Part shown: positions 1-64,000 of the stretch, in pieces
Layout: each line of letters begins with the position of its first letter
Numbering within the stretch: the first letter of the stretch is position 1
Virus record (IMG/VR): IMGVR_UViG_3300010368_000009
Coordinates: 37,447-101,446 of that record
Length of the DNA: 64,000 bases
Origin: a virus
Strand: one strand, 5' to 3'
Notes under the pieces: generated by a model
The model's input: only the letters and a program-made list of their open reading frames with translations
Told to the model about the DNA's origin: nothing
The model's database searches: none
Made by a program: the position numbers and the translations under genes

Positions 1-71
1 GATATTTTGGTAATTGGCGATGCTGGTATCTTATATCCCATTAAAGATGATATAAATTCATAAATAAACCC

Positions 72-458
72 ATGAATGTTCAATCTTTACAATACCGATT
101 TCTTAAAGTCGATGAATTCAAAAAGCGCGATTTACCATTGCCTCGATTTTATGATGGTGTTCATGATCATCATAATAATGAAACCTTTGGTGAATTTATT
201 TGTATTACCCCTGACTTTGATTGGGATCATAAGGTTTCAAAAGAGATATATGGTGTCATCACTTATGGAATATATAATAATGAAGAAACCATTATTAAGA
301 TGATAGAAACCAATGAGATATATCGTGGTCTTGGTATTGCTGCTGAGATGGTCAGTCAGCTTTCATTGAGACATAAGACTAAAATTGTAATGAGTCACAC
401 GACTGAAGATGGTGCCAAGTTGGTAGATTTTCTGAATGCAAATGGTTTTGAATTATAA
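72..458 (+). CDS. GNAT-family acetyltransferase-like protein
   Basis: Acetyl-CoA-binding motif A (IETNEIYRGLGIAAEMV); ATAAATA late-type box just upstream. Confidence 0.55.
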   Translation: MNVQSLQYRFLKVDEFKKRDLPLPRFYDGVHDHHNNETFGEFICITPDFDWDHKVSKEIYGVITYGIYNNEETIIKMIETNEIYRGLGIAAEMVSQLSLRHKTKIVMSHTTEDGAKLVDFLNANGFEL

Positions 459-488
459 TTGACAAGCTTCAATTATTAATCTATAAGT
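459..488 (+). promoter_or_regulatory. sigma70-type promoter for tRNA-Ser
   Basis: TTGACA-N17-TATAAGT directly upstream of the tRNA. Confidence 0.7.
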
Positions 489-496
489 ACAGTATT

Positions 497-588
497 GGAT
501 GGGTGACCGAGAGGCTTAAGGTGCTCGCCTGCTAAGTGAGTGAGCGATGAAAATTGTTCCGAGGGTTCGAATCCCTCCCCATCCGCCA
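497..588 (+). tRNA. tRNA-Ser(GCT)
   Basis: Cloverleaf with CTCGC-CT GCT AA-GTGAG anticodon arm, long variable arm, GGTTCGAATCC T-arm, G73 and CCA. Confidence 0.95.
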
Positions 589-607
589 AGCTTCACGAGT
601 TCCCTTC

Positions 608-793
608 ATGAAAAAACCACAAAAAGATGAGCCGGGTAGATATAAAGTCTATTCGTGTCCTTGTTGTGAAACATGTCGCTTTGATTTGAAATTCAATAGA
701 TGTGTTCAAGGTGGTCCATACAAAGGTTATGTCAATGTCGGAGAAACCAGTGATCATTTGGTGGAAACCGGGGATGCGGTCATCAACGATTGA
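608..793 (+). CDS. small Cys-rich hypothetical protein
   Basis: ORF from the ATG after the tRNA (MKKPQ...CPCCETC); the longer start overlaps the tRNA. Confidence 0.45.
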   Translation: MKKPQKDEPGRYKVYSCPCCETCRFDLKFNRCVQGGPYKGYVNVGETSDHLVETGDAVIND

Positions 794-1058
794 TAATAAG
801 GTAAAACACAGTCGTATATTTGATCGACCAATTCATCTTTATATTCATATTGATGTCCATGCTGGTATAAGTCAGAGTCGTATATTTGATATTATCCCTA
901 GTCGGTGTGGGTATACGTGTGACGTGATTTTAATATATCATGGTGGGTTCGACCTCGTATTAAAAAACCGCTATTCTCCCCCTGAAGGATTACAGATTTT
1001 CAAACGATCAATGGTTCGTGGTAATTTTATAAAGCTTCCTACCAGTTTCAAGATAAAA

Positions 1059-1089
1059 TAAAACCCGCTGGATTGCTCCAACGGGTTTT
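1059..1089. terminator. intrinsic terminator between convergent genes
   Basis: AAAACCCG..TGGA/TCCA..CGGGTTTT hairpin with A/T tracts on both sides. Confidence 0.6.
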
Positions 1090-1110
1090 ATCTTTGTGGT
1101 GGTTCAGTAG

Positions 1111-2742
1111 TTACCGAACGAATTCAGCCATTACCGATGGTGCGTTAGCATCAAATCCAACGATGTCGAGCATGCCCGGATCGTCTGGGTTAGCAATAGT
1201 GAACTCCGTTGCAGTCATACCAACAACAACCAGCTTTGCGTTGATGCCGGTCTTCTTGCGATAGTCACGAAGTGCTTCATGTGGATGAATGCCACCAGCC
1301 CATGTTTCATTATCCGTGTAGATAACAAAGACATCAACTTCAATACCATTATCCATTGCATAAAGCATTGGTGCTGCGCAATCGGTTCCACCGAATGGAA
1401 GACCACTGACCTTGCTAATCACGCCACTAAGCGTTGACGCCCGGCCAAAGTTTAGTGGCGTGACACCACGATCACCTACCGAAGACGATCCACGACCCCA
1501 ACCACCACGTGAAGGACTCGTGAAAGAAACAGTATGAGTAACCGGTTCTGTCTTCATTGTGATGAGAGCCATTGCAGCTGAAGCATCACGTGCAGTCAGA
1601 TTGGTATTCATAATGTTTTCCCAACCCATTGAGCCGGAAACATCAAGTGCAAGCAGATGACGCTTTCCAGTAGGAACAACATTCTTGAAGGCCAACATAA
1701 ATGCTTCTTCAAGAGCGGACGTAATGTTTCCATTAACATTCCATGTGTTATTACCACGGAAACCCTTACCACTTTCGTAAGTCTTCAGAGCAAGAAGCAC
1801 CGCCATTGGGTGGATACGTGACTTATGGATCAAATTTTGGTCCGTAAGACGACGCACTGCTTCTTGTTCAAACTCGGACATTGGCTTGAATAGATTGATC
1901 TTATCCGAAGACATATTTCCGAGATTACGGATCATAGCGGTCATTGGCATCTTATCAAAAAGAGCTTCCCAAACCTTTGGTTCGTTCAACATTTCCGTTG
2001 GAAGTGCTTCACGAGGCAGGTTAGCGTTCTTGATCAGATCAATCGTTTCCTTCACTGTTGCTGTCTTCACCATTTCGTATGCAGTGATGATAGCAGGCAG
2101 GTTAGCGGCATCTACTGGACGCCCGGACAGCCAACGGAAGAGCGAGTTACGCTCTGTGTCGTCTGTCTTAGGGTGTGCCAGACGAAGCAGGTCAAGGTGT
2201 GTCCAACCTTCGCGTTGACGATACTTCGTTGTCTGATAGGCAAGATCATCAACCGTTTGGTTGATATACCAATTACCGACAGCACGACGAAGCGCTGGAC
2301 CCCAACCACGGAACTGTTCTATGAATTCCGCGAACTGGAACAGGTGTGTACCGATACGAGCAACACGAGGCAGAGCCGCAAGAGCGTATGCAGCAACCTT
2401 TGGGTTAGCTGGATCACAAGCCATTGCGAGTGCAAACAGAGCTGCATCGTTACGATATGCACGACCGTTAACAGAAACGTCAACAATAAGATCGACTGCA
2501 CGGAAACCATTTTCAGCGATTGCCGTCTTCATGGAGTCTGCATTGCTAAGCGTGAGTTCACGAGCGGATGCATAATATGATGGTGCATCCGATCCAAGAA
2601 TCAGGAATCGTTCAAGACGACCGAAGCTATCCAGCGTGAACGAATATCCGCCCGCGTTGTTTTCCGCCTGCTTAGGGGAAGCTGCTTCTGTTTGTGGGGT
2701 TTGTCGGTTACGAGTTCCGACATTCTTATATGCAGTTGCCAT
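1111..2742 (-). CDS. rsr: Ro60/TROVE-domain RNA-binding protein (Rsr ortholog) with C-terminal vWA domain
   Basis: Motifs NNAGGYSF, RLERFLILGS, KYRQREGWTHLDLLRLAHPK, MPMTAMIRNLG, RIHP, vWA DVSGSM, GGTDC, YTDNETW. Start placed at MATAYK, which has an AGAAGG RBS; the longer TTG start runs into the RNA array. Confidence 0.97.
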   Translation of the reverse strand: MATAYKNVGTRNRQTPQTEAASPKQAENNAGGYSFTLDSFGRLERFLILGSDAPSYYASARELTLSNADSMKTAIAENGFRAVDLIVDVSVNGRAYRNDAALFALAMACDPANPKVAAYALAALPRVARIGTHLFQFAEFIEQFRGWGPALRRAVGNWYINQTVDDLAYQTTKYRQREGWTHLDLLRLAHPKTDDTERNSLFRWLSGRPVDAANLPAIITAYEMVKTATVKETIDLIKNANLPREALPTEMLNEPKVWEALFDKMPMTAMIRNLGNMSSDKINLFKPMSEFEQEAVRRLTDQNLIHKSRIHPMAVLLALKTYESGKGFRGNNTWNVNGNITSALEEAFMLAFKNVVPTGKRHLLALDVSGSMGWENIMNTNLTARDASAAMALITMKTEPVTHTVSFTSPSRGGWGRGSSSVGDRGVTPLNFGRASTLSGVISKVSGLPFGGTDCAAPMLYAMDNGIEVDVFVIYTDNETWAGGIHPHEALRDYRKKTGINAKLVVVGMTATEFTIANPDDPGMLDIVGFDANAPSVMAEFVR

Positions 2743-2806
2743 AATATTATTTCCTTCTCTCTTATACTTTCTCTTTAATAAGACAATATAAGACGAAGCG
2801 GATATC

Positions 2807-2889
2807 TTAACGAGCAAATGAGTTGCAGTGGATATGGTTTGTCAAAGTATGAGTCTGATTATGATAATCCATTACATCCGGCACGTTAA
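2807..2889 (-). ncRNA. Y RNA-like unit 1 (minimal, 83 nt)
   Basis: RNA 5'-UUAACGUGC[C]GGAUG...GGAUUAUC...CAUUUGCUCGUUAA; bulged-C helix; adjacent to Ro60. Confidence 0.8.
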
Positions 2890-2907
2890 TATTACTATAT
2901 TACTAAT

Positions 2908-3053
2908 ATGGCTTTGTGAGCAAATGTATAGAAAATAGGGTTTAAGCGCTCTACCGCTGAGCTACCAAGCCGCGAACGACCTGAGTTGGATTCGAACCAA
3001 CGACCTCTCCATTACAAGTGGATAACCTATTTTCATCCGGCTCACAAAGCCAT
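2908..3053 (-). ncRNA. Y RNA-like unit 2 (YrlA-type) with circularly permuted tRNA-Thr(UGU) domain
   Basis: Ro stem GAGC[C]GGAUG/CAUUUGCUC, then anticodon arm UCCA-CUUGUAA-UGGA, T-arm GUUGG-UUCGAAU-CCAAC, loop-closed acceptor stem and D-arm GCUC-AGCGGUA-GAGC. Confidence 0.88.
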
Positions 3054-3058
3054 TTTAG

Positions 3059-3205
3059 TAAGACGAGTAAATGAAATGACAAAGGGATAATATACAGTTG
3101 CGTCTACCAATTCCGCCACTCCCCGTTAGATTGGTCGGGGAGACAGGACTTGAACCTGTAATACTCACTGTTCCTTAGATAACCCTAAATCTCCGACACG
3201 TCTTA
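3059..3205 (-). ncRNA. Y RNA-like unit 3 (YrlA-type) with permuted Leu-like tRNA domain
   Basis: Ro stem GUGU[C]GGA/UUUACUC; T-arm ACAGG-UUCAAGU-CCUGU; acceptor CUCCCCG-ACCAAUCUAA-CGGGGAG; D-arm GCGGAAUUGGUAGACGC. Confidence 0.85.
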
Positions 3206-3236
3206 AATCATTTCCTTCTTTGTTCAGTCGTTAGTA

Positions 3237-3305
3237 GTTACGAGCAAATTGTTGAAAATGGGGGTTCATCAACAAAAGATAACCCACTCTCATCCGGCAC
3301 GTAAC
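3237..3305 (-). ncRNA. Y RNA-like unit 4 (minimal, 69 nt)
   Basis: GUUACGUGC[C]GGAUGAGAGUGGGUUAUC...CCCAUUUUCAACAAUUUGCUCGUAAC. Confidence 0.82.
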
Positions 3306-3314
3306 CGCTTTAGT

Positions 3315-3382
3315 ACTGCGAGCAAATTGTTTGAAATGGGGGTTCATCGTTGCAAGATAACCCACTTCATCCGGCCCGCAGT
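3315..3382 (-). ncRNA. Y RNA-like unit 5 (minimal, 68 nt)
   Basis: ACUGCGGGC[C]GGAUGAAGUGGGUUAUC...CCCAUUUCAAACAAUUUGCUCGCAGU; near-paralog of unit 4. Confidence 0.82.
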
Positions 3383-3400
3383 CTTATTGCGATGTGGATA

Positions 3401-3429
3401 TACTTAAGGGTAATAATTCGGGGTGTCAA
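3401..3429 (-). promoter_or_regulatory. putative sigma70 promoter of the Y RNA/Ro60 operon
   Basis: Minus strand TTGACA-N17-TAAGTA about 20 nt upstream of unit 5. Confidence 0.55.
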
Positions 3430-3502
3430 ACGGTTTTATGATTTTTCTGCATTTTTCTCTTTTTTGTTGCACATGGAGTGAAACGTGCTATAAGTATTAT
3501 CT

Positions 3503-3579
3503 TGCGGGTTAGAGAAGTTGGTCATCTCGTTAGACTCATAATCTGAAAACCGGTGGTTCGAGTCCACCACCCGCTCCCA
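3503..3579 (+). tRNA. tRNA-Met(CAT), initiator-like
   Basis: TTAGA-CT CAT AA-TCTGA anticodon arm, T-arm GGTGG-TTCGAGT-CCACC, CCA; U1:U72 mismatch and A11-U24 pair. Confidence 0.88.
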
Positions 3580-3598
3580 GTTTTACGTAGGAATAATT

Positions 3599-3763
3599 AT
3601 GAACAGAAAAGTAGAATTATTCCCAACGATTCATATCACCGAAGAAACTGTAGCTGACTTGAAAGAAATATATGATTTCGATGTCACGGCACCCATTGTT
3701 ATTCCATGGGGTGATGGAGACACGATTACTATAACACTGAAAGTTGTCACTGAGAATACTTGA
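3599..3763 (+). CDS. small hypothetical protein (54 aa, not in ORF track)
   Basis: AGGA RBS; MNRKVELFPTIHITEE...VVTENT*. Confidence 0.5.
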   Translation: MNRKVELFPTIHITEETVADLKEIYDFDVTAPIVIPWGDGDTITITLKVVTENT

Positions 3764-3815
3764 CATATAGTTGTAGACCTATTAGAGTGATAGCATAATC
3801 ACTTAGGGAACTACT

Positions 3816-4079
3816 ATGTCTAGCAATCCTTTTGAATTTGTGAAGTTTTCAACCAATTATATGGTGCCCCTGACAAATGAACAACGGCGGGTGCTGTTCC
3901 AACGGGGTGATCGGTTTCATAATAACAACTCGCCAGATGCAGACATTATGGCCATCGAGGGCGTCGAAGAGTTCCGTCTTCAGTGTTTGGTCTATGTTGT
4001 GGAAATCAATGTCAATCATGATACACCCGAAACACATTTGGCCGTTTCTAACATGATACGCAAACATCTGGCCGCTTGA
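3816..4079 (+). CDS. hypothetical protein
   Basis: ORF with AGGGAA RBS and a TTGACA box upstream. Confidence 0.6.
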   Translation: MSSNPFEFVKFSTNYMVPLTNEQRRVLFQRGDRFHNNNSPDADIMAIEGVEEFRLQCLVYVVEINVNHDTPETHLAVSNMIRKHLAA

Positions 4080-4204
4080 TAAATACCTTCATGATATATG
4101 TAATAATTATTGGTTGTATTGTTGCCGTGATTGTGTTACCACTAGCACATTATGTGGTGTTCGGTAAAAATCCACTGGACAAATTTATATAAAGAACCAG
4201 TACG

Positions 4205-4951
4205 ATGAAAATTGTTTCGAAATTCCAAGACTACTATGATTGTGGTCTGGCATACGGTGTTGACGAAAATATCGTTTATACTCGTACCGAACATGTTGAA
4301 CGTATCAAGATGGTGAATGGTTCGAACACACGCGAGGTCCGGCTTCGTGATAATCGCCCAACTCGCTATGGTATTAATAGTCCCAGCTGGTATCGATTAC
4401 AACCGAATTATCTTCACTTCTGTGGTATGGTGTATCCATTCTATCGTCTTTTCAAATCTGAAAAGATCGGTCGTGACCGTAAGACTGGCGAGGATGTGAT
4501 ACGAGAGTGGACTGAATATTATTGGGATAATGAATCAGTATCGAAGGAATATTCAGTTAGCCGTGAAAAAAGTCGGCATGCATACAATCCCGGTGAGCCA
4601 TTCGATATGGCCAATGAATGGAATGTAATTATCGATGATGAATTGAATCAACGATATCAGTCACCCATTGTTGTTGAAGTTTTTGGTACAATCGAACAAC
4701 GCCAAGCTTTTAGACCAATATATCATGATGTTAGTGAAGTTAATCATATCATCAACCCGTGTCTGAAAGATTATGGGTTCGGTAATCTAATCGATCCATA
4801 TACCGCCTTCCAAGAAATCAGTATGTATCTTGGTATGTTGCAGAACCCGGAAGATAAAGACTTGGACCCGACTGCAACCGATGTCGAAAAAATCAACCAA
4901 CATGGAATGGACCCAGTTTATGGCTTCAGAAAACCACCAGTTTCAAAATGA
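4205..4951 (+). CDS. phage hypothetical protein
   Basis: 248-aa ORF (MKIVSKFQDYYD...DPYTAFQEISMYLG) with codon usage typical of this genome. Confidence 0.75.
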   Translation: MKIVSKFQDYYDCGLAYGVDENIVYTRTEHVERIKMVNGSNTREVRLRDNRPTRYGINSPSWYRLQPNYLHFCGMVYPFYRLFKSEKIGRDRKTGEDVIREWTEYYWDNESVSKEYSVSREKSRHAYNPGEPFDMANEWNVIIDDELNQRYQSPIVVEVFGTIEQRQAFRPIYHDVSEVNHIINPCLKDYGFGNLIDPYTAFQEISMYLGMLQNPEDKDLDPTATDVEKINQHGMDPVYGFRKPPVSK

Positions 4952-5162
4952 TATTGGCACAGCCACTGAAGAATTTCGATCTATGGTCGAAAAGTGGTAT
5001 CGAGATATTATCATTCCTGCTGTAGCAGCAGATCAACCGAGAAATAATTGTCGGATCGTGGTCATGTTGATTCGCGATGATGAGAAAGATGCCGAACGAG
5101 GCGTTATTATGGATCGTATTAAAATCATGGAAAATATGGAAATAGGAGCTGGACATGAATAA
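4830..5162 (+). CDS. hypothetical protein (start uncertain, probably downstream)
   Basis: Fills the gap between neighbours; its stop overlaps the next start. Confidence 0.45.
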   Translation: MVCCRTRKIKTWTRLQPMSKKSTNMEWTQFMASENHQFQNDIGTATEEFRSMVEKWYRDIIIPAVAADQPRNNCRIVVMLIRDDEKDAERGVIMDRIKIMENMEIGAGHE

Positions 5163-5355
5163 ATCGGATTATAATAAAACTGTCGTGTATAGTGTGGCGA
5201 TTATCGGTGTCATTATTGTTCTATCGGGTTTTACTGTGTCCGATATAATGCGAAATAAAGCTATGAGTGAAGTGGGAATTGCCGGTATGGAATTACAACA
5301 GGCGTGTGTGGAACATGATATTCCGCTGGCCGAATGTCGAGTGCGTATCAGATAA
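5155..5355 (+). CDS. small membrane protein
   Basis: AGGAG RBS; hydrophobic segment VVYSVAIIGVIIVLSGF. Confidence 0.6.
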   Translation: MNKSDYNKTVVYSVAIIGVIIVLSGFTVSDIMRNKAMSEVGIAGMELQQACVEHDIPLAECRVRIR

Positions 5356-5438
5356 CGTTGATTCGTTCCCGGTGTGCCATCCATAGTGTTCCCAAAACGT
5401 TGTATCCAACCCAACCAGTAGCCGGTTGGGATGGATAA

Positions 5439-5855
5439 TCAGTCAACATCGATTTGTTCCATTGCGTCAAAGATTTTATCTGTCCAGTATATATCATATT
5501 TCTTTAACGTTTTCAATAGATGAAAACATTTTGCTGCTAATAACTCTCGGTCTTTTAAATTATATGCTCTATAACAAGCACATGAAGCTGCAATGATTCT
5601 GGAAGTATAAAGATACGCATTACCATCGAAATTCCAATTGGTAAGACATTTCTTTAAGACGGTGAACTTATCATCATTGGTTTCGGCAAAATCAGTTTCA
5701 CACGCGATTCGTAATCCACAATCCAATATAACGCTGCATAGAAATTCAATTCGATACATTGGTGCACCGAGAATCACCCGTTTGATTTCTGTCTGCGGAT
5801 CAAACATCTCCTTCAGATCATTATCTAATTCATCGGTATCCAAAAAATCTTCCAT
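5439..5855 (-). CDS. hypothetical protein
   Basis: 138-aa ORF with a TATAAAT box upstream on the minus strand. Confidence 0.6.
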   Translation of the reverse strand: MEDFLDTDELDNDLKEMFDPQTEIKRVILGAPMYRIEFLCSVILDCGLRIACETDFAETNDDKFTVLKKCLTNWNFDGNAYLYTSRIIAASCACYRAYNLKDRELLAAKCFHLLKTLKKYDIYWTDKIFDAMEQIDVD

Positions 5856-5882
5856 GATTAATTTATAGCTGCAAAATTATAA

Positions 5883-5912
5883 TTGACAAGGAAAATCATT
5901 CTGCCTATAAGT
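5883..5912 (+). promoter_or_regulatory. sigma70-type promoter of the NAD salvage operon
   Basis: TTGACA-N17-TATAAGT. Confidence 0.7.
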
Positions 5913-5955
5913 AATATTAACGAGACACTGCTGAAGGCGTCTTGGCTATAATAAC

Positions 5956-7119
5956 ATGGAGTGTGTTATGTCCAAACTAACAGGGGTTGATCCCCGTGCC
6001 GTATATAATGACGGAAAAATCCTAACCGATTCTCTCGGGCCGGATCAAAAGCATGACCTGTTGGTATTCATTGGCCGTTTTCAGCCATTGCATTATGGAC
6101 ACATGCGAGTAATCGATATTGCTCTTACTCGCGCCAAGCAAACATTGATCTTGGTAGGTTCGGCAAATGTCGGACGAACTCTTTACAACACCTTTACATA
6201 TCAAGAACGCTACGCGATGATTGCTTCCCAATATCAGGAAGCGATTGATGATGGCCGTCTTGTGCTTCGTCCACTGGATGATCACACCTACGCTGATGCC
6301 GATTGGCTCGAACAGGTTCAAGATATCGTTGAACACGATGTTCTCAAGAATAAAACTGCAAAGACTATCAGTCTGATTGGTTGTGAGAAAGATCACACCA
6401 GTTATTACCTTGGTCTGTTTCCGCAGTGGGGCAACATTGGTGTTGAATTCAAGGTGCCGTTGAACAGTACTGATGTTCGCAAAGCTGTATTCCTTCAAAA
6501 GAATAGTTATAATCCCGGTCCCGGTTCTGGTCGCATCATTAATGAAGAATACGAGTTTATTCATAAAGCGTGTCCTCCTGAAATCGCACGGTTGCTGTAT
6601 GCCTTTACGATGCGATCTGAGTATGAAGACATCAAAGAAGAATGGGGTTTTATCAACACGTATCGTAACAACCGCCAAAAAGGTAATGAATATCCCGTCA
6701 TCGATCATACGGTTGATGCATGTGTTGTTCAGTCGGGTCACGTGTTGGTTGTTCAACGTCGCTGGCGTCCGGGTAAAGGACTGTTTGCTCTTCCGGGTGG
6801 CTTCCTTAATGAATTTGAACCGGTTGATCATGCCATCCTTCGGGAACTTCGTGAAGAAACTCAAATTGATGTGAGTGATACGGTTCTTCGTGCCGGTTTT
6901 GTGAAACGTGAACAGTTCAGTGATCCACGCCGGTCTGATCGTGGCCGCATCATTACTGAGTGTGGTTTGTTCAAACTTCAAGATCGCGCCAAGCTTCCAA
7001 CGGTTAAGGGTGCCGATGATGCCGCCTGTGCATTCTGGTTGCCATTGAATAAAGTTGATCCAAGTGCATTTTTTGAAGACCATGCATTCATCATTCGCAA
7101 ACTGACAAAAGATTTGTGA
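5956..7119 (+). CDS. nadM: bifunctional NMN adenylyltransferase / Nudix ADP-ribose pyrophosphatase (NadM-Nudix, NatV-like)
   Basis: FIGRFQPLHYGH (HxGH), NSTDVR, Nudix box GGFLNEFEPVDHAILRELREET, FEDH. Confidence 0.93.
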   Translation: MECVMSKLTGVDPRAVYNDGKILTDSLGPDQKHDLLVFIGRFQPLHYGHMRVIDIALTRAKQTLILVGSANVGRTLYNTFTYQERYAMIASQYQEAIDDGRLVLRPLDDHTYADADWLEQVQDIVEHDVLKNKTAKTISLIGCEKDHTSYYLGLFPQWGNIGVEFKVPLNSTDVRKAVFLQKNSYNPGPGSGRIINEEYEFIHKACPPEIARLLYAFTMRSEYEDIKEEWGFINTYRNNRQKGNEYPVIDHTVDACVVQSGHVLVVQRRWRPGKGLFALPGGFLNEFEPVDHAILRELREETQIDVSDTVLRAGFVKREQFSDPRRSDRGRIITECGLFKLQDRAKLPTVKGADDAACAFWLPLNKVDPSAFFEDHAFIIRKLTKDL

Positions 7120-7129
7120 GGAGAACACT

Positions 7130-7291
7130 ATGGAAGATGACACCTATCAAATCATTCAAAAACTGAAAGATATGGTTGATGAAATCGATCTATATGAAAT
7201 TGAAATCGCCGCTGCTCGCGAGCGTATCACACAGAACCGGCTGGTAATCAAAGCATTGAAGGCCGAAACCGAAAAAGAAAAAGGAAATTAA
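7130..7291 (+). CDS. small coiled-coil protein (53 aa, not in ORF track)
   Basis: GAGGAG RBS; MEDDTYQIIQKLKDMVDEIDLYEIEIAAARERI... Confidence 0.6.
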   Translation: MEDDTYQIIQKLKDMVDEIDLYEIEIAAARERITQNRLVIKALKAETEKEKGN

Positions 7292-7295
7292 TATC

Positions 7296-8759
7296 ATGAC
7301 CATCATTGTAAACGTAAATGAAATCGAACGCATTCTTTCCAATCCGATTCTTATGTCAGATTCGTATAAGTTTTCACATTGGAAGCAATACCCACAAAAA
7401 TCTTTGTATGTGAATAGCTACATTGAATCTCGCGGCATGTGTACCGAATTGGTCAACAGTGGCCTCGACAACGAGTTGGTATTCTTTGGTATCCAAGGAT
7501 TTATCAAGCGTTACCTGTCTCGCCAAATCACACCCCAACATATTGATGAAGCTGAAAAATTCTGCAAGAATCATGGTGAACCATTCAATCGTCGTGGCTT
7601 TGAAATAATCGTGAATGATTACAACGGCTATTACCCTGTCAGTATTCAGGCTATTCCAGAAGGAACAGTCATCAGTGCACACAATGTTATGGTTCAAGTA
7701 ATCAATACTGACTCTCGGTTGTACTGGTTGACCTCGTTTCTGGAAACTGCATTGCTTCGCGCCGTGTGGTATCCAGTTTCCGTGGCTACCAAGAGCCGGG
7801 AAATCAAAAAGGTTATTGCCAAATATATGGATGATACGGTTGGCAATCGTGATGGTTTGGAATTCAAACTTCATGATTTCGGTGCCCGTGGTGTTTCTTC
7901 TCAAGAATCGGCCATGATTGGTGGCGCTGCCCATCTGGTGAACTTCATGGGAACTGATACCGTTGAAGCCGCTGTATGGCTCTCTGCACTGTATAGTGAG
8001 CCTATGGCCGGGTTCTCGGTGCCAGCCGCTGAGCATAGCACCACGACGACTTGGGGTGGACCGGAAGGCGAAGAAGCTAGTTTCTTGAATATGCTGGAAC
8101 AATTCCAAGGCAACTACCCGATTATCTCGGTGGTATCTGATAGCTATGACATTTACAATGCGATCACCAATCTTTGGGGTGGCACATTGAAGGAAGCTGT
8201 TATCGCTGCTTCAAAAATGGGTAGCAAGTTGGTCGTTCGTCCAGACAGTGGTGATCCAACAACGGTTCCTATCGATTGTGTTAAACTACTGATGGAAGTC
8301 TTTGGATACACGACTAATGATCTTGGGTATAAGGTATTGCCACCATATATCGGTGTGCTTCAGGGTGATGGTATCAACATCAATTCCATTCGTGCCATTC
8401 TTGAAAACATGAAGCGTGCTGGACTGTCGGTGGAAAACATTGTGTTCGGTATGGGCGGTGAGTTGCTTCAGGGTCATATGCGTGATGATCACAAATTCGC
8501 CATGAAGGCTTCTGAGATTCGGGTTGGTGATGAAGTTCGGGATGTGTTCAAGCAGCCGGTTACGGATGCTATGAAAATTTCAAAGAAGGGTCGATTGGCA
8601 CTTATTGAAACCAGCGGCGTTGGTTCTCGTGGCTACAACACATTGCGTGAATGTAATTTGGGCTACTTGGATAAAAACCTACTGCGGGAAATTTACCGTA
8701 ATGGTGAAATTTTAATCGATGACACCTTTACAACCATTCGGAAGCGTGCCAGTATCTGA
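7296..8759 (+). CDS. nadV: nicotinamide phosphoribosyltransferase (NAMPT/NadV)
   Basis: DSYKFSHWKQYP, LHDFGARG, AAEHS, SVVSDSYD, VRPDSGDP, QGDGI, FGMGG. Confidence 0.95.
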   Translation: MTIIVNVNEIERILSNPILMSDSYKFSHWKQYPQKSLYVNSYIESRGMCTELVNSGLDNELVFFGIQGFIKRYLSRQITPQHIDEAEKFCKNHGEPFNRRGFEIIVNDYNGYYPVSIQAIPEGTVISAHNVMVQVINTDSRLYWLTSFLETALLRAVWYPVSVATKSREIKKVIAKYMDDTVGNRDGLEFKLHDFGARGVSSQESAMIGGAAHLVNFMGTDTVEAAVWLSALYSEPMAGFSVPAAEHSTTTTWGGPEGEEASFLNMLEQFQGNYPIISVVSDSYDIYNAITNLWGGTLKEAVIAASKMGSKLVVRPDSGDPTTVPIDCVKLLMEVFGYTTNDLGYKVLPPYIGVLQGDGININSIRAILENMKRAGLSVENIVFGMGGELLQGHMRDDHKFAMKASEIRVGDEVRDVFKQPVTDAMKISKKGRLALIETSGVGSRGYNTLRECNLGYLDKNLLREIYRNGEILIDDTFTTIRKRASI

Positions 8760-8822
8760 TTGTCATACTGGCGTGGTTAGCTGTATGACGGTACTTCATG
8801 TTCTGATTATCCTTTGCGTAGA

Positions 8823-8861
8823 AGGGTCAGCGAAAGAATTTAAACACCTTTCGCTGACCCT
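8823..8861. terminator. 14-bp hairpin between convergent genes
   Basis: AGGGTCAGCGAAAG-N11-CTTTCGCTGACCCT. Confidence 0.5.
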
Positions 8862-9316
8862 GATATGTCTACACCATTAGATAATATTTGTTTGCATAAA
8901 CGCTGTTGGGTTTCAGTTTTAAAACGATCCCAACCACTGTCCGATCCGGTATAAAACGCAAAATCCAAACCTTCGAATCGGTATCTACCTTGTAAGTTGG
9001 TGGATGAATACTTCCATTCGCTCGGGGTTGGTTCTTGGTTTTGCGGTGTTACGAAACCCATCGCATATGGGATACCCATATTAAAACTGTACCCTTCTTG
9101 TTTCTCAAGTACGTTTAATATGGTTAGATGAGTACCAAGACCAGCCGCAAACAGAAACATGGTATTATCATAAACTAGAAACCGGCCTTCGTTTAATCGG
9201 AAGCTAGGTAAAACGCTTTTGACCTTAAACCAAGACGGGTCAATATAAATTGTGATATCAACCTGACCGTCCTTGGTTTTAATAAAACTGCGTTCTAAAA
9301 GTTTATTGAGCTTCAT
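8840..9316 (-). CDS. hypothetical, possible internal virion protein
   Basis: N-terminus MKLNKLLE; part of a three-gene unit with a late-type box. Confidence 0.6.
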   Translation of the reverse strand: MKLNKLLERSFIKTKDGQVDITIYIDPSWFKVKSVLPSFRLNEGRFLVYDNTMFLFAAGLGTHLTILNVLEKQEGYSFNMGIPYAMGFVTPQNQEPTPSEWKYSSTNLQGRYRFEGLDFAFYTGSDSGWDRFKTETQQRLCKQILSNGVDISGSAKGV

Positions 9317-10076
9317 TACTCATATTGCTTTCTGGGCCGGGTTTGAGTTTTTTATATTTTATTTTACTGATGAACATATCAACGGTTAGTTGTTGTTTTT
9401 GCTTCTCGTTACCATTGCCTTTCACTATAAGTGATGGTTCCATTTTAAATTTATTAATATATTGTTTGAACAGTTCGGAGATAGCTTTTCTTGCGAGCGT
9501 CATTATTTTGTCTTTTTCTATAACGGTTGGTTCAGAATAAGCTTGAACGATGATCATGCAATCGTTGTTTAACATAGTTGCGGCTAGGGCAGCAATCTCT
9601 GACGCAGCGGCATTCTTGTTGAGTGCTTTAGCAACACTCTGCATATTCCGCTGATTCATTTTTTCTATTTCGGCATCGGTCCATTTTATTAAGGCTTGAA
9701 CTCCCCTCTCTTTCGCGGCAGCTTCTCTTTCGTCATTCTTGGCAGAACGCTCTTTTTGTTCTAGATCGGCCACGTTCATATTATTACCATGGGCTAGTTT
9801 TTTCTTTTTCAAACTTTTAATGGCGGCTGAATTACCGGGGTATAGGTTTTCGGTTTTCTCGATAACTTCGCCGGTCGCATCAATTGTAAGAACGCGTTTT
9901 TCTTTAGTGATGCCCTTAATTACCCATCCGGCATCGGATGTCTGTACTTCGTAGATCGCAATGATGTTGTAACCAACGTCTAATAGGCGGGTGAATAGTG
10001 GAGTGTCATACATCATTGTTATGTTATCAATGCCGAAGAATTCTAACATTTCTCTTTGAGTGCTAAAGGTTTTCAT
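9303..10076 (-). CDS. hypothetical protein
   Basis: 257-aa ORF coupled to both neighbours. Confidence 0.7.
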   Translation of the reverse strand: MKTFSTQREMLEFFGIDNITMMYDTPLFTRLLDVGYNIIAIYEVQTSDAGWVIKGITKEKRVLTIDATGEVIEKTENLYPGNSAAIKSLKKKKLAHGNNMNVADLEQKERSAKNDEREAAAKERGVQALIKWTDAEIEKMNQRNMQSVAKALNKNAAASEIAALAATMLNNDCMIIVQAYSEPTVIEKDKIMTLARKAISELFKQYINKFKMEPSLIVKGNGNEKQKQQLTVDMFISKIKYKKLKPGPESNMSNEAQ

Positions 10077-10444
10077 TATCTTCCACCTGCTTTGACTACA
10101 ACGGAGCGTTTCTTATTGAAGTTCTTATCAATATTATAAACATTACGACTGACCGCAAAATAGCACCCAAGGTAAACACCTTTAGGATCACTATCTATAA
10201 AGATTTGATCTGGAAAGGTTTCACCTTCCCCCCATATTTCTTTATATTTTTCACTTAATGGGATTGCCATCACGTTTTTAGCACCGAATGCTGCAACGAG
10301 TGATGCTTCGTCGGCAAATGGCTTTAGTTCCGCCCGTGATAAGAATTTTTTAATTTTACGACCAGCGGTCTTTACCATTTCTGGCATCTCATCAAGTTGT
10401 TCAGACTCGATGATCAATTTGATTTTTTGTTTTATTTCATCCAT
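10076..10444 (-). CDS. hypothetical, possible internal virion protein
   Basis: MDEIKQKIKLIIESEQLDE; preceded by a hairpin with TAAATA in the loop. Confidence 0.65.
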   Translation of the reverse strand: MDEIKQKIKLIIESEQLDEMPEMVKTAGRKIKKFLSRAELKPFADEASLVAAFGAKNVMAIPLSEKYKEIWGEGETFPDQIFIDSDPKGVYLGCYFAVSRNVYNIDKNFNKKRSVVVKAGGR

Positions 10445-10449
10445 AAGAA

Positions 10450-10491
10450 AAACACCCGTTGCTTTTACTATTTAGTAAGCAACGGGTGTTT
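10450..10491 (-). terminator. terminator hairpin containing a late-promoter-like TAAATA in its loop
   Basis: 15-bp AAACACCCGTTGCTT inverted repeat followed by a T-tract on the minus strand. Confidence 0.6.
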
Positions 10492-10498
10492 CGTGGTT

Positions 10499-11206
10499 CT
10501 AATATCCGAGTGCTTCTACACCAACTGGTTCACACTCTGGACCGGATATTTGAAATGTCGATCCATTACTATTACGAATGAACAATGGACCTTCCCAATT
10601 TAGATATTCTTCCCATCCAGATTTCTCAGGAATGATAAGCTTTCTCTTCTTCATCTTGTTTGCAAGATCGAAGTAATCGGGCTTGTATGGCTTATGAATC
10701 GGACCCTTCTTCCCAGATGGACCAACCCATGTTTCGCTGTTGCCTTTTTTGCGATTACAAACATCACAAGCCGACACAATGTTATACCAATCGGTTCCAC
10801 CGCCCTTTGAGCGAGGGATAACGTGGTCAAACGTCAATTCGGAACCAGAGAAATGCTTACTGCAATACTGGCAGGTATAATTGTCTCGCAGGAAGATATT
10901 CTTCTTGCTAAACGGAAGTGTTTGTTCCGGCTTCTGATATTTCTTGACGGCCACGATGGATGGCAGCGGAACAGAAATTGATGGTGACCTGATAGCCACG
11001 TTCTGATATTCCGCAACTACATCATACTTTTCCGTGATGACGCCAACCACAGCTTCGCGCCAACCGATAGCAGATATCGGAATTACGCTAAATGGGTTGT
11101 AATCGGCATTCAGAACAAGAATTCTGAAATGGTCAAGGTGACCAAGTTGTCCAGCAGTAGCAGCAAGGACTTCTTGATACGTCATCTTGTCAAACGGCAA
11201 GCTCAT
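10499..11206 (-). CDS. HNH endonuclease (McrA/COG1403-like)
   Basis: LVLNADY...RDNYTCQYC...TFDHVIPRSKGG...NIVSACDVCNRKKG. Confidence 0.92.
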   Translation of the reverse strand: MSLPFDKMTYQEVLAATAGQLGHLDHFRILVLNADYNPFSVIPISAIGWREAVVGVITEKYDVVAEYQNVAIRSPSISVPLPSIVAVKKYQKPEQTLPFSKKNIFLRDNYTCQYCSKHFSGSELTFDHVIPRSKGGGTDWYNIVSACDVCNRKKGNSETWVGPSGKKGPIHKPYKPDYFDLANKMKKRKLIIPEKSGWEEYLNWEGPLFIRNSNGSTFQISGPECEPVGVEALGY

Positions 11207-11303
11207 GATAATCTCCTATGCTTAAATTATATTTACACGGTGAAACTCTTCTTGTCAACCCGGTTGGTTATATGTATGATAAATCTAAGATGAGGATAAT
11301 ATT

Positions 11304-11663
11304 ATGAAAATGTATGCCATCGTTCTTAACGAAGCACTTGCTGTCATGGGTGATAATCGTGGAAAGATTGCCGCCCAATGCGGACACGCGTTTGTTACGG
11401 TTGCCATGAAATGCAAATCCAGTGATCCGAAACGCTGGAAAGAATATGATGAATCAAGCTATCATGGCAAAGTTGTATTGAAGGCTGATATGGAAGAAGT
11501 TCAATCTTTGATGGATGAACTTAAAGGCAAAGTACCGATGCAACTTATTCGTGATGCTGGTCTAACTGTGTTTGATGGTCCTACAAATACTGTATTAGGC
11601 ATCGGTCCTATTCGAGATAGTGAACAGCCTAAGAGCTTGAAAGAATTGAAGTTACTCAGATAA
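11304..11663 (+). CDS. pth2: peptidyl-tRNA hydrolase, Pth2 family
   Basis: GKIAAQCGHA, KVVLK, IRDAGLT, TVLGIGP. Confidence 0.9.
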   Translation: MKMYAIVLNEALAVMGDNRGKIAAQCGHAFVTVAMKCKSSDPKRWKEYDESSYHGKVVLKADMEEVQSLMDELKGKVPMQLIRDAGLTVFDGPTNTVLGIGPIRDSEQPKSLKELKLLR

Positions 11664-11665
11664 CA

Positions 11666-14122
11666 TTAATCCCAGACGGAACTCATTTCATCGTGGAGTC
11701 TATTTTCGAAACTTTCTTTAGCAGCGTCTTCATCATGACCTGACCAACCGTGATATGGTTCATCAATATTAATAACTTTTTCATCGCTTCCATTGAATTC
11801 TGACAAATCTTCAAATCCGTGTTCAATCCAATGATCAGAAAAATATGCATCATTGAATACTTTTAATATATCTTTCTTCGGGAAGATAACCCATACTGTT
11901 GAATCAATGGAGTATTCCTTGGATAATGTTTTCATTGATATATCTTTCTTTTTACCGGCATCTTTGTCTTGATACGGTTGTTCGTGGAACATAACGGTAG
12001 CCGACAACCCGCCCGATACAGGATGTTCAACACCGCCATTTAGTGCTGATCGAAGTGTTTCATAAACTTCATTCTCGGCACCGACGCTAGCATCATCCAT
12101 CGCCGCCATATGTGCTGCTGCCTTAAACTCTTCAATGAATTCCAATGCAAAATCAATAACTAATCGCTTGTTATCCAGATCAACGCCTTCTTCTTCAACT
12201 TCATCTTCCATATTGGTTTTAATGTAGTCTAGTAGCTTCGCGTAATCTGCGTCAGTTATCCAATTTTCCACTTCCCATGAATCTGGTTCTTCCGCATAGT
12301 CACCACTATTGTGGAAGTCTTCGTCGCCGGTCACGACATCAATACAAAAGTTAGCAGTTCGGTTGCCATATTTTCCAACATAATCTTTAACCGTGTCACC
12401 AGATTCATATTTAAGATAGTAATAATCTGCATCAAAGCTTTCGAGATTTTCCCAACCGATACCTGTTTCGTCGGCCACTTTTTCAAAACGGGCCATTGCA
12501 ACCTTTGAATCGGTTCCAAGCATGTCCACATATGTTTCAACTCTTATAGCTTCGGGTTTACGTTTCAATATAAGTGCCTTGGCTTCATCCGGTAATGCGT
12601 TTGCTTTGGAAATAGAAATTCGGCTTTCTTCTTCTTCCCATTCTTCCAGTGCGTCCAGTGATTTCTGAAAACCCTCAGACATTGGACCAAACAATCTAGC
12701 ACTATCAGAAATATCGAGCAAATCTGGTCGCATCGTTTTGATGTAATCAATGTCATTCTCGGTGTATATACGTGATGGTTTCTCGAAACCGCCCTTGCGT
12801 TGAAGGAACTGGATGAATCTTAGAAATTCGTCTTGTCTATTAAGACCAAGAACCCATTTCTTCATTTCTTCGGATTTCAATCCAAAGACTCGCTCGATGG
12901 TATACATGTCCAAGAATTCAGGCTTTAGTGCGTAAGCCTTCTTCACCGTATCTGGTTCAAGTTTGGGTACTAGTTTAAGGAATGATCCCTTATCGGTTAG
13001 CTTCTTGATATATTCCCAGAAGTCTTCCGTTCCTTCTTTGAAATAATCTAATACACGATCTGGTTCAATTAGATTAGGTTTCATCTTGGCTAAGGTTCGT
13101 GCCTGTGCTTCTGGTAGATCACTAAGGGTGAAGTTTGTCGCAGCACTATAACCACCGCCTACGATGCCCTCGACATAATCAGATTCCAGAAGCTTTGCAA
13201 TATATTTGTGATATTTGGAATCTGGTTTTGCGTTTCCGAAACCCTTCATTTCGTAGAGAACTTTATCTTTGGTCATGAAGGTGGCAACTGGTTTCAACCA
13301 TTCTTTGCCTTTACGTTTGACCATTTCCCGCAATGAGTAAACAGTTCCGCCCGTTCCAGATGTTCTTGGATCAGTGCAACAATGTCGCATTGTTCGACCT
13401 TCATCACGACTGCTGCCAGTTTGAAGATCATACCAAGCAAAACCATCATTGAAATCAATGAGTACTTTAATGTTGTCGGTCATTTGACTGATCAGGATGT
13501 ACCGGTCATCGGCACCCATTTCCTGTGTCCACTTGGTTTCCAATGAGCGTAAATCAATCAATGCGGTTTCCCATGATCGACCTGTGACGTTGTACTGGTC
13601 GATTGGTGGATATTCTAAACTAGCATAATGAATAAGCTGATCACGCAACGAGGTCCAATTTCCAATTCGATCACCCGGTGACCAATCGAAGTTACCAGAT
13701 TTACCGCGTTTCAAACCAAGTACTCTTTGTATTTGTGCTTCGGTGTTCCCCAATGCCATTACTTTAGCAACATACGTGTTGATAATTTTGAACACCGCTG
13801 AACCATGTGGCCATTCAATATGAAGATTGCTGATTATAGATTGAAATACTTCAGCCGCGATGAGTGGTCTATATATCAGTAACAACCATGATGCCCGATC
13901 ACTGCGGTTGATACCTTGAATTATGGTGGTGATGCTTATTCGAACTAACTTTCCTACTTTTTTCTTTGTGGTCGCCCGGTCTTCTATTCTGAATACTTCA
14001 TCCGGGTAACTGTCAAGTTCAGCATTGAACGTTTCAATGAATGCAGAGAACATGTTGACGTAGTTCTGCCTATTCTTTTCGAGAAGCAGTTCGTCTTCAA
14101 ATAATTTCATCAATATGGACAT
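11666..14122 (-). CDS. large acidic protein with PcfJ-like segment, possible virion internal protein
   Basis: EGRTMRHC..VYSLRE..EMKGFGNAKP resembles a PcfJ-type motif; N-terminus MSILMKLFEDELLLE; TAAATA boxes upstream. Confidence 0.6.
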   Translation of the reverse strand: MSILMKLFEDELLLEKNRQNYVNMFSAFIETFNAELDSYPDEVFRIEDRATTKKKVGKLVRISITTIIQGINRSDRASWLLLIYRPLIAAEVFQSIISNLHIEWPHGSAVFKIINTYVAKVMALGNTEAQIQRVLGLKRGKSGNFDWSPGDRIGNWTSLRDQLIHYASLEYPPIDQYNVTGRSWETALIDLRSLETKWTQEMGADDRYILISQMTDNIKVLIDFNDGFAWYDLQTGSSRDEGRTMRHCCTDPRTSGTGGTVYSLREMVKRKGKEWLKPVATFMTKDKVLYEMKGFGNAKPDSKYHKYIAKLLESDYVEGIVGGGYSAATNFTLSDLPEAQARTLAKMKPNLIEPDRVLDYFKEGTEDFWEYIKKLTDKGSFLKLVPKLEPDTVKKAYALKPEFLDMYTIERVFGLKSEEMKKWVLGLNRQDEFLRFIQFLQRKGGFEKPSRIYTENDIDYIKTMRPDLLDISDSARLFGPMSEGFQKSLDALEEWEEEESRISISKANALPDEAKALILKRKPEAIRVETYVDMLGTDSKVAMARFEKVADETGIGWENLESFDADYYYLKYESGDTVKDYVGKYGNRTANFCIDVVTGDEDFHNSGDYAEEPDSWEVENWITDADYAKLLDYIKTNMEDEVEEEGVDLDNKRLVIDFALEFIEEFKAAAHMAAMDDASVGAENEVYETLRSALNGGVEHPVSGGLSATVMFHEQPYQDKDAGKKKDISMKTLSKEYSIDSTVWVIFPKKDILKVFNDAYFSDHWIEHGFEDLSEFNGSDEKVINIDEPYHGWSGHDEDAAKESFENRLHDEMSSVWD

Positions 14123-14245
14123 GTTTCTATTTACCGGTATTTATTATTATATTGCTTTCTTGAAAGCTTCATGTGTTCAAACACGTTTTTGTTGAAATAT
14201 TCTCTGGCGGCGTCCTCATCAAATCCATTTTTATCTAACGACATA

Positions 14246-14581
14246 TTATGCTGCCCAAGTCACCACTGAATCATTTGATGAACCAGCCGTTCGTTGAATT
14301 ACCCAAATTGGAATCGGTGAAACTTCAACAATTGCGGTTGCAGTATAAGATGCCATTTCAATCCATGCGTCAGCCGCAAGATATTTTCCGTATAGTTTTA
14401 ATGTGTCACCACTACCAACGACGACCTGAAGTCTAATCTTTGATCCACTGTCCCGGCCACGCCAAACCCGGTATCCGTCACCAAATCCATCTGCGTGAGT
14501 GTCATCGCCAGTAACAACGGAACCATATCCGCTGCCGTCTTCGGTTGCTGTAGTGTATACATCATAAGCGGTAATAGCCAT
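14246..14581 (-). CDS. hypothetical, beta-rich late protein
   Basis: GAGG RBS and ATAAATA upstream. Confidence 0.65.
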   Translation of the reverse strand: MAITAYDVYTTATEDGSGYGSVVTGDDTHADGFGDGYRVWRGRDSGSKIRLQVVVGSGDTLKLYGKYLAADAWIEMASYTATAIVEVSPIPIWVIQRTAGSSNDSVVTWAA

Positions 14582-14697
14582 TAATTTAATCCTCGGTAAT
14601 CTATAGTTATATTATTTATCCCCCTTCACCATAATGATTGACATAGGATGATGCGTGTGGTAGCTTAATGTTTGAATTTATCTTTTGGAGAATACCA

Positions 14698-14901
14698 ATG
14701 GCCAAACTTCCCTTCCGCACAAAGCGATATATTGTTCTAGCTCCTCATGGTGGTGGAATGATTAATGCTATCGGTGATACAATCTCTCGCGCACATGAAA
14801 ATGCTATTCATGAACTTGGTAATCAATTTACAGTTGACAAACTGAATTCTTACGGTTATCGTACAATTGAAGTTGAGCTAGTCGAAGTGACTCGCAAATA
14901 A
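14698..14901 (+). CDS. hypothetical protein
   Basis: GGAG RBS before MAKLPFRTK. Confidence 0.55.
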   Translation: MAKLPFRTKRYIVLAPHGGGMINAIGDTISRAHENAIHELGNQFTVDKLNSYGYRTIEVELVEVTRK

Positions 14902-14924
14902 CAATATAACCGGGGTGATATATT

Positions 14925-17093
14925 ATGAGAGTTTCACAGGTTGAACGCAAAGTTGAAATTACTGGTGCGGTTTCGCAAGAGCAATTCACTATTGCGATGA
15001 ATGCCAAGATGTTCGAAATGCTTTCTAAGAAAGTGTACGAGCGTCCAGCCGAAGCAGTTCTTCGCGAAATTTGTGCAAACGCATATGACTCCAATCGTGA
15101 AGCCGGTAATGGTGATGAGCCAATTACTGTTGTGATGCCAACCCTACTGGTTCCTGTTCTTCGGGTTCGTGATAATGGTCTTGGTATGTCGCATGATTTT
15201 GTTATGCGTAACTATACCAAGTATGGTGAATCCACTAAGGATGGTTCGGACGAATCAATTGGTGGCTTCGGTCTTGGTTGTAAATCCCCCTTTGCTGTCA
15301 CCGATACATTCACCGTAATCTCACGCCACGAAGGTGTTCAACGCACCTATACCGCAGTGATCGGCACCACTGGTTTCCCAACAATCAATTGTCTGGATGA
15401 ACATCCTACAGATGAACGCAATGGTGTTGAAGTCATCGTTCCTTGTTCGGATGATATGCTTCGTAAATTCACGGAAGCCGCCCCAAAGGTTTTCGAATAT
15501 TATGATGTGATGCCGACCTTCAAGAATTATGATGCTCGTCAAATTAATCAACTTCGTGAACAACTGCTTCTCGATACCGATACACTCACGATGTATAAGA
15601 ACAATAATTATTATCGCGAGAGTTCGCTTCGTATTCAGATGGGTATTGTGGGTTATCCGGTTGAACTGGGTGAAATGGATATTTCACGTGATGTTAGAGA
15701 CTTCATTTCGAACCTGCGTCTTACCCTGAAGCTGCCAATCGGTTCCGTTCCGTTGGCACCATCACGCGAACGTTTGAATTATGATAATGAAACTATCAAG
15801 TTGCTGGCCGACGCGCTTAACGATGCTCGCCAAGAAATTCTTGATTATTATTTGGAGCCGGTTCACTCGATCAGTGAATATTACGAAGCTTGTTGTGCAT
15901 TTATCAAGGTTCGCGAAAACCTTCCGTTTTTGCCTTCTGAGTATACTCATGGTGATCGCACTCTGAGAACAGCGACGACATTCACCTTTAATAAGAAACG
16001 TGGATTTTCGGTTATCAAAGCTGGCCGCAGTGAATTGTATAATGGTCGTATGCCTCGTGCTACCAATGATAATCGCGTGAATATCGCGTATGATCCTAAA
16101 ACCATTTTCGTTATCGATGATGTTTATCGGTGTCATGCTCGTGCAGAACGAATCGAGCGTGCCTGTCGTGATCATACGACTGTTGTTATTCTATCCAGTT
16201 CGCGTCTGAACCACGATAATCACGATACTGTTTCTCATGCATTGGATGTTGAACTTCAAGATATCTTCCGTCAAATCGGATATCCAAATGAAGATCAATT
16301 CTGTATTCTTTCAGAAACTGAAGAGGTTGAAAAACACCGAAACAATACTGGTGGATGGCGTACATCTGTTGGTGGCATTCGTCTCGCCACTGAACGGTTC
16401 CGTGCTAAACCAAGAGCTGTTAGTAATAATGATGGTGTATTGAGCGCCACGACTGAACCAAAGGAAGATGATGAAGGCAATCTTCTTCTTCCAGCGGATG
16501 CTCTGTACGTTAATATGTCACGTGGTAAGCCAACCATTCAAGAATCGGTTATCTACCAGTTCGTGATGAATGATCCGCGTCCACTTTATTTTATTCCGAA
16601 AACTCTGATTAAGAAGATTCCAGAATCTTGGAAGCCTTTGGAAAGCGTTGTTGATGGGATTGTGGACAAGGTTCGTGTTTCATCATATATTAAGTTGAAG
16701 AAGTTGTATGATAATCAGAAATTATCACATGGTGCACTTTACAAATTGATGAATAATAAAAACACACCAACGCGTAATCGAATTCTTGCGTTCGTTGAAA
16801 AATATCCAGAGAATCAACTTTCACAACTGATTAAAATGTATCAACGCGCTCATACTCATAAGGCCAACGCGCATATTGATGCCGTCATCACTTATAAGCA
16901 TGTGCCACTGGTTAACAGTATTGAATTTCGTACCACCAAAAAGGTTAACACCTTGTTCGCCGGGTTTGAGCATGCTCATTACCTGTTGTTCCGGGCGATC
17001 ACATCTTTGGGTGAAAACACTTATAGTTCGTCGCACAAGCAACAAGCATATAAAATGATTGACAACGTATTAGACACCGTATACGGTGTCTAA
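14925..17093 (+). CDS. rIIA: rIIA-like protein (GHKL ATPase N-terminus)
   Basis: LREICANAYDS, VRDNGLGM, GGFGLGCKSPF, PSRERL; immediately upstream of rIIB. Confidence 0.88.
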   Translation: MRVSQVERKVEITGAVSQEQFTIAMNAKMFEMLSKKVYERPAEAVLREICANAYDSNREAGNGDEPITVVMPTLLVPVLRVRDNGLGMSHDFVMRNYTKYGESTKDGSDESIGGFGLGCKSPFAVTDTFTVISRHEGVQRTYTAVIGTTGFPTINCLDEHPTDERNGVEVIVPCSDDMLRKFTEAAPKVFEYYDVMPTFKNYDARQINQLREQLLLDTDTLTMYKNNNYYRESSLRIQMGIVGYPVELGEMDISRDVRDFISNLRLTLKLPIGSVPLAPSRERLNYDNETIKLLADALNDARQEILDYYLEPVHSISEYYEACCAFIKVRENLPFLPSEYTHGDRTLRTATTFTFNKKRGFSVIKAGRSELYNGRMPRATNDNRVNIAYDPKTIFVIDDVYRCHARAERIERACRDHTTVVILSSSRLNHDNHDTVSHALDVELQDIFRQIGYPNEDQFCILSETEEVEKHRNNTGGWRTSVGGIRLATERFRAKPRAVSNNDGVLSATTEPKEDDEGNLLLPADALYVNMSRGKPTIQESVIYQFVMNDPRPLYFIPKTLIKKIPESWKPLESVVDGIVDKVRVSSYIKLKKLYDNQKLSHGALYKLMNNKNTPTRNRILAFVEKYPENQLSQLIKMYQRAHTHKANAHIDAVITYKHVPLVNSIEFRTTKKVNTLFAGFEHAHYLLFRAITSLGENTYSSSHKQQAYKMIDNVLDTVYGV

Positions 17094-17113
17094 TATACCT
17101 TGGGAGAATAAAA

Positions 17114-18442
17114 ATGATTATGCGTCCACCTATTGTTCAATCTGGCGAAACCATTACCGTTTATGTTGATGGCTTGCCTGAAACGATCAACCGCGACCAT
17201 TCCAATTGGGAACGCGTGAAGCAAGCCATTCGTGATGAACAATGGGATCAACTGGTTCCATTGATGAACATCCCGAAAGGACTGGTTCAATATAGTGAAG
17301 GCAACATCACGATTGTTGATGATGTGTTCCTTTTCCGTGGCATTGAAGTTGCGGATTATCTCGTCACGAAGATCATGGAAATGTTTCATGATAAGATGCC
17401 TATCCAGCCAATGGTTCGGTATTTTGAAAACCTGATGACCAATCCGAACCCGGAAGCACGCAAAGACCAATTCAAATGGTTGGAAGCTGGCAACATGCCG
17501 ATCACCGATGATGGTTATGTCATCGGGTACAAGTATGTTGATGAAAACTACAAGTCTTGTCACAACGGCGTTTGGGAACTGAAGGGTGGCAAGGATTGGA
17601 TTCTCAATACTGGTCGGTATTATGATCACGTTATTGGTTCCATTGTTACCATGCCACGTGAAAAGTGTGATGAAAACAGCCGCGCTACCTGTTCGACTGG
17701 TCTTCACTTCTGTTCGTTCTCGTATCTGAACTCTGGATATACGAAGTCCAAACGAATTGTTCTGGTCAAGATCAATCCGCGTGACATTGTTGCGGTTCCA
17801 GCCGATTATTCATTCGCCAAGGCTCGGTGCTGTGAATATGAAGTTATTACTGAAATCGATGTTCAAGAACACGGTGATATTCTGGCCGGGAAGCGTGTTG
17901 TTCGTGCTTCGCAAAAGATTACCACTCTTGATGATCTGATCTTCTCGCCAACACCGGCAGCTGTCGAAACTGATGCAGAGCGTCATGATCGTATTCTTGA
18001 AGAAGAGGAAGATGAACTTTATGAGGATCAATACAGTCTTCATGAAGATCATGTTGATTTTGATCGTGACGATGACGATGAAGACGTTGATGATGGTGAA
18101 ACTGAAACCTTCTACCATGAAGCAACGGATCAACGGTTCACTGCGGCTGAAGTATTGAACCTGTTGAGCAAATATGGTTCACAAGGTGCGGTTGCCCGTG
18201 AAACTTGTATTCCTCGATCAACGTTTGGTGGATGGTTGAACAAGATTACGGAAGATCGCGAATCATCTTCTGAAGTTCAACTTTCGTTTTTCCACGAAGG
18301 CACCAACCAAACCTTTACGGCACAAGGGGTTCTTGACCTGCTGTCCGCTCATGGTTCACAGGGTGCAGTTGAACGCAACATCGGTATTCCTCGATCCACT
18401 CTTCGTGGATGGTTGAACCGGATAGAAGCAGCCAACGGCTAA
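17114..18442 (+). CDS. rIIB: rIIB-like protein with duplicated C-terminal HTH
   Basis: ITDDGYVIGYK, MPREKCDEN..TCSTGLH, VKINPRDIVAVPADY...KARCCEYEV. Confidence 0.9.
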   Translation: MIMRPPIVQSGETITVYVDGLPETINRDHSNWERVKQAIRDEQWDQLVPLMNIPKGLVQYSEGNITIVDDVFLFRGIEVADYLVTKIMEMFHDKMPIQPMVRYFENLMTNPNPEARKDQFKWLEAGNMPITDDGYVIGYKYVDENYKSCHNGVWELKGGKDWILNTGRYYDHVIGSIVTMPREKCDENSRATCSTGLHFCSFSYLNSGYTKSKRIVLVKINPRDIVAVPADYSFAKARCCEYEVITEIDVQEHGDILAGKRVVRASQKITTLDDLIFSPTPAAVETDAERHDRILEEEEDELYEDQYSLHEDHVDFDRDDDDEDVDDGETETFYHEATDQRFTAAEVLNLLSKYGSQGAVARETCIPRSTFGGWLNKITEDRESSSEVQLSFFHEGTNQTFTAQGVLDLLSAHGSQGAVERNIGIPRSTLRGWLNRIEAANG

Positions 18443-18478
18443 CGTTCCCCCAGACGTTATGTTGACGGTTGCATCGGA

Positions 18479-18511
18479 GAATGGCTCTTGGAAACAAGGG
18501 CCATTCTTTTT
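18479..18511 (+). terminator. intrinsic terminator after rIIB
   Basis: GAATGGCTCTTG-GAAA-CAAGGGCCATTC-TTTTT. Confidence 0.8.
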
Positions 18512-18571
18512 ATGTAAACTTTGAAATATTTTTATTGACTCTATTGGTGATTTGCCTATAAGTAACATGAT

Positions 18572-18647
18572 GCGGATGTAGCTCAGTTGGCAGAGCGACA
18601 GATTTCCAATCTGTATGTCGTCGGTTCGAACCCGTCCATCCGCTCCA
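18572..18647 (+). tRNA. tRNA-Gly(TCC)
   Basis: ACAGA-TT TCC AA-TCTGT anticodon arm; U73 and CCA; promoter TTGACT-N16-TATAAGT upstream. Confidence 0.93.
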
Positions 18648-18653
18648 AGATTT

Positions 18654-18731
18654 GGTGCTGTAGCTCAGTTGGGAGAGCGCCACGCTCATAACGTGGGTCA
18701 GTCATCGGTTCGAGTCCGATCAGCACTACCA
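18654..18731 (+). tRNA. tRNA-CAT (elongator Met or Ile2)
   Basis: CCACG-CT CAT AA-CGTGG anticodon arm; A73 and CCA. Confidence 0.9.
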
Positions 18732-18904
18732 ATTCCATCGAAAGATGGAAACATTAACTTGCGGTTGCTACAGTTCCTCACCTGAAGAGATAGGCCGGTA
18801 GCATTAAATTAAATGGATGCGTTCAGCCGTATTTTATACTTGACTTATAGAAATTCAACCTGTATACAGATAATACAGAAACAACATACAAGGTAATAAA
18901 CATC

Positions 18905-19051
18905 ATGGCAAAGCACGCATCTGGTAATACTCATGTCGTTGGTGTACGTAAGCGCACCAGCATTGGTAACTCCTTCCGTTCGGGCGACAAGTCCAAGAAT
19001 GCGAAAAGCCGTAATGGTTCTCGCTTCACACGTGGTCAAGGTCGTCCGTGA
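18905..19051 (+). CDS. small basic protein ending RGQGRP (48 aa, not in ORF track)
   Basis: MAKHASGNTHVVGVRKRTSIGNSFRSGDKSKNAKSRNGSRFTRGQGRP; AAGG RBS; codons such as CGT, GGT and AAG suggest high expression. Confidence 0.75.
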   Translation: MAKHASGNTHVVGVRKRTSIGNSFRSGDKSKNAKSRNGSRFTRGQGRP

Positions 19052-19070
19052 ATAAAATGCAGTAACGGGG

Positions 19071-19099
19071 TTGACTTTATATAGATCGCCCTGTATAGT
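19071..19099 (+). promoter_or_regulatory. sigma70 promoter of the ncRNA region
   Basis: TTGACT-N17-TATAGT. Confidence 0.75.
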
Positions 19100-19107
19100 A
19101 TAAATCA

Positions 19108-19165
19108 TCGGCGGGGAGTTACTTCCTAGTAACTCCCCGCCGAAAGAATTGAATGCTCTTTGACA
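19108..19165 (+). promoter_or_regulatory. boxB-like hairpin plus boxA antitermination element
   Basis: Perfect 16-bp hairpin at 19108-19143, then TGCTCTTTGACA at 19154-19165, one mismatch from the rrn boxA TGCTCTTTAACA. Confidence 0.65.
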
Positions 19166-19174
19166 TTGTTGTGT

Positions 19175-19748
19175 GAAGCTTAGAACAGCTTCCGTTGGAG
19201 CATCGGGATAGATACTCCTTGTTTAACGAAAATAAACACTGTTGTGCTATTGGCATGGTATGATGGGTTCCGGTGTTTCATCGCAAGTTGTTCTAAAAGT
19301 TTGTTGACACAGATGCATGTGTTGTATTGGTGACCATAACCGGAGTACGGGGCGGAACTTTTACTGATCATTGCGGAATGCCTAGTTTAAATGGCGTGTG
19401 TCAAAGCCGGTGTCCCGTTTAAATCTGGGGATGTGACCGGCCTCGTCATCTTACAAAAGAGAGTCCAAACGTTTTCTAGAAACGACAAAAACTCAGCTCT
19501 GGTGGCCACAGAGAACCGGATATTCTCTTAATAGAGATAGCTTCGGGTGACGAGATATAGTTTTCGTGTACTGACTAGAGTGCACACAAGTTCCCTTCGG
19601 GGAAGGCATCTTATGGTGTCTTAGTGAATGGACTGACAAAAGAGAATATGGGCGGTAACCTGTAGGATCACAAATCAGTCGCCTTTACCGAGGAAAATCG
19701 GTTATTGTCATTCTGTTGGCATCACCACCAGAGTGGCTTACAGTCGGG
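19175..19748 (+). ncRNA. large structured ncRNA (or several adjacent RNAs), family unassigned
   Basis: No credible ORF; nested helices such as TTAGAACAGCTT/AAGTTGTTCTAA, TTGACACA/TGTGTCAA, CTCGTCATC/GGTGACGAG and a CUUCGG tetraloop. Confidence 0.6.
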
Positions 19749-19750
19749 AA

Positions 19751-19881
19751 TTAGTTTAGAGATGGGACGTAGCTCAATATGGTAGAGCTTCTTAATCCCG
19801 GCCACTTTGGAAAACGAACTGGTCCGGTAATGTCAAACGTTGTATGCGGGTTCGATTCCCGTCGCCTGTCATCTAAACTAG
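19751..19881 (+). ncRNA. tRNA-like RNA A (D and T arms, expanded anticodon region, no CCA)
   Basis: TAGCTCAATATGGTAGAGC; GCGGG-TTCGATT-CCCGT; closing TAGTTTAGA/TCTAAACTA. Confidence 0.7.
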
Positions 19882-19911
19882 CTGTTTCGTCCAAATGGAC
19901 AACAATAACTA

Positions 19912-19996
19912 TGCGTGCCGACTTAGACACATAGTCCGTAATACAAATGAGTGTCTGGATACGGTTGTAATGGGTTCGACTCCCGGTAGGCATGCA
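19912..19996 (+). ncRNA. tRNA-like RNA B (T-arm plus pseudoknot)
   Basis: TGCGTGCC/GGCATGCA; TGGG-TTCGACT-CCCG; crossing stems TAGACAC/GTGTCTG and CCGTA/TACGG. Confidence 0.55.
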
Positions 19997-20007
19997 AATG
20001 ATCTTAT

Positions 20008-20129
20008 AGTCGTTGGCTGTATTATCAGAAACAACACAAGGCCGTTGAGAATCCAGCGTGTTGTTTCTGGTAGGTGTCTAGATGGATATAGCTACCATCT
20101 AAGGAGTTCAAGTCTCTTAACGACTGCCA
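20008..20129 (+). ncRNA. tRNA-like RNA C with CCA end, long variable arm and no D-arm
   Basis: AGTCGTT/AACGACT-G-CCA; AGGAG-TTCAAGT-CTCTT; AGATGG/CCATCT; 14-bp central stem. Confidence 0.7.
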
Positions 20130-20131
20130 AT

Positions 20132-20256
20132 AATATCGAGTGAAGCACTGTCATAACATAGTTCGCGCAGAGGCTTATTATTTCGGGCTGGTATACTGAT
20201 GTGGAGTAGCGTAAGCTGACACCGATTAGTAATCAGTCAGGAATATACTCGGTATT
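20132..20256 (+). ncRNA. structured RNA D
   Basis: 11-bp closing stem AATATCGAGTG/TACTCGGTATT; internal ACTGAT/ATCAGT. Confidence 0.45.
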
Positions 20257-20281
20257 TTGTCAAGACAAATATACCTTATGA

Positions 20282-20371
20282 TTATGGGGTTGATCGATAA
20301 TGCTCAGTCTGGTAGAGCTTTCTTACAAAAACTAGGAAGGTCGTTGGTTCAAATCCAACTCGGTCGCATAA
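20282..20371 (+). ncRNA. tRNA-like RNA E (pseudo-tRNA, no CCA)
   Basis: GCTCAGTCTGGTAGAGC D-arm; GTTGG-TTCAAAT-CCAAC T-arm; TGATCGA/TCGGTCG; A-rich non-canonical anticodon loop. Confidence 0.7.
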
Positions 20372-20375
20372 ATAC

Positions 20376-20546
20376 TATCTATCAGTGCACGGGGTATGTG
20401 CACGCCTATATGTGAATCGCCCGTCCATCATCTGGTTACTGAGTAACAAGTAGGTAACAAATGGAGCAACGGGGGCAGTGAAGCAAGCGTTGAAAGTCGT
20501 CGAGGTTATGTAGACGATGGTTGGTTCGAATCCAATCTGATAGATA
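20376..20546 (+). ncRNA. tRNA-like RNA F (171 nt, large insert in place of the anticodon arm)
   Basis: TATCTATCAG/CTGATAGATA; TGCAC-GGGGTAT-GTGCA; TCGTC/GACGA; GTTGG-TTCGAAT-CCAAT. Confidence 0.65.
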
Positions 20547-20679
20547 TAATGGTGGCGTCATCTAGGAGCGGTGAAGTGTGCGTTCCGGGTGTTGCAGGCA
20601 TGCAAACCTATGCGGCAGTCCTTTTCCGAGGGCGAGTCGATTCTAGTCGTTTAACGAGCGACATGGCACCCCATCATTA
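20547..20679 (+). ncRNA. structured RNA G
   Basis: TAATGGTGG/CCATCATTA closing stem; CTAGGA/TTCTAG; GC-rich and non-coding. Confidence 0.45.
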
Positions 20680-20692
20680 AACGAGAAACATA

Positions 20693-21493
20693 ATGTTTTG
20701 GATAGTACAAGAAGATTTATATAACGAATACAATTATGATTCGTTTCTTGATTCGTTGAAAAGAATGAATATTGATCATGTATTGGTCAAGCCAATTCCA
20801 TTTACCAATACACTGGTTGATGAAGATCAAATTCATATCGATGATACCAAACCGATAATCGTATCAGGATCAATGGGATTAGTTCGTGTGGCTCGCCGTA
20901 GAGGTTGGAAGCCCGGATCATTCCTTGATGAAGATTTCGAATTCACTCAATGGCGTGATGGCTTCGGTAAAAAACATTGTATGAATGGATGGGGCAAGGT
21001 CAGTAAATTACGGGATGCATCTTTTTCCGGTAGCGATATATTCGTTCGTCCGACAGCTGATAATAAATCTTTCAACGGAACTATTATGAACCGGGAAGAG
21101 TTTATTTGCTGGCGTGACCATTATGCGGACATCGAACCAACCGATGAATTTCAATTACTCCATGCTGATACAGAAATTATGTTATGTCAGCCTAAAAACA
21201 TTTCGGCTGAATACAGATTCTTTATCGCTGGTGGCCAAATTCTAACCGGAAGCCTGTATTCTAGAAATAGACGCGTCCTTTATCAAGAATGTGTTGATGC
21301 AGGGCCGATAGCATTCATCAATGCAATGATCGCCATATATCAACCAGCGGAAGCATTCGTTCTAGATATAGCTTATATTCATGGTGAGTATAAAATAATT
21401 GAAGTTAATAATTTCAATTCATCTGGTTATTATGCTTGTGATGTTCAGAAAATCATTGACGGGGTTGAACAATTAACTTACAAGTATGAATAA
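20693..21493 (+). CDS. ATP-grasp domain protein (DUF4343/R2K-like)
   Basis: FVRPTADNKSFNG, EYRFFI, FVLDIA..YKIIEVNNFNSSGYY. Confidence 0.8.
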   Translation: MFWIVQEDLYNEYNYDSFLDSLKRMNIDHVLVKPIPFTNTLVDEDQIHIDDTKPIIVSGSMGLVRVARRRGWKPGSFLDEDFEFTQWRDGFGKKHCMNGWGKVSKLRDASFSGSDIFVRPTADNKSFNGTIMNREEFICWRDHYADIEPTDEFQLLHADTEIMLCQPKNISAEYRFFIAGGQILTGSLYSRNRRVLYQECVDAGPIAFINAMIAIYQPAEAFVLDIAYIHGEYKIIEVNNFNSSGYYACDVQKIIDGVEQLTYKYE

Positions 21494-21507
21494 AGAGGAT
21501 AACATTG

Positions 21508-21909
21508 ATGACAACAATGGTTTGGCTCGACGAAGAGAATAAAATAGCCTATACGGATTATGACCGTAATGATAGTCGTGTCGAATCGCGTGCGCAAGAT
21601 GTTCCAAGCGGAACCACACCGGGTGATAAACTTTATATTGTTTCGGTGGTTTATGAGTGGTATGATTCTGAAAGTCGTGAAGGTCCGTATTCCAAAGTTA
21701 TAGCGATGACGGTTGATGTTGTTGCTGTTGCAAAGTTGAAAATTGCTTTGAACGAATTATTGTTCGGTAGAAAACGGTATGACAATGATAAGGATCATAC
21801 GGTTGAGTCTAAGATCGAATTCGAAGGCTATATGATCAATTATGGTGAATTCTTGGGATGGGGAACATCCGCAAAAGAATTAAAACTTGAAGTTTACAAC
21901 GTGGTGTGA
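21508..21909 (+). CDS. hypothetical protein
   Basis: GAGG RBS; co-oriented with neighbours. Confidence 0.65.
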   Translation: MTTMVWLDEENKIAYTDYDRNDSRVESRAQDVPSGTTPGDKLYIVSVVYEWYDSESREGPYSKVIAMTVDVVAVAKLKIALNELLFGRKRYDNDKDHTVESKIEFEGYMINYGEFLGWGTSAKELKLEVYNVV

Positions 21910-21911
21910 TT

Positions 21912-22211
21912 ATGAAGCAAGAAATTTTAGATAAGTGGATTGCCAGACTTCGTGATCCATCAGCGAAGAAGGCCCGTGGGCAACTGTGGAATAAAAGCGG
22001 CATGTGCTGCTTGGGTCATCTTGGTGATGTCTGCGGTTTGTCTAAGTCTGATATGTCGAATGGAAACGGCGAGTCAATGCTACACCTTGATATGGCGTTT
22101 CTCCAAAAGGTTGAACTTCCGACTTCCCTATCAACGGAATTAGCTGATTTGAATGATACAAAAGCTGGTTTCCCCATCGATGAGATAATTAAACTAGTAC
22201 CGACCGATTGA
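21912..22211 (+). CDS. phage hypothetical protein
   Basis: KWIARLR...GQL...MCCLGHL...LADLND motif pattern. Confidence 0.65.
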   Translation: MKQEILDKWIARLRDPSAKKARGQLWNKSGMCCLGHLGDVCGLSKSDMSNGNGESMLHLDMAFLQKVELPTSLSTELADLNDTKAGFPIDEIIKLVPTD

Positions 22212-22219
22212 AAAATAGA

Positions 22220-22600
22220 ATTTGTACTAAACTGGACGCAGGTCCGATGAAACTGCGGCGGGAAGTAGCTACCTTAGCCGTATGGAGGATATGTACAAAT
22301 ACGGGTGCATTAGAGGAAGTTACTAATGCAGTAAAAAAGGAACGAAGCGTGATCCCTTGTTCCACCCACCATTATTAGTAGGCCGTCAGTCTAACCGTTT
22401 CTGAAGGTAAAAGCGAAGGTTATAAAGCATCCGCTGCCTACACGGTGGTTCTTGATAACAGTTATCAAGAATATGATGTGCCTTATCAATGGCTCTGGGG
22501 TACATCATTAAAAACCCATTAGCTGGCCCTTTCGAGGCATGCCATAGACAAATATCGAACGTTGTATAGTACACAGCGAAACCGCGATTGTCGGTCGGGG
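22220..22600 (+). ncRNA. cluster of small structured RNAs, one ending in ACCA
   Basis: ATTTGTAC/GTACAAAT; GGGT...ACCC-ACCA; GTAGGC/GCCTAC; ATGATGTGCC/GGTACATCAT. Confidence 0.45.
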
Positions 22601-22646
22601 GAGAGATTGATTGGCGAATAGGTCAATAATCTCTCCCCTTTTTTTA
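22597..22646 (+). terminator. intrinsic terminator
   Basis: GGGGAGAGATT...AATCTCTCCCC followed by a T-run. Confidence 0.7.
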
Positions 22647-23276
22647 TCTAGTTTTGAATGATACTGTGATATTGTTCGGATCAACCGGCCAATGACCGTC
22701 ACTCTTGCATGAATAAGAGATATCTTCTGGCCAAGCACCGGGAATATTATCTAGTGCTTTGTTGATAAGTTCATCAGTTTGTCGTGCTGTATCACTTACA
22801 ACTTTACGCTCGCCCAGTTTCTTCATGATTTCACTGAACTCGCTGCCTTTATTAAAGAGGTTTTCATTTAATGTGCGGAACCCCATTTGATTGAAATCAC
22901 CACTCAATAACTCTTTTAATGTTTTGCGGTGCTTGCGCGCCATCTTCTTATCCAACGATGATGTCACATCCATGAATCGCTGCATCTTATCATCTGGCAA
23001 ATCATTGATATAATCGTAGGTGTGTTTCAGCATTTTATCAACTTTGAGATAAGGCGGAAGATCATTGAACTCTGGTCCTACATCGGCATCGGTTCTATAT
23101 GTTTCTTCCATATGCTCTTCTTCGCATTCTGGATACTCGTCGGAATCGGGACATTCGGGTGTAGCATCCACGAAGGAGTCATTATTAAATAGCGCGTTCA
23201 CAATAGGACGCACTAATACTTCTGCCATGGTTTTGGCGATAGCTTCTCTTTCGTCTTCATTAAGATAAATTTGCAT
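22644..23276 (-). CDS. hypothetical protein
   Basis: 210-aa ORF with an AAGG RBS. Confidence 0.65.
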   Translation of the reverse strand: MQIYLNEDEREAIAKTMAEVLVRPIVNALFNNDSFVDATPECPDSDEYPECEEEHMEETYRTDADVGPEFNDLPPYLKVDKMLKHTYDYINDLPDDKMQRFMDVTSSLDKKMARKHRKTLKELLSGDFNQMGFRTLNENLFNKGSEFSEIMKKLGERKVVSDTARQTDELINKALDNIPGAWPEDISYSCKSDGHWPVDPNNITVSFKTR

Positions 23277-23322
23277 GGGTGATTAACCTTTCGTTTGCTA
23301 TAAGTATAATATGATAATTTAC

Positions 23323-23397
23323 GCAGTATTAGTTATAAGGGTAGAACAAGACCGTGCCATGGTCTAGGTGACGGTTCGAATCCGTCATACCGCTCCA
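23323..23397 (+). tRNA. tRNA-Gly(GCC)
   Basis: AGACC-GT GCC AT-GGTCT anticodon arm; GACGG-TTCGAAT-CCGTC; U73 and CCA; one A:C mismatch in the acceptor stem. Confidence 0.85.
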
Positions 23398-23398
23398 A

Positions 23399-23995
23399 TT
23401 ATCTTAATATTTTCAATGTATTGATATAAGTCCTGACCTTGCTGCAAAGCAAAGTCACACCACCTTCGTTTCCGGGGATTGTTTCATATGTGTATTCGTG
23501 TCGATCAAGTAATGATTTGACGGTTGTGTCAATCTCTATTGATTGTTCTAATGTATGTACTCGACCCTTTGGGTTAAATTGTTTTACTCTATTCAAGAAA
23601 AAGTTTTTATTGTCGTGCTGATCATATTGCCATTTGACCAAATCATCAAACGCTTGTGGATAATGTTCGCCTCTATAGATAGAACATAATAGTAATGGGC
23701 TATCGGTGATGATTGCATCAACCTTGCCTCTTAGCATTTCAATCCGGTTGGTTTGTTTGCCCAATAGATATATTTGATTAGCTAGCGTTTTGTTTCGTTC
23801 TTCCCATACTAGTTCTTTTGCATATTCAGTAACGAGTTCAACATTGTATCCATGTTGTTTGAGATGACCAAATAATAGGGCGGCAGATGTTGATTTACCA
23901 CTTCCGGGTCCACCAAATAAATTAATCACCAAAGGCTTTAAAGGAATCATTTTTATCTCCGTGTTCTTTTTATTATATGACATGTAAAACCCCAT
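23399..23995 (-). CDS. P-loop kinase/ATPase (AAA_28, NadR-kinase-like)
   Basis: VINLFGGPGSGKST, VTEYAKEL, IITDSPLLL. Confidence 0.8.
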   Translation of the reverse strand: MGFYMSYNKKNTEIKMIPLKPLVINLFGGPGSGKSTSAALLFGHLKQHGYNVELVTEYAKELVWEERNKTLANQIYLLGKQTNRIEMLRGKVDAIITDSPLLLCSIYRGEHYPQAFDDLVKWQYDQHDNKNFFLNRVKQFNPKGRVHTLEQSIEIDTTVKSLLDRHEYTYETIPGNEGGVTLLCSKVRTYINTLKILR

Positions 23996-24059
23996 CCTAT
24001 GCCTCTAAGTATATCACTGACAGAATAAATATGCCTGTCGATAATTTGGAGAGACATAA

Positions 24060-24317
24060 ATGAGTGCTAATAAAAAAGACGATACAGCCGAACACAACCC
24101 CGGTGCAGAAGTCGCCGCGACGAACCCAAGTCAAGAAAAGGCTAATTTGCCACTTGAAGATTTGGTGGTTCAAGATGGAGTCATCATGCTTCAGCTGGTT
24201 GATCGACTCTTTAAAAATGGTGGCGTCCAAGGCCGTGAAGCCCTTCCGGTTGGTATCTTACGTCAAAAGATCAGTGAGTCTTTGGCTAAGCAGGGTGTTA
24301 CGGAACAACAAGGATAA
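24060..24317 (+). CDS. hypothetical late protein
   Basis: ATAAATA box and GGAG RBS upstream. Confidence 0.7.
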   Translation: MSANKKDDTAEHNPGAEVAATNPSQEKANLPLEDLVVQDGVIMLQLVDRLFKNGGVQGREALPVGILRQKISESLAKQGVTEQQG

Positions 24318-24324
24318 TAATTAC

Positions 24325-25176
24325 ATGAGAAATTTTGGTGAACACGAAGGCGAACCTTGTTTGCTTCTTGGATATAGAGCAAACAATGGTAATATGCTGT
24401 TGGTACATTTGAATGATATTAGTGGTACTGCTGAAGTAGATACCATGATTAATTTCTTACAACGGCACAGAATGGACAATCGTAATATTGCAGCAATTCT
24501 TGCAGCAGAACCATCCCCGTTTATGGGATATCCAAGCATGATTGCATATTACTCTGGTAAGGCGGGTCATGATGGAAGTTCATCTTCGCTTCGCCAAATT
24601 CCTGAATTTTATATTTCGATGTATGATCAGCAGCAATCCGAAAGCTGGATTGGATCATCTGCTAGATATAAAGCTAAGCAGAAATCTCATCCGTTCTTGG
24701 ATAGATTTAAAGCATCATTGGGTCAACCTATTACAAAGTCGGATGAGCCATTGATTGAAAACAGACCAACCATCGCACCGGCACAATCTGAAAAGATTGA
24801 GGGTGATGCTGCACTTGCCTATCTCAAGCAACACAACCTACCGATCCCAGATCAACTTAAGCCGATGGTGGAACCTGTTGCCGAACCAATGGAACTTGAA
24901 GAATTTGTTTCTGGTGGCGGTAGTGGTCGCGGAACCAAGGTGGAAACATTGGATACGGTAGCAGAACAGCAATTGGCAGCATTGATGCAAATTGTTACAT
25001 TACAGAAGAACCTACTTGAGCAACAGGCCGAAGCATCTGGTCAAATCAAACGCGTTCTAGGACGTGTTGATGCTGTGGACAAATCTCTTCGCAGTGCCGC
25101 TAGAAATATGGAAAAGGCTGGTTTTGAAAAACCGGTTGTCCCTCCTACTAAGGCATCTCGTGGAAAGTCCAGTTAA
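24325..25176 (+). CDS. hypothetical protein
   Basis: Start moved to MRNFGEH, which follows an AAGGA RBS; the earlier part overlaps the previous gene. Confidence 0.65.
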   Translation: MRNFGEHEGEPCLLLGYRANNGNMLLVHLNDISGTAEVDTMINFLQRHRMDNRNIAAILAAEPSPFMGYPSMIAYYSGKAGHDGSSSSLRQIPEFYISMYDQQQSESWIGSSARYKAKQKSHPFLDRFKASLGQPITKSDEPLIENRPTIAPAQSEKIEGDAALAYLKQHNLPIPDQLKPMVEPVAEPMELEEFVSGGGSGRGTKVETLDTVAEQQLAALMQIVTLQKNLLEQQAEASGQIKRVLGRVDAVDKSLRSAARNMEKAGFEKPVVPPTKASRGKSS

Positions 25177-25570
25177 GAAACCCCTGTCGGTGGGTGTACC
25201 GAAGCTTCCTGTTAGATTCGAATACGATGATAACGGGAAGCTTCACATTCATTTTGATGGGGATACCGAATTACATTTCCATGGAACCAAATCTGAAGTC
25301 ATTGAAGACTCTTCGGTGGAATTCATACATGGTGACAAAATCATTATTACTTCGGGAGTGCATCACGTGAATCCATGGGGTGCAGAATTTTATGATCAAA
25401 TTCTAAATAATATTATAGAAAATGATACATTGAGAGAAGTAATGGAAGCTAAACTGAAGCTTCATAAAGAACAAGAAGTAAATAGTATTAAAGCGAACCG
25501 TTCTTTAAGTCTTCGTGAAAAATTATTTAAACGTATTATGAAAAAAGGTAAAAAGTGTTCTTGTGGCTGA
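25160..25570 (+). CDS. hypothetical with short gp5-like beta repeats (start uncertain)
   Basis: HIHFDGDTELHFHGTKSEVIEDSSVEFIHGDKII periodicity. Confidence 0.5.
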   Translation: MESPVKKPLSVGVPKLPVRFEYDDNGKLHIHFDGDTELHFHGTKSEVIEDSSVEFIHGDKIIITSGVHHVNPWGAEFYDQILNNIIENDTLREVMEAKLKLHKEQEVNSIKANRSLSLREKLFKRIMKKGKKCSCG

Positions 25571-25931
25571 ATTAGATAACCAGAAGCTAGATCAAATCAT
25601 TGATCTATTACAACAACTCGTTACCGTGACGAAGAATCCATCGGGTATCACGGTTGAGGAACGTCCTTGGTCTTTCCGATTGCTACAAGAATTGGCTAGC
25701 GGTGAAGATGCTGATGGCAACAACATGGTGTACGGTCATGATTTCATTTTCAATCAGGTGATCGATTGGCATCCACCAGCATTGCAATCATCTGCCGATA
25801 GTCTGACTCGGACATTCAAGGGCAATAAACGCATAACCTTTATTGAATACGCACAAAGTTTACCAGTTGATGACGTAAAGATTGAAAAAATTCTTGATTT
25901 CGTTGATAGTAAGAAACAATTAAATGGCTAA
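25563..25931 (+). CDS. hypothetical protein
   Basis: Translationally coupled to neighbours. Confidence 0.6.
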   Translation: MAELDNQKLDQIIDLLQQLVTVTKNPSGITVEERPWSFRLLQELASGEDADGNNMVYGHDFIFNQVIDWHPPALQSSADSLTRTFKGNKRITFIEYAQSLPVDDVKIEKILDFVDSKKQLNG

Positions 25932-26331
25932 TGTTGCCTTCGTCACATCACTGAGTACTGTATTTTTTGAATGCACACCGGATCAAGCTGTAACTGGATC
26001 ACCTGATACGTTTGTTAATGGACTAGCTGTTCATCGGAAAAATGATAAGTGGTCAGTTCATGCGTGTGCTCATGGGAACAGTTATGATGCATATCTTCAA
26101 GAAGGCGCTCCAACTCATTTAACCAACGGTCTGAACACGGGTCGTGTCGGTGATCCAATCACGCGCTGGCAGAAGGTCGCTGGATCGCAACCCTATCGCA
26201 CTGGTACGGCTTTCGTTGCTACGGGTTCGCGCGATACCTTTATTGGTGGAACGGGTGCTGGTGGCACTACCACGGGATATTTTCGTGCTGGTAAAGCTCG
26301 TGCTGGTAGCAAGCTTTATACAATTGGTTAA
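25924..26331 (+). CDS. PAAR-domain spike tip protein (gp5.4-like)
   Basis: TGSPDTFVNGLAVHR..D.W..H.C; NGLNTGRVGDPI; VATGSRDTFIGG. Confidence 0.85.
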   Translation: MANVAFVTSLSTVFFECTPDQAVTGSPDTFVNGLAVHRKNDKWSVHACAHGNSYDAYLQEGAPTHLTNGLNTGRVGDPITRWQKVAGSQPYRTGTAFVATGSRDTFIGGTGAGGTTTGYFRAGKARAGSKLYTIG

Positions 26332-26633
26332 TTGAGAGAAGTCACAAACGGTCGCTGATCCATTGCGATGTTTCGGGCCAAATAGATTGGTCCACCGATC
26401 ATAGACGATAGAAACAACACAACACGAGAAAAGATGGGAGAATTACCCAACTCGAATCTAAACCCTTCGGGAACATATTCAGTTGGGTAAAACCGGTACA
26501 GACCGAGATACCAGATGTATTCAATAAGACCAGCGATCAACCATAGTGATAGACAAATCTTCCATACGAATTCAACACCTAGAACTTCCATAATGTTTAC
26601 TTTCTTATGAACCGCACTTAACTGTAGCGCCAC
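26328..26633 (-). CDS. membrane protein
   Basis: Two hydrophobic segments. Confidence 0.55.
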   Translation of the reverse strand: MALQLSAVHKKVNIMEVLGVEFVWKICLSLWLIAGLIEYIWYLGLYRFYPTEYVPEGFRFELGNSPIFSRVVLFLSSMIGGPIYLARNIAMDQRPFVTSLN

Positions 26634-26919
26634 TCATCAGACTTTCCAAATCAACTAATAATTCCAACAATCGAATAGTATGTTCGTATGTTTTCGCAAT
26701 TTTGGATTGGATTATATATTTTTTCACAACGATTAATTCATAGTGGGTAAATCCTACTGATCCAAAATTCAATGCAAAATGAAGCACCGGATGTGAAAGG
26801 TTGACCCGATCATTATCATGTTTGGTGCAACTGAAATAGAATTTGCGCACAAGTGAACTAAGTTCAACATGTGGAAAAGCGTCATGTTCGCATAAAGAGT
26901 ATTTGATTTCTTTTCTCAT
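26605..26919 (-). CDS. hypothetical protein
   Basis: Coupled ORF. Confidence 0.5.
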   Translation of the reverse strand: MRKEIKYSLCEHDAFPHVELSSLVRKFYFSCTKHDNDRVNLSHPVLHFALNFGSVGFTHYELIVVKKYIIQSKIAKTYEHTIRLLELLVDLESLMSGATVKCGS

Positions 26920-27194
26920 TACTCTTCTGGTGTATCCGTTTCAATAGGTTCGATTTCAACTCCGGTTATATGACAAAAACCAAAAATGACAAATGCGGCA
27001 AGCCAAGCATTCGAAATAAACACGGACACATTACCAAATACGTTATCACCGAATATACCGGAAATCATTCCGAATACTACGAATAACAAAAAAGTATTAA
27101 CCAATGGTCGTTTTTGTATTACTACATTGTATATACTGATATAAATATCAACGACATGTTTTACCATGTCCTTTAAAAAACTGCGATCTGTCAT
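26919..27194 (-). CDS. membrane protein
   Basis: GGAG RBS; two TM-like segments. Confidence 0.6.
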   Translation of the reverse strand: MTDRSFLKDMVKHVVDIYISIYNVVIQKRPLVNTFLLFVVFGMISGIFGDNVFGNVSVFISNAWLAAFVIFGFCHITGVEIEPIETDTPEE

Positions 27195-27312
27195 GCGGAT
27201 TCTCCAAATTATGTTTCGAAACCGGTATCATGTTAATTTAGTCTGGTCAACTTTAAAACACATACAAGTTATCGAATAAATATTTAATAAGATTAGGAAT
27301 AAGTTCGACGTT

Positions 27313-30300
27313 ATGCATCGTATTGACAGTGAAGGCTCAATTAACAATCAATTCTCAGAGGGAAATCCGTCTCTTGGTGTTGAAGGAACAAAGGTTACTG
27401 CTGATTTCTTGAATGCTCTTCAAGAAGAATTAGCATATACAATTGAGTCTGCCGGGTTAACCTTGGAAAAAGGTAACCACTCCCAATTAGCAAATGCTAT
27501 TTTGACCCTCGTGGGTGGTGGTGGATCATTTCCAAATTTAGAAACACGTATTACTCAATTGAATTCTTCATATTTGTATGGTGCCAGAAATATATTCCGT
27601 CAAAATGACGAACCACTTGAAAATGTACAGGGTCCATTCTATGATAATGATATATGGATTGAAACAGATCAAAGCCCTGAACGAGTTTGGGTTTGGAATT
27701 CTATAACAGAAACATGGATTGATACTACTAGTGAAGCAAGCGCCCGTGGTATCTTATCCCAACAGAAGCTTCAGGCAATTTCTGACGGTGTTGTTCAGAT
27801 TTTCATACAAACCGATACACCAACTGGTGCTTCTGAGGGTGATCTTTGGTATAATGATCGTGATGACTTGCTATTCACCTATGATGCAGGTGTATGGTTT
27901 ACTGTATATGATGAGTTTTCGAAACGAGTTATCGTTGACGCGATCATCAGAGAAGCAGCGAACACTGCACAGGGTACAGCCGATTCAAAAATTCTCACCT
28001 ACTATCAAACATCGGCACCGGTCGGATTAACCGCACAGAACGATGGTGATATCTGGTTCGATACCAGTGACTCCAATAAAGTATATCGTTATGCACATCC
28101 TACGTGGATCGCCATTTCTGATCTTCGCATTCAAACCGCCCTAGATTATATTTTCCTTCAAGGAGCAATCGCTGACGGAACTATATTCGTTTATTTTTCT
28201 GCGGATGAACCAACCCAAGCTAACCAAGCTGCACTATCTCCACCAAAACAAGCACCATCCGAGGGTGATGTATGGGTTGATATTACCGATGATGGCGGAA
28301 GTCCAAGAAACGATGTTTACTTGTTCAATAATAATGTTTGGGTTCAACAGACTGATCCAGATTTCATTCGACTGCTTCTAAGTTTTGCGAGTGCTCGTGC
28401 AATTTCTGACGGTGCTGTAACCATTTACTTCAGTCCAACTGCACCAGATGACACATTCATTCCGGCACCGGCCTATGGTGATATTTGGTTTGATACATCT
28501 ACTGTTTCTATACCTGATGTGAATGCCGCTGACCCTGCTACCGCTGCTCAAATCAACGTTACCAAATGGGAACAATATAGATATGACGGAACATCATGGG
28601 TAGTGATTGCTGACTTCAAAGTTAAAATCATTGAAGCCAATCTGAAGAGTGAACAATTCGCACGAACCGCAGAAGACACTGCAATCTCTGGTGAAATCAC
28701 CACGGCGGTAACTCGTATTGGTGAAAATGAAGCAACCGTCCAGCAATCATTAGTATCAATCAACGGTATCGCTGGTGCTTATGGTGTTAGAACGAACGTT
28801 AATAATAAAGTGGTTGGTTTTGGTTTCATCACTGATTATGAACGAGAAATTGAATTCACCAACACCGGTTCGTTGGATTTTAATCCGGGTGATGAAGTCT
28901 TCCTTGGCGTTGACTATGCAAATAAAACCTATGCAGCTGTAATTGTATCGGTTGATAACGTTAATGAAACAATGCGAGTCATTTCGGAATCAGGTACATT
29001 TGCTACTGGTGTCACTTTGGCTTCTCGGTATAGATTGCTGGCGAATGCAACTATCGATGCAGGTACATTAAATCCGACGCCGGGTGATTCTGAATTCGAA
29101 ATCATTGTTGATAAGTTTAAAATCACTGATGGAACATCTTCGTTAACCCCATTCAGTATCAGTGGTGGCGTCGTATATGTTGGTGCTCTCGATACGAGTG
29201 TGCCACAAGTACAATACATTGGTGAGTTTGCATCTGATCCAGCAACGACTTATCCAATCAACTCAATTTACAAAAACACCACCAATGGTAACACGTATGT
29301 TTTGGAATATATCACCGGCACATCCGGTCCAAAACAGTGGGCGATCTTCCTAGAACGCGGTACAAACGCACGCTCGTTGGTCATCACCGCTAATGTTCCG
29401 GGTTATATGTTTGATAGCAATGCGGCATCATCTCCAACAAACCCTACTATAACCTTCAATGTACAATATCAGGGCCAAGCATCAGCAATCACAAGTACAG
29501 ATATTGTTGTTACTGATAAAGATGATAATGTGATTGCAGCAACACTTACGAGTACGGTTACGGATGATACCGTGATTTTTGATGCCGGTGGAACAACTCA
29601 TCGTGGATCATTCAAATTTGATATTGCTTATACAGAATTCGCAGCCAATGAATTTCCAATCACCATCACGGTTGATGATGGAACTCTATCTGACACCATG
29701 TTCGTTCCGAGAATTATTGGATCAACCGCCAAACTGATATCACTTAATCCAGATTCATCGGTCTTTCTTTTCGAGGATGATGTAGCAACTGTTCCAGAAA
29801 ATGCGTCTATCCATTTCCGCATCCAGCACCAATCATTGAGTACAGCACCGACAACATCGGAACTTACAATCGTTGATGATGCGGCAACATCATTCTCTTC
29901 TACCAACTTTACATCAGCTGGTAGTGGTTCGGGTGTATCATCGTTTGAATTATTATGGTCTACCGTTTCAGCCGCAGTTTTCCCAATCACGGTCACGATT
30001 GATGACGAAAGTATCAATGATGTCATCGTGGTTAGAAAACTAATCGGTGGTGTTGATGCCGTTGCAGGTTTCTTAACCAATGAATCTCATCTGGTGCCAG
30101 CTGAAGAAGATGGAACCATTGTGGTGGGTGGCCTTGATGATGCCATTGGTACATTTGATGTGTATCGCGGTATCACTAAGCGTAATACAGATACAGCATA
30201 TACTGTATTATCAACAATAGGTTGTTCAGCCACGATTGATGATACTGCTGGTGGAACTGCTGGTAATTATGCTATCACGGCGATGGCCGCCAATAAAGCA

Positions 30301-33300
30301 AGAGCTGTATTCCAAGCCGTATATGATTCGGTCACCATCACAAAAGTAATGAGCCTGACCAAATCATTAGCAGGGGTGGGTGCAAAAGCGCTTTATCTTT
30401 TCTCAGATGCGCAAACCTTTGAATTCACTGGGGATAATCAAGCGAAAGATGGTGGTGCCGTCATTACCTTGTCCACGATTCGTACTGGTGTTTCGGGAAT
30501 TACTTGGACAGCGGTAAACGAGCTTGATGATCCGGTCGCTTTGTCTGGAACTGGTGACGATACTAGAACCTTACCGATTGGTAACTTTGCTGCATCTGAA
30601 TATGTAACAGTCACGGTTGCTGTAACAATTGATACTGTTGAATATAGTGATAAGATCAGAATTGTTAGACTGGTTGATGGATCGAGTACAATTAATGTAG
30701 TTCTTTCAAATGAATCGCATACTTTTTTTGCTGATGAGAATGGTGTCATCAGTGGTGGAGATTACGATAGTGGAAACTCTTTAATATCGGTGTATCGCGG
30801 CACTGAAGTAATTTTATATCAGGGTGCGGCTGGTAATAACAAATTTAGATTTGGTACGATTACTGCTTCTGCTGGTATCACTATTGATGGTGGCGAAACT
30901 GCACCAACCGTTGGTATTTCCGCCATGACCAATTTGTTTGGTTATATTGATGTACCTGTCATCTATAGAAATAATAATGGTGCCGACACAACATATACTA
31001 AACGTATTTCATATGCTAAATCACGCGAAGGTGAATTGGGAAGAAACCTTCAACTGTATGGTACTGGACAGGTGTTTAGATTTGATGGCGATAATATTGC
31101 AATCAATCCTTCTGACACAATTACGATTACCGCCTTCCGTCAACATCTTGATACAGACCCTGTATTCACTGCTCTAAACGATAGTGCTCAATCGGTAACC
31201 TTGACTGGCACTGGTGATTCAAGAGCATTGAGTATTACTGATTTTGGTACATCCGAATTCGTTAAGGTCACCTGTGTTGCAACATATACTGTCAATGCGG
31301 TTGAAGTAGAAATCACTGATACCTTCTCCATCTATAGAATCAAAGGTGCAATCGCTGGTCTAGTTGTTCTTATGACCAATGAAAACCATACCTTCTTTGC
31401 TGGCCCAGACGGAACAATTGATGCTGGACTGTTCGATGATGGTAATTGTACTGTTCGTGTGTTCCGTGGTTCTGAAGAAATCTCATATGATGTTGGTGGC
31501 GGTCTTAATACTTTCAGTTTCGGAACCATTGTTGCCAGCAATGTTATCAAAGATGTAACAGAGACTGCACCCGAAATTGGTGTTAGTTCAATGTCTGGTG
31601 ATGCTGGTTCTCTTACCGTTCCGGTAATCTATAAAGACCCTACCGGTAATGATGAAACCATAACCCGTGTCATCTCTTATTCCAAGGCCAAGGTTGGTGC
31701 ACAGGCACGTGGGTTGCGCATGTCTGCCACATCACAAATCTTTAGATTTGATGGTGAAGGTGTCGCTCTTAATGGTGCTGATGAAATTACCCTAACCACT
31801 CAGAGAACACTCTTGGGTGACAATCCGACATGGACCGCTATCAATCAGGCTGGTGGTGCCGTGGCTCTGTCATCAGTGGATGCAGATACCAAAAAAGTAA
31901 CGATTGCCAACTTTGGTTCATCTGAATGGGTTAGAGTTTCGGCATCGATCACAACTAGTATCGATGGCAACAGTGTCACGTATCGTGATGAGATAACCAT
32001 TGTAAGATTGAAACGTGGTACTGATGCAATTACTGCATTGATTGAAAATGAATCACACATCTTCCCATCAGATGAAAATGGTGTTGTTTCTGATTACACC
32101 AGTGGTGATACAATAGTTCGTGTATTCTTGGGTGATACAGAAAAAACATATGGTACTGGTAATGAAGAATTTCGGTTTGGCACTATAACTCCAACGAATG
32201 TAACCAATGCAAATTTAACTGCTCCTGCGATTGGTGTTTCTGCCATGACAGAAGATACTGGTCGTTTGAGATTACCGATTATCTATCGCGATGTGAATGC
32301 TGTTGATAGAACTGTATATAAAGAAATCACATATGTTAAGTCTCGTGCTGGTGTGGCCGCTCGTAATCTAAGATTATTTGCAACCAAATTGGTTTTTGAA
32401 TTTGATAGCGAAGACTCACCGGTCAATGGAAGTGACAGTATTGTATTCACAGCTGTTGCCACCAATGTATCCAATCTTACATTCGCTGCCGAAGATCAAA
32501 ATGAAGTAGCTGTTGCATTAACCGGATCAGGTAACCAACGCACTCTTGCAATAACAGCATTTGATGATGCACAAAGTGTCAGTGTGACCGCGAGTGGAAC
32601 ATCCATGATCGGTGGTGTTTCGGTCGGCTTCAGTGATACAATCACTATTGTGAGACTACGTGAAGGTGCTGGTGGTGTACAGGTTTCATTAACTAATGAA
32701 TCACATACGTTCTATGCAGATGAAGAAAATGCAGTAATCGGAACAGAGTATGCTGGTGGTAATTCAATAATCAAAGTATATGCTGGCACCACCGAAGTAA
32801 ATTATAATGCTAGTGTTGTTCCGGGTACATGGCGTTTAGGTACGGTAACCCCAACCGATGTCACACGCAACGGAGCATTGGCGTTACCAATTATTGGTAT
32901 CTCGGATTTTGTTAAAGCTAGCAACACCGGTATATTATTATTCGAAGTAATTTATACTGACCTTAATAGTGTTGATAGAACTATACAACGTGCCATCACT
33001 TATTCCAAGTCTAAAGCTGGAACCGATGCTCGTGCCCTGAGATTGATAGCCTCTTCTCAATTATTCAACTTCAATACATCCGGTCAACCTGTTGATAATG
33101 CTGATGAAATCACTCTAAACGCGGTTCGTCAATTTATTGATGGTACAGCGGCATGGACTGCTGTGGATGAGGATAGTAATAATCTTTCATTGACTTCTGG
33201 TGCTAATGGTGACGAGAAGATTTTAAGTATTGCCAACTTTGGTTCTGCTAATCAGGCGAATATTTCTGTTAGTGCTGTGGATTCGTTCACGGGTGAAACT

Positions 33301-36300
33301 TTAGTTGATACCTTAACCATTTATAGACTTAATCAGGGTTCCGAGGGTAAAGACGGAGTAACTGTCTTTATTGGAAATGATAATCATTCATTCCCTGCGG
33401 ACGAGGCTGGGTTGGTGGATGATTATTCTACCGCTAATACGACTGTAGTTGTTTATAGTGGTTCTGTTGCAATCAACTATTCGGCAACGAAGGTGAACAA
33501 CACTTTCCGTTTCGGTACAATGACACCAACCAATGTGACTCGTAATGTTGGCTTGGTTGCCCCTATCATTGGTATTTCGGCAATGTCTGATACTGATGGT
33601 TCGCTTACTGTTCCGGTTATCTTTACGGATAATCAAGGATCAGATTTGACCTTCACCAAGATAATTTCTTATACGAAATCACTTGCAGGAACGAATGTAA
33701 GAAATATTAGACTTCGTGCAACATCTTTTACGTTTGAGTTCGACCAGTTCGGTGACCCGATTGATACCAATCAAATCATAACCTTCTCGTCTCTTAGAAT
33801 AAATGTTCCATCAGCAACGTGGACGGCTGTTGATCAAAATGATGATGCTGTTGCATTCACATCATCACCAGATGCTGACACACGAACATTAGACATTGAT
33901 GACATCGGTTCTGCAACCGAGATAACCGTTAGTGTATCATCTACCTATAACGCTATTGATTACATTGACACTATTCGAGTAGTTAGATTGGATCAAGCTC
34001 GTGATTCTATTACCATCGTTGGAACAAATGAAAACCATAGTTTCTTTGCTGATGAAGGTGGTGTTATTTTAGTAGGTGATTATGCAAGTGGTGACTGTAC
34101 TTTCTCAGTTTACCATGGTACTAGACTAATAACATATCAATCAACTGCGGCTGATGATCGTTGGCGCTTCGGTGTCATAACGGCCAACAGTGTTACTAAA
34201 AATGCGGCTTTAACTGGTGGTGCAACTGGTATTACGGCTATGTCGGCAAATGTCGGCAACTTAACAGTACCAATTGTTTATAGAGATAAAAATGGACAAG
34301 ATACTACCTACACAAAAATTATATCTTACACAAAATCAAGAAACGGGCGCGATGCGAGATGGGTACAACTCGCGGCATCGGAACAAGTATTCAGATTTAC
34401 AGGCGACGACTTACCGCTTGATAATGTTCAAACCGTTTCAATCAATGTAGCTGTAAATCTTGTTGATACTGGTGATGTAGTTGTTACTGCTAAAGATGAA
34501 CTAGGCGGTTCGATAACACTGGGTGGTTCTGGTGTTGCGAGAACTATGACGATTTCACAGTTCGGTAATTCCGAATATGCAGTCGTTGAAGCTACAGCAT
34601 CGATAACGGTTCAGGGTCAAGCCCAAGTTATCAAAGACACCATCACGATTGGTCGTGTGCGGAACGGTTCGGGGGTTGTTCAAGCTCTCCTTACCAATGA
34701 ATCACATTCATTCGCAGCAGATGAAGATGGTGTTGTTTCATCGTATGGCGGTGGCGATACAGATGTTCGTGTCTTCCGTGGTTCCGAAGAAATAAACTAT
34801 CAAGCCACTGCTGCTAATAATAAATTCCGGTTTGGAACTTATATAGTTTCGAATGTTACTAGTAATGGTGGTTTGACCAAACCAGCGGTCGGCATTTCTG
34901 CCATGTCTAGCGATTTTGGCACACTGACCATTCCAATTATCTATCGTGATCCGAATGGTGATGATGTAACAATCAATAAAGTTGTTTCATATTCCAAGTC
35001 GCGTGCTGGTAATAAAGCTCGTTTGATGCGACTTTATGGAACAGGGCAAGTATTCAAATTCAATCAGGATGGTAATCCTGTAAATGGTTCTGATACTATT
35101 ACCCTAAATGCCATTTCTACTAATCTCGGCGTTCCAACGTGGACAGCTGTAGATGAGAATTCAGTCAACCGAAACACTTTGCTATTAACTGGTGCGACCG
35201 ATTATCAGAAAATATTAAACATCGCCAATTTCATACCATATGAAACCATTACAGTGACTGCATCAGCGACTCATGACGCTGTAAATTATTCTGATCAATT
35301 CACTGTTTATAAGGTAGATGAAGGTGCCAGTAATATTGTTGTGGCTCTGTCGAACGAAGCTCATATATTTGGTGCTGATGAGGAAGGGGTTGTTTCTGAT
35401 TATGACAGTGGCGATTCGGTAATCCGTGTCTTCCGTGGTGCTACTGAAGTTTCATATAATGCCGGTGGTGCAGATGATAGTTTCTTGGTTAATAATTTTG
35501 TTGCGACCGACACAACACGCGATGGTGCTCTAGCCTTACCAAGTGTCGGTATTTCTGCCATGTCAGAAGATGCTGGTACGCTTTCATTCGACGTTGTTTA
35601 TACTGATTCAGTGGGTTCAACCGGACCAACCCAAACTAAGACTATTTCATATTCCAAAGCTCGTGCTGGTGTTAATGCTAGAGCAATTCGTTTGTTCTCT
35701 TCATCAATGCAATTCAACTTTGATGCTGGTGACAGTCCACTCAACGGCAGTGATTCAATTGCGTTCGATGCTATCAAGTCCTTCTTACCGGGAACGGTCA
35801 CATGGACTGCTAAAGATCAAACAGCCGGTAATATTACATTAACCGGTACTGGTAATAGTCGTGCTTTATCTGTCACCAATTTTGGTTCATCTACATATGT
35901 TGATGTCAAAGCGAGTGTATCGGATACCGTTAATACGATAACCACTGTTTATGAAGATCAAATCCGCGTTGTGAGGGTCCGTGACGGTGCTTCTGGTTCA
36001 ATTGGTGCCGATGCCCTACAAGTGTTCCTGACGAACCCACAGACGGCCTTTGCGTTGGATGGTGATGGCAAAATGGTTGAGAGTTACCTAATAGGTAACA
36101 CCGATGTTGAAGTTTATCTTGGAACAACCGCTGTATCTTATTCGGGAACCACCACAGCCAACACGTGGAGATATGGAACCTTTACGGAAACCAATGTCAA
36201 AAAATATCAATCGTCTGGTACGGTAGGTATTAGTGACATGTTCGCTGATCAGGGTTCTTTGTCTGTTCAAATTATATATAGAACAACCGATGCTCAAGAT

Positions 36301-39300
36301 ATAGTAATCAATAGAACAATCAATTATTCCAAAATTAGATCGGGTGTATCTCAATCTGATTGGTATCTGATTCCAACTAAACAAACGTTTGCGTTCGATG
36401 GTGATGATAATGCTAAAAATGGTTCTGATACGATTACCGCTAATCTTACTCGTTCGGCATCAATCTCGGAACCGGTTTGGACAACCTCGCCTTCTATCAC
36501 ATTATCCGCTGGCACTTCGGTTGATCAAAAAATAATCACTATTGGTAACTTTGGTGCCAATGAGATTGTTGATGTCAAGGCTACATCGAGTGAAGGCAAG
36601 CCGGTATATTCAAACAACTACAATTATGATTTCGATAGTAGTATTTTCGGATGGCAAATTTCTGGTGCCGTTACTCAGACAATTAATAATGGCTGGGCAA
36701 TCACGGTTGATGATTTGGTTAGCACAAATCAATATGTATACAATGATTTACCAGCAGCTGATTATTTTGCGGGTGCTGATTATAGATACATGGCAGTTGA
36801 GATTGAAGTTATTTCATCTAATGGAACCGGTCAGAAGCGTATCTATTGGAGTACAGCGGGTCATAGTTATGCTAGTTCCAACTATACAACAGCTAATATA
36901 CAAGATGCTGACCTATCTATTGTTGGCACTCATACATTAATCTTTGATCTACATAATCCAACCGTTGGTTCCTCAACAGACTTTAGTGGTAATACTATTC
37001 GTGGTATCCGTTTTGATCCATATGGTGCTGATGATGCATCATTCGTTATTAAGCGCATCGGTCTTGCAACAGCCATTACTTATTTTGAAGATAATTTCAC
37101 CATCTCTCGTATCATCGATGGTACAAATAATATTCAGGTCATCGGTTCTAATGAATCACACACATACAAAGCTGATGAAGATGGCGTAATCACGGTTGCG
37201 ATGAATACCGGTAACTGCGTATATACATTGTATCGTGGTTCGAATGTCGTTTCATATTCTGGCACCACGACCAACAACACATGGCGTTGGGGAACCTTCA
37301 CAACCACGTCTGGAACGATCACCGCATCTTATTCCGGCTCGACTGTGACGCCAACTGTACTGGGTGCTGATACAAATACTTTAGACGTTCAGCTTATCTA
37401 TCGTGATCCGAATGGTGTTGATACCACGTTCACTCGTACTCTTTCTTGGACCAAAGCAAGACAGGGTGTTCTCGCAAGAACATTAAAGATCACTGCTTCT
37501 TCGCTCGTGTTTGAATTTGATCAAGACGCGAATGCCAAAAACGGTGCTGATTATATTGATTTCGATGTCAATGTATTGAATCTATCATCGCCTTATACTT
37601 GGACCGCTGTAGATCAGAGTGGATCATCATTAACATTAACCACGGTAGATTCAAATACATCAAGATTAACAATTGCTAACTTCGGTACATCCACTCGCGC
37701 AACGATTACTGCTTCTCGCACGGAGTCGGTTGATGGTTCAAATAAAACTTATACTGATAGTGTAACTGTTGGTCGCATTCAAGATGCTTCTAATAATGTG
37801 GTTGTCATTCCAACTAATGAATCACACACATTCTTCGCTAATGAAGACGGTTATGTTACCGATTATTCTGGTGGAGTCGGCACCTTTGTTGTTTACCGTG
37901 GCTTAAGCTCAATCAGTTATTCAGCAACGCCAACCAATAATAAATGGCGTTATGGCACTATTGTTCCTATTGGTATTTCACATAGTGTTGTTGGTGCCGA
38001 TATCATAACTTCAAACATGACGCTTAGTGAAGCTCGTATCGATGTTCCTGTGATTTACCGGGATGCCAATGGTCAAGATTATACATACAATCAACGGTTA
38101 TCATTTGCTAAAGCAATACAAGGTTTTATCGGTGCTGGTGGTATTTCTATTTTCCAAACCAATCCAACACATGTCTTCACCACTGATCAGGCTGGTGCTC
38201 TTCTACCGGGTATTGCATATTCTGATGGTGATTCAACATTCTCGGTATATGCTGGTGATGAAGAATTAACGCACAGCACTTTCCCTAAGCTGAATTCATT
38301 CACCATTACTAATACTACTCCAAGTAATGTGACCCAGAATGGTGGATTGTCTTTACCAACTATTGGTATATCTGCACTATCTGCCGATTCTGGAAACATC
38401 ACATCTACTATTGTTGCATATCAAGCATCAACCCGCGTTTATAATTTTGGTTTCGAAAAAGGTATTGATGGAACCCAGACAACAACGGGTCCAATTGGGT
38501 GGCTTTACTCTGGTTCGACCAATAACGTTGGATATGTAGCCACCGTTGATTCCAATAGTAATTTCAACTCTACCTTATCATGGGGATCAACAACTAGCAC
38601 TTCACCATTTGGGTCATGTGGTTGGTATAGAGTTGGTAAACGCTTTGGTGTTCAGTCGGTTCCTAGCTTCATCACCATGACCGCGAAGGTTCGTCCTTCT
38701 TCTATGCTTGTACCAGCATCTGTTTCGGTATCAGGTACACAGGTTTATCTAGCTGAAGATGATTGTTATGCTGAAGTCATCTTCCGAGATATAAACAATG
38801 CACAGATTGGATCAACGGTTTATTCAAAATCATTATCACATCAATTGTTTGATCAGGGTGAAGGCGGTCAGTCTTATAATGGTGTGTGGACAACCTTCAC
38901 TTACACCAACTCGTCCGTTCCAGTGGGCACCGAAGCGATTGAAATATATCTTGTTTCGTCTGAAGCTTCTAATTCTGTTCAAACAAATGGGTATCGTGGT
39001 TCCAATTCGGGTGTTCTATTTGATGATTTCCAATTTGCATCAGATGCGGCGATCTATGACATCACTCTTGAACGCGAAATTACACAAACCACTTTATATA
39101 CTCGTTCGAAAACTGGTCAGAATTCAGTACTCTATTACATTCAACCAACCACTGGTACTGCTATTAAGAATGGTGTCGGTTCGTTAACTGGTGAATTACA
39201 TAAAGTTGATGGACCATCTGATGTCAAGGTTACGAGTGGTAATGTCAAACTATATCAAGACGGCGTTTTAATAACCAGTCCAACAAATTATGCTTATAGT

Positions 39301-40881
39301 TTGAATTCAGCTGCAATAACCGGTTCAACTCTTATTGAAGCAAAAGATGGTGCAACTGTTTATGACACTATTTCATTATTAGATGTCAAAGATGCATTGG
39401 GTGGTGGATACATCACTGCTAATAATGGTCTTGTTATGCAGCGGGTTAGTTCCGAGGCGTCAACTGTTACTCCATCAACGTCAACACTGGTTGGAACTTT
39501 CTATAGAGCTGGTGATGCAACTACGCCTTATACTAAATCATGTCGTATAGAAGGACGTGTCAGTGCAGGAGCATTGCAATTACGTTGGGTTGACTTGGGT
39601 GGTTCGTCTGATATCGCTTCGGTCATCACTCGTGACAGTGCGTCTAGTGCAACATCTGGAACTTGGTATACCACAACTTCATTAACGGTCAGCTATACAT
39701 TTAGTGATCCGGTCAGTGGTGGAACTAGTAAGGTTGTAGAAACTGTATATATTATTTCTGCTGGTGTTCGTGGCTCTCGTCAATTTTATGGAACCAATGG
39801 TAGCTGGTCTGATACAGTTGCTGTTGCAACAATTACTGCGGCTGGTCTGGTTCCAGTTCTCGGTGATGTGGTTACTCTTTCTACTACTGGATTTGCCGAA
39901 ACGCGTTTCTATGATGGCGTGAACTGGTCAAGTGTAGCTCAAGTTATCAATGGTAATTTGGTTGTTCAAGGAACAATGGCGGCTGACAGAATAGCTTCTG
40001 GTTTGATTGATACTGCTAATATTCAATTAGGCTCATCCCGTTTCTCTCTTAATGCAGCCACTGAAAATATGATCATTCAGGACGAGAACGGTTATACCCG
40101 TGTTAAAATTGGTGACCTTGGTGCTGGTGCAAGTGCATATGGTATCGAGATTAGAGACAGTGGTGGTAATCTAGTTCTGTCTTCAGGCGGTTTGGCTAGT
40201 AGTTTTGTCACCGGTACATTTGATTGGGATACGTTCCTTGATGGTATACCGGAAGGTGTTACCGGTGCTGCCGCAGCGATGGACGTTAATGGTAACCTAG
40301 CTTGGGGTAATATCAATGGCACTGGTAGACCCGCCGATGATGCTACCTTGTCGAGAGCATTCAGACAAGGTACTGATCCGGTTGTTACTTTTGGAGCTGG
40401 TGGGTTAACTACCGACGACACATGGTTTAATACTGGTAATAATAAACATTATCGTTGGTCTGGTACGGTTTGGCAAGAAATTGGTCATAACATCCTTGAT
40501 ACGTCATTATTCAATGATGATGCTGGTCTTGGGACTACGGCTACATGGGCTTCTGTTTCTGGTTCTGGACGGCCTGCTGATAATGCAACAGTTGGTGCTC
40601 GTGCCGGTGTGAATTTAACCGATCACACGGGCGGTGCAGTCAGTACTCTTGGTTCTTTTGCTAGACTGGTTGGCACTTTAAATATTTCAAATATTACAAC
40701 ATATATCGCTGGTGCCGCTATTGATACCGCCTTGATTCGAGACGCAGCAATTGTCAATGCCAAGATATTTGATCTTGAAGCTAGTAAAATTACTGCCGGA
40801 ACGATTGATGTCAACATAAATATCGGAAGCGCCAACATCAGCCTTGATGGTGTTAACAATAGAATATTGATCAGTGACTAA
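27313..40881 (+). CDS. giant tail fibre / adhesin-like protein (4522 aa)
   Basis: Mu-type fibre N-terminus (MHRID..F.EGNP..GT.VTADFLNALQEEL), GDIWFDT repeats, TipJ-like segment, about 13 tandem ~220-aa repeats; ATAAATA upstream. Confidence 0.85.
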   Translation: MHRIDSEGSINNQFSEGNPSLGVEGTKVTADFLNALQEELAYTIESAGLTLEKGNHSQLANAILTLVGGGGSFPNLETRITQLNSSYLYGARNIFRQNDEPLENVQGPFYDNDIWIETDQSPERVWVWNSITETWIDTTSEASARGILSQQKLQAISDGVVQIFIQTDTPTGASEGDLWYNDRDDLLFTYDAGVWFTVYDEFSKRVIVDAIIREAANTAQGTADSKILTYYQTSAPVGLTAQNDGDIWFDTSDSNKVYRYAHPTWIAISDLRIQTALDYIFLQGAIADGTIFVYFSADEPTQANQAALSPPKQAPSEGDVWVDITDDGGSPRNDVYLFNNNVWVQQTDPDFIRLLLSFASARAISDGAVTIYFSPTAPDDTFIPAPAYGDIWFDTSTVSIPDVNAADPATAAQINVTKWEQYRYDGTSWVVIADFKVKIIEANLKSEQFARTAEDTAISGEITTAVTRIGENEATVQQSLVSINGIAGAYGVRTNVNNKVVGFGFITDYEREIEFTNTGSLDFNPGDEVFLGVDYANKTYAAVIVSVDNVNETMRVISESGTFATGVTLASRYRLLANATIDAGTLNPTPGDSEFEIIVDKFKITDGTSSLTPFSISGGVVYVGALDTSVPQVQYIGEFASDPATTYPINSIYKNTTNGNTYVLEYITGTSGPKQWAIFLERGTNARSLVITANVPGYMFDSNAASSPTNPTITFNVQYQGQASAITSTDIVVTDKDDNVIAATLTSTVTDDTVIFDAGGTTHRGSFKFDIAYTEFAANEFPITITVDDGTLSDTMFVPRIIGSTAKLISLNPDSSVFLFEDDVATVPENASIHFRIQHQSLSTAPTTSELTIVDDAATSFSSTNFTSAGSGSGVSSFELLWSTVSAAVFPITVTIDDESINDVIVVRKLIGGVDAVAGFLTNESHLVPAEEDGTIVVGGLDDAIGTFDVYRGITKRNTDTAYTVLSTIGCSATIDDTAGGTAGNYAITAMAANKARAVFQAVYDSVTITKVMSLTKSLAGVGAKALYLFSDAQTFEFTGDNQAKDGGAVITLSTIRTGVSGITWTAVNELDDPVALSGTGDDTRTLPIGNFAASEYVTVTVAVTIDTVEYSDKIRIVRLVDGSSTINVVLSNESHTFFADENGVISGGDYDSGNSLISVYRGTEVILYQGAAGNNKFRFGTITASAGITIDGGETAPTVGISAMTNLFGYIDVPVIYRNNNGADTTYTKRISYAKSREGELGRNLQLYGTGQVFRFDGDNIAINPSDTITITAFRQHLDTDPVFTALNDSAQSVTLTGTGDSRALSITDFGTSEFVKVTCVATYTVNAVEVEITDTFSIYRIKGAIAGLVVLMTNENHTFFAGPDGTIDAGLFDDGNCTVRVFRGSEEISYDVGGGLNTFSFGTIVASNVIKDVTETAPEIGVSSMSGDAGSLTVPVIYKDPTGNDETITRVISYSKAKVGAQARGLRMSATSQIFRFDGEGVALNGADEITLTTQRTLLGDNPTWTAINQAGGAVALSSVDADTKKVTIANFGSSEWVRVSASITTSIDGNSVTYRDEITIVRLKRGTDAITALIENESHIFPSDENGVVSDYTSGDTIVRVFLGDTEKTYGTGNEEFRFGTITPTNVTNANLTAPAIGVSAMTEDTGRLRLPIIYRDVNAVDRTVYKEITYVKSRAGVAARNLRLFATKLVFEFDSEDSPVNGSDSIVFTAVATNVSNLTFAAEDQNEVAVALTGSGNQRTLAITAFDDAQSVSVTASGTSMIGGVSVGFSDTITIVRLREGAGGVQVSLTNESHTFYADEENAVIGTEYAGGNSIIKVYAGTTEVNYNASVVPGTWRLGTVTPTDVTRNGALALPIIGISDFVKASNTGILLFEVIYTDLNSVDRTIQRAITYSKSKAGTDARALRLIASSQLFNFNTSGQPVDNADEITLNAVRQFIDGTAAWTAVDEDSNNLSLTSGANGDEKILSIANFGSANQANISVSAVDSFTGETLVDTLTIYRLNQGSEGKDGVTVFIGNDNHSFPADEAGLVDDYSTANTTVVVYSGSVAINYSATKVNNTFRFGTMTPTNVTRNVGLVAPIIGISAMSDTDGSLTVPVIFTDNQGSDLTFTKIISYTKSLAGTNVRNIRLRATSFTFEFDQFGDPIDTNQIITFSSLRINVPSATWTAVDQNDDAVAFTSSPDADTRTLDIDDIGSATEITVSVSSTYNAIDYIDTIRVVRLDQARDSITIVGTNENHSFFADEGGVILVGDYASGDCTFSVYHGTRLITYQSTAADDRWRFGVITANSVTKNAALTGGATGITAMSANVGNLTVPIVYRDKNGQDTTYTKIISYTKSRNGRDARWVQLAASEQVFRFTGDDLPLDNVQTVSINVAVNLVDTGDVVVTAKDELGGSITLGGSGVARTMTISQFGNSEYAVVEATASITVQGQAQVIKDTITIGRVRNGSGVVQALLTNESHSFAADEDGVVSSYGGGDTDVRVFRGSEEINYQATAANNKFRFGTYIVSNVTSNGGLTKPAVGISAMSSDFGTLTIPIIYRDPNGDDVTINKVVSYSKSRAGNKARLMRLYGTGQVFKFNQDGNPVNGSDTITLNAISTNLGVPTWTAVDENSVNRNTLLLTGATDYQKILNIANFIPYETITVTASATHDAVNYSDQFTVYKVDEGASNIVVALSNEAHIFGADEEGVVSDYDSGDSVIRVFRGATEVSYNAGGADDSFLVNNFVATDTTRDGALALPSVGISAMSEDAGTLSFDVVYTDSVGSTGPTQTKTISYSKARAGVNARAIRLFSSSMQFNFDAGDSPLNGSDSIAFDAIKSFLPGTVTWTAKDQTAGNITLTGTGNSRALSVTNFGSSTYVDVKASVSDTVNTITTVYEDQIRVVRVRDGASGSIGADALQVFLTNPQTAFALDGDGKMVESYLIGNTDVEVYLGTTAVSYSGTTTANTWRYGTFTETNVKKYQSSGTVGISDMFADQGSLSVQIIYRTTDAQDIVINRTINYSKIRSGVSQSDWYLIPTKQTFAFDGDDNAKNGSDTITANLTRSASISEPVWTTSPSITLSAGTSVDQKIITIGNFGANEIVDVKATSSEGKPVYSNNYNYDFDSSIFGWQISGAVTQTINNGWAITVDDLVSTNQYVYNDLPAADYFAGADYRYMAVEIEVISSNGTGQKRIYWSTAGHSYASSNYTTANIQDADLSIVGTHTLIFDLHNPTVGSSTDFSGNTIRGIRFDPYGADDASFVIKRIGLATAITYFEDNFTISRIIDGTNNIQVIGSNESHTYKADEDGVITVAMNTGNCVYTLYRGSNVVSYSGTTTNNTWRWGTFTTTSGTITASYSGSTVTPTVLGADTNTLDVQLIYRDPNGVDTTFTRTLSWTKARQGVLARTLKITASSLVFEFDQDANAKNGADYIDFDVNVLNLSSPYTWTAVDQSGSSLTLTTVDSNTSRLTIANFGTSTRATITASRTESVDGSNKTYTDSVTVGRIQDASNNVVVIPTNESHTFFANEDGYVTDYSGGVGTFVVYRGLSSISYSATPTNNKWRYGTIVPIGISHSVVGADIITSNMTLSEARIDVPVIYRDANGQDYTYNQRLSFAKAIQGFIGAGGISIFQTNPTHVFTTDQAGALLPGIAYSDGDSTFSVYAGDEELTHSTFPKLNSFTITNTTPSNVTQNGGLSLPTIGISALSADSGNITSTIVAYQASTRVYNFGFEKGIDGTQTTTGPIGWLYSGSTNNVGYVATVDSNSNFNSTLSWGSTTSTSPFGSCGWYRVGKRFGVQSVPSFITMTAKVRPSSMLVPASVSVSGTQVYLAEDDCYAEVIFRDINNAQIGSTVYSKSLSHQLFDQGEGGQSYNGVWTTFTYTNSSVPVGTEAIEIYLVSSEASNSVQTNGYRGSNSGVLFDDFQFASDAAIYDITLEREITQTTLYTRSKTGQNSVLYYIQPTTGTAIKNGVGSLTGELHKVDGPSDVKVTSGNVKLYQDGVLITSPTNYAYSLNSAAITGSTLIEAKDGATVYDTISLLDVKDALGGGYITANNGLVMQRVSSEASTVTPSTSTLVGTFYRAGDATTPYTKSCRIEGRVSAGALQLRWVDLGGSSDIASVITRDSASSATSGTWYTTTSLTVSYTFSDPVSGGTSKVVETVYIISAGVRGSRQFYGTNGSWSDTVAVATITAAGLVPVLGDVVTLSTTGFAETRFYDGVNWSSVAQVINGNLVVQGTMAADRIASGLIDTANIQLGSSRFSLNAATENMIIQDENGYTRVKIGDLGAGASAYGIEIRDSGGNLVLSSGGLASSFVTGTFDWDTFLDGIPEGVTGAAAAMDVNGNLAWGNINGTGRPADDATLSRAFRQGTDPVVTFGAGGLTTDDTWFNTGNNKHYRWSGTVWQEIGHNILDTSLFNDDAGLGTTATWASVSGSGRPADNATVGARAGVNLTDHTGGAVSTLGSFARLVGTLNISNITTYIAGAAIDTALIRDAAIVNAKIFDLEASKITAGTIDVNINIGSANISLDGVNNRILISD
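30060..38430 (+). repeat. about 13 tandem ~220-aa (~660 bp) degenerate repeats in the fibre
   Basis: Recurring NE(S/N/A)H(T/S/I)F.AD..G...VGISAM...(I/V)IY.D...ISYSKSR.G..AR motif. Confidence 0.85.
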
Positions 40882-41327
40882 TGGTAAACAGAGTAACAAC
40901 AAAATTAAATGATGGAACACACGGTTTGTTTATTTCCAAACCGGGTATTGATGTATTGACGGCATCTCAATGGGAAATGGTTTTTGATTCTAGAAACAAT
41001 TATGCTGCAACGGTTATTCAAACTGGTACAGCCTCGCGTGGAGCAACAGTTAGTTTCCCCACACAATCATATACCCCACAAGCAATAGTTTCGATTGTCA
41101 CTGCTGGTAATATGAATGGTTTAAAATATTATAATTCTGCTGTTGAGGATATTTATTTGTACGGCGAAGACACAGGATATAATTTTGTCCGCAAACGATT
41201 AATTGAACCTATATACAAAATAACATCAAATAGTATTGAATTCATTGACGACTATGTAGCAAATTATGATCCGTCTGGTGGATATACGGTTAGATATGCG
41301 ATATTACGTATACCGGGTGCAGTATGA
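40881..41327 (+). CDS. tail fibre-associated protein (paralog 1)
   Basis: GLFISKPGIDVLTA motif; coupled to the fibre gene. Confidence 0.7.
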   Translation: MVNRVTTKLNDGTHGLFISKPGIDVLTASQWEMVFDSRNNYAATVIQTGTASRGATVSFPTQSYTPQAIVSIVTAGNMNGLKYYNSAVEDIYLYGEDTGYNFVRKRLIEPIYKITSNSIEFIDDYVANYDPSGGYTVRYAILRIPGAV

Positions 41328-41710
41328 CAAACAGAATAATTATCGGTCAAAAAAACATAGGTGAATATGGTCTTTGGGTTTCCCGACTCGGGTATGATGT
41401 TTTGACCACATCTGATAGTAATTTATTGTTTTCCATGTCGGGTGCTTATCTACAAGTATTGCAACAGGGAGAGTTTACAATAGGCTCAGGTACAAATCCG
41501 TATTTAAATATTTCATTATCTGGAACTAATGGGATTTCTCCCTTTGTGTATGTTTTTATTAAAGATTCATATGATGTTGGAACACGGGTATACAATATTA
41601 ATGCAAGCATGAATGTAGTAGCATCTTCTAGTAATTTAAATATTGCACTGGATGGTTATCATTCGTCTACAACTCAGGGATCATATATTTGTTTTTACGA
41701 TGGTGAATAG
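41324..41710 (+). CDS. tail fibre-associated protein (paralog 2)
   Basis: GLWVSRLGYDVLT motif. Confidence 0.7.
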   Translation: MTNRIIIGQKNIGEYGLWVSRLGYDVLTTSDSNLLFSMSGAYLQVLQQGEFTIGSGTNPYLNISLSGTNGISPFVYVFIKDSYDVGTRVYNINASMNVVASSSNLNIALDGYHSSTTQGSYICFYDGE

Positions 41711-43412
41711 AGTTTTAATTGACGCTAACAATTTTAAAGTATCGAAGCCGGGCATTGATGTTCTTACGGCAAACAATAGCCAATTGATTATTAGAAACAA
41801 TTCAACATCATTGGGTATTATGCAAACTGGTACATTTACCGAAAGCGTGATAGATGGATATTATGCTTATAATACATTTAGACCGTACTTTTTTGAGTAT
41901 CTACCAGTGAGCCATGCTATAATTAACCCAACCGGCTTCCTTCCCTTGATGCTTCATCAACGTATTGATAATAGTAATTCATCCATCGCTTGGGGCGGCG
42001 GATTCTATATGGAATATTCAGCATCGGGTGCATATGTGGACCAGAGTGGGGAATTCGATACCATTGGTACATCGTCCGCTGGTTCAACGAGTGGTCATTG
42101 GGTTGTTTTTCTAGCACCAGACGGAGCAAAATGTATTGGTGGTGGCGGTGGAATCATTGCCAATGGTATTGATGAATTTTTCTTTAGATCGGTTTATCAA
42201 GAATCATCATATAGATATAATGCGTTCTTCACCAAATCTACCGAAGATGATCAACCGCCTGATCCAAAAGATAGAATACCGAATGCAATAAGCTTCAATG
42301 ATAAAATTAATACAACTGATGCAGCGGTAACAAATTCTCAAACGATTAGTGGGGTTGATGCAGGGTTTTTTATAGAAGCTACCTTATCATCCTCGTTGAA
42401 TTCTGGAGCAAGTGAAAAGTTTACAGCTACCCGTATCGAAACCGATGACACGAGTAAATCGGTTCAGGTGACTTCCGGTAATTCAGTACTACTTGATGTA
42501 TTACCGGGTAGTTCTGTATCTTTTATGTTTGAGGGAACCGCAGCTAAGCTAGTTGATGTAACTTTAAAAAATGTAAATAATGGAAACAATATATTAGATA
42601 CATTCACACTCGGTGTAAACTCATTTGATTATTATCCTGACCCGTTGGATTTTTCTAACTTAACAGGGTCCGGTTATGATATTGGTAACACAGTGACTGT
42701 TACGGGTATTAATACCGCAACTGATATAAGAATTGAATTACCAACAATTCTTTCAGCAGGCCAATACTTGGCAATTTATAAAAATAGTGTCATAACTCTA
42801 CAGACTTCTGGATCGACACTCACCACGGTGTTTAATGATGGTGATGATGTTTCATTTGCTATATATTCTCATAATGGATATTCTGGTACGGTTACGGTTA
42901 GAAATTTAGAAAATAATGAGATACTAGATACATTCACATCTAGTATCTCGTCTAATAACAGCATTCCAGATATAATACCCAACCTTGATTCGTTTTCAGC
43001 ATCAAGTGTTACTAATATAACAACCGATACGACAAATTCCATTTCGATGACGGGTTATAGTGGTTCTGCTACTATGAAATTGATAACATTGACTCTTGGG
43101 GTGTCTGATGGTCCGTCTATACCGGATTACACAATGAATTTTGTGATCCTATCAAATGGTTCAGTAATCAAAACTATACCGTCCGGTTCCACCGATAATA
43201 TTTTTTCATTCCCGGTTGGAGCATCATTATCGATTAGGGCTGAATTGAATAATAGTGATACAACAGGTATTACTGTTACCGGAACTGCTACACTGAGCGT
43301 AAACGCCGGTGGTCAATATGCGTTTTTAGATAATATGGCTGTAAATATGTATGCTGCCGCAGCGGCAGGTGGTGGCGGTGGTCCGGGCGGTGGAGGCTTT
43401 GGTGGTATATAA
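41700..43412 (+). CDS. tail fibre-associated / receptor-binding protein (paralog 3)
   Basis: Start moved to MVNRV; FKVSKPGIDVLTA; internal repeats (NILDTFT/EILDTFT); Gly-rich tail. Confidence 0.7.
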   Translation: MVNRVLIDANNFKVSKPGIDVLTANNSQLIIRNNSTSLGIMQTGTFTESVIDGYYAYNTFRPYFFEYLPVSHAIINPTGFLPLMLHQRIDNSNSSIAWGGGFYMEYSASGAYVDQSGEFDTIGTSSAGSTSGHWVVFLAPDGAKCIGGGGGIIANGIDEFFFRSVYQESSYRYNAFFTKSTEDDQPPDPKDRIPNAISFNDKINTTDAAVTNSQTISGVDAGFFIEATLSSSLNSGASEKFTATRIETDDTSKSVQVTSGNSVLLDVLPGSSVSFMFEGTAAKLVDVTLKNVNNGNNILDTFTLGVNSFDYYPDPLDFSNLTGSGYDIGNTVTVTGINTATDIRIELPTILSAGQYLAIYKNSVITLQTSGSTLTTVFNDGDDVSFAIYSHNGYSGTVTVRNLENNEILDTFTSSISSNNSIPDIIPNLDSFSASSVTNITTDTTNSISMTGYSGSATMKLITLTLGVSDGPSIPDYTMNFVILSNGSVIKTIPSGSTDNIFSFPVGASLSIRAELNNSDTTGITVTGTATLSVNAGGQYAFLDNMAVNMYAAAAAGGGGGPGGGGFGGI

Positions 43413-43810
43413 TGTATATTGTAATATATGATCCTATAACAAAACGACCGTCTTATACAGCAGAACAGTCTGATCTAATTAAATTGGATTTTTTCAAAGA
43501 CCAAGGTTTAAGTTGCTTTCTTTCAGAAACTGCTAATATATCAAATCAATATGTTGAAAATGATACATTGGTTTCTATGAAGGCGATGTCTTTGGGATAT
43601 GAACCCACGGGGTTAGTCGGCCAAGAACATATAATCACAGGAGTACCAGATAACACGGAAGTTTCGGTTGATGGTGTTTCTATGGGACTAATAAATGATG
43701 GTATGGCCGAATTCACATTTGATGATGTTGCCGAATACCACATTATGTTCAAAAATGAACCAAGGTATGTAACAACTAATATAATGGTAAACATCGGCAA
43801 TGAAATTTAA
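43412..43810 (+). CDS. tail accessory protein
   Basis: Coupled ORF within the fibre operon. Confidence 0.6.
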   Translation: MYIVIYDPITKRPSYTAEQSDLIKLDFFKDQGLSCFLSETANISNQYVENDTLVSMKAMSLGYEPTGLVGQEHIITGVPDNTEVSVDGVSMGLINDGMAEFTFDDVAEYHIMFKNEPRYVTTNIMVNIGNEI

Positions 43811-44195
43811 TATTAAAAAAGATTATGATTATAATCAATTAAGAACTAACGCGAAGCGTTATATTGATTCTGAAGCCGAACGAGCCAGACGTAGACTGAC
43901 AACAGATGGCGCTATTATGTCAATGGTTTATTCTTCCAAATTAGAAGAAGCTAAATCATATATTAATGACCCTGACCCAGATGATTCAAAATACACATTC
44001 TTGTGTGCTGAACTCCCTATCACAGAGGGTAGGAGTATGATTAGTCTCGCTAATATGATCATAGAAAAAAATAATTTGTGGAAAAATCAAATGGCACGAA
44101 TTGAACGTATTAGAATTGAACGTAAAAAAATGATTGATGTAACACAGAATGATCGTGTTGTTATTGAAAAAATTGCTAATAACACATCTTTTTGA
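43800..44195 (+). CDS. tail fibre assembly-like protein
   Basis: IDSEAERARRR..T.G..MVY..KLEEA...Y.FL.AE pattern typical of fibre-adjacent proteins. Confidence 0.6.
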   Translation: MKFNIKKDYDYNQLRTNAKRYIDSEAERARRRLTTDGAIMSMVYSSKLEEAKSYINDPDPDDSKYTFLCAELPITEGRSMISLANMIIEKNNLWKNQMARIERIRIERKKMIDVTQNDRVVIEKIANNTSF

Positions 44196-44226
44196 TTCTA
44201 TTACGAAAAAAAAATGCACTTAGGTG

Positions 44227-44255
44227 TTGACATAGTTTCGTTTTCTGGTATAAGT
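44227..44255 (+). promoter_or_regulatory. sigma70-type promoter of the Pro/Pro/Gln tRNA cluster
   Basis: TTGACA-N16-TATAAGT. Confidence 0.7.
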
Positions 44256-44407
44256 ATATTCATGAACACGATGTTGACATACGATGCCTTCGGGGCAACA
44301 GCCACAGGAATTACGATTTCTGTTGACGCTATCGCTATGCCAACTCCACAGGCTGTCCAACCCCTTTAGGGGTTTGTTGAGAATGCCTGAAATTCATTTC
44401 TAATTAT

Positions 44408-44484
<77 letters not shown>

Positions 44485-44490
44485 ATTTCC

Positions 44491-44566
44491 CAGAATGTAG
44501 CTCAGTGGCGAGAGCACCGGTCTTGGGCACCGGGGGTCGCAGGTTCGAATCCTGCCATTCTGACCA
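44491..44566 (+). tRNA. tRNA-Pro(TGG), second divergent copy
   Basis: CCGGT-CT TGG GC-ACCGG anticodon arm; A73 and CCA. Confidence 0.93.
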
Positions 44567-44617
44567 ATTTATTCATCAGGAGAATAAAATGAATACCGGA
44601 GCTTAATAAAAGTTTAA

Positions 44618-44692
44618 TGGAGAGTCGCCAAGCGGTAAGGCAACAGGTTTTGATCCTGTCATGCGCAGGTTCGAATCCTGCCTCTCCAGCCA
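44618..44692 (+). tRNA. tRNA-Gln(TTG)
   Basis: ACAGG-TT TTG AT-CCTGT anticodon arm; U1-A72; G73 and CCA. Confidence 0.95.
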
Positions 44693-44745
44693 TTTTTATA
44701 TTCGAACCACCTTTTGCTATAAGTAGTATTAAAGGTGGTTCGAAT

Positions 44746-45450
44746 ATGGTTAGATTTAATTGGAGTGGTAGTGAAGAAGTAATACATGAAGCTGTATCGG
44801 CGTCATATTCTGTTACTGAAACACTAAGGCGATTGGGTTTGGATAATAAGGGTGGTAATTATAAAACGTGTAAGAAATATATAGAATTATTTAATATTGA
44901 TAAATCGCATTTCAAGACACAGGGGGAACTCATAAGTGGTAAACGCAATGTTAATCATACTACATTAGATGAATATCTATGTAGTACTAACCCTGTGAAT
45001 CAAGTCATCAGAAAGAAAATGGTAGCAGAAGGTATCAAACCGGACGTATGTGAAATATGCGGGCAGGGAAACACATGGAATGATCGACCACTAGTTCTTC
45101 AAATAGATCATATGGATGGAGATAACCAAAATAATAATCTGACCAATCTTCGTATAATTTGCCCAAATTGCCACACACAGACGAAAACGTTTGGATTTAA
45201 GAGCCGAGTGGTAAAACGACATTGTATTATTTGTACCAGTCCTATTATGACAGGTAATAATAAAACATGTTCACGCGAGTGTCATGCAGAACTAGCTAGA
45301 CGTATAACAACCCATGATAATCCAATATGGTTAAAATATGATCTATCCGAGATGATCAAAACAATGACTAATACCCAAATAGCACAGGAAATAGGTTTCA
45401 CTGAAACATCGGTGAGAAAACGATTAAAAAAGCTCAATCTTACTAGATGA
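44746..45450 (+). CDS. HNH homing endonuclease next to tRNA genes
   Basis: CEICG...LVLQIDHMDGDNQNNNLTNLRIICPNCH plus a C-terminal HTH; start moved out of the tRNA to MVRFNW. Confidence 0.9.
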   Translation: MVRFNWSGSEEVIHEAVSASYSVTETLRRLGLDNKGGNYKTCKKYIELFNIDKSHFKTQGELISGKRNVNHTTLDEYLCSTNPVNQVIRKKMVAEGIKPDVCEICGQGNTWNDRPLVLQIDHMDGDNQNNNLTNLRIICPNCHTQTKTFGFKSRVVKRHCIICTSPIMTGNNKTCSRECHAELARRITTHDNPIWLKYDLSEMIKTMTNTQIAQEIGFTETSVRKRLKKLNLTR

Positions 45451-45452
45451 AG

Positions 45453-46166
45453 TTATTCTTCATCAGGGAATATTTCACCGTAATGATTATTGATCAATTT
45501 ATCTAAATGGTTGGAAACAGTTTTCATATATTCTGCATCACGTTCCGGTTTGTTATCTAAATGCTTAGACATACGAACACCATCGCCTTTACAGAACGCC
45601 ATCCACCAACCGAACGTTTTACCAAGTTGTAAGTTAAGTTCATTGTTACCAAATTCACCAAGTAACATTTCTTTGGTTTTATCAATAATAAACCATTTGC
45701 CCATATTGATGACACGATAAAATATGAAAGTTGGACTTTCATATTCATAATAACACGAGATGCCATCAACTTCGTGAATAGGTGTCGATTTCGAGTCTGG
45801 ATCAAATACAGCTTCCATCATCATATCAAAGCTCCCTGCCCAATTATCAAATGCCCCTGCAAATTCATCATCATCCAAATCTGCAAATTTGTCAATATCC
45901 GAATCGATTTCCTGACTATCGCTTTGATCAAAATCGGTAATTCCGGGTCCATCCAGTTTCATCAACGTGTATGAATTATCGGGTCCGATCACCATAACGT
46001 AAAAATTACCCGAATGGACAATTTCACTGGTGATGTCCGTACCGGATGAAGATGCTGGATCGAGTTCTTCATCCGGTACTGGGATTTCAGCCGGTGGTGC
46101 TTCTAATGCTGGTGGTCCGTATTCGTCTTTATATGCGTTGATAACGTCTTTGATAGAAATAGCCAT
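45453..46166 (-). CDS. acidic hypothetical protein
   Basis: GAGG RBS and ATAAATA upstream. Confidence 0.7.
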   Translation of the reverse strand: MAISIKDVINAYKDEYGPPALEAPPAEIPVPDEELDPASSSGTDITSEIVHSGNFYVMVIGPDNSYTLMKLDGPGITDFDQSDSQEIDSDIDKFADLDDDEFAGAFDNWAGSFDMMMEAVFDPDSKSTPIHEVDGISCYYEYESPTFIFYRVINMGKWFIIDKTKEMLLGEFGNNELNLQLGKTFGWWMAFCKGDGVRMSKHLDNKPERDAEYMKTVSNHLDKLINNHYGEIFPDEE

Positions 46167-46182
46167 ATCTTACCTCAATATG

Positions 46183-46887
46183 TTATTTATCATCAAGGAT
46201 CATTCCGAGTTCCATAAATTCTTTTCTGATATTCATGAACATCATTCCTTGTTCAATAGCATCATCCAATGCATCATGTGTATGCGGTAGGTCAGAGAAC
46301 CAACGCTTTGGCATATAACGCTTTGTCGTTTTCACCCAACGGGTTCCAAGACGAGCGTATACATATGATTTGATATCAATGGCACGACTGAATCCTAATG
46401 GATTTTCACCATGGTAGCGACAGAAATAATAATCTGGCCACTTCCAATCAAACGCGAGTGGATAACAAACCACCGTCATATCCCAATCCTTCGATGGGAA
46501 ATTGGTGTTCCGCCATTCAATAAAATCATCAACAAAATGTGGGGGTGAAATCATATCAACGCGTGTGCGATCATACATTTTCCGATGTTGTTCATCTCTG
46601 AACCAGAATTCGTTCATCGTTTTTTCGCTTTGGGTTGCACCGGGTAGCAATTCCAAATTACGATAAAAGGTTGATACAGGTTGCTCTTCGCCATCGACAA
46701 ATGCTGCATACCCAATAGACAACATACTATTCAAACCGGGAAATGGGCCATCGGCTTCAATATCCATTGATACGAAAACTTCTTTCTTGACCCGTTCGTT
46801 TTTATTTCTAGACATTACTTGTTCCTTCATTTTGGGTATCATATTACAATAATCACTACTTGACAAGTTATTATATTCCGTATACAT
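46183..46887 (-). CDS. DEDDh 3'-5' exonuclease (RNase AS/Rv2179c-like)
   Basis: VSMDIEADGPFPG..SMLSIG, AFDWKW, HTHDALDDAIEQ; true start probably downstream. Confidence 0.8.
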   Translation of the reverse strand: MYTEYNNLSSSDYCNMIPKMKEQVMSRNKNERVKKEVFVSMDIEADGPFPGLNSMLSIGYAAFVDGEEQPVSTFYRNLELLPGATQSEKTMNEFWFRDEQHRKMYDRTRVDMISPPHFVDDFIEWRNTNFPSKDWDMTVVCYPLAFDWKWPDYYFCRYHGENPLGFSRAIDIKSYVYARLGTRWVKTTKRYMPKRWFSDLPHTHDALDDAIEQGMMFMNIRKEFMELGMILDDK

Positions 46888-46909
46888 TGATCATACAGGG
46901 AGAGCGATT

Positions 46910-47437
46910 ATGTATACCAAACTTGAACAACCTTATATGATGCAACCGGATCGCGTCGTTCTGACTCCAATGGTTGGTGTCAAGGATGCCCATATTAGTT
47001 TGGTTCGTCGCGTCAATGTGAAGAATGGGTGGGGTGGTGAAGTTCTCGCCACTATCGAACCTTCTGAACATAGGGTGTTGTGTGAGTGTGTTGCTCTTCG
47101 TTTGATCGAAATCAATGATGATGGTCTGTTCAACCTTGCGCCACTCGGTGCAACCTTTCTCGCTGAACATGGTGAAGATAGCATCTTCTATTTTGCTGAC
47201 AGTGAAACTGGTGAAGTTGTCGAAGTCACTGATCTTGAAATGATCCTGCTTCAAACAGCAGCCTACACCGAAGACGGTTGCCATGGTGTTGGTGATACCG
47301 TGGAAATCGACATCATCAAAACTCTCGAATGTGTTGGTCTGGTCAAGACTCGCACCAATGATAAGGGTCAAATTGACTTCTATCTGACCAAGACTGGTAT
47401 CGATTTCTTGATTGATGAAGGTTATCTTCTCGGTTAA
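46910..47437 (+). CDS. hypothetical, possibly tandem winged-helix
   Basis: TTGACA-N17-TACATT upstream and GGAG RBS; two L..LGL(I/V)...LT..G..FL-like motifs. Confidence 0.65.
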   Translation: MYTKLEQPYMMQPDRVVLTPMVGVKDAHISLVRRVNVKNGWGGEVLATIEPSEHRVLCECVALRLIEINDDGLFNLAPLGATFLAEHGEDSIFYFADSETGEVVEVTDLEMILLQTAAYTEDGCHGVGDTVEIDIIKTLECVGLVKTRTNDKGQIDFYLTKTGIDFLIDEGYLLG

Positions 47438-47513
47438 TTGTCCTATTTCCCATGCTATTGGCTTAATCTTATAAATAGTTAAGCCAATAATCTTTAAATG
47501 GGAGACTAGTTCA

Positions 47514-48233
47514 ATGGCAATTGCACAATCTAATCTAACAGCAGTCCTAACAGCCGCACAAGGCTCTATGGTTGCTGCATCCGGTACAATCACTATCAGT
47601 GCTACAGACGTGTCTAACGATGACACAATCACTGTTAATGGCGTTACCTATACTTTCAAGACAACCGCCACCGCTTCCACACATGTTGGAATTGGTGTTG
47701 ATAACGATGCCACTGCTGCTGCTCTTCAAGCAAAACTTGCTGGTGTAACCACAGCTGCTGTCGCTAAGGCTGTATATACTGTGACCGATAACGTTGTCAC
47801 CGCGACTTATAAAGTTCCGGGTACAATCGGTAATGCGTTCACTCTTGCTAAATCTGCTGCTGAAATCACTCTATCCGGTGCAACCCTTGCATCTGGTGCT
47901 GATACTGGCGCGACCGATTATGCATCTGATGATACTGCTGAAGGTGAAACTGCTCCACTCCGTCAGGATAGTGATTTCGAAAAGAATGTTCTTGCGTTGA
48001 TCGCAACAGCAGAAGCTATCGTTACGCTTGGTGCTAACCCATCAACATCTGCCGACACTGCATTGCAGGCTCGCCGTCAGCGCCGTACCCTAAAGCATGT
48101 TCTTCAGGTTCTTGCGTCTGTCGTTCCTTCCGTATCTGATGCTACCGCTGATGATCGTGCAGGAATTGCTTCACGTATTCGTCTAGAAGCTCTTCGTCGT
48201 TACAACAATGTGAACCAGCCTACCGGTCTATAA
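47514..48233 (+). CDS. virion structural protein (Ala/Thr-rich)
   Basis: TATAAATA late box; ASGTIT...DTITVNGVTYTF...GNAFTLA..LSGATLASG pattern typical of sheath or decoration inserts. Confidence 0.65.
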   Translation: MAIAQSNLTAVLTAAQGSMVAASGTITISATDVSNDDTITVNGVTYTFKTTATASTHVGIGVDNDATAAALQAKLAGVTTAAVAKAVYTVTDNVVTATYKVPGTIGNAFTLAKSAAEITLSGATLASGADTGATDYASDDTAEGETAPLRQDSDFEKNVLALIATAEAIVTLGANPSTSADTALQARRQRRTLKHVLQVLASVVPSVSDATADDRAGIASRIRLEALRRYNNVNQPTGL

Positions 48234-48243
48234 GGTTGTGAAT

Positions 48244-48546
48244 ATGTCTTATGCTCGCCGCCAAGCAGTTACGCGACTTCTTAATGAGTGTGATTGTGAT
48301 AAGGAAACGGTTGATGAAGATCAACTAACGCTCGGTGATAAACCGGACGGGGCAAAAGATATACGTGCTGAAGTCTCTGGTTTAGTTTTCAATGGATGGA
48401 TCACTATTGCTGATAAAGCTGATATTGTTCTATTCATTGAAAATGACACTAGTGATTCTATGACGGACATATGTGAACCTGATAAAGCATCAATTCATAA
48501 GTGTATTTCTCACATGTGTCGGGAACTATCTTCCAAATCAAACTGA
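48244..48546 (+). CDS. hypothetical protein
   Basis: AAGG RBS before MSYARRQ. Confidence 0.6.
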   Translation: MSYARRQAVTRLLNECDCDKETVDEDQLTLGDKPDGAKDIRAEVSGLVFNGWITIADKADIVLFIENDTSDSMTDICEPDKASIHKCISHMCRELSSKSN

Positions 48547-48559
48547 TTGTGCAGAATCA

Positions 48560-48590
48560 AACGGCCCTCGGTTAATAACCGAGGGCCGTT
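48560..48590. terminator. bidirectional terminator hairpin
   Basis: AACGGCCCTCGGTT-AAT-AACCGAGGGCCGTT between convergent genes. Confidence 0.7.
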
Positions 48591-48612
48591 CTCTGTCATT
48601 CAGTCGATTTGA

Positions 48613-49389
48613 TTAAGCGACTTTCTTGGTATTCCAGCGCTTGTGTTGTGCAGCGGAACGCGATGCTGACAGTGCTGGTGGAACCGATGGATAATCATCT
48701 GGTAGGTTCCACTTTTCCTTATATTCCGCAAAGGTCATCGAGTGGCGGGACTTCAGCCAGCGCGTCAACGTTTTGACGGATTGACCATCTTCCAGACAAA
48801 TCAGATGATCGGGCTGGATGGTTGCTTCAACCGAAGTAATGCCTTCAGGTGGGGTTTGACCATTCCAGAGTGAGCTTGGACTGTCGCTTTCCGATGGCGC
48901 GGCATCACCCGTGTCTTCAGAAGGCGTGGTCACTGCGGTGCTACCGGCTTTGCGACCAAGGCCATAGGTCTTGGCGAGCTTCGACCGGCTCTTCGAATAC
49001 TTGCTGCATACCATAGGGTAATCGCTTGGAAGATTGAACTTCGCGATATATTCAGCAGGAGTAAGCCCATTGGTGGACAGATGACGTTTCAACATCTTGT
49101 ACTTATTGCCATCGACCAGAGAGATAATACCATCCTTGAAGACAGTAGCCTCAACGATTGCTGCCGGGGTGCTCATGTCTTGTGTGGCGAAGACAGAATG
49201 CACGACCGCATCAACCACGGTCAGGCGTGGTGATTCGAACAGAATATTCGTGGCCGATGTGATGCGAGAAAGCACATCGTCAAGGCTCTCGATTGGAACT
49301 TCATTGCGACCAAGATAGGTGGCGACGATATTACCCACGATGCCAGCACGGACAGCAGTGGATACAGAGGTTTCGGGAGTAGTGTTCAT
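48613..49389 (-). CDS. mucR: MucR/Ros-family regulator with two tandem DNA-binding domains
   Basis: IVATYLGRNEVP N-domain; ISLVDGNKYKMLKRHL...EYIAKFNLPSDYPMV; ICLEDGQSVKTLTRWL...EYKEKWNLPDDYPSV. Confidence 0.9.
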   Translation of the reverse strand: MNTTPETSVSTAVRAGIVGNIVATYLGRNEVPIESLDDVLSRITSATNILFESPRLTVVDAVVHSVFATQDMSTPAAIVEATVFKDGIISLVDGNKYKMLKRHLSTNGLTPAEYIAKFNLPSDYPMVCSKYSKSRSKLAKTYGLGRKAGSTAVTTPSEDTGDAAPSESDSPSSLWNGQTPPEGITSVEATIQPDHLICLEDGQSVKTLTRWLKSRHSMTFAEYKEKWNLPDDYPSVPPALSASRSAAQHKRWNTKKVA

Positions 49390-49564
49390 GTCGGTGTTTC
49401 CTTGTAGCCGATCTATGTTCAAACACGCGTTCAAACACGCATGCGTCTTTCGATGGATTGAAATATACGGAACACTTCTCTTACTGTCAACACTAATCGT
49501 TGTTTTTTATTCCATCAACATTTCAGTTAATGGTTAACGTTATAAAAAACAACGACTTAGCGTG

Positions 49565-52500
49565 CTACAATTTTATGTTCAAACGGCTATCTGTGAGCGA
49601 ATCCACGATTTCAATCTCATTAGTTGATGCAGATGGAAGGAATAATTCATCTGGTTCAGCGCGGATTTGGAACAGTTTACCGAAAGATTCACCTGATACC
49701 GATACTGGTACTACCGATTGTATGACTGTGGCTAACTTCGTGTGGATGTAAGAGCACAATTCGGTGTAGTAGAATTTTTCACCGAAATCCCAAAGCGAAA
49801 TATCAAAGTATTCGTCAATCGCCTGTAGTACACGGATTTTCAAATCGTTGTCTGGTATCGAGGAACCGGGTGTTCGGATCACGAGAAATTTGGCACGAAG
49901 TTCGGATGATGCGGTTGAACCGAACAACATCTTATATCTAGCTGGATGCCACACAATTGCGTCTGATAGCATTTTGAAATTTTCGAATGCTTGGTATTGT
50001 GTGCGAATTTGATTTGATGTTGGTGGAGTTGGTTCAACCCCGCCTTCAGCAATCCATGTTCTCATGCTTGTATCAAATGCCTTGGTTAGAACAAACGTAT
50101 CAATGATGTTTGTCGCAGCCGGGTCAATGCGATGATCTTCTGACGTATAATGATGCCAACGGAATTGAATACCGGATCGACCAATCGCTTTCTTATAAAG
50201 AGTTTGATCAGCAGCAGCTGCCCATGTTGTGTCACCGGCAATCAACCATGAATCGTTCGGTTGATCATAATGAATATCACCTACTGTGGAATCGCTGGTA
50301 ACCGTATCGCCCGCATGGAAGATGTAATTACTTGAATGGAATGTTCCACGAGGAATTGATGTTTTTGAAATTGGTTCCCATACATCGAAACCGTTTTCGA
50401 CGATCTTTCTCCATAGAACCAAATCTGATTTATCATCAGCTATAACGAAATTACCAAAACCGAATGGATCATCAATCGCACCATTCAGGTCTTCATCAAC
50501 ATTCGTCAATCTGATTCCACGTACATTAGAATAACCATCCGAATGACGTAAACGATCATGAGCCAAATAGGTCTTAGGGGTGGTGATGTATCTTGCCGGT
50601 ACACTATAAGCTGACCGGGTAATGTAATCATACCCTACGTTCAATGAACCAGTGACCGTGAAATTGGTGATGATGACTTTTTCACCACCAGATAAAGGTG
50701 ATGATAGAATGACATCATCAATACCATCATCATAAGCGAACGAATGTTGATACGCACCATTGACCCAAACCATTGTTCTCAGGGTGGATGCATTGTGTGC
50801 ATCGGTTGGTGGTTCGAAGTTGGTTTGTCCTACTGTGCCCGTGTATTCCACTTCATGGATTTTGAACAGGTCATCAAAGACGAGTGCTCGAATATGGATT
50901 TTTGCATCCACAGCCGGTGCTGTGTCGAAATCAATCTCATACGAATTTTCAACGGACGTATCCAAGGTGTAATTAGTAACTCGATCACCATTAACAAAAA
51001 CCATAACATATGAAGTTGACATACGTAAAGGATATTCTATAGTTGAACCATCACCAACATAGTTGAAAGATGTGAATGCTGGTGCTCCACCGTGTAGGTA
51101 ATTGATGCTTAACGCTTGTCCATCACCCGGTGTAGTTTGGTATTTGATTCTCGAATCAGAAACTTCATCATAGATGCTGTACTCTTCATATGGCTGAAGT
51201 AGTTTGGTTGCTTTGAATGCAAACGTGTTATCGGTACGAATATTGTTTCTAGATAAAGCATACACCGGTGTATTACCATCAGCAGTGTAATCTTTACGGA
51301 GTGGGGTTGCATATGTTTTACGTGGATCGAACACGACTGTTATGTTCTGACCATTAGTGGGTGCTGTATCAAATGTGAGAACGGGTTTGCCTGTTCCAGT
51401 CACAATAGACCAATCAGATCGCGCCGTTGGAACATTATCAACTAAGAAGAAAATAACGGTTTCATCAACCCGATCAACATTAAGATCGAATGCTGTAGTG
51501 GTTCCATCACCCGTGATCAATATTTTGCCAGCGAGTGGATCAGTTCCAACAGAAGATTTGACGCCACGACGCGGAAGACTGTTTCTGTCCTCATTGGTTT
51601 CTAATAGGATAACAGAGTCCCGAAGCTTCTTACCAGTCTTGTCATCAACAATCGCGCGATCATTAACGTGAATGAATTCAACCTCTTTCTCTGATTCAAA
51701 GTTAATCGAAACTCCACGATCAGTAAGGGTCCATTCGTCTTCACCATTGCTGCCAACACGATATTCTAATTTGATCAACCAACTGGTATCACGAGATGTG
51801 CCTGTCTTATCGCCTTGATATGTGAAGGCAAAATCACCAGAAACATCGATGTCTTCATTATTGATAACATCCCATGTGACATTAATGGCGTTCCATCGAA
51901 TACCAAAGGTGCGTCTTAGGAGTAATCGTTCGGATATTTTTGATTTCTCATCTTCAGTAAAGACGCGTTTCAATGGTGGAAGGATATGTGTGATGCGTGA
52001 GGAAACGAAACCAACTTTTCTTTTCAATAGAATAGAATTATTAGTTGTTCCGTCTGTTCCAGATACGACATAATCAACACGGGAATCTGATCCATCTTCA
52101 AAGAATAGAATAGAATTTGGAACTATTTTATCAAGATCACCACTAGTAGTGGGTGTATCAATCTTACCCAAGCTTCGATTATTGGCTTCAGATGTTACAG
52201 TGAAGGTGGTATTTGGGATGGCAAACTTTGGATACCCATCATAATACAGGATTTGTTTATCTTCTTTTTTGATAAGCGGTGAAATACTTTCGGCGATAAA
52301 CGTACCGATGCTCTTGATAGAACTATCATAGACGGCTCTAATACTGGATGATGTGACTTCTTTAAAGATACGACCATCTGTACCAAAGGCGTTGATATTA
52401 TTATATGTACCGGATGGATCACGTAAAGGCACACTCTTCCCGTGGCCCGAGAAGGTTCTATTAACTGACTTCACTTTAATGATAGATGCATCGCTATATG

Positions 52501-53815
52501 GGTAGCTGTTGTAATCTTCACCGGTGACCATGCGGTTTTGAGTGTAGAACACCTTGTTCGCTCTGGTTCTGATATCCTCGTTGGTTTCGGCCTTGGCGGC
52601 ATTGGATACATTAGAGACGAGCGATAGCGTCAGTGTGAGATTATAGACTTCACCGTTTGATACATATGGGATGGTGATGTTTTTGTTTTGGATGTCCGTT
52701 GTTCTGATAACCGGCGCAGCTGAAGATGATGTTCTATACCAAATTCTGAATATGCCGGTTGGGATGGTTCCGAATTTACCATCACCGAATTTAATGCTGA
52801 CCTGATCATTGTTTCTGGTGATCACTTCAAACACGGTCGAATTCGCGATTGATGGATGGTAGGCGAGACTTTCATTCAATACGGATTGAACCTGTGTCCA
52901 TTTCTCAATCACGTCACCGGTTTCATTGATACGAGTAACAAATATATCGGTATCATTGACGTTGTTCACGTTGATATCAACGGAACGCATTGGCACTGAA
53001 TCCGTGAAGGTCGCATCCGTGAAATTTATCGTCCCTTGTTTGAACGGCAAGAAGAAACCATTACCGATTGAACCGGTTCCCTTCCCATCAGCACGATACA
53101 GGATATGGAATGAATTCAATCTGTCCGGTGACATCTCATCATAAACCCCGGTGGATTCGTTTAAGAGAATGTTGTTGATTTCAAACGGGAGTGCTCCGGC
53201 TGATGTCGGGGTTGAAAAATTATAAACCCCGGTTGATGGTGATGGGGAATTCAATCGATACAGGTTGATATCATCTGTAGTTGTCTTGTATCTGCGAAGC
53301 GGTGTTCCCCATTTGGTTCTGGATGATAACGCAGTATTCATGACGATGAGCCATTTATCGAACCAGTCTTGGTCCGATGTATCATTCCATTTGATGGTTC
53401 CTGAAATTGGATTGTCATCCAAATCTAATAACCGCTGGGTGGTTCGTATGGATGTGACCTTCAGTTCACCACTGGCCGCTTGTATTCTATTAACTTTGTA
53501 TGCAATGTTATATGCAAGACGTAAAAGACTATCTCGTCTTTCAGCAGTTGTTAGAAAGTTTTCACGAGTATTAAGGTCAATACGATATGACAATGATTGT
53601 GCGAAGTAAGTTAAGATGTCGAGCTTGATAATAAACTCTGAAGAACCAGTCCAGTCGTTGAATTCATCCGGGTATGTCACCTTGATATATTCTAGGATGG
53701 CGTCACGAAGTGCGTGTTGATCATATGCCGTGAAGTCAATATTACTAAGGGCTTCGTAAATACGACGCCAATCTTCGGCAACAAATAATGTGTTTTGGCG
53801 GGAAATACTCGTCAC
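49565..53815 (-). CDS. baseplate wedge protein (gp6-like)
   Basis: RIDLNTRENFLTTAERRDSLLRLA, IKFGDGKFG.IP, ETNEDIR...TQNRMVTGEDY; inserted GDG.TT.F repeats. Confidence 0.85.
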   Translation of the reverse strand: MTSISRQNTLFVAEDWRRIYEALSNIDFTAYDQHALRDAILEYIKVTYPDEFNDWTGSSEFIIKLDILTYFAQSLSYRIDLNTRENFLTTAERRDSLLRLAYNIAYKVNRIQAASGELKVTSIRTTQRLLDLDDNPISGTIKWNDTSDQDWFDKWLIVMNTALSSRTKWGTPLRRYKTTTDDINLYRLNSPSPSTGVYNFSTPTSAGALPFEINNILLNESTGVYDEMSPDRLNSFHILYRADGKGTGSIGNGFFLPFKQGTINFTDATFTDSVPMRSVDINVNNVNDTDIFVTRINETGDVIEKWTQVQSVLNESLAYHPSIANSTVFEVITRNNDQVSIKFGDGKFGTIPTGIFRIWYRTSSSAAPVIRTTDIQNKNITIPYVSNGEVYNLTLTLSLVSNVSNAAKAETNEDIRTRANKVFYTQNRMVTGEDYNSYPYSDASIIKVKSVNRTFSGHGKSVPLRDPSGTYNNINAFGTDGRIFKEVTSSSIRAVYDSSIKSIGTFIAESISPLIKKEDKQILYYDGYPKFAIPNTTFTVTSEANNRSLGKIDTPTTSGDLDKIVPNSILFFEDGSDSRVDYVVSGTDGTTNNSILLKRKVGFVSSRITHILPPLKRVFTEDEKSKISERLLLRRTFGIRWNAINVTWDVINNEDIDVSGDFAFTYQGDKTGTSRDTSWLIKLEYRVGSNGEDEWTLTDRGVSINFESEKEVEFIHVNDRAIVDDKTGKKLRDSVILLETNEDRNSLPRRGVKSSVGTDPLAGKILITGDGTTTAFDLNVDRVDETVIFFLVDNVPTARSDWSIVTGTGKPVLTFDTAPTNGQNITVVFDPRKTYATPLRKDYTADGNTPVYALSRNNIRTDNTFAFKATKLLQPYEEYSIYDEVSDSRIKYQTTPGDGQALSINYLHGGAPAFTSFNYVGDGSTIEYPLRMSTSYVMVFVNGDRVTNYTLDTSVENSYEIDFDTAPAVDAKIHIRALVFDDLFKIHEVEYTGTVGQTNFEPPTDAHNASTLRTMVWVNGAYQHSFAYDDGIDDVILSSPLSGGEKVIITNFTVTGSLNVGYDYITRSAYSVPARYITTPKTYLAHDRLRHSDGYSNVRGIRLTNVDEDLNGAIDDPFGFGNFVIADDKSDLVLWRKIVENGFDVWEPISKTSIPRGTFHSSNYIFHAGDTVTSDSTVGDIHYDQPNDSWLIAGDTTWAAAADQTLYKKAIGRSGIQFRWHHYTSEDHRIDPAATNIIDTFVLTKAFDTSMRTWIAEGGVEPTPPTSNQIRTQYQAFENFKMLSDAIVWHPARYKMLFGSTASSELRAKFLVIRTPGSSIPDNDLKIRVLQAIDEYFDISLWDFGEKFYYTELCSYIHTKLATVIQSVVPVSVSGESFGKLFQIRAEPDELFLPSASTNEIEIVDSLTDSRLNIKL

Positions 53816-53816
53816 C

Positions 53817-54089
53817 TTAATTCTCCATTACAATTTCTATATTGTGTTCTTTATTTAATTTGAGAAATTCGATTAGGTGAACCGAGTCCTGCAAAAATAT
53901 TTTCACTGATTCCGCAATGAGTGGTTTACAATCCTCATCGACGGGACCATATTGTATTTGTTCGTTGAATCTCTTAACGAATATGAACGGTTGGCCGTCG
54001 CGATTTACTAGTGCGGATGTGCCCGGAACCATTTCCTTAACCCATGATGTATCATGCGACGGGGATATAATGCGTCGTGATTTGATCAT
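53817..54089 (-). CDS. hypothetical protein
   Basis: Coupled between the gp25-like and gp6-like genes. Confidence 0.55.
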   Translation of the reverse strand: MIKSRRIISPSHDTSWVKEMVPGTSALVNRDGQPFIFVKRFNEQIQYGPVDEDCKPLIAESVKIFLQDSVHLIEFLKLNKEHNIEIVMEN

Positions 54090-54451
54090 CAGCTAATACT
54101 CTGTTCATTTATAAAGAAGTCAAACAAGTCTTCGACGCCGAGTTCAACATAGTAAAGCCGTGCTTTGATGGTTATACTATGGTTGTCACTGGTCATTTCG
54201 AACGATTTTAACTCAACACGGGGATCGTAGTTAATTACAGCACGAACGTCATTTTCTATCGTTTGTTTTGTGTAATTGTTCAACGGTTGTCCTATAATCT
54301 CTTTGAGACGAGTCCCAAACCGTGGAACCCCACGAACCTCGCCTTTTTGAATAGATAGATGATTACGAAGGTCTTGTTTAACCAATTCAATATCCGTCAA
54401 TCGCGTATCGATTGAACCAGATGCGGTTGAAAATCCTTTATACAGTGCCAT
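54089..54451 (-). CDS. baseplate wedge protein gp25-like
   Basis: LTDIELVKQDLRNHL.IQKGE...PRFGT...INYDPRVEL; start moved to MALYKGFST. Confidence 0.88.
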   Translation of the reverse strand: MALYKGFSTASGSIDTRLTDIELVKQDLRNHLSIQKGEVRGVPRFGTRLKEIIGQPLNNYTKQTIENDVRAVINYDPRVELKSFEMTSDNHSITIKARLYYVELGVEDLFDFFINEQSIS

Positions 54452-54497
54452 ACATAAACGCCCTTTATGATATTTATGACCAAAACGAGGTATACTA

Positions 54498-55310
54498 ATG
54501 GTAAATAAAAATAAAAACAAATCGGCCTATTCATTGGTTGAAGAAGTTGCTGCAATTATCAAATTCCAATTTATGGAAGATGAAGAATCTAAAAGCATTC
54601 TATTTGCTCAATATTCTAATTTGGTTCATATGCATGCTCATAGGATTTATGGCAAATCAATGAAATCATCTATCACCTTTAATGATCTTGTATCTGAAGG
54701 GTTCATCGGTCTATTGGTCGCCATGAAAAAACATAATGTATTTCGTTGTGACAAAATGTACCCAACCGCTAATTTCTATATTATCGAAAATATCAACTGT
54801 TACGTGATGGACGCCATGTCTATGACCCGTAATCTTTCTACAAATTCAAATGGTAGAAAGATGTTCCATAGATATGGAAAAACCCTAAATCAGTTAGGAT
54901 TTGAACCGCCCCTAAATATTCCACAAATTGAGGCGATGTCAGTTGAATTGTCTGTACCGGTGCGTGATATAGAGTTTATGGAATCCGTTTATGCAAACAA
55001 ATCAGTGTCTACCACTGATGATAGTATTATGAATCTCAGATCAGATCATGATCATGAAACCGTTGAGGATGATCTTGATAGTGTTCGCCTTATGTCACTA
55101 ATCAAAAACAAATACTTGCATAGATTGTCCGAAAAAGAACAAGACATTGCTAAACGCCGAATTCTCACAGATGATGCTGAGAACGCAAAGAAGATTGCTG
55201 ATGAATATGGAGTATCAACTTCATCCATCTACCAATTGGAAAAAAGAGTGAGCCAAAAACTTATATCAATGGCTCAAGAAGAAATGAAAATTAATATCAA
55301 GGCGGCATAG
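54498..55310 (+). CDS. sigma70-family sigma factor, RpoH-like and divergent
   Basis: Region 2 DLVSEGFIGLLVAMKK, RpoH-box-like GRKMFHRY, region 4 LSEKEQDIAKRR...KIADEYGVSTSSIYQLEKR. Confidence 0.78.
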   Translation: MVNKNKNKSAYSLVEEVAAIIKFQFMEDEESKSILFAQYSNLVHMHAHRIYGKSMKSSITFNDLVSEGFIGLLVAMKKHNVFRCDKMYPTANFYIIENINCYVMDAMSMTRNLSTNSNGRKMFHRYGKTLNQLGFEPPLNIPQIEAMSVELSVPVRDIEFMESVYANKSVSTTDDSIMNLRSDHDHETVEDDLDSVRLMSLIKNKYLHRLSEKEQDIAKRRILTDDAENAKKIADEYGVSTSSIYQLEKRVSQKLISMAQEEMKINIKAA

Positions 55311-55425
55311 AATGAATAAACTTATTGAAACAATAGTGTTCAAACTAAACTATTATGGTGGATATATTATTAGCGCTATACTAGTGGTGGGTGTAATATA
55401 TTTAAATGTAACTGTTGGTTGCTAA

Positions 55426-58413
55426 CTATACTGCTGGTGCTCTGGGTTCAGCAGCAACACCGGTTGTTCGCCATCTTTGAACATTCATTGATGGACAATC
55501 CTTGCGTTCAGCTGGATTTGAATACGACCCATTGAAATCTCTGTGACCCATTAATTCAGCGGTTGGATATCTACCTTCAAGTTCATCAAGTAGTGTTGAT
55601 AATGCGGCTAGCTGTACTGATCTGAAATTAGCAGCAGCGCGCCCTTCACTATCAATACCGCCAATCAAGCATATACCCAGTGATACATAGTTAACGCCAT
55701 CGGCACCAACGTGAATACCACGAACATTTTCCGGGCTACCAACACTGATACTTCCATCGTATTCAATTATATAATGATATCCAATACGCGACCAACCTCT
55801 AACTCCAACGTGATATCGTTCGATTGATTCTTTATTGTGATTAGGAGCTACAGGCGTAGCTGAACAATGAACTACCAAGTATCTAATGTCATCGGGATCA
55901 AGTACCAACCCTTCACGACTTGTTGATGTGCTACTACCAGCCGCCGATCTATCGGCAGGCGATGTAACACCGTGATCCGATGCTGATTTTTCACCAGCAC
56001 CAGTTGTTCCTACTGCTGGTGGAACAACTCGTCCTTCGGGTTTCCATGGTTCATGTTGTGGCACACGTTTTGCAGCATATGCTTGGTTTGATCCGGGTTG
56101 GGCAGTCTGTGCTTGACCAACGGATGGAGGACCGGGTAGTGGAGCTGTTGGGATTTTTGATGAACTGGCAGCACCGGTTAATGCATTATCAAGAACTCCA
56201 CCTAAATTGCCTATATCAATATTAGGCAAATCAATATTATTAAGCAGACCCGTCACATTTGCTAAGTCTATTCCTAATCCCGATAATCCACCCGACACAA
56301 GATTAGTTAATGCGGATGAACCAAGTGTTCCTATGCTGGAAATCATAGAAGAGATATTAGATGAATTATTAATAAGATCAAGAATCTGACCACCATGCTC
56401 ACGTCCGAATAATCCACGAGCATCATCTAATGTTAATCCACGCTCATTCAATATACCAAGCACCGAACTAATATCGGTTCCTCCGATATTCATTGATTCA
56501 ACATTGACACCAAGACGGTTGAATATATCGATTTGGCCCGCGTTGGGATTTTCTAATGTGCCAGTTAAACTATTCAAAACCGACGAAACGTTTACACGCG
56601 GCGCAGTAATAGAGGATAGTTGTGATACCAACGCGCCTGCTTCTGTTTCTGAAAGATTAGAAGTATTGATATTTGATAAGATACCCGTGGCCTGTTCTCT
56701 AAAGGAATTCAATTCAACTTTACCAAGTATCTGATTTACCTTGGATAATGCTGAACCCTTTGTTGCAATTTCTGCAAAGGCTGTTCCGATATCAGCACCA
56801 AACAGAGTTGTTGCATCAAACTGTGATATACCAGCAAGGTTTATGTTACTCAATACTTGTGTTAATCCAAGCGACGATATGTCGAAATCGGGTAACGATA
56901 ACCCCAAGTTGGATAGAATTCCGAGTTGTGAAATATTAGGGTTTTGTAATAGTTCAATAACTCCCTGTAATTGTGATGGTATATTAGAGATATCAATACC
57001 ATTTTGCGCAAGGGTACTTACCATACTCGATATTTCAGAAACATCGATGCCAACAGATGCCGCAATTGGGCCTAATGCCTCTACTGCACCAGAAAGAACA
57101 CCAGCATCTAACCCGCCTATTAAACTGGAAACATTAACCGAATTCACCATGTCTGTTATTTGACTAGAAGCACCACCCAACGCATTTAGAGTAGTTGCCA
57201 TTGCGGTGGATGATATTGCAAAACTTGGAAGAGATGCGACATCTGCTTCCATATAAACTTGAACACCGGAATCAATACCAACAATACCAGTTCCCCATGC
57301 CAGTAATTTTGATTTTGAACTAATAGATGTAGTTGATGTTGATAGAGTATCTAACCTACCTTGTGACACGAGTTTATAGTTACCAGTTGTGGCAATATCG
57401 TAAGTTCGACCTACATTAGTTTTCAGATAGCCATCAAAGGTTTGATCGGTATTACCGCCCACTTCTAATTTATAATCACCCGCAACCTTATGAATAAAAT
57501 CACCCGCAACATCTAAAATATAATCGCCGTCTGCCCGGACATTGATATCTGCTTCACTGTGAACAGAAATACTGCTTTTGGAATAAACATCAATCTTACC
57601 GTTGTCGGTAATCTCAACCCATGCATTTCCTTGACCGGTTGCTATATAAATGCTGTCTGATACATCAGAGAAGGTGATTTGATGACCACGTGACGTTCTG
57701 AAGCGGATACCCTGTTGTTCAGGAAGGTCGTCCATGATGAATGAGTGGCCCGGTACGCCATCCTTCGGGTGTCCGGGTGTCAGCATGCCAGCGACCTTTG
57801 ATGGGCTTTCACGGGCACTTCCTGACGTTCCAATGCCTCTGATGCGATCATTGGCTAAGCCAGCGTTCAGAATACGCTGTTGTAGATCATCCATCACCTT
57901 GCGGTCTTCGGTATTAGTTTGGGCTTTTTCAGAAACGGGTGCCGGGAATTCATGATTGGAAGAAATGGCACCGGGCACGCCGGGCACTTGGAAATTCTTT
58001 CGTGGTTTCGGTAAGCAACCAAGCCAAATGGCCATTGTTCCGTTGAGGAAACCAACAACTACAATATCACCCTTCCGTGGTTGTGGACCCCAAAAGCCAT
58101 ATGAGTTAGAAAACCCATCTTCGGAACCAAGTGAGTCCGTTGTTCCGAACGATGGCATCATTGGATAACACCAAATGAAACCAACATTGGCACCGTTTTC
58201 TTTCTTCTTACCAGCATATTCCGAAGACCCTGCCGAAAGGTCTGGTATGTTAACCAACACACGACCTTGCTTCTGTGGATCATAGTCATCTTCGACGGTC
58301 GCCCAATATAAACCATTGGTGCGTGCACTTGCTCTACGCTGTTCATCAAATATTTGACGATTGCGTTCCGAGAATCCAGTTTCACTAATAGGTCGTTTAA
58401 TATTTCTACTCAT
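55426..58413 (-). CDS. baseplate hub/spike protein (gp5-like) with C-terminal N-acetylmuramoyl-L-alanine amidase
   Basis: OB-fold DPQKQGRV; GHSFIMDD..IRFRTSRGHQI; beta repeats VAGD/VGGN; amidase VVHCSAT..GWSRIGYHY..GHRD..KDCP. Confidence 0.88.
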   Translation of the reverse strand: MSRNIKRPISETGFSERNRQIFDEQRRASARTNGLYWATVEDDYDPQKQGRVLVNIPDLSAGSSEYAGKKKENGANVGFIWCYPMMPSFGTTDSLGSEDGFSNSYGFWGPQPRKGDIVVVGFLNGTMAIWLGCLPKPRKNFQVPGVPGAISSNHEFPAPVSEKAQTNTEDRKVMDDLQQRILNAGLANDRIRGIGTSGSARESPSKVAGMLTPGHPKDGVPGHSFIMDDLPEQQGIRFRTSRGHQITFSDVSDSIYIATGQGNAWVEITDNGKIDVYSKSSISVHSEADINVRADGDYILDVAGDFIHKVAGDYKLEVGGNTDQTFDGYLKTNVGRTYDIATTGNYKLVSQGRLDTLSTSTTSISSKSKLLAWGTGIVGIDSGVQVYMEADVASLPSFAISSTAMATTLNALGGASSQITDMVNSVNVSSLIGGLDAGVLSGAVEALGPIAASVGIDVSEISSMVSTLAQNGIDISNIPSQLQGVIELLQNPNISQLGILSNLGLSLPDFDISSLGLTQVLSNINLAGISQFDATTLFGADIGTAFAEIATKGSALSKVNQILGKVELNSFREQATGILSNINTSNLSETEAGALVSQLSSITAPRVNVSSVLNSLTGTLENPNAGQIDIFNRLGVNVESMNIGGTDISSVLGILNERGLTLDDARGLFGREHGGQILDLINNSSNISSMISSIGTLGSSALTNLVSGGLSGLGIDLANVTGLLNNIDLPNIDIGNLGGVLDNALTGAASSSKIPTAPLPGPPSVGQAQTAQPGSNQAYAAKRVPQHEPWKPEGRVVPPAVGTTGAGEKSASDHGVTSPADRSAAGSSTSTSREGLVLDPDDIRYLVVHCSATPVAPNHNKESIERYHVGVRGWSRIGYHYIIEYDGSISVGSPENVRGIHVGADGVNYVSLGICLIGGIDSEGRAAANFRSVQLAALSTLLDELEGRYPTAELMGHRDFNGSYSNPAERKDCPSMNVQRWRTTGVAAEPRAPAV

Positions 58414-60643
58414 TTGTACTAACTCTATTTCCAGTAGGTGATGCTATTTCTTGGGATAATCTGTAACCCGTGAGCTTTTGATTATAAATCCCGCCTTCAA
58501 AACTATGTTCGACTGATATGATTTGGAAGAATCCACCATAATTTGCACTAAGCAGAATAGGTTTTGTTGTATCAGAGTCTTCATTCATATATTCGCTTTG
58601 GTCTGGATACAATAATTTCAAGTATATGATGTCTGTAGCCAAAGAACTTGCAACTTCATTTGTTGCATTTTCAATCATTTGGTTTTCATTAAGACTGTAT
58701 ATACTCGCTAACCATTGCGGGTCGCCTCTAATATCAAGTCCTTCAAGTTTTATTGACGAAACTCTTAAACTGTTTTCTAATCGTTCTTGATATAGGGCAT
58801 AACCAAATAGAACGTCATTGGGTACGGTTTCATCAGGAGTAGGCGTTGTTCGTGCATTTTGAATCATGTTCCGGTTCATATTACGACGAGACGGGAATAG
58901 ATTTCCAGATGCGGCTTCTTGAGTATTACCGTAAATTTCTGTTATGGTTTTATTAATGGAATTTTCCGAATATAGATTATACGTGGTGTTGTTATTTTGT
59001 TCACTTTCATTAAGAGATACTTCTGTCGAATTGTATCGAGGATCATCTTCCGGTCGTGGAGTAAGATGATTCCAAAATACATTAGCATTCAGTTGAAAAC
59101 TCTTGACTACAGTATTATCACCAGAGAAAACATATTTGTATACCTTCTTCAAGGCACCAGAGCCAATTATTTCAGATGCTCGTTCTCTTGCTGTACTACT
59201 CCAATTGGCTACACTACTTGTACCAGCCGGAGTATATCTATACTCTTTCTTCTTTTCTATATAATAATGAACTTTGACCTTAACCAAATCACCCCAAAAT
59301 CCCATATGCTCTTCGGATGCTTTACTATAATCTAATCGTGCTCTAACAGTATAAACTTCTCTTGGGTAATTATTGGTCATTAACGCGTTTCTACCTTCAG
59401 TAGTATACGTTATTTTATGAAACATATCTTCTCGGATTGATCGACTTCGTGCACTCAACCGGGAACTTGCCACACGTTCTTCATCGTTGCTGGTTTCAGG
59501 TAAGAAATCGAAAGGTTCATCCCGTAATTCGCTCGGGACATGAAAAATATATTTTCTCAATTGTACTTGATCGCCTTGCCAAACCGTTGATTGTTCGACC
59601 TGTGCTTGAATTTCTTCGGCATCATGTTGTCGGGATATTTGATAACCTATTGGTGGTGACCATTTGTAGAATTCGTTGAGATAATTTTGTAGTTCTGTAA
59701 TGTAATCACCAAACGTACTATTACCGTCACTTTCTGATAATTCCAAATCAGTTGGGTTCAGTGTATCATACTCAGGATACATAGCGATATCTTGAACAGG
59801 TAACATCTGTAGTTTATAACTAGTTGAGTTACCGTTGCTTAATTCAGCTTCGATTTGGATAATATGAACAAAGTAACTAAAACTTGTTTCAGTTGTATAA
59901 TGACCTTCGTTTAATATGGTTGTTTCGTGTGTGCTGTCCGGGTTACCGGGTAACTCTGGCGCGATAGATGGCGCATCACCCGAAGTTCCATGAGTGGTGG
60001 ATAATATTGGATACGGGTTAATCACGGGAATTCGTTCAACAAATTCCCCACTGCTTTCTTTATAACCTGAAAACCATATATCTAAACGAAAAATAAATCT
60101 GTTAGGTGGGAAGTATTGTGAATATCCAAGAGTAATTCCTGCTTCGCGTATTGTTCTATCTAACGAGAAACCATACGGTTCTTCAATATCCATACTGAAT
60201 ATAGCGGTGTTTGGTGTTTCTGGATTGACAGTGCTAAGTGAATTGATCGTCTTGAAATTCATAGTCTTGATAAAGAATTGAACAGGTGAAACCCTATCAC
60301 CATATTCTTCGGGGTTACCCCTTGTGGTATCAGACTTGGCAATAAAGAACCTGTTCCCTAATTCTTTCAGGGTTTCACTATCAGTTATTCCCTTATTTGC
60401 ATCACCAACTAAGCTAAGTTCAATGTTATATTTTGTGCTTACATAATCATCTAGTGTGTGCTTGTGGAGTATCTGATGAAGTAATCCTTCATTGTCTTCA
60501 CCAGACAAAATACCATCTGGATTTGATATATCAATTGAGTCACGCGATGGTGGAATCGGGTTTGATCGCCCGCCAACACTATCAGCGGTATCAGCGCCAC
60601 CGGTGATTCTGTTGATCAATGGGCCAAGATTAGGAAGAGGCAT
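58406..60643 (-). CDS. baseplate hub-like structural protein
   Basis: LDIRGDPQWL and GFFQIISVEHSFEGGIYNQKL C-terminus typical of hub proteins; located between gp53-like and gp5-like genes. Confidence 0.6.
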   Translation of the reverse strand: MPLPNLGPLINRITGGADTADSVGGRSNPIPPSRDSIDISNPDGILSGEDNEGLLHQILHKHTLDDYVSTKYNIELSLVGDANKGITDSETLKELGNRFFIAKSDTTRGNPEEYGDRVSPVQFFIKTMNFKTINSLSTVNPETPNTAIFSMDIEEPYGFSLDRTIREAGITLGYSQYFPPNRFIFRLDIWFSGYKESSGEFVERIPVINPYPILSTTHGTSGDAPSIAPELPGNPDSTHETTILNEGHYTTETSFSYFVHIIQIEAELSNGNSTSYKLQMLPVQDIAMYPEYDTLNPTDLELSESDGNSTFGDYITELQNYLNEFYKWSPPIGYQISRQHDAEEIQAQVEQSTVWQGDQVQLRKYIFHVPSELRDEPFDFLPETSNDEERVASSRLSARSRSIREDMFHKITYTTEGRNALMTNNYPREVYTVRARLDYSKASEEHMGFWGDLVKVKVHYYIEKKKEYRYTPAGTSSVANWSSTARERASEIIGSGALKKVYKYVFSGDNTVVKSFQLNANVFWNHLTPRPEDDPRYNSTEVSLNESEQNNNTTYNLYSENSINKTITEIYGNTQEAASGNLFPSRRNMNRNMIQNARTTPTPDETVPNDVLFGYALYQERLENSLRVSSIKLEGLDIRGDPQWLASIYSLNENQMIENATNEVASSLATDIIYLKLLYPDQSEYMNEDSDTTKPILLSANYGGFFQIISVEHSFEGGIYNQKLTGYRLSQEIASPTGNRVSTNE

Positions 60644-60927
60644 TAACTAATACTCTTCACGGTTTCGTAACTCGGTATGATGATCGATGCACCAGCTATG
60701 AAATCATAGATCGGGTCTTGCATTCCGTTTCGTTGTGGAATGATCCACCAAAGACTTGGATCACCATATAAATCCAACGCCATTAGATCAGGTGCATGTT
60801 CATATTTTTGATCAATGGTGATCACTGTATCAGAATCCCGCTTGGGAACGACCTTGTGTACATAGTATCCGAGAAAGCCTTTGCTTGTCGGTGTGTTTGT
60901 ATAAACGTGCTTTGAGTTTCTAATCAT
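60643..60927 (-). CDS. baseplate wedge gp53/LysM-like protein
   Basis: YEHAPDLMALDLYGDPSLWWII..RN...DPIYDF. Confidence 0.8.
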   Translation of the reverse strand: MIRNSKHVYTNTPTSKGFLGYYVHKVVPKRDSDTVITIDQKYEHAPDLMALDLYGDPSLWWIIPQRNGMQDPIYDFIAGASIIIPSYETVKSIS

Positions 60928-61565
60928 CGGTTTCTAATTAAGTTCCCATTTCTGAAATCGGAAAGACTGAAATCACTCTCACCGAGTCCACGCCAGTAGT
61001 TAGGGGAATGTTGCACGATTAATGAAATATCTCCAAGGTTTAATTTGGCTGGCAACCACGAATAATCACCACCGCCCGGATTTTCAACAGCTACCATATC
61101 AATGTCCTGATCCGACAAATTCATATTGAACCCCTTGAACAATACTGGGACTTTGTGAAACATATATTTCCCAAATGCACTGAAGTGCATGGGTGATGGT
61201 GGTCGGCCAGTCTTAGCAGTACCAAAATCCATCAATGAATAACTACGCATGAAGTGAATAGCAGCCAAGGCGTAACGAGCATTCTCCTTGGTATCACACG
61301 GGAAGATGACATTACCAATATTGATCTGTCTGTTGTCTGTCCCTCTATAAACATTGAATGCCTCATTGGTGTGCGGAATTTCCACACTGTCATAATTCAC
61401 CGCACCCGTTTCCGTAATATTCGGAGTGATCGGGAATATAAGACCACCTGTACGGTAAATCGGATTAAGCGGATGTGTCTCATCGCTTAGTTCACTGCTC
61501 AATAAACCAAAATCAAATGGGGTTAATTTTGCTGCGTCGGTTTCAATACTCATAGAAATTCTCAC
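60924..61565 (-). CDS. baseplate / tail-tube initiator-like protein
   Basis: LIFPITPNI..YD....HTN; GRPPSP..FSAFGKYMFHKVPV; first gene of the baseplate operon. Confidence 0.55.
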   Translation of the reverse strand: MRISMSIETDAAKLTPFDFGLLSSELSDETHPLNPIYRTGGLIFPITPNITETGAVNYDSVEIPHTNEAFNVYRGTDNRQINIGNVIFPCDTKENARYALAAIHFMRSYSLMDFGTAKTGRPPSPMHFSAFGKYMFHKVPVLFKGFNMNLSDQDIDMVAVENPGGGDYSWLPAKLNLGDISLIVQHSPNYWRGLGESDFSLSDFRNGNLIRNR

Positions 61566-61576
61566 TCTGATACGAA

Positions 61577-61593
61577 TATTTATGAAATAAATA
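61577..61593. promoter_or_regulatory. divergent T4-type late promoter boxes
   Basis: ATAAATA on the minus strand (61577-61583) and plus strand (61587-61593) between the baseplate operon and gp55. Confidence 0.55.
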
Positions 61594-61657
61594 CAGTAAA
61601 CCGTATGACTTATAGGAATATGTCATATTATTAGAGTATAAGCCTTGAGGATTCACC

Positions 61658-62275
61658 ATGAACGATACAAAGGACACGCCTACAGAAGTCATTTCGGAAG
61701 CTGCCGAAGACTTGAATACCAGCGAAGAAATCATCGCTGAACCAGTGATTACAGAAGAACCACCTAAGCCGAAACGCAAACGGCAGAAGGCGACTCACTA
61801 TATTAAAAATAATGAGATGCTTGACGAGGTTCGTAAAAGCAAAGCGCGATTGATTGAAAATCCTGATATGGGTGGACAAGCCATCACGCCTAAATTGGCT
61901 GACATGTTTGTTAGGTTGGTTCATCACTATGCAACTAGACAGAACTGGTCTGGTTATTCATATCTTGATGAACTCAAGGGTGAAGCCTTGGTCAACTTGG
62001 TCAACAAGTGGCATAAATTTGATTGCGACCGGTTCGATAAACCATTCGCTTATTATTCTATACTGGTTGAACGATCCTTTAAGGGTCAAATCCAAAAGGA
62101 AAAGAAACCGCAGCGTGTTAGAGATTCTATCATAACATCACGCGGTGAGATGCCTTCGTTTGGTGCACAAGAAGAATATGAAAAAGAATGGAAGGAAAAT
62201 GTGGATGCAAAAGATGCATACGATTCCAACCAGAATGATCGCTTCAATGAACCGAGGGTAACCAATGACGATTGA
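61658..62275 (+). CDS. late-transcription sigma factor (T4 gp55-like)
   Basis: HYIKNNEML, NWSGYSYLDELKGEAL, KFD...KPFAYYS...FKGQIQKEKK; upstream of the gp47-like gene as in T4-like phages. Confidence 0.88.
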   Translation: MNDTKDTPTEVISEAAEDLNTSEEIIAEPVITEEPPKPKRKRQKATHYIKNNEMLDEVRKSKARLIENPDMGGQAITPKLADMFVRLVHHYATRQNWSGYSYLDELKGEALVNLVNKWHKFDCDRFDKPFAYYSILVERSFKGQIQKEKKPQRVRDSIITSRGEMPSFGAQEEYEKEWKENVDAKDAYDSNQNDRFNEPRVTNDD

Positions 62276-62846
62276 AAATGCTTTTCAACCATTGATCATG
62301 GAACGGGTTATGCTAGCATTGCGTAACCTACTGAATACAGAAAAGCTCGTCATCACCGATGTGGGCACCTATGATGGCAAGAATGTTGTCATAGGTGCCC
62401 GTACTGGTACGATAACAATCCCGTTCGCATTATACTTCAATCAGACACCGACTGTGTATGCAGGGTCAATGAAGACAGGATGGTTTCCTAAATCGCATTA
62501 CATCATTGATAAGTCCGAACATCCCCCATTCAATTATGATGGGTCATTGGTTCGCTTTGAAGAATGTCTACCAAACAAATTTCAACTCAAAGACGAAACC
62601 GAAGATTTGTTAGGATACAAAGCCACTAATAAATTCAAACATATGCATCGTGATAGATGGCACCGTGTGTCTATATCGACAAAGGATTTGGTTGCAGCAG
62701 TACGAGATAACAAAATTCGTAACCTGTGGTCATGGACTTATGAGATTAACATGAACAACGTAACTGGCACGAATGTCATATATTGTAGGAAGAAGCGTGA
62801 CGCTGCCGCTCTAATGAAAGATGATGATCATGAAGTCGTTCGATGA
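62265..62846 (+). CDS. hypothetical protein
   Basis: Coupled ORF. Confidence 0.65.
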   Translation: MTIENAFQPLIMERVMLALRNLLNTEKLVITDVGTYDGKNVVIGARTGTITIPFALYFNQTPTVYAGSMKTGWFPKSHYIIDKSEHPPFNYDGSLVRFEECLPNKFQLKDETEDLLGYKATNKFKHMHRDRWHRVSISTKDLVAAVRDNKIRNLWSWTYEINMNNVTGTNVIYCRKKRDAAALMKDDDHEVVR

Positions 62847-63294
62847 CGAACCCAGAACCATTCAGGAATTAGCCGAATTCATTGAAACGATTCATAGTGA
62901 CAATCGCAGTGATTGGATGTGGACCAGCAAAGACGCAATGATGTGTCAATGGAAATTCGCTCAAGGGGATTCAGACACCAATGTGTTATTGGTTTATGCA
63001 CTATCCGCGTTGCCTAATGACGATGAACCAATCAATCCAAAGAACATCATCACTTATTATTTTGATCGTTCTGGTAGAGCAGTTGACAGAGCGAGGGGTA
63101 AATTGGTTGATCGCCTGTCAACGATGTTAGAGCATATTGATCAATTAGAATACGTCAATTGTTCTGATACCGAGAGCGAAGACTTGTTTAGTGATGATCC
63201 TATGTTGATTACTGAATTCCGATTCGGTTTTAAGGATGTGAATTTTGTATTAGAAGTTAATCAGAAAAATAATCAATTCATGAAGGGCGAGTGA
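62830..63294 (+). CDS. hypothetical protein
   Basis: Coupled ORF. Confidence 0.65.
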   Translation: MKSFDDEPRTIQELAEFIETIHSDNRSDWMWTSKDAMMCQWKFAQGDSDTNVLLVYALSALPNDDEPINPKNIITYYFDRSGRAVDRARGKLVDRLSTMLEHIDQLEYVNCSDTESEDLFSDDPMLITEFRFGFKDVNFVLEVNQKNNQFMKGE

Positions 63295-63545
63295 TGAGCC
63301 TGTTTTCCACTCTGGATGAATTAGATGCATTCAATAATCGGTTGGTCAATCCAATACGAAATATCGATCATATGAGTACAAAGGCCGGTGTTCTCGGTCA
63401 GATAAACGAAAGCAAAACCGTTGATCCGTCTCGGTTAATGCATAAAGTAGTAATAGCATCAAGACCTGATCGAGAATCCATAGAACTGTTTGCAGAAGAA
63501 TGGTTCATTCGCGATAACTTGGTGTTTGTTTCAAAGGTAAGATGA
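63291..63545 (+). CDS. hypothetical protein
   Basis: Coupled ORF. Confidence 0.6.
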   Translation: MMSLFSTLDELDAFNNRLVNPIRNIDHMSTKAGVLGQINESKTVDPSRLMHKVVIASRPDRESIELFAEEWFIRDNLVFVSKVR

Positions 63546-64000
63546 TGACACCATTATTTAAAAAAGCTGCATCGTTCTCTGATATTCACTTCGGTGAAGA
63601 CGGCGATTCAAAACATCATAACGAATTATGTTTGACATTTGTCAAGTGGTTCATCAAACAATGTAAACTCAATGGTGTATCCCATATCTTCTTCATGGGT
63701 GATTGGCATCATGCTCGTTCCAAGGTTGGCTCCGAAACTCTAAAGTATTCATACGAGGGAACCAAACTACTAAACGATTGTGGCATCCCTGTATACTTCA
63801 TGATCGGTAACCATGATCTATTCTATAGAGACAATAGATCAGTGCATTCGTTACCATGGCTTGCCAGCATGTCTAACATCACCGTTGTAGATAATCCTAC
63901 CTTGGTCGGTGATACGCTGATGGTGCCGTGGATATGTCCCGGTGATGACCTATCTGTGATAGCTCAATCAAAAGCCAAATATGCTTTTGGTCATTTCGAA
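63542..64000 (+). CDS. recombination endonuclease subunit (gp47/Mre11-SbcD-like), truncated by the window end
   Basis: Manual translation gives FSDIHFG, MGDWHH, IGNHD, FGHFE metallophosphoesterase motifs. Confidence 0.9.
   Translation, partial: MMTPLFKKAASFSDIHFGEDGDSKHHNELCLTFVKWFIKQCKLNGVSHIFFMGDWHHARSKVGSETLKYSYEGTKLLNDCGIPVYFMIGNHDLFYRDNRSVHSLPWLASMSNITVVDNPTLVGDTLMVPWICPGDDLSVIAQSKAKYAFGHFE

What the first reader, a model, noticed from the sequence alone, without database searches (positions are those of the whole stretch)
2908..3053. Y RNA carrying a complete circularly permuted tRNA-Thr(UGU) with an intact anticodon loop
Seen, in RNA order: anticodon arm UCCA-CU UGU AA-UGGA, variable region AGGUC, T-arm, acceptor 3' strand UCAGGUC, a GUUCGC cap, acceptor 5' strand GGCUUGG, UA, then the D-arm. 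This is a full cloverleaf opened between the D and anticodon arms and mounted on the Ro stem. As I recall it, in the described YrlA fold the helix leading to the Ro-binding stem takes the place of the anticodon arm; here a separate canonical 7-nt anticodon loop is kept. Inference: a non-chargeable tRNA mimic that could act as bait for anticodon nucleases, modification enzymes or uncharged-tRNA sensors.
Basis: partly seen in the sequence, partly recalled or inferred. Interest (0 to 1): 0.82.

Follow-up and report, generated by a model that had tools for sequence, protein, structure and literature searches.

The report
Phage Y RNA with anticodon-like arm
A small RNA gene beside a phage's Ro60 gene is a known type of tRNA look-alike (a YrlA-class Y RNA), and its extra hairpin, published as a "variable arm", sits and looks exactly like a tRNA anticodon arm here and in dozens of related RNAs.

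Summary
On the minus strand, 3053-2908 folds (MFE -53.7 kcal/mol, z -4.6) into a Ro60-type bulged stem carrying a T arm, a capped 7-bp acceptor stem, a D arm and a 4-bp hairpin with the 7-nt loop CUUGUAA. A 5-nt AGGUC loop follows the hairpin. Permuted in silico, ARAGORN calls it tRNA-Thr(UGU).

It is one of five Y RNA genes upstream of a phage Ro60 gene, so it belongs to the known YrlA class. The hairpin is not peculiar to this phage. It is the "V stem-loop" of Chen et al. 2014, which they read as a variable arm.

In about 245 Ro60 loci from phages and at least six bacterial phyla, 61 of 72 modules chosen by motif alone have this hairpin in exact anticodon-arm register. Among 56 unique arms, Y32 is 95%, U33 93%, R37 89% and A38 80%. 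The stems covary and the triplet varies freely: the closest relative has UAC, not UGU. The "Thr" identity is therefore nominal.

The papers I could read say YrlA lacks an anticodon loop, so the anticodon-arm reading looks unpublished. The bait function is untested.

Earlier scan notes on this window describe the same array; none had been followed up.

The parts
2908..3053 (-). Whole Y RNA unit (YrlA class) as delimited by its closing stem; true transcript ends unknown
   Evidence: RNAfold MFE -53.7, z -4.55. Partial Rfam YrlA match 3009-2942, 28.4 bits, E 0.0011. Contigs of a metatranscriptome library cover it at 100% identity, a weak hint of expression.
3040..3053 (-). Basal closing stem, 5' strand (pairs with 2921-2908)
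   Evidence: 14 consecutive pairs in the MFE structure
2908..2921 (-). Basal closing stem, 3' strand
3035..3039 (-). Bulged C (3039) plus GGAU, pairing with AUUU 2925-2922: the Ro60-type bulged helix
   Evidence: Position 15 unpaired and 16-19 paired in the MFE. The same CCGGAUG.../...UUUGCUC design occurs in the other four units of the array.
3026..3034 (-). Upper stem 5' strand (pairs with 2939-2931), leading into the junction
3021..3027 (-). GGUUAUC motif. GG(UU) closes the Ro-side stem; AUC starts the anticodon-like arm (A27 U28 C29).
   Evidence: Invariant or nearly so in 20 to 36 aligned homologs. Corresponds to the conserved YUAY that 'begins the V loop' in PMC4201824.
3007..3023 (-). 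Anticodon-arm look-alike (tRNA positions 27-43). Stem 3022-3019 / 3011-3008, loop 3018-3012, triplet UGU at 3016-3014.
3002..3006 (-). 5-nt variable loop AGGUC (positions 44-48). C48 matches G15 of the D loop.
   Evidence: 15/48 is G-C in 44 and A-U in 9 of 56 modules. The closest relative changed both sides: A15 with AGGUU.
2985..3001 (-). T arm, GUUGG-UUCGAAU-CCAAC
   Evidence: 100% paired with compensatory changes in 20 homologs
2965..2984 (-). Closed acceptor stem: 3' strand 2984-2978, 6-nt cap 2977-2972, 5' strand 2971-2965. No CCA.
2948..2964 (-). U8 A9 and D arm, GCUC-AGCGGUA-GAGC
2940..2947 (-). G26 and the single-stranded linker CUUAAAC back to the Ro-side stem
   Evidence: Unpaired in the MFE. 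G/A + CUAAA-like linker recurs in homologs.
3066..3200 (-). Neighbouring YrlA unit of the split-anticodon-stem type (Leu-like D arm, ACCA after the acceptor 3' strand)
   Evidence: Weak Rfam YrlA match 3189-3070. RNAfold alone does not recover its cloverleaf.
3237..3383 (-). Two minimal Y RNAs without a tRNA module (3383-3315 and 3306-3237)
   Evidence: Rfam stem-bulge RNA model RF01656 at 35.6 and 31.2 bits, below gathering. Fold z -4.4 and -3.8.
2807..2890 (-). Fifth Y RNA unit (minimal type), directly upstream of Ro60
   Evidence: RF01656 31.4 bits; fold
1111..2742 (-). Ro60 (Rsr) gene, 543 aa
   Evidence: Pfam TROVE 1.8e-41 and Ro60 vWA 2.8e-62
3398..3429 (-). Promoter-like box upstream of the array: TTGACA 3429-3424, then TAAGTATAT 3406-3398
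   Evidence: Read from sequence. The same box lies upstream of the array in the closest relative, L006 about 1931-1965. Function inferred.

Best explanation
This is a YrlA-class Y RNA, one of five Y RNA genes transcribed ahead of a jumbo-phage Ro60 gene. Its long closing stem, with a bulged C, is the Ro60 docking site. This is inferred from the motif and the gene neighbourhood. The distal part is a complete tRNA look-alike: a T arm, a sealed 7-bp acceptor stem and a D arm, plus a 4-bp hairpin with a 7-nt U-turn-type loop. That hairpin occupies exactly the place of the anticodon arm. It lies directly 5' of a 5-nt variable loop, with C48 matching G15. The cloverleaf is therefore opened between positions 26 and 27, where the Ro stem is inserted through a 6-7-nt single-stranded linker. 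The hairpin is the published 'V stem-loop' of YrlA RNAs. It is a widespread, selected feature. Loop positions 32, 33, 37 and 38 and the pairing are conserved, while the triplet drifts. The RNA is not a decoding tRNA: its acceptor end is sealed, it has no CCA, and its 'Thr' identity is nominal. Most likely (inferred) the full L-shape, anticodon-like loop included, serves as the handle by which tRNA-recognising proteins engage the Ro60 particle. These could be modification enzymes, or a nuclease or repair partner such as PNPase in the bacterial systems.
For: Fold and z-score. Ro60 ORF with TROVE and vWA_Ro60 domains immediately downstream. Partial Rfam YrlA match covering V region, T arm, acceptor and D arm. 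Homologous units beside Ro genes in Mycobacterium phages Sparky and prophiGD43A-5, Caulobacter phage CcrColossus and the closest uncultured relative L006. ARAGORN calls the permuted sequence tRNA-Thr(tgt). Register test: 41 of 82 modules have at least 3 contiguous pairs closing a 7-nt loop at the exact tRNA offset, against at most 16 at any of 14 other offsets and 6% of shuffles. Of 72 modules chosen by GGUUAYC position only, 61 have the hairpin, against 18 of 100 other modules. Covariation on 20 motif-selected sequences: pairs 30-40 and 31-39 change on both sides in 8 and 11 sequences; covariation score 0.536 against 0.147 shuffled (0 of 500) and at most 0.097 when slid. Loop signature in 56 unique arms: C/U32 53, U33 52, A/G37 50, A38 45, with 28 different triplets. 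Levitt pair 15-48 consistent in 53 of 56. [quoted passage not shown]
Against: No structure probing, binding or modification data exist for this RNA. The stem has only 4 pairs, with A27 never paired. The 26-44 association that would show the D stem stacking on this hairpin is weak (mutual information 0.097; 368 of 5000 shuffles reach it). An alternative 4-of-5 pairing of UGGAG (3011-3007) with CUUAA (2946-2942), the canonical split anticodon stem, is possible in this one sequence and excludes the hairpin; it is not conserved in homologs. The Rfam YrlA model scores only 28.4 bits against a gathering score of 69. My module scanner is home-made, and its counts are not corrected for relatedness.
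Confidence: 0.8

Rival explanations
1. Published reading: the hairpin is a tRNA variable arm. The Ro-proximal helix (GGUU/AACC) is the equivalent of the anticodon stem, as in the Salmonella YrlA crystal structure.
For: Chen et al. 2014 model the V region as the variable arm. In S. Typhimurium YrlA the anticodon-stem equivalent is built from the 5' and 3' strands that lead to the Ro stem (10.1101/312249). Split-stem modules of that kind do exist in the same loci, including the neighbouring unit at 3200-3066.
Against: This reading needs 5-6 extra unpaired nucleotides between position 26 and the 'anticodon stem', and 6 nt between the 'V arm' and the T stem instead of 1-2. The loop is 7 nt with the Y32-U33...R37-A38 signature, not the short loop of class II variable arms (established tRNA knowledge). 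The 5-nt AGGUC/UGGUC spacer is the standard class I variable loop.
Confidence: 0.15
2. One reading: the anticodon-like loop is bait or a decoy for anticodon nucleases, anticodon-loop modification enzymes or uncharged-tRNA sensors. This reading is compatible with the best explanation.
For: The loop shape is under purifying selection while the triplet is free. U36-A37-A38 occurs often: U36 in 27 of 56 arms, uncorrected binomial p 2e-4. Ro60 and Y RNA genes sit in RNA-repair operons induced by tRNA nicking in Salmonella (PMC7790460 abstract; PMC8394870). Jumbo-phage Ro/TROVE proteins are discussed as RNA-repair platforms (PMC7824862).
Against: There is no direct evidence. The same hairpin is common on bacterial chromosomes and MAGs (30 of 56 unique arms), so it is not a phage counter-defence speciality. 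Triplet variety is equally explained by neutral drift: window and L006 differ at 6 of 17 arm positions, and their T stems are also largely replaced. No RtcB gene is found in the 101-kb fragment held, though the record is about 30% complete, so this says little.
Confidence: 0.15
3. It is a real or decayed linear tRNA-Thr gene. The 5' strand of the closing stem would act as the acceptor strand, followed by the anticodon and T arms.
For: The Rfam tRNA model scores 28.3 bits on 3051-2977, gathering score 29. The homologous unit of prophiGD43A-5 is annotated 'tRNA-Thr (tgt)' in GenBank.
Against: ARAGORN does not call it. The linear fold has mismatched acceptor and D stems. It ignores the perfect D arm and capped acceptor downstream and the 14-bp closing stem. 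The conserved context is Ro60, with the same design in many loci.
Confidence: 0.02
4. It is a precursor of a two-piece, chargeable tRNA. RNase P would cut before the acceptor 5' strand, the cap would be trimmed and CCA added.
For: M. smegmatis YrlA is cut by RNase P and receives CCA (PMC4201824). 14 of 56 hairpin-type modules, including the L006 ortholog, carry NCCA right after the acceptor 3' strand, against about 1 in 64 by chance.
Against: This unit has no CCA and a tight 6-nt cap. No cleavage was seen for Salmonella YrlA. Position 2-71 is G-U, and there is no specific likeness to tRNA-Thr.
Confidence: 0.05

Closest known systems
YrlA RNAs with a 'V' stem-loop (M. smegmatis, mycobacteriophages and others; Chen et al. 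2014, PMC4201824)
   Same: Encoded beside Ro60. Closing stem with a Ro-type motif. Conserved YUAY at the start of a hairpin upstream of the T arm. T arm, closed acceptor stem and D arm with near-invariant D and T stems. Direct sequence homologs in Mycobacterium phages (79.5% over 109 nt).
   Different: Nothing structural. The difference is in the reading: the paper calls the hairpin a variable arm, whereas register, loop length and loop signature fit an anticodon arm. The Rfam model RF02553 does not reach its gathering score here, or in 10 related loci.
S. Typhimurium YrlA (crystal structure 6CU1; Wang et al. 2018, 10.1101/312249)
   Same: L-shaped tRNA mimic with T, D and sealed acceptor arms on a Ro60-binding stem.
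   Different: Salmonella YrlA 'lacks the anticodon loop'. Its anticodon-stem equivalent is formed by the two strands leading to the Ro stem, so the cloverleaf is opened in the anticodon loop. Here a separate hairpin with a 7-nt loop is present, and the opening lies between positions 26 and 27.
D. radiodurans Yrn1
   Same: A Y RNA with a T-arm-like element, for which a potential 'anticodon arm' was noted.
   Different: Yrn1 has the opposite arm order, a 6-nt loop, no variable arm and a doubtful D arm. It was judged a separate lineage.
Circularly permuted tRNA genes (for example in Cyanidioschyzon merolae; from my own knowledge)
   Same: The 3' half of the tRNA precedes the 5' half, with acceptor strands joined by a linker that sometimes contains CCA.
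   Different: Those are processed into functional decoding tRNAs. This RNA stays attached to a Ro-binding stem, and there is no evidence that it matures.
tRNA-shaped Y RNAs with the Ro-binding hairpin in place of the anticodon arm
   Same: Ro60-adjacent tRNA mimics in phages.
   Different: Those keep free acceptor ends and lose the anticodon loop. This one seals the acceptor end and keeps an anticodon-like loop. I did not test those notes.

Membership tests
YrlA-class bacterial/phage Y RNA (as defined in PMC4201824) | Encoded next to a Ro60/Rsr (TROVE) gene | tested here: met
   The unit ends 166 nt upstream of the Ro60 start on the same strand. TROVE 1.8e-41, vWA_Ro60 2.8e-62.
YrlA-class bacterial/phage Y RNA (as defined in PMC4201824) | 5' and 3' ends pair into a stem carrying a Ro-binding motif near the 5' end (GNCGAA-like, or GGUCCGA-like with a bulge) | tested here: met
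   GAGC[C]GGAUG pairs with CAUUUGCUC, leaving one bulged C. The motif is shared by all five units. Binding itself was not tested.
YrlA-class bacterial/phage Y RNA (as defined in PMC4201824) | Order T arm, closed acceptor-like stem-loop, D arm, with tRNA-invariant nucleotides | tested here: met
   Levitt pair 15-48 kept in 53 of 56 homologs.
YrlA-class bacterial/phage Y RNA (as defined in PMC4201824) | Conserved YUAY followed by an optional 'V' stem-loop upstream of the T arm | tested here: met
   UUAUC at 3025-3021 starts the hairpin.
YrlA-class bacterial/phage Y RNA (as defined in PMC4201824) | Physical association with Ro60; modification by TruB and DusA | not testable with these tools
   Needs immunoprecipitation and modification mapping.
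Rfam RF02553 (YrlA covariance model) | Score at or above the gathering threshold of 69 bits | tested here: not met
   28.4 bits, model positions 23-87 only. There was also no hit at gathering score in 10 related Ro loci, mycobacteriophages included. The model encodes the split-stem form.
Functional tRNA-Thr(UGU) | Free 5' and 3' acceptor ends with CCA (encoded or addable); called as a tRNA in the genomic order | tested here: not met
   The acceptor is sealed by a 6-nt cap with no CCA. ARAGORN makes no call in the window. The Rfam tRNA model is below gathering.
Functional tRNA-Thr(UGU) | Anticodon conserved among orthologs; body specifically like tRNA-Thr | tested here: not met
   The ortholog in L006 has UAC. 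Identity to the phage's own tRNA-Thr(UGU) is 70%, against 69% to Gly, Ile, Met and Pro tRNAs.
tRNA anticodon stem-loop (structural mimic) | 7-nt loop closed by a stem ending 5 nt before the T stem; Y32, U33, R37 | tested here: met
   C32 U33 UGU A37 A38 here. Register and signature are conserved. The stem is 4 bp, not 5.
tRNA anticodon stem-loop (structural mimic) | Coaxial stacking on the D stem through the 26-44 pair | tested here: inconclusive
   G26/A44 in 17 and A26/U44 in 13 of 56, but mutual information is not significant (368 of 5000 shuffles). Needs a 3D structure.

The most novel reading that the evidence does not exclude
The 'V stem-loop' of a large share of YrlA RNAs, in phages and bacteria alike, is a selected anticodon stem-loop mimic with a U-turn loop that often carries the U36-A37-A38 determinants of t6A. 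These Ro60 partners would then display a whole tRNA, including a readable anticodon loop. That loop would be the working end: it would be modified, cleaved or sensed by anticodon-loop enzymes such as nucleases, repair ligases or position-37 modifiers. This would link Ro60 particles directly to the tRNA damage-and-repair conflicts between phages and hosts.
Probability: 0.2. Interest if true: 0.75.

Novelty: new member of a known kind. Interest (0 to 1): 0.45.

Why it matters
What the tRNA-like module of bacterial and phage Y RNAs does is still an open question in the papers read here. Current descriptions say the module mimics only the D, T and acceptor arms and lacks an anticodon loop. If the extra hairpin is an anticodon-arm mimic, two things change. 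First, the geometry differs: Ro60 would hang from the 26/27 hinge rather than from the tip of the anticodon stem. Second, the list of candidate partners grows to include enzymes that read anticodon loops. This gives cheap, concrete tests: t6A or other position-37 modification, loop cleavage, and loop replacement. It also explains why such Y RNAs are mis-annotated as tRNA genes and missed by the Rfam YrlA model. For this particular phage RNA, though, the result is that it is an ordinary member of a widespread family.

Tried and rejected

2. Megablast of 20 kb of the window against the phage collection found nothing.

3. Recent descent from the phage's own tRNA-Thr(UGU) is rejected. Identity is 70%, no better than to other tRNAs.

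4. Covariation between positions 26 and 44, as a test of D-stem/hairpin stacking, was inconclusive.

5. A pseudoknot between the loop and the conserved linker after position 26 is rejected. The triplet varies while the linker stays CUAAA-like.

6. MAFFT alignments of whole units misplace the hairpin where the stem is one pair shorter. I therefore counted pairs only on the 20 gap-free, motif-selected sequences and used a T-arm-anchored register in scripts.

7. RNAfold does not recover the cloverleaf of the neighbouring Leu-like unit (z -0.34). Its reading rests on manual pairing.

8. RtcB was not found in the 101-kb record. The record is a fragment, so this carries no weight.

9. Read laying: RNA-library contigs cover 2812-3348 (X4) and 3213-3363 (X10). 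Contigs cannot show ends, strand or level, and uncovered stretches mean nothing.

10. The 2020 Annual Review on bacterial Ro60 (PMC10870794) and the supplements of Chen et al. 2014 are not held. I therefore cannot exclude that the anticodon-like nature of the V stem-loop is mentioned there.

11. No covariance model was built, and no complex or structure prediction was attempted. The tools offer no RNA 3D prediction.

Full report
WHAT IS THERE

Read on the minus strand, window 3053-2908 is a 146-nt unit closed by a 14-bp stem (3053-3040 with 2921-2908). Above that stem comes a bulged C (3039). Then follow a short GGAU/AUUU helix, a 9-bp upper stem and a multi-helix junction.

Going 5' to 3' from the junction:
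- the motif GGUUAUC (3027-3021);
- a hairpin UCCA-CUUGUAA-UGGA (3022-3008);
- G, then AGGUC (3006-3002);
- a canonical T arm (3001-2985);
- a 7-bp stem capped by GUUCGC (2984-2965);
- UA;
- a canonical D arm (2962-2948);
- G;
- a single-stranded CUUAAAC leading back to the upper stem.

RNAfold gives exactly this structure: -53.7 kcal/mol, shuffles -37.0 +/- 3.7, z -4.55, none of 200 as stable.

With the 5' acceptor strand through position 26 moved in front of the hairpin, ARAGORN calls tRNA-Thr(tgt) over residues 1-75. In the genomic order it calls nothing there.

CONTEXT

The unit is the fourth of five stem-closed units on the minus strand. They lie between a TTGACA box (3429-3424) and a 543-aa ORF (2742-1111). 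That ORF has TROVE (1.8e-41) and Ro60-vWA (2.8e-62) domains.

Three units lack a tRNA module: 3383-3315, 3306-3237 and 2890-2807. They score 31-36 bits, below gathering, on the Rfam stem-bulge/Y-type model RF01656.

The unit at about 3200-3066 is a second tRNA-like Y RNA. Its anticodon-stem equivalent is split between the two strands (ACAGU with ACUGU), and ACCA follows the acceptor 3' strand.

The DNA is a fragment of a large phage:
- an IMG/VR virus record of 101 kb, about 30% complete; the identical Ro60 protein is also seen on a 317-kb contig;
- baseplate and tail genes, and NAD-salvage genes;
- 19 tRNAs;
- freshwater or aquatic metagenomes as the source.

Contigs from two metatranscriptome libraries match the array at 100% identity: X4 at 2812-3348 and X10 at 3213-3363. 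This is only a weak hint of expression.

IS IT A KNOWN THING?

Yes, in kind. Chen et al. 2014 (PMC4201824) described YrlA RNAs beside Ro60 genes in more than 250 bacteria and phages, mycobacteriophages included. These RNAs have a T arm, a closed acceptor-like stem and a D arm.

[quoted passage not shown] They called it V and oriented it as the tRNA variable arm. The conserved YUAY is said to begin the V loop. That is this hairpin: UUAUC at 3025-3021 starts it.

Direct sequence homologs lie beside the Ro genes of several phages: Mycobacterium phages Sparky, Farewell and prophiGD43A-5 (76-80% identity over about 109 nt) and Caulobacter phage CcrColossus.

That holds only for the Salmonella RNA that was crystallised. 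For it, Wang et al. say it lacks the anticodon loop and has an anticodon stem made of nt 15-27 and 83-93.

IS THE HAIRPIN AN ANTICODON-ARM LOOK-ALIKE, AND IS IT CONSERVED?

I collected about 245 Ro60 loci: 80 IMG/VR, 80 metagenome and 80 GTDB genome contigs, plus three phage records. I scanned them with a script for the permuted module: T arm, acceptor 3' strand, cap, acceptor 5' strand, D arm. The script found 172 distinct modules.

Register test, anchored only on the T arm:
- At the exact tRNA offset (5-nt variable loop, 17-nt arm), 41 of 82 first-round modules have at least 3 contiguous pairs closing a 7-nt loop.
- At 14 other offsets the count is 1-16.
- In shuffles it is 6%.

To avoid selecting on pairing, I then chose modules only by where GGUUAYC lies. 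Of those 72 modules, 61 have the hairpin, against 18 of 100 remaining modules.

On 20 gap-free, motif-selected sequences the pair-counting tool gives these results:

| pair | result |
|---|---|
| 31-39 | AU 8, CG 7, UA 4 |
| 30-40 | GC 11, CG 5, UA 3 |
| 29-41 | CG in 19 of 20 |
| 28-42 | UA or UG in 13 of 20 |
| 27-43 | never paired |

The overall covariation score (hairpin and T stem together) is 0.536. Shuffles give 0.147 (0 of 500 reach the observed value), and slid partners give at most 0.097.

In 56 unique arms the loop reads as follows:
- position 32: C 44, U 9;
- position 33: U 52;
- position 37: A 39, G 11;
- position 38: A 45;
- positions 34-36: close to even, with 28 different triplets. 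GUU occurs 7 times, CAU 5, GAU 4 and AUG 4.

This is the anticodon-loop signature, which is established tRNA knowledge. It was not used to select the sequences.

The closest relative is L006, with Ro60 75% identical on a 335-kb contig. It has the same array. In the orthologous unit the arm is UCCU-CUUACAA-AGGG: a compensatory flip of the loop-closing pair and the triplet UAC. Its variable loop is AGGUU with A15, a double change at the Levitt pair. ACCA follows its acceptor strand.

Thirty of the 56 unique arms come from bacterial genome assemblies. These include Alphaproteobacteria, Chloroflexota, Verrucomicrobiota, Actinomycetota including Nocardia isolates, Armatimonadota and Myxococcota. 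The feature is therefore neither rare nor phage-specific.

WHICH READING, ANTICODON ARM OR VARIABLE ARM?

The anticodon-arm reading needs no extra nucleotides inside the tRNA frame:
- positions 27-43 are the hairpin;
- positions 44-48 are AGGUC or UGGUC, the standard class I variable loop, with C48/U48 matching G15/A15 in 53 of 56 modules;
- the Ro stem enters between 26 and 27 through a CUAAA-like linker.

The variable-arm reading has more to explain. It needs 5-6 unpaired nucleotides between position 26 and the stem it calls the anticodon stem. It needs 6 nt between the arm and the T stem. It also needs a 7-nt U33/R37 loop on a variable arm.

I therefore favour the anticodon-arm reading, but only on secondary-structure grounds. 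The one tertiary test I could make, 26-44 association, is not significant.

In this single sequence an alternative helix is also possible: UGGAG with CUUAA, 4 of 5 pairs. It is not conserved.

I found no statement of the anticodon-arm reading in the papers I could read. The 2020 Annual Review and the 2014 supplements were not available.

WHAT IT IS NOT

It is not a tRNA-Thr. The acceptor end is sealed and there is no CCA. The triplet is not conserved. The permuted module is 70% identical to the phage's genuine tRNA-Thr(UGU) and 69% identical to its Gly, Ile, Met and Pro tRNAs.

The Rfam tRNA model reaches 28.3 bits on the linear stretch 3051-2977, and 29-37 bits on similar stretches of other loci. 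GenBank annotates the prophiGD43A-5 homolog as tRNA-Thr(tgt). These appear to be false tRNA calls triggered by the anticodon-like and T arms.

Conversely, the Rfam YrlA model, which encodes the split-stem form, gives only 28.4 bits here. It gives no gathering-level hit in ten related Ro loci.

HOW IT MOST LIKELY WORKS

Shown:
- the fold and the conserved, covarying hairpin;
- the Ro60 neighbourhood;
- the family relationship.

Inferred from the family (PMC4201824; 10.1101/312249):
- the bulged basal helix docks Ro60;
- the distal module folds into a tRNA-like L;
- tRNA enzymes handle it.

My inference: the hairpin completes the L as its anticodon limb and is kept for its shape, not its triplet.

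Points in its favour are the conserved loop shape with a free triplet, the U36-A37-A38 enrichment and the Ro60-RtcB-tRNA-damage link in Salmonella. It has no direct support, though, and the bacterial distribution argues against a purely anti-defence role.

VERDICT

The RNA is an ordinary member of the YrlA family. The family-wide point, that the published V stem-loop is an anticodon stem-loop look-alike in exact register, is a modest and testable re-reading rather than a new kind of RNA.

Noticed in passing
window 2807-3383 (minus): Five Y RNA genes lie in tandem ahead of Ro60: three minimal ones that resemble metazoan or nematode stem-bulge Y RNAs (Rfam RF01656, 31-36 bits, below gathering) and two tRNA-like ones of different topology. 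The closest relative, L006, has four units (one minimal unit fewer).
   Followed up: partly
window 3066-3200 (minus): The neighbouring YrlA unit has a Leu-like D arm and a split anticodon stem (ACAGU/ACUGU), with ACCA directly after the acceptor 3' strand. Across all loci, 33 of 172 modules carry NCCA there, against about 1 in 64 by chance. This fits an origin from tandem tRNA genes and/or RNase P plus CCA processing, as reported for M. smegmatis.
   Followed up: partly
L002:2535-2613 (GenBank MW584167.1, gene 51): The annotated 'tRNA-Thr (tgt)' of Mycobacterium phage prophiGD43A-5 lies on a YrlA-type Y RNA next to its Ro gene and is probably a mis-call. That phage has at least four Y RNA units upstream of Ro.
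   Followed up: partly
G000:C1:17557-17633 (outside the window, about 20 kb upstream of it): ARAGORN calls a tRNA with anticodon CUA (amber-suppressor-like, labelled Pyl) in this phage fragment, alongside 18 ordinary tRNAs.
   Followed up: no
window 3398-3429 (minus); L006:1931-1965: A conserved box, TTGACA followed by TAAGTATAT, lies upstream of the first Y RNA in both phages. It is likely the array promoter, though the -10 part is atypical and the consensus scan did not report it.
   Followed up: no
L003:2100-2870 (Caulobacter phage CcrColossus, minus): At least four tRNA-like Y units lie upstream of its TROVE gene, none annotated. Two have 5-bp anticodon-like arms (loops CUGUUAA and AUCUGGA), one with ACCA and a 34-nt cap.
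   Followed up: partly
window 27313-40881 (+): A single open reading frame of 4522 aa.
   Followed up: no
56 unique anticodon-like arms from all loci: Position 36 is U in 27 of 56 arms. GUN (12) and CAU (5) triplets are the most frequent. U36-A37-A38 is the context of t6A37 in real tRNAs (from my own knowledge). Counts are not corrected for relatedness.
   Followed up: partly
window 3503-3579 (+): A tRNA-Met(CAT) gene lies on the opposite strand just beyond the Y RNA array promoter. In L006 a tRNA sits at the equivalent place. Ro/Y RNA arrays often adjoin tRNA genes (Sparky, L107).
   Followed up: no

What the first reader, a model, noticed from the sequence alone, without database searches (positions are those of the whole stretch)
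3059..3205. Y RNA with a Leu-type permuted tRNA retaining ACCA inside the closed acceptor loop
Seen: after the T-arm comes CUCCCCG-A-CCA-AUCUAA-CGGGGAG-UGGCGGAAUUGGUAGACGC. This reads as the 3' half of a tRNA with discriminator and CCA, a 6-nt spacer, then a 5' half with a Leu-like D-loop. Inference: the unit may derive from two tandem tRNA genes. RNase P or 3'-trimming could open the loop and expose an A73-CCA end, and bacterial LeuRS does not need the anticodon, so a chargeable two-piece Y RNA (analogous to two-piece tmRNA) is conceivable.
Basis: partly seen in the sequence, partly recalled or inferred. Interest (0 to 1): 0.75.

Follow-up and report, generated by a model that had tools for sequence, protein, structure and literature searches.

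The report
Phage Y RNA with tRNA-Leu module
Next to a phage's Ro60 gene lies a small RNA whose middle is a leucine tRNA turned inside out, still carrying the tRNA's ACCA tail inside a closed hairpin; this is a new flavour of a known RNA class and a concrete candidate for a Y RNA that is cut open into a tRNA-like end.

Summary
On the minus strand, 3205-3059 is unit 3 of five tandem Y RNAs upstream of a phage Ro60 gene. Its core reads T arm, 7-nt acceptor 3' strand, ACCA, 6-nt spacer, complementary acceptor 5' strand, then a D arm identical over 19 nt to the phage's own tRNA-Leu(UAG).

It is not a one-off. I found a Leu-type subfamily of YrlA-like RNAs beside Ro60 genes in Chloroflexota and Cyanobacteria and in phage-like tRNA clusters. 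All seven acceptor pairs covary. Many relatives keep the long variable arm of tRNA-Leu. Rfam's YrlA model misses Y3 (15 bits against a cut-off of 69).

NCCA directly after the stem occurs in 6 of 62 stem groups, against about 1 expected. A very divergent jumbo phage keeps the same stem and ACCA but a different spacer.

The ideas are not new. Published work covers YrlA as a permuted tRNA, its origin from dimeric tRNAs, and RNase P cleavage plus CCA addition of M. smegmatis YrlA. New here are the Leu identity and a fully encoded A73-CCA. Cleavage into two pieces is plausible. Leucylation is untested.

Earlier notes of this scan describe related tRNA-shaped Y RNAs on other DNA.

The parts
3059..3205 (-). 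Y RNA unit 3 (147 nt), a Leu-type YrlA-like RNA: the finding
   Evidence: Covariance model R1 scores it 70.9 bits. Rfam YrlA gives only 15.1 bits.
3178..3205 (-). 5' strand of the closing and Ro60-binding helix, ending in GGGUUAUC
   Evidence: Shared with units 1, 2, 4 and 5. Carries a C-G to U-A compensatory change beside the bulged C.
3059..3086 (-). 3' strand of the closing and Ro60-binding helix
3167..3171 (-). ACAGU, equivalent to the 3' strand of a tRNA anticodon stem; pairs with 3094-3098
3160..3166 (-). 7-nt variable region ending in U48. Relatives have a long class-II variable arm here.
3143..3159 (-). T arm, with loop UUCAAGU
3136..3142 (-). Acceptor 3' strand CUCCCCG
3132..3135 (-). 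Encoded discriminator A73 plus CCA, the first four loop bases
   Evidence: Conserved in L124.
3126..3131 (-). Spacer AUCUAA. It would serve both as 3' trailer and as 5' leader; the predicted RNase P site is between 3126 and 3125.
   Evidence: The cleavage site is inferred from PMC4201824.
3119..3125 (-). Acceptor 5' strand CGGGGAG (C1-G72 pair)
3100..3118 (-). U8, G9 and a Leu-type D arm, identical over 19 nt to the phage tRNA-Leu(UAG)
3094..3098 (-). ACUGU, equivalent to the 5' strand of a tRNA anticodon stem
3315..3383 (-). Y RNA unit 1 (minimal, no tRNA module)
   Evidence: RF01656 35.6 bits
3237..3306 (-). Y RNA unit 2 (minimal)
   Evidence: RF01656 31.2 bits
2910..3051 (-). Y RNA unit 4, with a class-I (canonical YrlA-like) module and closed loop GUUCGC without CCA
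   Evidence: RF02553 28.4 bits, partial; R1 25.6 bits
2807..2890 (-). Y RNA unit 5
   Evidence: RF01656 31.4 bits
1111..2742 (-). Ro60/Rsr gene (543 aa from the ATG at 2742)
   Evidence: PF25045 vWA_Ro60 3e-62 and TROVE 2e-41; translation

Best explanation
Unit 3 is a genuine Y RNA of the phage's Ro60 locus, of the YrlA class.

Its outer helix docks Ro60. Its inner module is a circularly permuted tRNA-Leu. The first part is the 3' part of one tRNA-Leu: anticodon-stem strand, variable region, T arm, acceptor 3' strand, A73, CCA. Then comes a 6-nt intergenic spacer. The last part is the 5' part of the next tRNA-Leu: acceptor 5' strand, D arm, anticodon-stem strand. This is the layout expected if the RNA arose from two tandem tRNA-Leu genes.

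It belongs to a Leu-type subfamily, not catalogued in Rfam, that occurs beside Ro60 genes in bacteria and in phage tRNA clusters.

Shown here: the anatomy, the covariation, the family, the linkage to Ro60, and the non-random retention of ACCA.

Inferred: the module has a tRNA-length 7-bp acceptor stem stacked on a 5-bp T stem, an encoded ACCA and an unstructured A/U-rich spacer. RNase P therefore probably cuts 5' of C1, and exonucleases probably trim the 6-nt trailer back to CCA. That would give a stable two-piece Y RNA of 74 and 67 nt with a tRNA-like acceptor end, as was found experimentally for M. smegmatis YrlA. The phage's own CCA-adding enzyme could maintain that end. The module then acts as a tRNA mimic tethered to Ro60 and need not be charged.
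For: - Ro60 gene directly downstream.
- Five units share the Ro helix, and unit 3 has a compensatory change in it.
- The T, acceptor and D helices are recovered by RNAalifold. The acceptor helix covaries at 7 of 7 pairs, with 0 of 500 shuffles as good.
- The D arm is identical over 19 nt to the phage tRNA-Leu(UAG). Relatives keep a tRNA-Leu-like long variable arm.
- Re-permuted Y3 is called a full cloverleaf by ARAGORN.
- Leu-type relatives lie beside Ro60 genes of 31-52% identity.
- NCCA is enriched at the first loop position: 6 of 62 against about 1 expected.
- L124, a 277-kb phage record, shares nothing with this contig at protein level over an 11-kb stretch. It still keeps the same acceptor stem plus ACCA, while the spacer differs. 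It also has a second Y RNA with UCCA.
- Tandem tRNA-Leu pairs with the ancestral layout exist.
- M. smegmatis YrlA, which has a 7-bp acceptor stem, is cut by RNase P in vivo and in vitro and receives CCA (PMC4201824; 10.1101/312249).
- The two predicted halves co-fold at -42.7 kcal/mol, against -28.5 for the two folded separately.
- The phage encodes a CCA-adding-type nucleotidyltransferase.
Against: - There is no transcript, end-mapping or binding data for this RNA.
- Most family members lack CCA and close the stem with GNRA or UUCG tetraloops or with extended stems. A free end is therefore not needed for the family's core function.
- S. Typhimurium YrlA and D. radiodurans Yrn1 are not cleaved.
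- The context is not the RNase P optimum: C1-G72 with A at position -1, whereas bacterial RNase P prefers G+1 and U-1 (my own knowledge). Only 6 nt link A76 to C1.
- Single-sequence folding is not significantly better than shuffles (z = -1.3).
- The exact bacterial GNCGAA motif of the Ro-binding strand is not matched; Y3 has GUCGGAG.
- The ACCA enrichment is moderate and rests on about 60 groups, some of them related to each other.
Confidence: 0.5

Rival explanations
1. It is the same Leu-type Y RNA, but the acceptor loop stays closed in vivo, as in S. Typhimurium YrlA. The ACCA would then be a slowly decaying relic of the tandem tRNA-Leu ancestor, or a single-stranded contact motif read in the closed loop. 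The RNA would work as a one-piece tRNA mimic on Ro60.
For: - Most relatives have no CCA and have stable closed loops.
- Salmonella and Deinococcus Y RNAs are not cleaved, and the authors expect most YrlA RNAs to be poor RNase P substrates.
- C1 and A(-1) are suboptimal for RNase P, and the leader-plus-trailer is only 6 nt (sequence).
Against: - Loops evolve fast where they are unconstrained. Near-identical Anaerolineae RNAs differ in every loop.
- ACCA nevertheless persists in phage, cyanobacterial, Chloroflexota and Bacteriovoracaceae-MAG members.
- The ACCA members mostly keep tRNA-length stems (7 bp, some imperfect) and unstructured spacers.
- The one YrlA studied with a 7-bp stem is cleaved.
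Confidence: 0.33
2. The loop is opened as in the best explanation, and the exposed A73-CCA end is leucylated by host LeuRS. This would give a charged two-piece Y RNA.
For: All bacterial LeuRS determinants are present by sequence: A73, a regular acceptor helix, U8-A14, A15-U48, and G18G19 facing a UUCAAGU T loop. The anticodon arm is dispensable for charging (PMC2377443). One LeuRS charges tRNA-Leu with a short variable loop (abstract of PMC6614811). Chen et al. raised possible aminoacylation for M. smegmatis YrlA.
Against: - There is no experimental hint anywhere.
- It requires cleavage first.
- Ro60 bound about 10 bp below the module could hinder LeuRS.
- Most family members cannot be charged (no CCA), so no shared function would need it.
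Confidence: 0.12
3. It is not a working Y RNA: a decaying pair of tandem tRNA-Leu genes (pseudogenes) that happens to lie in the array.
For: Neither ARAGORN nor the Rfam tRNA model calls a tRNA here. The long variable arm is lost. The phage carries many tRNA genes.
Against: - The outer halves of the two supposed tRNAs are replaced by a Ro-binding helix that matches the four neighbours and carries a compensatory change.
- The same architecture recurs beside Ro60 in many genomes, with covariation.
- The module is 85% conserved in an otherwise unrelated phage.
Confidence: 0.03

Closest known systems
Mycobacterium smegmatis YrlA (Chen et al. 2014, PMC4201824)
   Same: A Y RNA upstream of Ro60 in a multi-Y precursor. 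It has a permuted tRNA-like module with a 7-bp acceptor stem closed by a loop. It is cleaved by RNase P into halves of about 82 and 65 nt, and the 5' half ends in CCA. The halves predicted here are 74 and 67 nt.
   Different: In M. smegmatis the CA of the CCA tail is added after transcription; here A73-CCA is fully encoded. According to the paper, the D and T arms of YrlA RNAs are nearly invariant (class-I type in Rfam's consensus); here the D arm is tRNA-Leu type. Processing was not tested here.
Salmonella Typhimurium YrlA (Rfam RF02553; structure in Wang et al. 2018, bioRxiv 10.1101/312249)
   Same: Ro60-binding stem plus a T arm, closed acceptor stem-loop and D arm that fold as a tRNA-like L. 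It is described as a circularly permuted tRNA, with a proposed origin from dimeric tRNA transcripts.
   Different: It has a 6-bp acceptor stem, no CCA and is not cleaved. Its D arm is of the GUAGCUCA..GGUAGAGC type. The Rfam model scores Y3 at only 15 bits (cut-off 69).
Tandem tRNA-Leu gene pairs (phage locus L100; cyanobacterial tRNA clusters L165, L166, L171, L170)
   Same: The junction reads T arm, acceptor 3' strand, ACCA, a short A/U spacer (6 nt in L100), complementary acceptor 5' strand, Leu D arm. This is the same as the core of Y3.
   Different: These are complete tRNAs on both sides according to ARAGORN. In Y3 the outer halves are replaced by a Ro60-binding helix.
Permuted tRNA genes of red algae and an archaeon (Soma et al. 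2007, as cited in 10.1101/312249)
   Same: The gene order is 3' half, then CCA-proximal loop, then 5' half. The acceptor loop is opened by RNase P or RNase Z.
   Different: Those are circularised and spliced into decoding tRNAs. No such ligation machinery or anticodon loop is evident here.
Two-piece tmRNA (permuted ssrA of alpha-proteobacteria and some cyanobacteria; my own knowledge)
   Same: A permuted gene yields two base-paired RNA pieces with a chargeable tRNA-like acceptor end.
   Different: tmRNA has alanine identity (G3-U70), a tag reading frame and an SmpB partner. None of these is present here, and ARAGORN finds no tmRNA.

Membership tests
YrlA-class Y RNA | Encoded next to a Ro60/Rsr gene | tested here: met
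   Ro60 ORF 2742-1111 (-), with TROVE and vWA_Ro60 domains. Y3 lies 317 nt upstream, within a five-unit array.
YrlA-class Y RNA | Terminal helix with the Ro60-binding 5' strand motif (bacterial GNCGAAN0-1G, or metazoan GGUCCGA with a bulged C) | tested here: inconclusive
   Y3 has GUGU[C]GGAG pairing with UUUACUC. This is the same design as its four neighbours and carries a compensatory C-G to U-A change. The exact bacterial motif is missed by one base. Units 1, 2 and 5 score 31-36 bits on the nematode Y-RNA (sbRNA) model RF01656.
YrlA-class Y RNA | Internal module in the order T arm, closed acceptor stem-loop, D arm | tested here: met
   RNAalifold and pair counts on 21-25 relatives.
YrlA-class Y RNA | Reaches the Rfam RF02553 gathering score, with the canonical nearly invariant D/T sequences | tested here: not met
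   15.1 bits against 69. The D arm is of tRNA-Leu type, not GUAGCUCA..GGUAGAGC.
YrlA-class Y RNA | Bound by Ro60 in vivo | not testable with these tools
   Needs immunoprecipitation or a gel-shift assay.
RNase P-processed YrlA (M. smegmatis type) | 7-bp acceptor stem stacked on a 5-bp T stem | tested here: met
   CUCCCCG/CGGGGAG and ACAGG/CCUGU.
RNase P-processed YrlA (M. smegmatis type) | Cleavage at +1 and a CCA 3' end in vivo | not testable with these tools
   ACCA is encoded. No transcript data are available.
Functional tRNA-Leu | Standard-order cloverleaf with an anticodon loop | tested here: not met
   ARAGORN and Rfam call no tRNA at this site. A cloverleaf appears only after circular re-permutation, with a 62-nt insert in the anticodon loop.
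Functional tRNA-Leu | LeuRS identity set: A73, U8-A14, A15-U48, G18-U55, G19-C56, regular acceptor helix | tested here: met
   All are present by sequence. The identity set is taken from PMC2377443.
Functional tRNA-Leu | Long (class II) variable arm | tested here: not met
   Y3 has 7 nt here. Relatives L127, L128, L132, L134, L135 and L139 keep a hairpin at this position.
Two-piece tmRNA | Alanine identity (G3-U70), a tag ORF, and detection as tmRNA | tested here: not met
   ARAGORN finds no tmRNA. The acceptor has G3-C70.

The most novel reading that the evidence does not exclude
Y3 and the other NCCA-type Y RNAs would be opened by RNase P and leucylated by LeuRS (or charged according to their tRNA flavour). 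A phage Ro60 particle would then carry a charged, anticodon-less tRNA mimic. Such a particle could serve as a decoy or sensor for host enzymes and defence nucleases that act on tRNA acceptor ends, or could bring Ro60 to the translation machinery.
Probability: 0.12. Interest if true: 0.85.

Novelty: new variant of a known kind. Interest (0 to 1): 0.55.

Why it matters
The function of the tRNA-like domain of bacterial Y RNAs is still unknown. Whether any Y RNA is aminoacylated has been an open suggestion since 2014.

This RNA and its relatives matter for three reasons.
- They show that YrlA-type modules come in distinct tRNA flavours: Leu here, and Ser-like and Glu-like elsewhere in the same arrays. 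They are not one invariant mimic.
- They give the clearest sequence-level support so far for the published idea that these RNAs were born from adjacent tRNA genes. The discriminator, CCA and intergenic spacer are still in place, and living tandem tRNA-Leu pairs show the same junction.
- They name a specific enzyme and a specific RNA for a direct test: LeuRS, and a 147-nt RNA with a complete Leu identity set.

If the RNA stays closed and uncharged, the finding is still a useful extension of the family, and it exposes a gap in the Rfam model.

Tried and rejected
- Rfam at gathering threshold and ARAGORN find nothing at the site. Only permissive Rfam scans gave weak YrlA and sbRNA matches.
- Megablast of the locus against 50,697 phage records gave no match.
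- A Ro60-based locus search in viral contigs gave only one distant relative (L001/L002). Its Y RNA has a Glu-type module, not Leu-type.
I replaced it with a pattern anchored on GGUUAUC.
- A search with model R1 over 151 cyanobacterial genomes mostly returned true tRNA clusters. Their tandem tRNA-Leu paralogs mimic the module, and few new Y RNAs appeared. So the filter of at least 6 paired bases does not by itself exclude tandem paralogs. I checked the loci carrying NCCA-type modules with ARAGORN, which called no tRNA over those modules.
- Three R1 hits in L147 with ACCA turned out to be junctions of real tRNAs and were dropped.
- The Ro60 protein was not found in the 277-kb L124 record, which is 60% complete.
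- No RtcB was found in this contig.
- The promoter and terminator scan around the array was uninformative.
- ARAGORN assigns the anticodon AAG (Leu) to the re-permuted RNA. I judged this fragile, because the intron position is free and relatives do not keep such a loop.
- The supplementary alignments of Chen et al. are not held, so I could not check whether Leu-type members were in their set.
- I could not retrieve the M. smegmatis YrlA loop sequence for a direct comparison.

Full report
**1. What is there**

The feature is on the minus strand. The window is part of a 101,446-bp linear virus record with 19 tRNA genes. It encodes rIIA/rIIB and baseplate proteins typical of a large myovirus.

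Between 3383 and 2807 there is no ORF of 60 aa or more. Five stem-closed RNA units lie head to tail in that stretch, directly upstream of a 543-aa Ro60/Rsr gene (2742-1111). That gene matches vWA_Ro60 at 3e-62 and TROVE at 2e-41.

All five units share a helix of the Y-RNA type. Its 5' strand is CGUGC[C]GGA...GGUUAUC and its 3' strand is ...UUUGCUCG. Units 1, 2 and 5 score 31-36 bits on the nematode Y-RNA (sbRNA) model, and unit 4 matches Rfam YrlA partially. In unit 3 the pair next to the bulged C is U-A instead of C-G, a change on both strands.

**2. The observation**

The order is:
- AC-stem strand ACAGU
- 7-nt variable region ending in U
- T arm ACAGG/UUCAAGU/CCUGU
- CUCCCCG
- ACCA
- AUCUAA
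- CGGGGAG
- UG
- D arm GCGG/AAUUGGUAGA/CGC
- A
- ACUGU

The 19-mer from U8 through the D arm is identical to the phage's own tRNA-Leu(UAG). All the phage tRNA genes I read out (both tRNA-Leu, four tRNA-Ser and the suppressor) encode CCA.

ARAGORN and Rfam call no tRNA at the site. I joined the RNA's ends and opened it after ACCA. ARAGORN then draws a full cloverleaf with a 62-nt insert in the anticodon loop. I treat its anticodon call (AAG, Leu) as fragile.

The cloverleaf-constrained fold is within 2.2 kcal/mol of the minimum free energy. The unconstrained fold is not better than shuffles (z = -1.3), so the support comes from comparison with relatives, not from thermodynamics.

**3. A family, not a singleton**

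I used a pattern that does not constrain the acceptor region: GGUUAUC, then a T loop, then a Leu D arm. It found relatives in three collections:
- viral contigs (L124, L125)
- metagenomes (L126-L140)
- MAGs of Anaerolineae/Aggregatilineales, Cyanobacteria (Trichormus, Xenococcaceae) and a Bacteriovoracaceae MAG

tblastn finds a Ro60 gene of 31-52% identity (one 85-aa fragment, L132, at 66%) in most of these loci.

In an alignment of 21 modules, all 7 acceptor pairs and 3 of the 5 T-stem pairs change on both sides. 98% of cells pair, and no shuffled or slid control comes near.

Many members keep a hairpin of the form GUGUC-loop-GACGU just 5' of the T arm. This is the position and flanking sequence of the long variable arm of bacterial tRNA-Leu (the comparison with E. 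coli tRNA-Leu is from my own knowledge). Y3 has lost this arm.

Rfam's YrlA model gives Y3 15 bits. In the six related loci scanned it reports no match at a Leu-type module; its matches there (31-43 bits) lie elsewhere in the arrays, where I checked at class-I-type modules. Chen et al. describe the YrlA D and T stem-loops as nearly invariant, and the word Leu does not occur in their main text.

Covariance model R1 also picks up neighbouring units in the same arrays. Some have Ser-like D arms (UGGCCGAGUGG...) and some have class-I D arms. L001 and L124 have Glu-like ones. YrlA-type modules therefore come in several tRNA flavours.

**4. Is the ACCA more than chance?**

There are 62 groups of modules with distinct stems and at least 6 paired positions.
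- NCCA sits at the first loop position in 6 groups. About 1 is expected from loop composition (binomial P about 1e-3; 2e-4 by loop shuffling).
- ACCA occurs in 5 groups (P about 4e-5).

NCCA-type modules that overlap no ARAGORN tRNA in the loci I checked are:
- Y3
- L124 Leu-type
- L124 Glu-type (UCCA)
- L127
- L147:3419
- L155
- the cyanobacterial L126/L129/L145 (two modules each)
- L138/L141

Every Leu-type case has A as the discriminator, which is the Leu identity base.

The best control is L124. No tblastx match links its 11-kb locus to this 101-kb contig. The strongest nucleotide match is the 65-nt module at 85% identity; the only others are two tRNA-gene matches. Stem and ACCA are identical (18 of 18), while the spacer differs in length and sequence (AUCUAA against CAUGA).

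By contrast, near-identical Anaerolineae RNAs differ in every loop, so unconstrained loops turn over quickly.

Against a general role: most members have no CCA. They close the stem with GAAA, GCAA or UUCG loops, or with extended stems.

**5. Origin**

The junction of real tandem tRNA-Leu genes has the same anatomy.
- L100 (phage) has tRNA-Leu(UAA)-ACCA-CAUAUA-tRNA-Leu(UAG).
- Cyanobacterial tRNA clusters have tRNA-Leu paralogs with identical acceptor stems, an encoded ACCA and A/U spacers.
- Leu-type Y-like RNAs sit inside tRNA clusters in L147, L135 and L124.

This fits the dimeric-tRNA model attributed to Sim and Wolin 2018 in Wang et al. and refines one detail. In this subfamily the acceptor hairpin is made of the two tRNAs' own acceptor strands plus CCA plus spacer, not of spacer alone.

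**6. Mechanism**

Shown: the anatomy, the conservation and the Ro60 linkage.

Inferred: RNase P cleavage 5' of C1 and trimming to CCA. The grounds are as follows.
- The only YrlA known to have a 7-bp acceptor stem (M. smegmatis) is cut at exactly that site in vivo and by M1 RNA in vitro. Its 5' half is nibbled and given CCA.
- Y3 has the same 7+5-bp stack and already encodes ACCA.
- The predicted halves (74 and 67 nt) co-fold at -42.7 kcal/mol, against -28.5 when folded apart.
- The phage encodes a CCA-adding-type nucleotidyltransferase.

Points against are C1-G72 with A at position -1, the short 6-nt linker, and the lack of any data.

Leucylation is possible on paper. A73 and the tertiary core are the determinants, and the anticodon arm is dispensable. 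It remains pure conjecture.

**7. Verdict**

The reading as a Y RNA with a Leu-type permuted tRNA of tandem-gene origin is supported. Opening by RNase P is plausible, at about even odds. Charging is unlikely but testable.

The concepts are published. The Leu-type subfamily, the encoded A73-CCA and its non-random retention are, as far as I could search, not. The finding is a new variant of a known kind.

Earlier notes of this scan (unchecked AI notes) describe the same array. On other DNA they describe Y RNAs with open tRNA ends and an anticodon-less Leu-type mimic. These make a functional acceptor end less far-fetched, but I did not test them.

Noticed in passing
L024:7466-7745, L063:127-406, L090:5664-5943 (viral contigs): A Leu-type permuted module (loop GCACUAU) is nested inside an outer tRNA-like acceptor, D and T frame. 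It looks like a tRNA whose anticodon arm is replaced by a second, inside-out tRNA. ARAGORN calls no tRNA.
   Followed up: no
L128, L144, L149, L150, L153 (Anaerolineae/Aggregatilineales Ro60 loci): These loci hold arrays of up to about six Y RNAs whose modules have Leu-like, Ser-like (UGGCCGAGUGG...) and class-I D arms. Many acceptor loops end in CAU just before G1, putting U at -1, which RNase P prefers. Several begin with CCA and have no discriminator (CCAAUCAU).
   Followed up: partly
L124:7505-7640 (-) and L124:5905-6015 (-): The 277-kb phage record has three Y RNAs within a dense tRNA cluster: a Glu-type D arm with UCCA plus AAAUCUAU in the loop, a Leu-type with ACCA, and a class-I type with closed loop GGAAAC. 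No Ro60 was found in the record, which is 60% complete.
   Followed up: partly
L147:3376-3535 (-) (Bacteriovoracaceae MAG): A Y-like RNA with a Leu-type module and the loop ACCAAC lies between tRNA-Leu genes in a cluster of class-II tRNAs (Leu, Tyr, Ser). tblastn found no Ro60 in the 8-kb locus.
   Followed up: partly
L107:2255-2534 (viral contig): Tandem tRNA-Leu-like units (acceptor GGAAGCAG/CUGCUUCC, Leu D arm, T arm) carry inserts of about 75 nt between the D and T arms. ARAGORN does not call them.
   Followed up: no
window 3172-3178 (-): The 7 nt 5' of the ACAGU strand read CUAAGGA, an anticodon-loop-like heptamer (C32, U33, AAG, G37, A38). ARAGORN reads it as tRNA-Leu(AAG) after re-permutation. 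CUAAGG also occurs in L124, but at another distance from the T arm, so this may be chance.
   Followed up: partly
G000:C1:28687-29817 (outside the window; locus L188:688-1818): The phage encodes a 376-aa nucleotidyltransferase of the CCA-adding/repair type (PolyA_pol head domain; 233-285 bits to NCBIfam CCA-adding models, below their equivalog cut-offs).
   Followed up: yes
G000:C1:17557-17633 (outside the window): A tRNA with anticodon CUA (amber suppressor; ARAGORN labels it Pyl) is among the phage's 19 tRNAs.
   Followed up: no
window 27313-40881 (+): A single open reading frame of 4,522 aa. I did not examine it.
   Followed up: no
L001:2700-2950: The nearest viral Ro60 relative (46% identity) has two Y RNAs. 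One has a tRNA-Glu-like D arm and the closed loop UAAAA. Rfam finds nothing there even at E up to 1.
   Followed up: partly

What the first reader, a model, noticed from the sequence alone, without database searches (positions are those of the whole stretch)
3237..3382. Minimal Y RNAs resembling animal Y RNA/sbRNA rather than bacterial YrlA
Seen: units 4 and 5 (69 and 68 nt), and unit 1, lack any tRNA domain. Units 4 and 5 consist of the Ro stem, an internal loop, an upper stem AGUGGG/CCCAUU and UUAUC at the start of the apical loop. From memory, human Y4 begins GGCUGGUCCGAUGGUAGUGGGUUAUC and nematode stem-bulge RNAs have a conserved UUAUC; AGUGGGUUAUC occurs verbatim here. Inference: UUAUC may be an ancestral Y RNA element, and these phage RNAs could link the bacterial and metazoan families.
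Basis: partly seen in the sequence, partly recalled or inferred. Interest (0 to 1): 0.78.

Follow-up and report, generated by a model that had tools for sequence, protein, structure and literature searches.

The report
Hairpin Y RNAs beside phage Ro60
Three short hairpin RNA genes next to a giant phage's Ro60 gene are ordinary members of a widespread, mostly unannotated class of bacterial and phage Y RNAs. That class shares with worm and human Y RNAs both the Ro60-binding helix and a UUAUC motif 13 bases further on, so the motif probably belongs to the Ro60 particle.

Summary
Units 5 (3316-3381), 4 (3238-3304) and 1 (2808-2888) lie on the minus strand upstream of a phage Ro60 gene (1111-2745). 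Each is a 66-81 nt hairpin with no tRNA-like domain. Each has a closing stem, a bulged-C Ro60 helix, a covarying upper stem and UUAUC.

The proposed refutation tests did not refute the idea. At 241 other Ro60 loci, units defined only by the Ro site plus a closing stem carry UUAYC in 166 of 209 cases, against 1 of 74 on the opposite strand. The motif lies 13 nt after the bulged C in 143 of those 166, the same spacing as in human Y4 and in the nematode sbRNA consensus. Rfam's sbRNA model scores the window units at 31-36 bits (threshold 38). It scores the equivalent hairpins at nine bacterial or metagenomic Ro60 loci at 38-43.5 bits.

"Rather than YrlA" is a false contrast. YrlA-type units carry the same module, published as "YUAY". 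Hairpin Y RNAs are already known (YrlB, Yrn2, and the phiLo phage Yrl1/2 that bind Ro60).

Verdict: new members of a known kind. The cross-kingdom motif and its spacing look real and, in the held literature, unreported. Common descent cannot be separated from convergence on homologous Ro60 proteins.

The parts
3316..3381 (-). Unit 5: 66-nt hairpin-type Y RNA. It has a closing stem, a bulged-C Ro60 helix (GGGC[C]GGA pairing with UUUGCUC), an upper stem AGUGGG/CCCAUU, and UUAUC 13 nt after the bulged C.
   Evidence: Fold z -4.4. RF01656 35.6 bits, E 1.8e-5. Model R1 60.2 bits (this unit was in the training set).
3238..3304 (-). Unit 4: 67-nt hairpin-type Y RNA, a near-duplicate of unit 5. The closing stem differs by changes that keep most of its pairs, with one U.U mismatch. 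UUAUC lies 14 nt after the bulged C.
   Evidence: Fold z -3.8. RF01656 31.2 bits. R1 52.7 bits. Alignment A2.
2808..2888 (-). Unit 1: 81-nt hairpin-type Y RNA with a longer apical region. Its motif is GGAUUAUC, 13 nt after the bulged C.
   Evidence: Fold z -2.2. RF01656 31.4 bits. R1 42.9 bits.
3070..3200 (-). Unit 3: YrlA-type Y RNA with a tRNA-like domain. It has the same Ro module (GUGU[C]GGA) and GGGUUAUC.
   Evidence: Sequence. Weak YrlA match, 15.1 bits. Homolog in L006 at about 2570. Treated by another agent (item 2).
2920..3062 (-). Unit 2: YrlA-type Y RNA with a tRNA-like domain. It has the same Ro module and AGGUUAUC.
   Evidence: YrlA 28.4 bits and tRNA 28.3 bits. Treated by another agent (item 3).
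1111..2745 (-). Phage Ro60 ortholog (TROVE + vWA_Ro60), the presumed protein partner of all five RNAs.
   Evidence: Pfam. 7974 homologs at E<=1e-20. 'Ro-like RNA binding protein' in 363 phage records.
3424..3429 (-). TTGACA, a possible -35 box for a single transcript running through the array into Ro60. No convincing -10 box was found.
   Evidence: Read. The consensus scan did not list it, so this is weak.

Best explanation
Units 4, 5 and 1 are hairpin-type ('minimal') Y RNAs. They are small non-coding RNAs that bind the Ro60 protein encoded immediately downstream, and they sit in a five-gene Y RNA array (three hairpins and two tRNA-like YrlA-type RNAs). Each RNA presents the conserved bulged-C helix, with 5' strand G-N-G-C-[C]-G-G-A, to the outer surface of the Ro60 ring. 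Thirteen or fourteen nucleotides further on, directly after a covarying upper stem that ends in UGGG/CCCA, comes the invariant UUAUC. I infer that UUAUC is part of the Ro60 particle. It would act either as a hinge or kink that sets the angle of the apical (effector) module relative to the ring, or as a direct contact. The apical parts differ between the five RNAs, so they could couple the one Ro60 to different partners, most likely host PNPase as shown for Thermus phage phiLo, during infection. Shown here: the anatomy, the adjacency to Ro60, conservation of the motif and its spacing, covariation of the upper stem, and restriction to Ro60 loci in four of five whole genomes. Inferred: expression and processing, Ro60 binding, the hinge role and the partner. 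The units belong to a large class found beside Ro60 in many bacterial phyla and phages. The consensus of that class is close to the nematode sbRNA and vertebrate Y RNA core.
For: Ro60 gene next door on the same strand.

Anchor test that does not use UUAUC: at 241 Ro60 loci, 166 of 209 non-redundant Ro-strand units carry UUAYC (121 carry UUAUC). Only 1 of 74 opposite-strand controls does, Fisher p 9e-36. The spacing from the bulged C is 13 nt in 143 of the 166. The sub-sets agree.

Alignment A2 has 80 hairpin units. The upper stem was not used for selection. It is 80% paired, and 6 of its 7 pairs show compensatory changes. Over the whole structure the covariation score is 0.675 against 0.24 shuffled, with 0 of 500 shuffles reaching it, and pairing falls from 88% to 37-51% when partners are slid.

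Model R1 gave 97 matches at 60 of 80 bacterial-genome Ro60 loci, all 97 on the Ro60 strand.

In five whole genomes (4.9-9.3 Mb), four gave matches, and every match at E<=0.01 lies at the Ro60 locus. The fifth gave none.

The closest relative, L006 (Ro60 75% identical), keeps the order hairpin, tRNA-like, tRNA-like, hairpin, Ro60. Its closing stems differ in sequence and GGGUUAUC is unchanged.

The RF01656 (sbRNA) model matches units 5, 1 and 4 at 35.6, 31.4 and 31.2 bits. It matches equivalent hairpins at nine other Ro60 loci at 38.3-43.5 bits, above the gathering score of 38.

Literature: phiLo Yrl1/Yrl2 hairpins upstream of a phage Ro60 bind it, and they form ternary complexes with host PNPase (PMC12135203). 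The conserved UA of YrlA makes a ~30 degree kink in the crystal structure (bioRxiv 312249).
Against: No binding data exist for these RNAs.

The window units fall just below the curated sbRNA threshold, and the vertebrate Y_RNA model does not match.

The window's Ro motif reads CGGA, not the published CGAA, although 52 of 97 bacterial matches also have G there.

The closing-stem covariation in A2 is partly by construction, since a closing stem was a selection criterion. The motif tallies made on R1 matches are biased, because R1 was trained on motif-bearing units. Only the anchor test is unbiased.

The hinge or contact role of UUAUC has no direct support for hairpin-type RNAs. Most of the RNA was unresolved in the phiLo cryo-EM map.
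Confidence: 0.85

Rival explanations
1. The resemblance to animal Y and sbRNAs is convergence, not common descent. Homologous Ro60 rings in bacteria, phages and animals would impose the same helix, the same spacing and the same UUAUC on unrelated RNAs. These phage RNAs would then 'link' nothing historically.
For: Ro60 is homologous across domains (PMC12135203). The shared blocks are exactly those at fixed geometry from the Ro site, while loops and outer stems share nothing. RF00019 does not match. Kowalski and Krude 2015 state that bacterial Y RNAs are not homologous to the vertebrate clades.
Against: Three separate sequence blocks match in the same order. They are the 5' Ro strand, UGGGUUAUC, and the 3' strand containing AACUUG. 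Together they pass a curated family threshold in bacterial relatives. Per the review read, nematode sbRNAs keep UUAUC although only CeY RNA was found in ROP-1 immunoprecipitates, so Ro60 constraint alone does not obviously explain their motif. Ro60 and Y RNA genes travel together on phages, so joint transfer is plausible.
Confidence: 0.4
2. The hairpins are not free-standing RNAs. They would be cis-acting Ro60-binding sites in the long 5' leader of the Ro60 mRNA, giving autoregulation of Ro60 synthesis.
For: All five units lie between a possible promoter and the Ro60 start, on the same strand. No terminator-like site separates them from Ro60 on that strand. In M. smegmatis the Y RNAs are encoded upstream of Rsr and come from a single precursor.
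Against: In every studied case (D. radiodurans, S. Typhimurium, M. smegmatis) such units accumulate as discrete Ro60-bound RNAs. At many loci the same hairpins lie downstream of Ro60 (for example L213:4675, L221:4646, L193:5200), where they cannot be a leader.
Confidence: 0.08
3. The shared UUAUC is a chance pentamer, and the units are generic hairpins or repeats with no tie to Ro60.
For: None beyond the shortness of the motif.
Against: 0 of 74 (UUAUC) and 1 of 74 (UUAYC) in strand controls, against 121 and 166 of 209. All 97 model matches lie on the Ro60 strand. The only matches in four whole genomes lie at Ro60.
Confidence: 0.01

Closest known systems
Thermus phage phiLo Yrl1 / Yrl2 (Y RNA-like hairpins upstream of phage Ro60; NAR 2025, PMC12135203)
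   Same: Phage-encoded. Located in the non-coding stretch upstream of the phage Ro60 gene. Yrl2 is a single hairpin, numbered to at least residue 59 in the paper, with a stem-bulge-stem layout around a CGAA-type motif and no tRNA-like domain. Shown to bind the phage Ro60 and to form ternary complexes with host PNPase.
   Different: The phiLo RNAs were found through CGAA alone, and the paper's text does not mention UUAUC. I could not retrieve their sequences, so I do not know whether they carry UUAYC at +13. The window has CGGA, five units instead of two, and a mix with tRNA-like units.
Bacterial hairpin Y RNAs: YrlB (S. Typhimurium, M. smegmatis) and Yrn2 (D. radiodurans) (Chen et al. 2014, PMC4201824)
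   Same: A second, smaller Y RNA encoded beside Ro60 together with a tRNA-like Y RNA. Described as a long hairpin closed by the 5' and 3' ends. Bound by Rsr.
   Different: Described as having a small pyrimidine-rich loop. M. smegmatis YrlB has a possible T-arm. BLAST with YrlB found orthologs only in Salmonella, so no family was defined. No UUAUC or sbRNA likeness was reported in the texts I could read.
YrlA (Rfam RF02553)
   Same: Same Ro60-binding module, and the same conserved element after it (published as 'YUAY' at nt 22-25, with UA forming a kink in structure 6cu1). Units 2 and 3 of the same array are of this type.
   Different: YrlA is defined by a tRNA-like T/D/acceptor domain. Units 4, 5 and 1 have none and give no RF02553 match even at E<=10.
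Nematode stem-bulge RNAs (Rfam RF01656 ceN72-3_ceN74-2) and vertebrate Y RNAs (hY4)
   Same: Bulged-C helix. An upper stem ending in UGGG/CCCA with the UG-CA (GUG-CAU) pair. UUAUC as the first loop residues, 13 nt after the bulged C. A 3' strand containing AACUUG. AGUGGGUUAUC is identical in units 4 and 5 and in hY4.
   Different: The animal RNAs are Pol III transcripts with a 3' U tail that binds La, and they have longer loops. UUAUC and the upper stem are tied there to initiation of chromosomal DNA replication. Per the review read, only CeY RNA among C. elegans RNAs was found in ROP-1 (Ro60) immunoprecipitates. The window units score below the RF01656 threshold and do not match RF00019.

Membership tests
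Y RNA (Ro60-associated ncRNA, bacterial/phage sense) | Encoded within about 2 kb of a Ro60 ortholog | tested here: met
   Units lie 63-636 nt upstream of the Ro60 start codon, on the same strand.
Y RNA (Ro60-associated ncRNA, bacterial/phage sense) | Stem formed by the 5' and 3' ends, carrying the conserved 5'-strand motif (GNCGAA(N0-1)G in bacteria, GGUCCGA in animals) with a bulged C | tested here: met
   The window has G(G/U)GC[C]GGAUG, with the bulged C predicted unpaired. It reads CGGA instead of CGAA, as do 52 of 97 bacterial matches. The pair next to the bulge covaries, C-G 65 to U-A 15.
Y RNA (Ro60-associated ncRNA, bacterial/phage sense) | Accumulates as a discrete small RNA that is bound and stabilised by Ro60 | not testable with these tools
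   The phage is uncultured.
Hairpin-type Y RNA (YrlB / Yrn2 / phiLo Yrl2) | Single long hairpin with no tRNA-like domain, co-encoded with a tRNA-like Y RNA | tested here: met
   Folds. No tRNA or YrlA match. Units 2 and 3 in the same array are tRNA-like.
Hairpin-type Y RNA (YrlB / Yrn2 / phiLo Yrl2) | Small pyrimidine-rich apical loop (Chen 2014) | tested here: inconclusive
   The predicted 7-nt loops are UUGCAAC in unit 5 and UUUUGUU in unit 4. Unit 4 fits; unit 5 fits only partly.
YrlA (RF02553) | tRNA-like T, D and acceptor arms | tested here: not met
   No RF02553 match at E<=10 for units 4, 5 and 1. No T-loop motif in their sequences.
Nematode sbRNA (RF01656) | Covariance-model score at or above the curated gathering score (38 bits) | tested here: not met
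   35.6, 31.4 and 31.2 bits. Relatives at nine other Ro60 loci do reach 38.3-43.5 bits.
Nematode sbRNA (RF01656) | UUAUC at the 5' end of the loop, directly after an upper stem with UG-CA | tested here: met
   Alignment to the family consensus. Same 13-nt spacing from the bulged C.
Vertebrate Y RNA (RF00019) | Match to the family model | tested here: not met
   No match at E<=10 in 2700-3500, and none at E<=1 in 21 other Ro60 loci.
Vertebrate Y RNA (RF00019) | Pol III transcript with a 3' oligo-U tail that binds La; supports DNA replication initiation | not testable with these tools
   Not expected in a phage. The replication assay is an experiment.

The most novel reading that the evidence does not exclude
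Prokaryotic and phage hairpin Y RNAs, nematode sbRNAs and vertebrate Y RNAs are one homologous family. Its core would be the bulged-C helix, a 13-nt spacer with a UG/CA-containing upper stem, and UUAUC. That core has travelled with Ro60, with phages as carriers. Under this reading UUAUC and the upper stem are primarily Ro60-particle elements, and their role in animal DNA replication is secondary. Bacterial or phage hairpin Y RNAs might then substitute for hY RNAs in the cell-free replication assay.
Probability: 0.35. Interest if true: 0.75.

Novelty: new member of a known kind. Interest (0 to 1): 0.52.

Why it matters
The three RNAs themselves only add members to a known kind. The comparison they prompted matters more in three ways.

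First, hairpin Y RNAs beside Ro60 are common across bacterial phyla and in cultured actinophages. None of the five phage records I opened annotates them. A simple model (R1) finds them, and in four whole genomes its only matches were at the Ro60 locus.

Second, the conserved 'YUAY' of bacterial YrlA and the 'UUAUC' of worm and vertebrate Y RNAs appear to be the same element at the same 13-nt distance from the bulged C. I did not find that connection in the papers I could read. Some of those papers state that bacterial and animal Y RNAs cannot be found with each other's sequences or are not homologous.

Third, this gives a direct question for experiment: is UUAUC read by Ro60, or does it shape the Ro60 particle? 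M. smegmatis and its phages, and the phiLo proteins, are available for testing it.

Tried and rejected
Near-identical DNA search of 1000-3600 against phage records: no match.

The search for related loci with the single Ro60 protein gave only two distant loci. An alignment of relatives (A1) was needed.

The contigs of the closest proteins (P0003-P0008, 59-74% identical) could therefore not be fetched. Only L006 (75%) was available for close comparison.

The vertebrate Y_RNA model gave no match in any E-value scan.

A looser anchor (G[AGT]G..., one stem mismatch allowed) pulled in many false candidates inside GC-rich coding sequence, including a conserved stretch of the Ro60 gene itself. I kept the strict anchor for all statistics and removed coding-region candidates from A2 by hand.

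The consensus promoter scan did not support a -10 box for the TTGACA at 3429-3424.

The 2020 Annual Review on bacterial Ro60 (PMC10870794) is not held, so I cannot exclude that the motif link is mentioned there.

The phiLo paper's supplements are not held, and the phage did not appear among the listed database rows. Whether Yrl1/2 carry UUAYC was therefore not checked.

Sinorhizobium phage Phosso (L248) and Desulfonema magnum (L217, G005) have Ro60 but gave no R1 match.

Complex prediction and the structure tools were not used. They take proteins only, and the question concerns RNA.

Full report
WHAT IS THERE

The window is part of a 101-kb IMG/VR viral contig estimated to be about 30% complete, so it comes from a very large phage. 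On the minus strand, 1111-2745 encodes a 544-aa Ro60 ortholog with a TROVE domain (E 1.8e-41) and a Ro60-type vWA domain (E 2.8e-62). Upstream on the same strand lie five stem-closed units.

- Units 5 (3316-3381), 4 (3238-3304) and 1 (2808-2888) are simple hairpins of 66, 67 and 81 nt.
- Units 3 (about 3070-3200) and 2 (about 2920-3062) contain tRNA-like domains and give weak YrlA or tRNA matches. Other agents have dealt with those two.

ARAGORN and Rfam at gathering thresholds call nothing in 2800-3400. The three hairpins fold better than shuffles, with z = -4.4, -3.8 and -2.2.

All five units share three features: a 5' strand G-N-G-(C/U)-[C]-G-G-A, a 3' strand UUU(G/A)CUC, and GG(G/A)UUAUC. 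The finding's description is therefore accurate. One nuance applies. In units 4 and 5 the lowest-energy fold pairs UUAUC with a downstream GAUGA.

PMC5763536 prints the 5' end of hY4, and it contains AGTGGGTTATC.

IS UUAUC CONSERVED AT OTHER RO60 LOCI?

I collected 241 Ro60 loci with 3-kb flanks.

- 81 came from viral contigs.
- 80 came from metagenomes.
- 80 came from named bacterial genomes spanning Alphaproteobacteria, Verrucomicrobiota, Chloroflexota, Actinomycetota, Armatimonadota, Myxococcota and others.

To avoid circularity I defined candidate units only by the Ro site (G[AG]G[CT]CG[AG]A) plus a perfect 8-bp closing stem. I then asked what follows. On the Ro60 strand, 209 non-redundant units were found. 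Of these, 121 carry UUAUC and 166 (79%) carry UUAYC in the next 26 nt. On the opposite strand the same procedure gave 74 candidates, with 0 and 1 respectively (Fisher p 1e-22 and 9e-36).

GGUUA and UUAUC are the most enriched pentamers. The distance from the bulged C to the first U is 13 nt in 143 of 166 cases, 14 nt in 21 and 12 nt in 2. In the viral and metagenome sub-set, both hairpin units (33 of 51 with UUAUC) and T-arm units (31 of 46) carry it.

DOES THE MATCH TO ANIMAL Y RNAs SURVIVE A REAL ALIGNMENT?

An E-value scan of 2700-3500 against all 4227 Rfam families matched the nematode stem-bulge RNA family RF01656. Units 5, 1 and 4 scored 35.6, 31.4 and 31.2 bits (E 1.8e-5 to 2.6e-4; gathering score 38). 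The alignment covers three blocks:

- the bulged-C helix;
- UGGGUUAUC;
- the 3' strand CCCA...CAA.UUG.

The same scan on 21 other Ro60 loci found the equivalent hairpin above threshold at nine of them. The scores were L213 43.5, L244 42.4, L188 41.5, L206 40.8, L234 39.6, L207 39.4, L200 39.3, L102 38.5 and L210 38.3 bits. Several more fell just below. Every match was on the Ro60 strand next to the gene.

In the RF01656 consensus the bulged C is position 11 and UUAUC starts at position 24. In hY4 the positions are 9 and 22. Both give the 13-nt spacing seen in prokaryotes. The vertebrate model RF00019 gave no match anywhere.

THE CLASS

I aligned 80 hairpin units (A2). The consensus has GCGGGCCGAAG, four variable bases, UGGGUUAUC, a variable loop, CCC, then CA and ACUUGCCCG.

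The upper stem was not used in selecting sequences. It is 80% paired, and 6 of its 7 pairs show compensatory changes. The pair next to the bulged C switches C-G to U-A in 15 of 80 sequences. Over the whole structure the covariation score is 0.675 against 0.24 for shuffles, with 0 of 500 shuffles reaching it. Pairing falls from 88% to 37-51% when partners are slid. The closing-stem covariation is partly by construction.

A covariance model built from A2 (R1) gave these results:

- 97 matches at 60 of the 80 bacterial-genome loci, all 97 on the Ro60 strand.
- Within those matches the U-U-A-Y-C columns are as invariant as the Ro site (97, 97, 93, 97 and 95 of 97). This tally is biased by the model's training set.
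- In five whole genomes of 4.9-9.3 Mb, four gave matches at E<=0.01 and all of them lie at the Ro60 locus. The fifth gave none (only 150 first-look candidates per genome were scored).
- In the window's own contig only the three units match.
- In cultured phages (Mycobacterium phages Farewell and InterFolia, Microbacterium phage FuzzBuster, Gordonia phage Mareelih), R1 finds hairpins with CGGUUA(U/C)C on the Ro60 strand. Most lie in the unannotated gaps just upstream of Ro60. In Mareelih they lie between the tmRNA and tRNA genes downstream of it. None of these records annotates a Y RNA.

THE CLOSEST RELATIVE

L006 comes from a 335-kb viral contig whose Ro60 is 75% identical. It has four units in the order hairpin, tRNA-like, tRNA-like, hairpin, then Ro60. 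Its closing stems have a different sequence (GAAUGAGC with GUUCAUUC), and GGGUUAUC is unchanged. The window's units 4 and 5 are near-duplicates. Their closing stems differ by changes that keep most of the pairs (A2), which fits a recent tandem duplication.

WHAT IS ALREADY KNOWN

- Chen et al. 2014 (PMC4201824) found YrlA-type RNAs near Ro60 in 254 bacteria and 22 phages. They defined GNCGAA(N0-1)G as the likely Ro site. They noted a conserved 'YUAY' at nt 22-25. They also noted that each studied species has a second, hairpin-shaped Y RNA (YrlB, Yrn2).
- The YrlA crystal structure shows the conserved UA making a ~30 degree kink.
- A 2025 paper on Thermus phage phiLo found two hairpin 'Yrl' RNAs upstream of the phage Ro60 through the CGAA motif. 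It showed nanomolar binding and ternary complexes with host PNPase.
- On the animal side, Kowalski et al. 2015 and the accompanying review describe UUAUC at the 5' end of the loop, and an A/GUG-CAC/U upper-stem motif, as conserved in sbRNAs and vertebrate Y RNAs and needed for replication activity. They state that bacterial Y RNAs are not homologous to the vertebrate clades.
- Full-text searches for UUAUC or YUAY together with Y RNA or Ro60 found no paper connecting the two motifs. The 2020 Annual Review was not available.

INTERPRETATION

The units are hairpin-type Y RNAs of a phage Ro60 particle. That makes them new members of a known kind, closest to phiLo Yrl2 and to YrlB/Yrn2.

Three results appear solid and, in the literature I could search, unreported:

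- the bacterial 'YUAY' and the animal 'UUAUC' are the same element at the same spacing;
- the UG-CA pair and the AACUUG 3' strand are also shared;
- a curated nematode model recognises bacterial hairpins above its own threshold.

The motif tracks Ro60 genes across bacteria and phages and sits at a fixed distance from the Ro site. I therefore infer that it belongs to the Ro60 particle, as a hinge or a contact, rather than to a replication-specific function.

The data cannot tell whether the likeness reflects common descent (with phages as carriers of Ro60 plus Y RNA modules) or convergence on homologous Ro60 surfaces. I put common descent at roughly one in three to one in two.

LIMITS

- There is no expression or binding evidence for this phage.
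- Only one close relative was available.
- The motif tallies from R1 matches are biased.
- Animal sequences could be compared only through the Rfam consensus printed by cmscan and through the hY4 5' end quoted in a paper.

Noticed in passing
L009:1322-1437 (+), IMG/VR contig of 296 kb: A wcaG RNA motif (RF01761, 56.2 bits, above its threshold of 42) sits among Y RNA units about 1.6 kb upstream of a phage Ro60 gene. The function of wcaG RNA is unknown, so its placement in a Ro60/Y RNA array may be a lead.
   Followed up: no
L207, L234, L208, L188, L190, L244 (Verrucomicrobiota Ro60 loci): The Ro60 gene and its Y RNAs are flanked on both sides by large same-strand tRNA gene arrays (more than 20 tRNA calls in the 7.7 kb of L207). 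Several YrlA-like and Deinococcus_Y_RNA-like partial matches (about 48 bits, threshold 80) are interspersed.
   Followed up: no
L220:925-984, 991-1073, 1233-1293 (+): A contig binned as a Candidatus Bathyarchaeota archaeon MAG carries a Ro60 gene with three hairpin Y RNA matches (31-36 bits) just upstream. This is either an archaeal Ro60/Y RNA module or a binning error.
   Followed up: no
L250:2239-2307; L252:2345-2414 and 2069-2141; L251:2433-2494, 2354-2419, 2206-2335; L249:4896-4961, 5042-5168: Cultured phages (Mycobacterium phages Farewell and InterFolia, Microbacterium phage FuzzBuster, Gordonia phage Mareelih) have hairpin or longer Y RNA candidates with GGUUA(U/C)C on the Ro60 strand. 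None of the GenBank records annotates them. In Mareelih they lie between tmRNA and tRNA genes downstream of Ro60.
   Followed up: partly
L248 (Sinorhizobium phage Phosso) and L217 / G005 (Desulfonema magnum): These have Ro60 genes but no match to the hairpin model in the flanks. For D. magnum there is none in the whole 8-Mb genome. Their Y RNAs, if any, are of another type or lie elsewhere.
   Followed up: no
window 5956-7119 (+) and 7296-8759 (+): A cytidylyltransferase-like + NUDIX protein and a nicotinamide/nicotinate phosphoribosyltransferase lie side by side. This looks like a phage NAD-salvage pair, about 3 kb from the Ro60 array.
   Followed up: no
window 3503-3579 (+): A tRNA-Met(CAT) gene lies on the opposite strand just beyond the possible promoter of the Y RNA array, so the two RNA loci may be divergently transcribed.
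   Followed up: no
A2 rows window units 4/5, L006, L009:2002, L062, L164, L088, L037: In a subset of hairpin Y RNAs, UUAUC is followed after 6-8 nt by GAUGA, GAUAA or GAUAG. That lets the motif pair and extend the upper stem past a 3-nt bulge. Most other members lack this complement. The motif may switch between paired and open states in this subgroup.
   Followed up: partly
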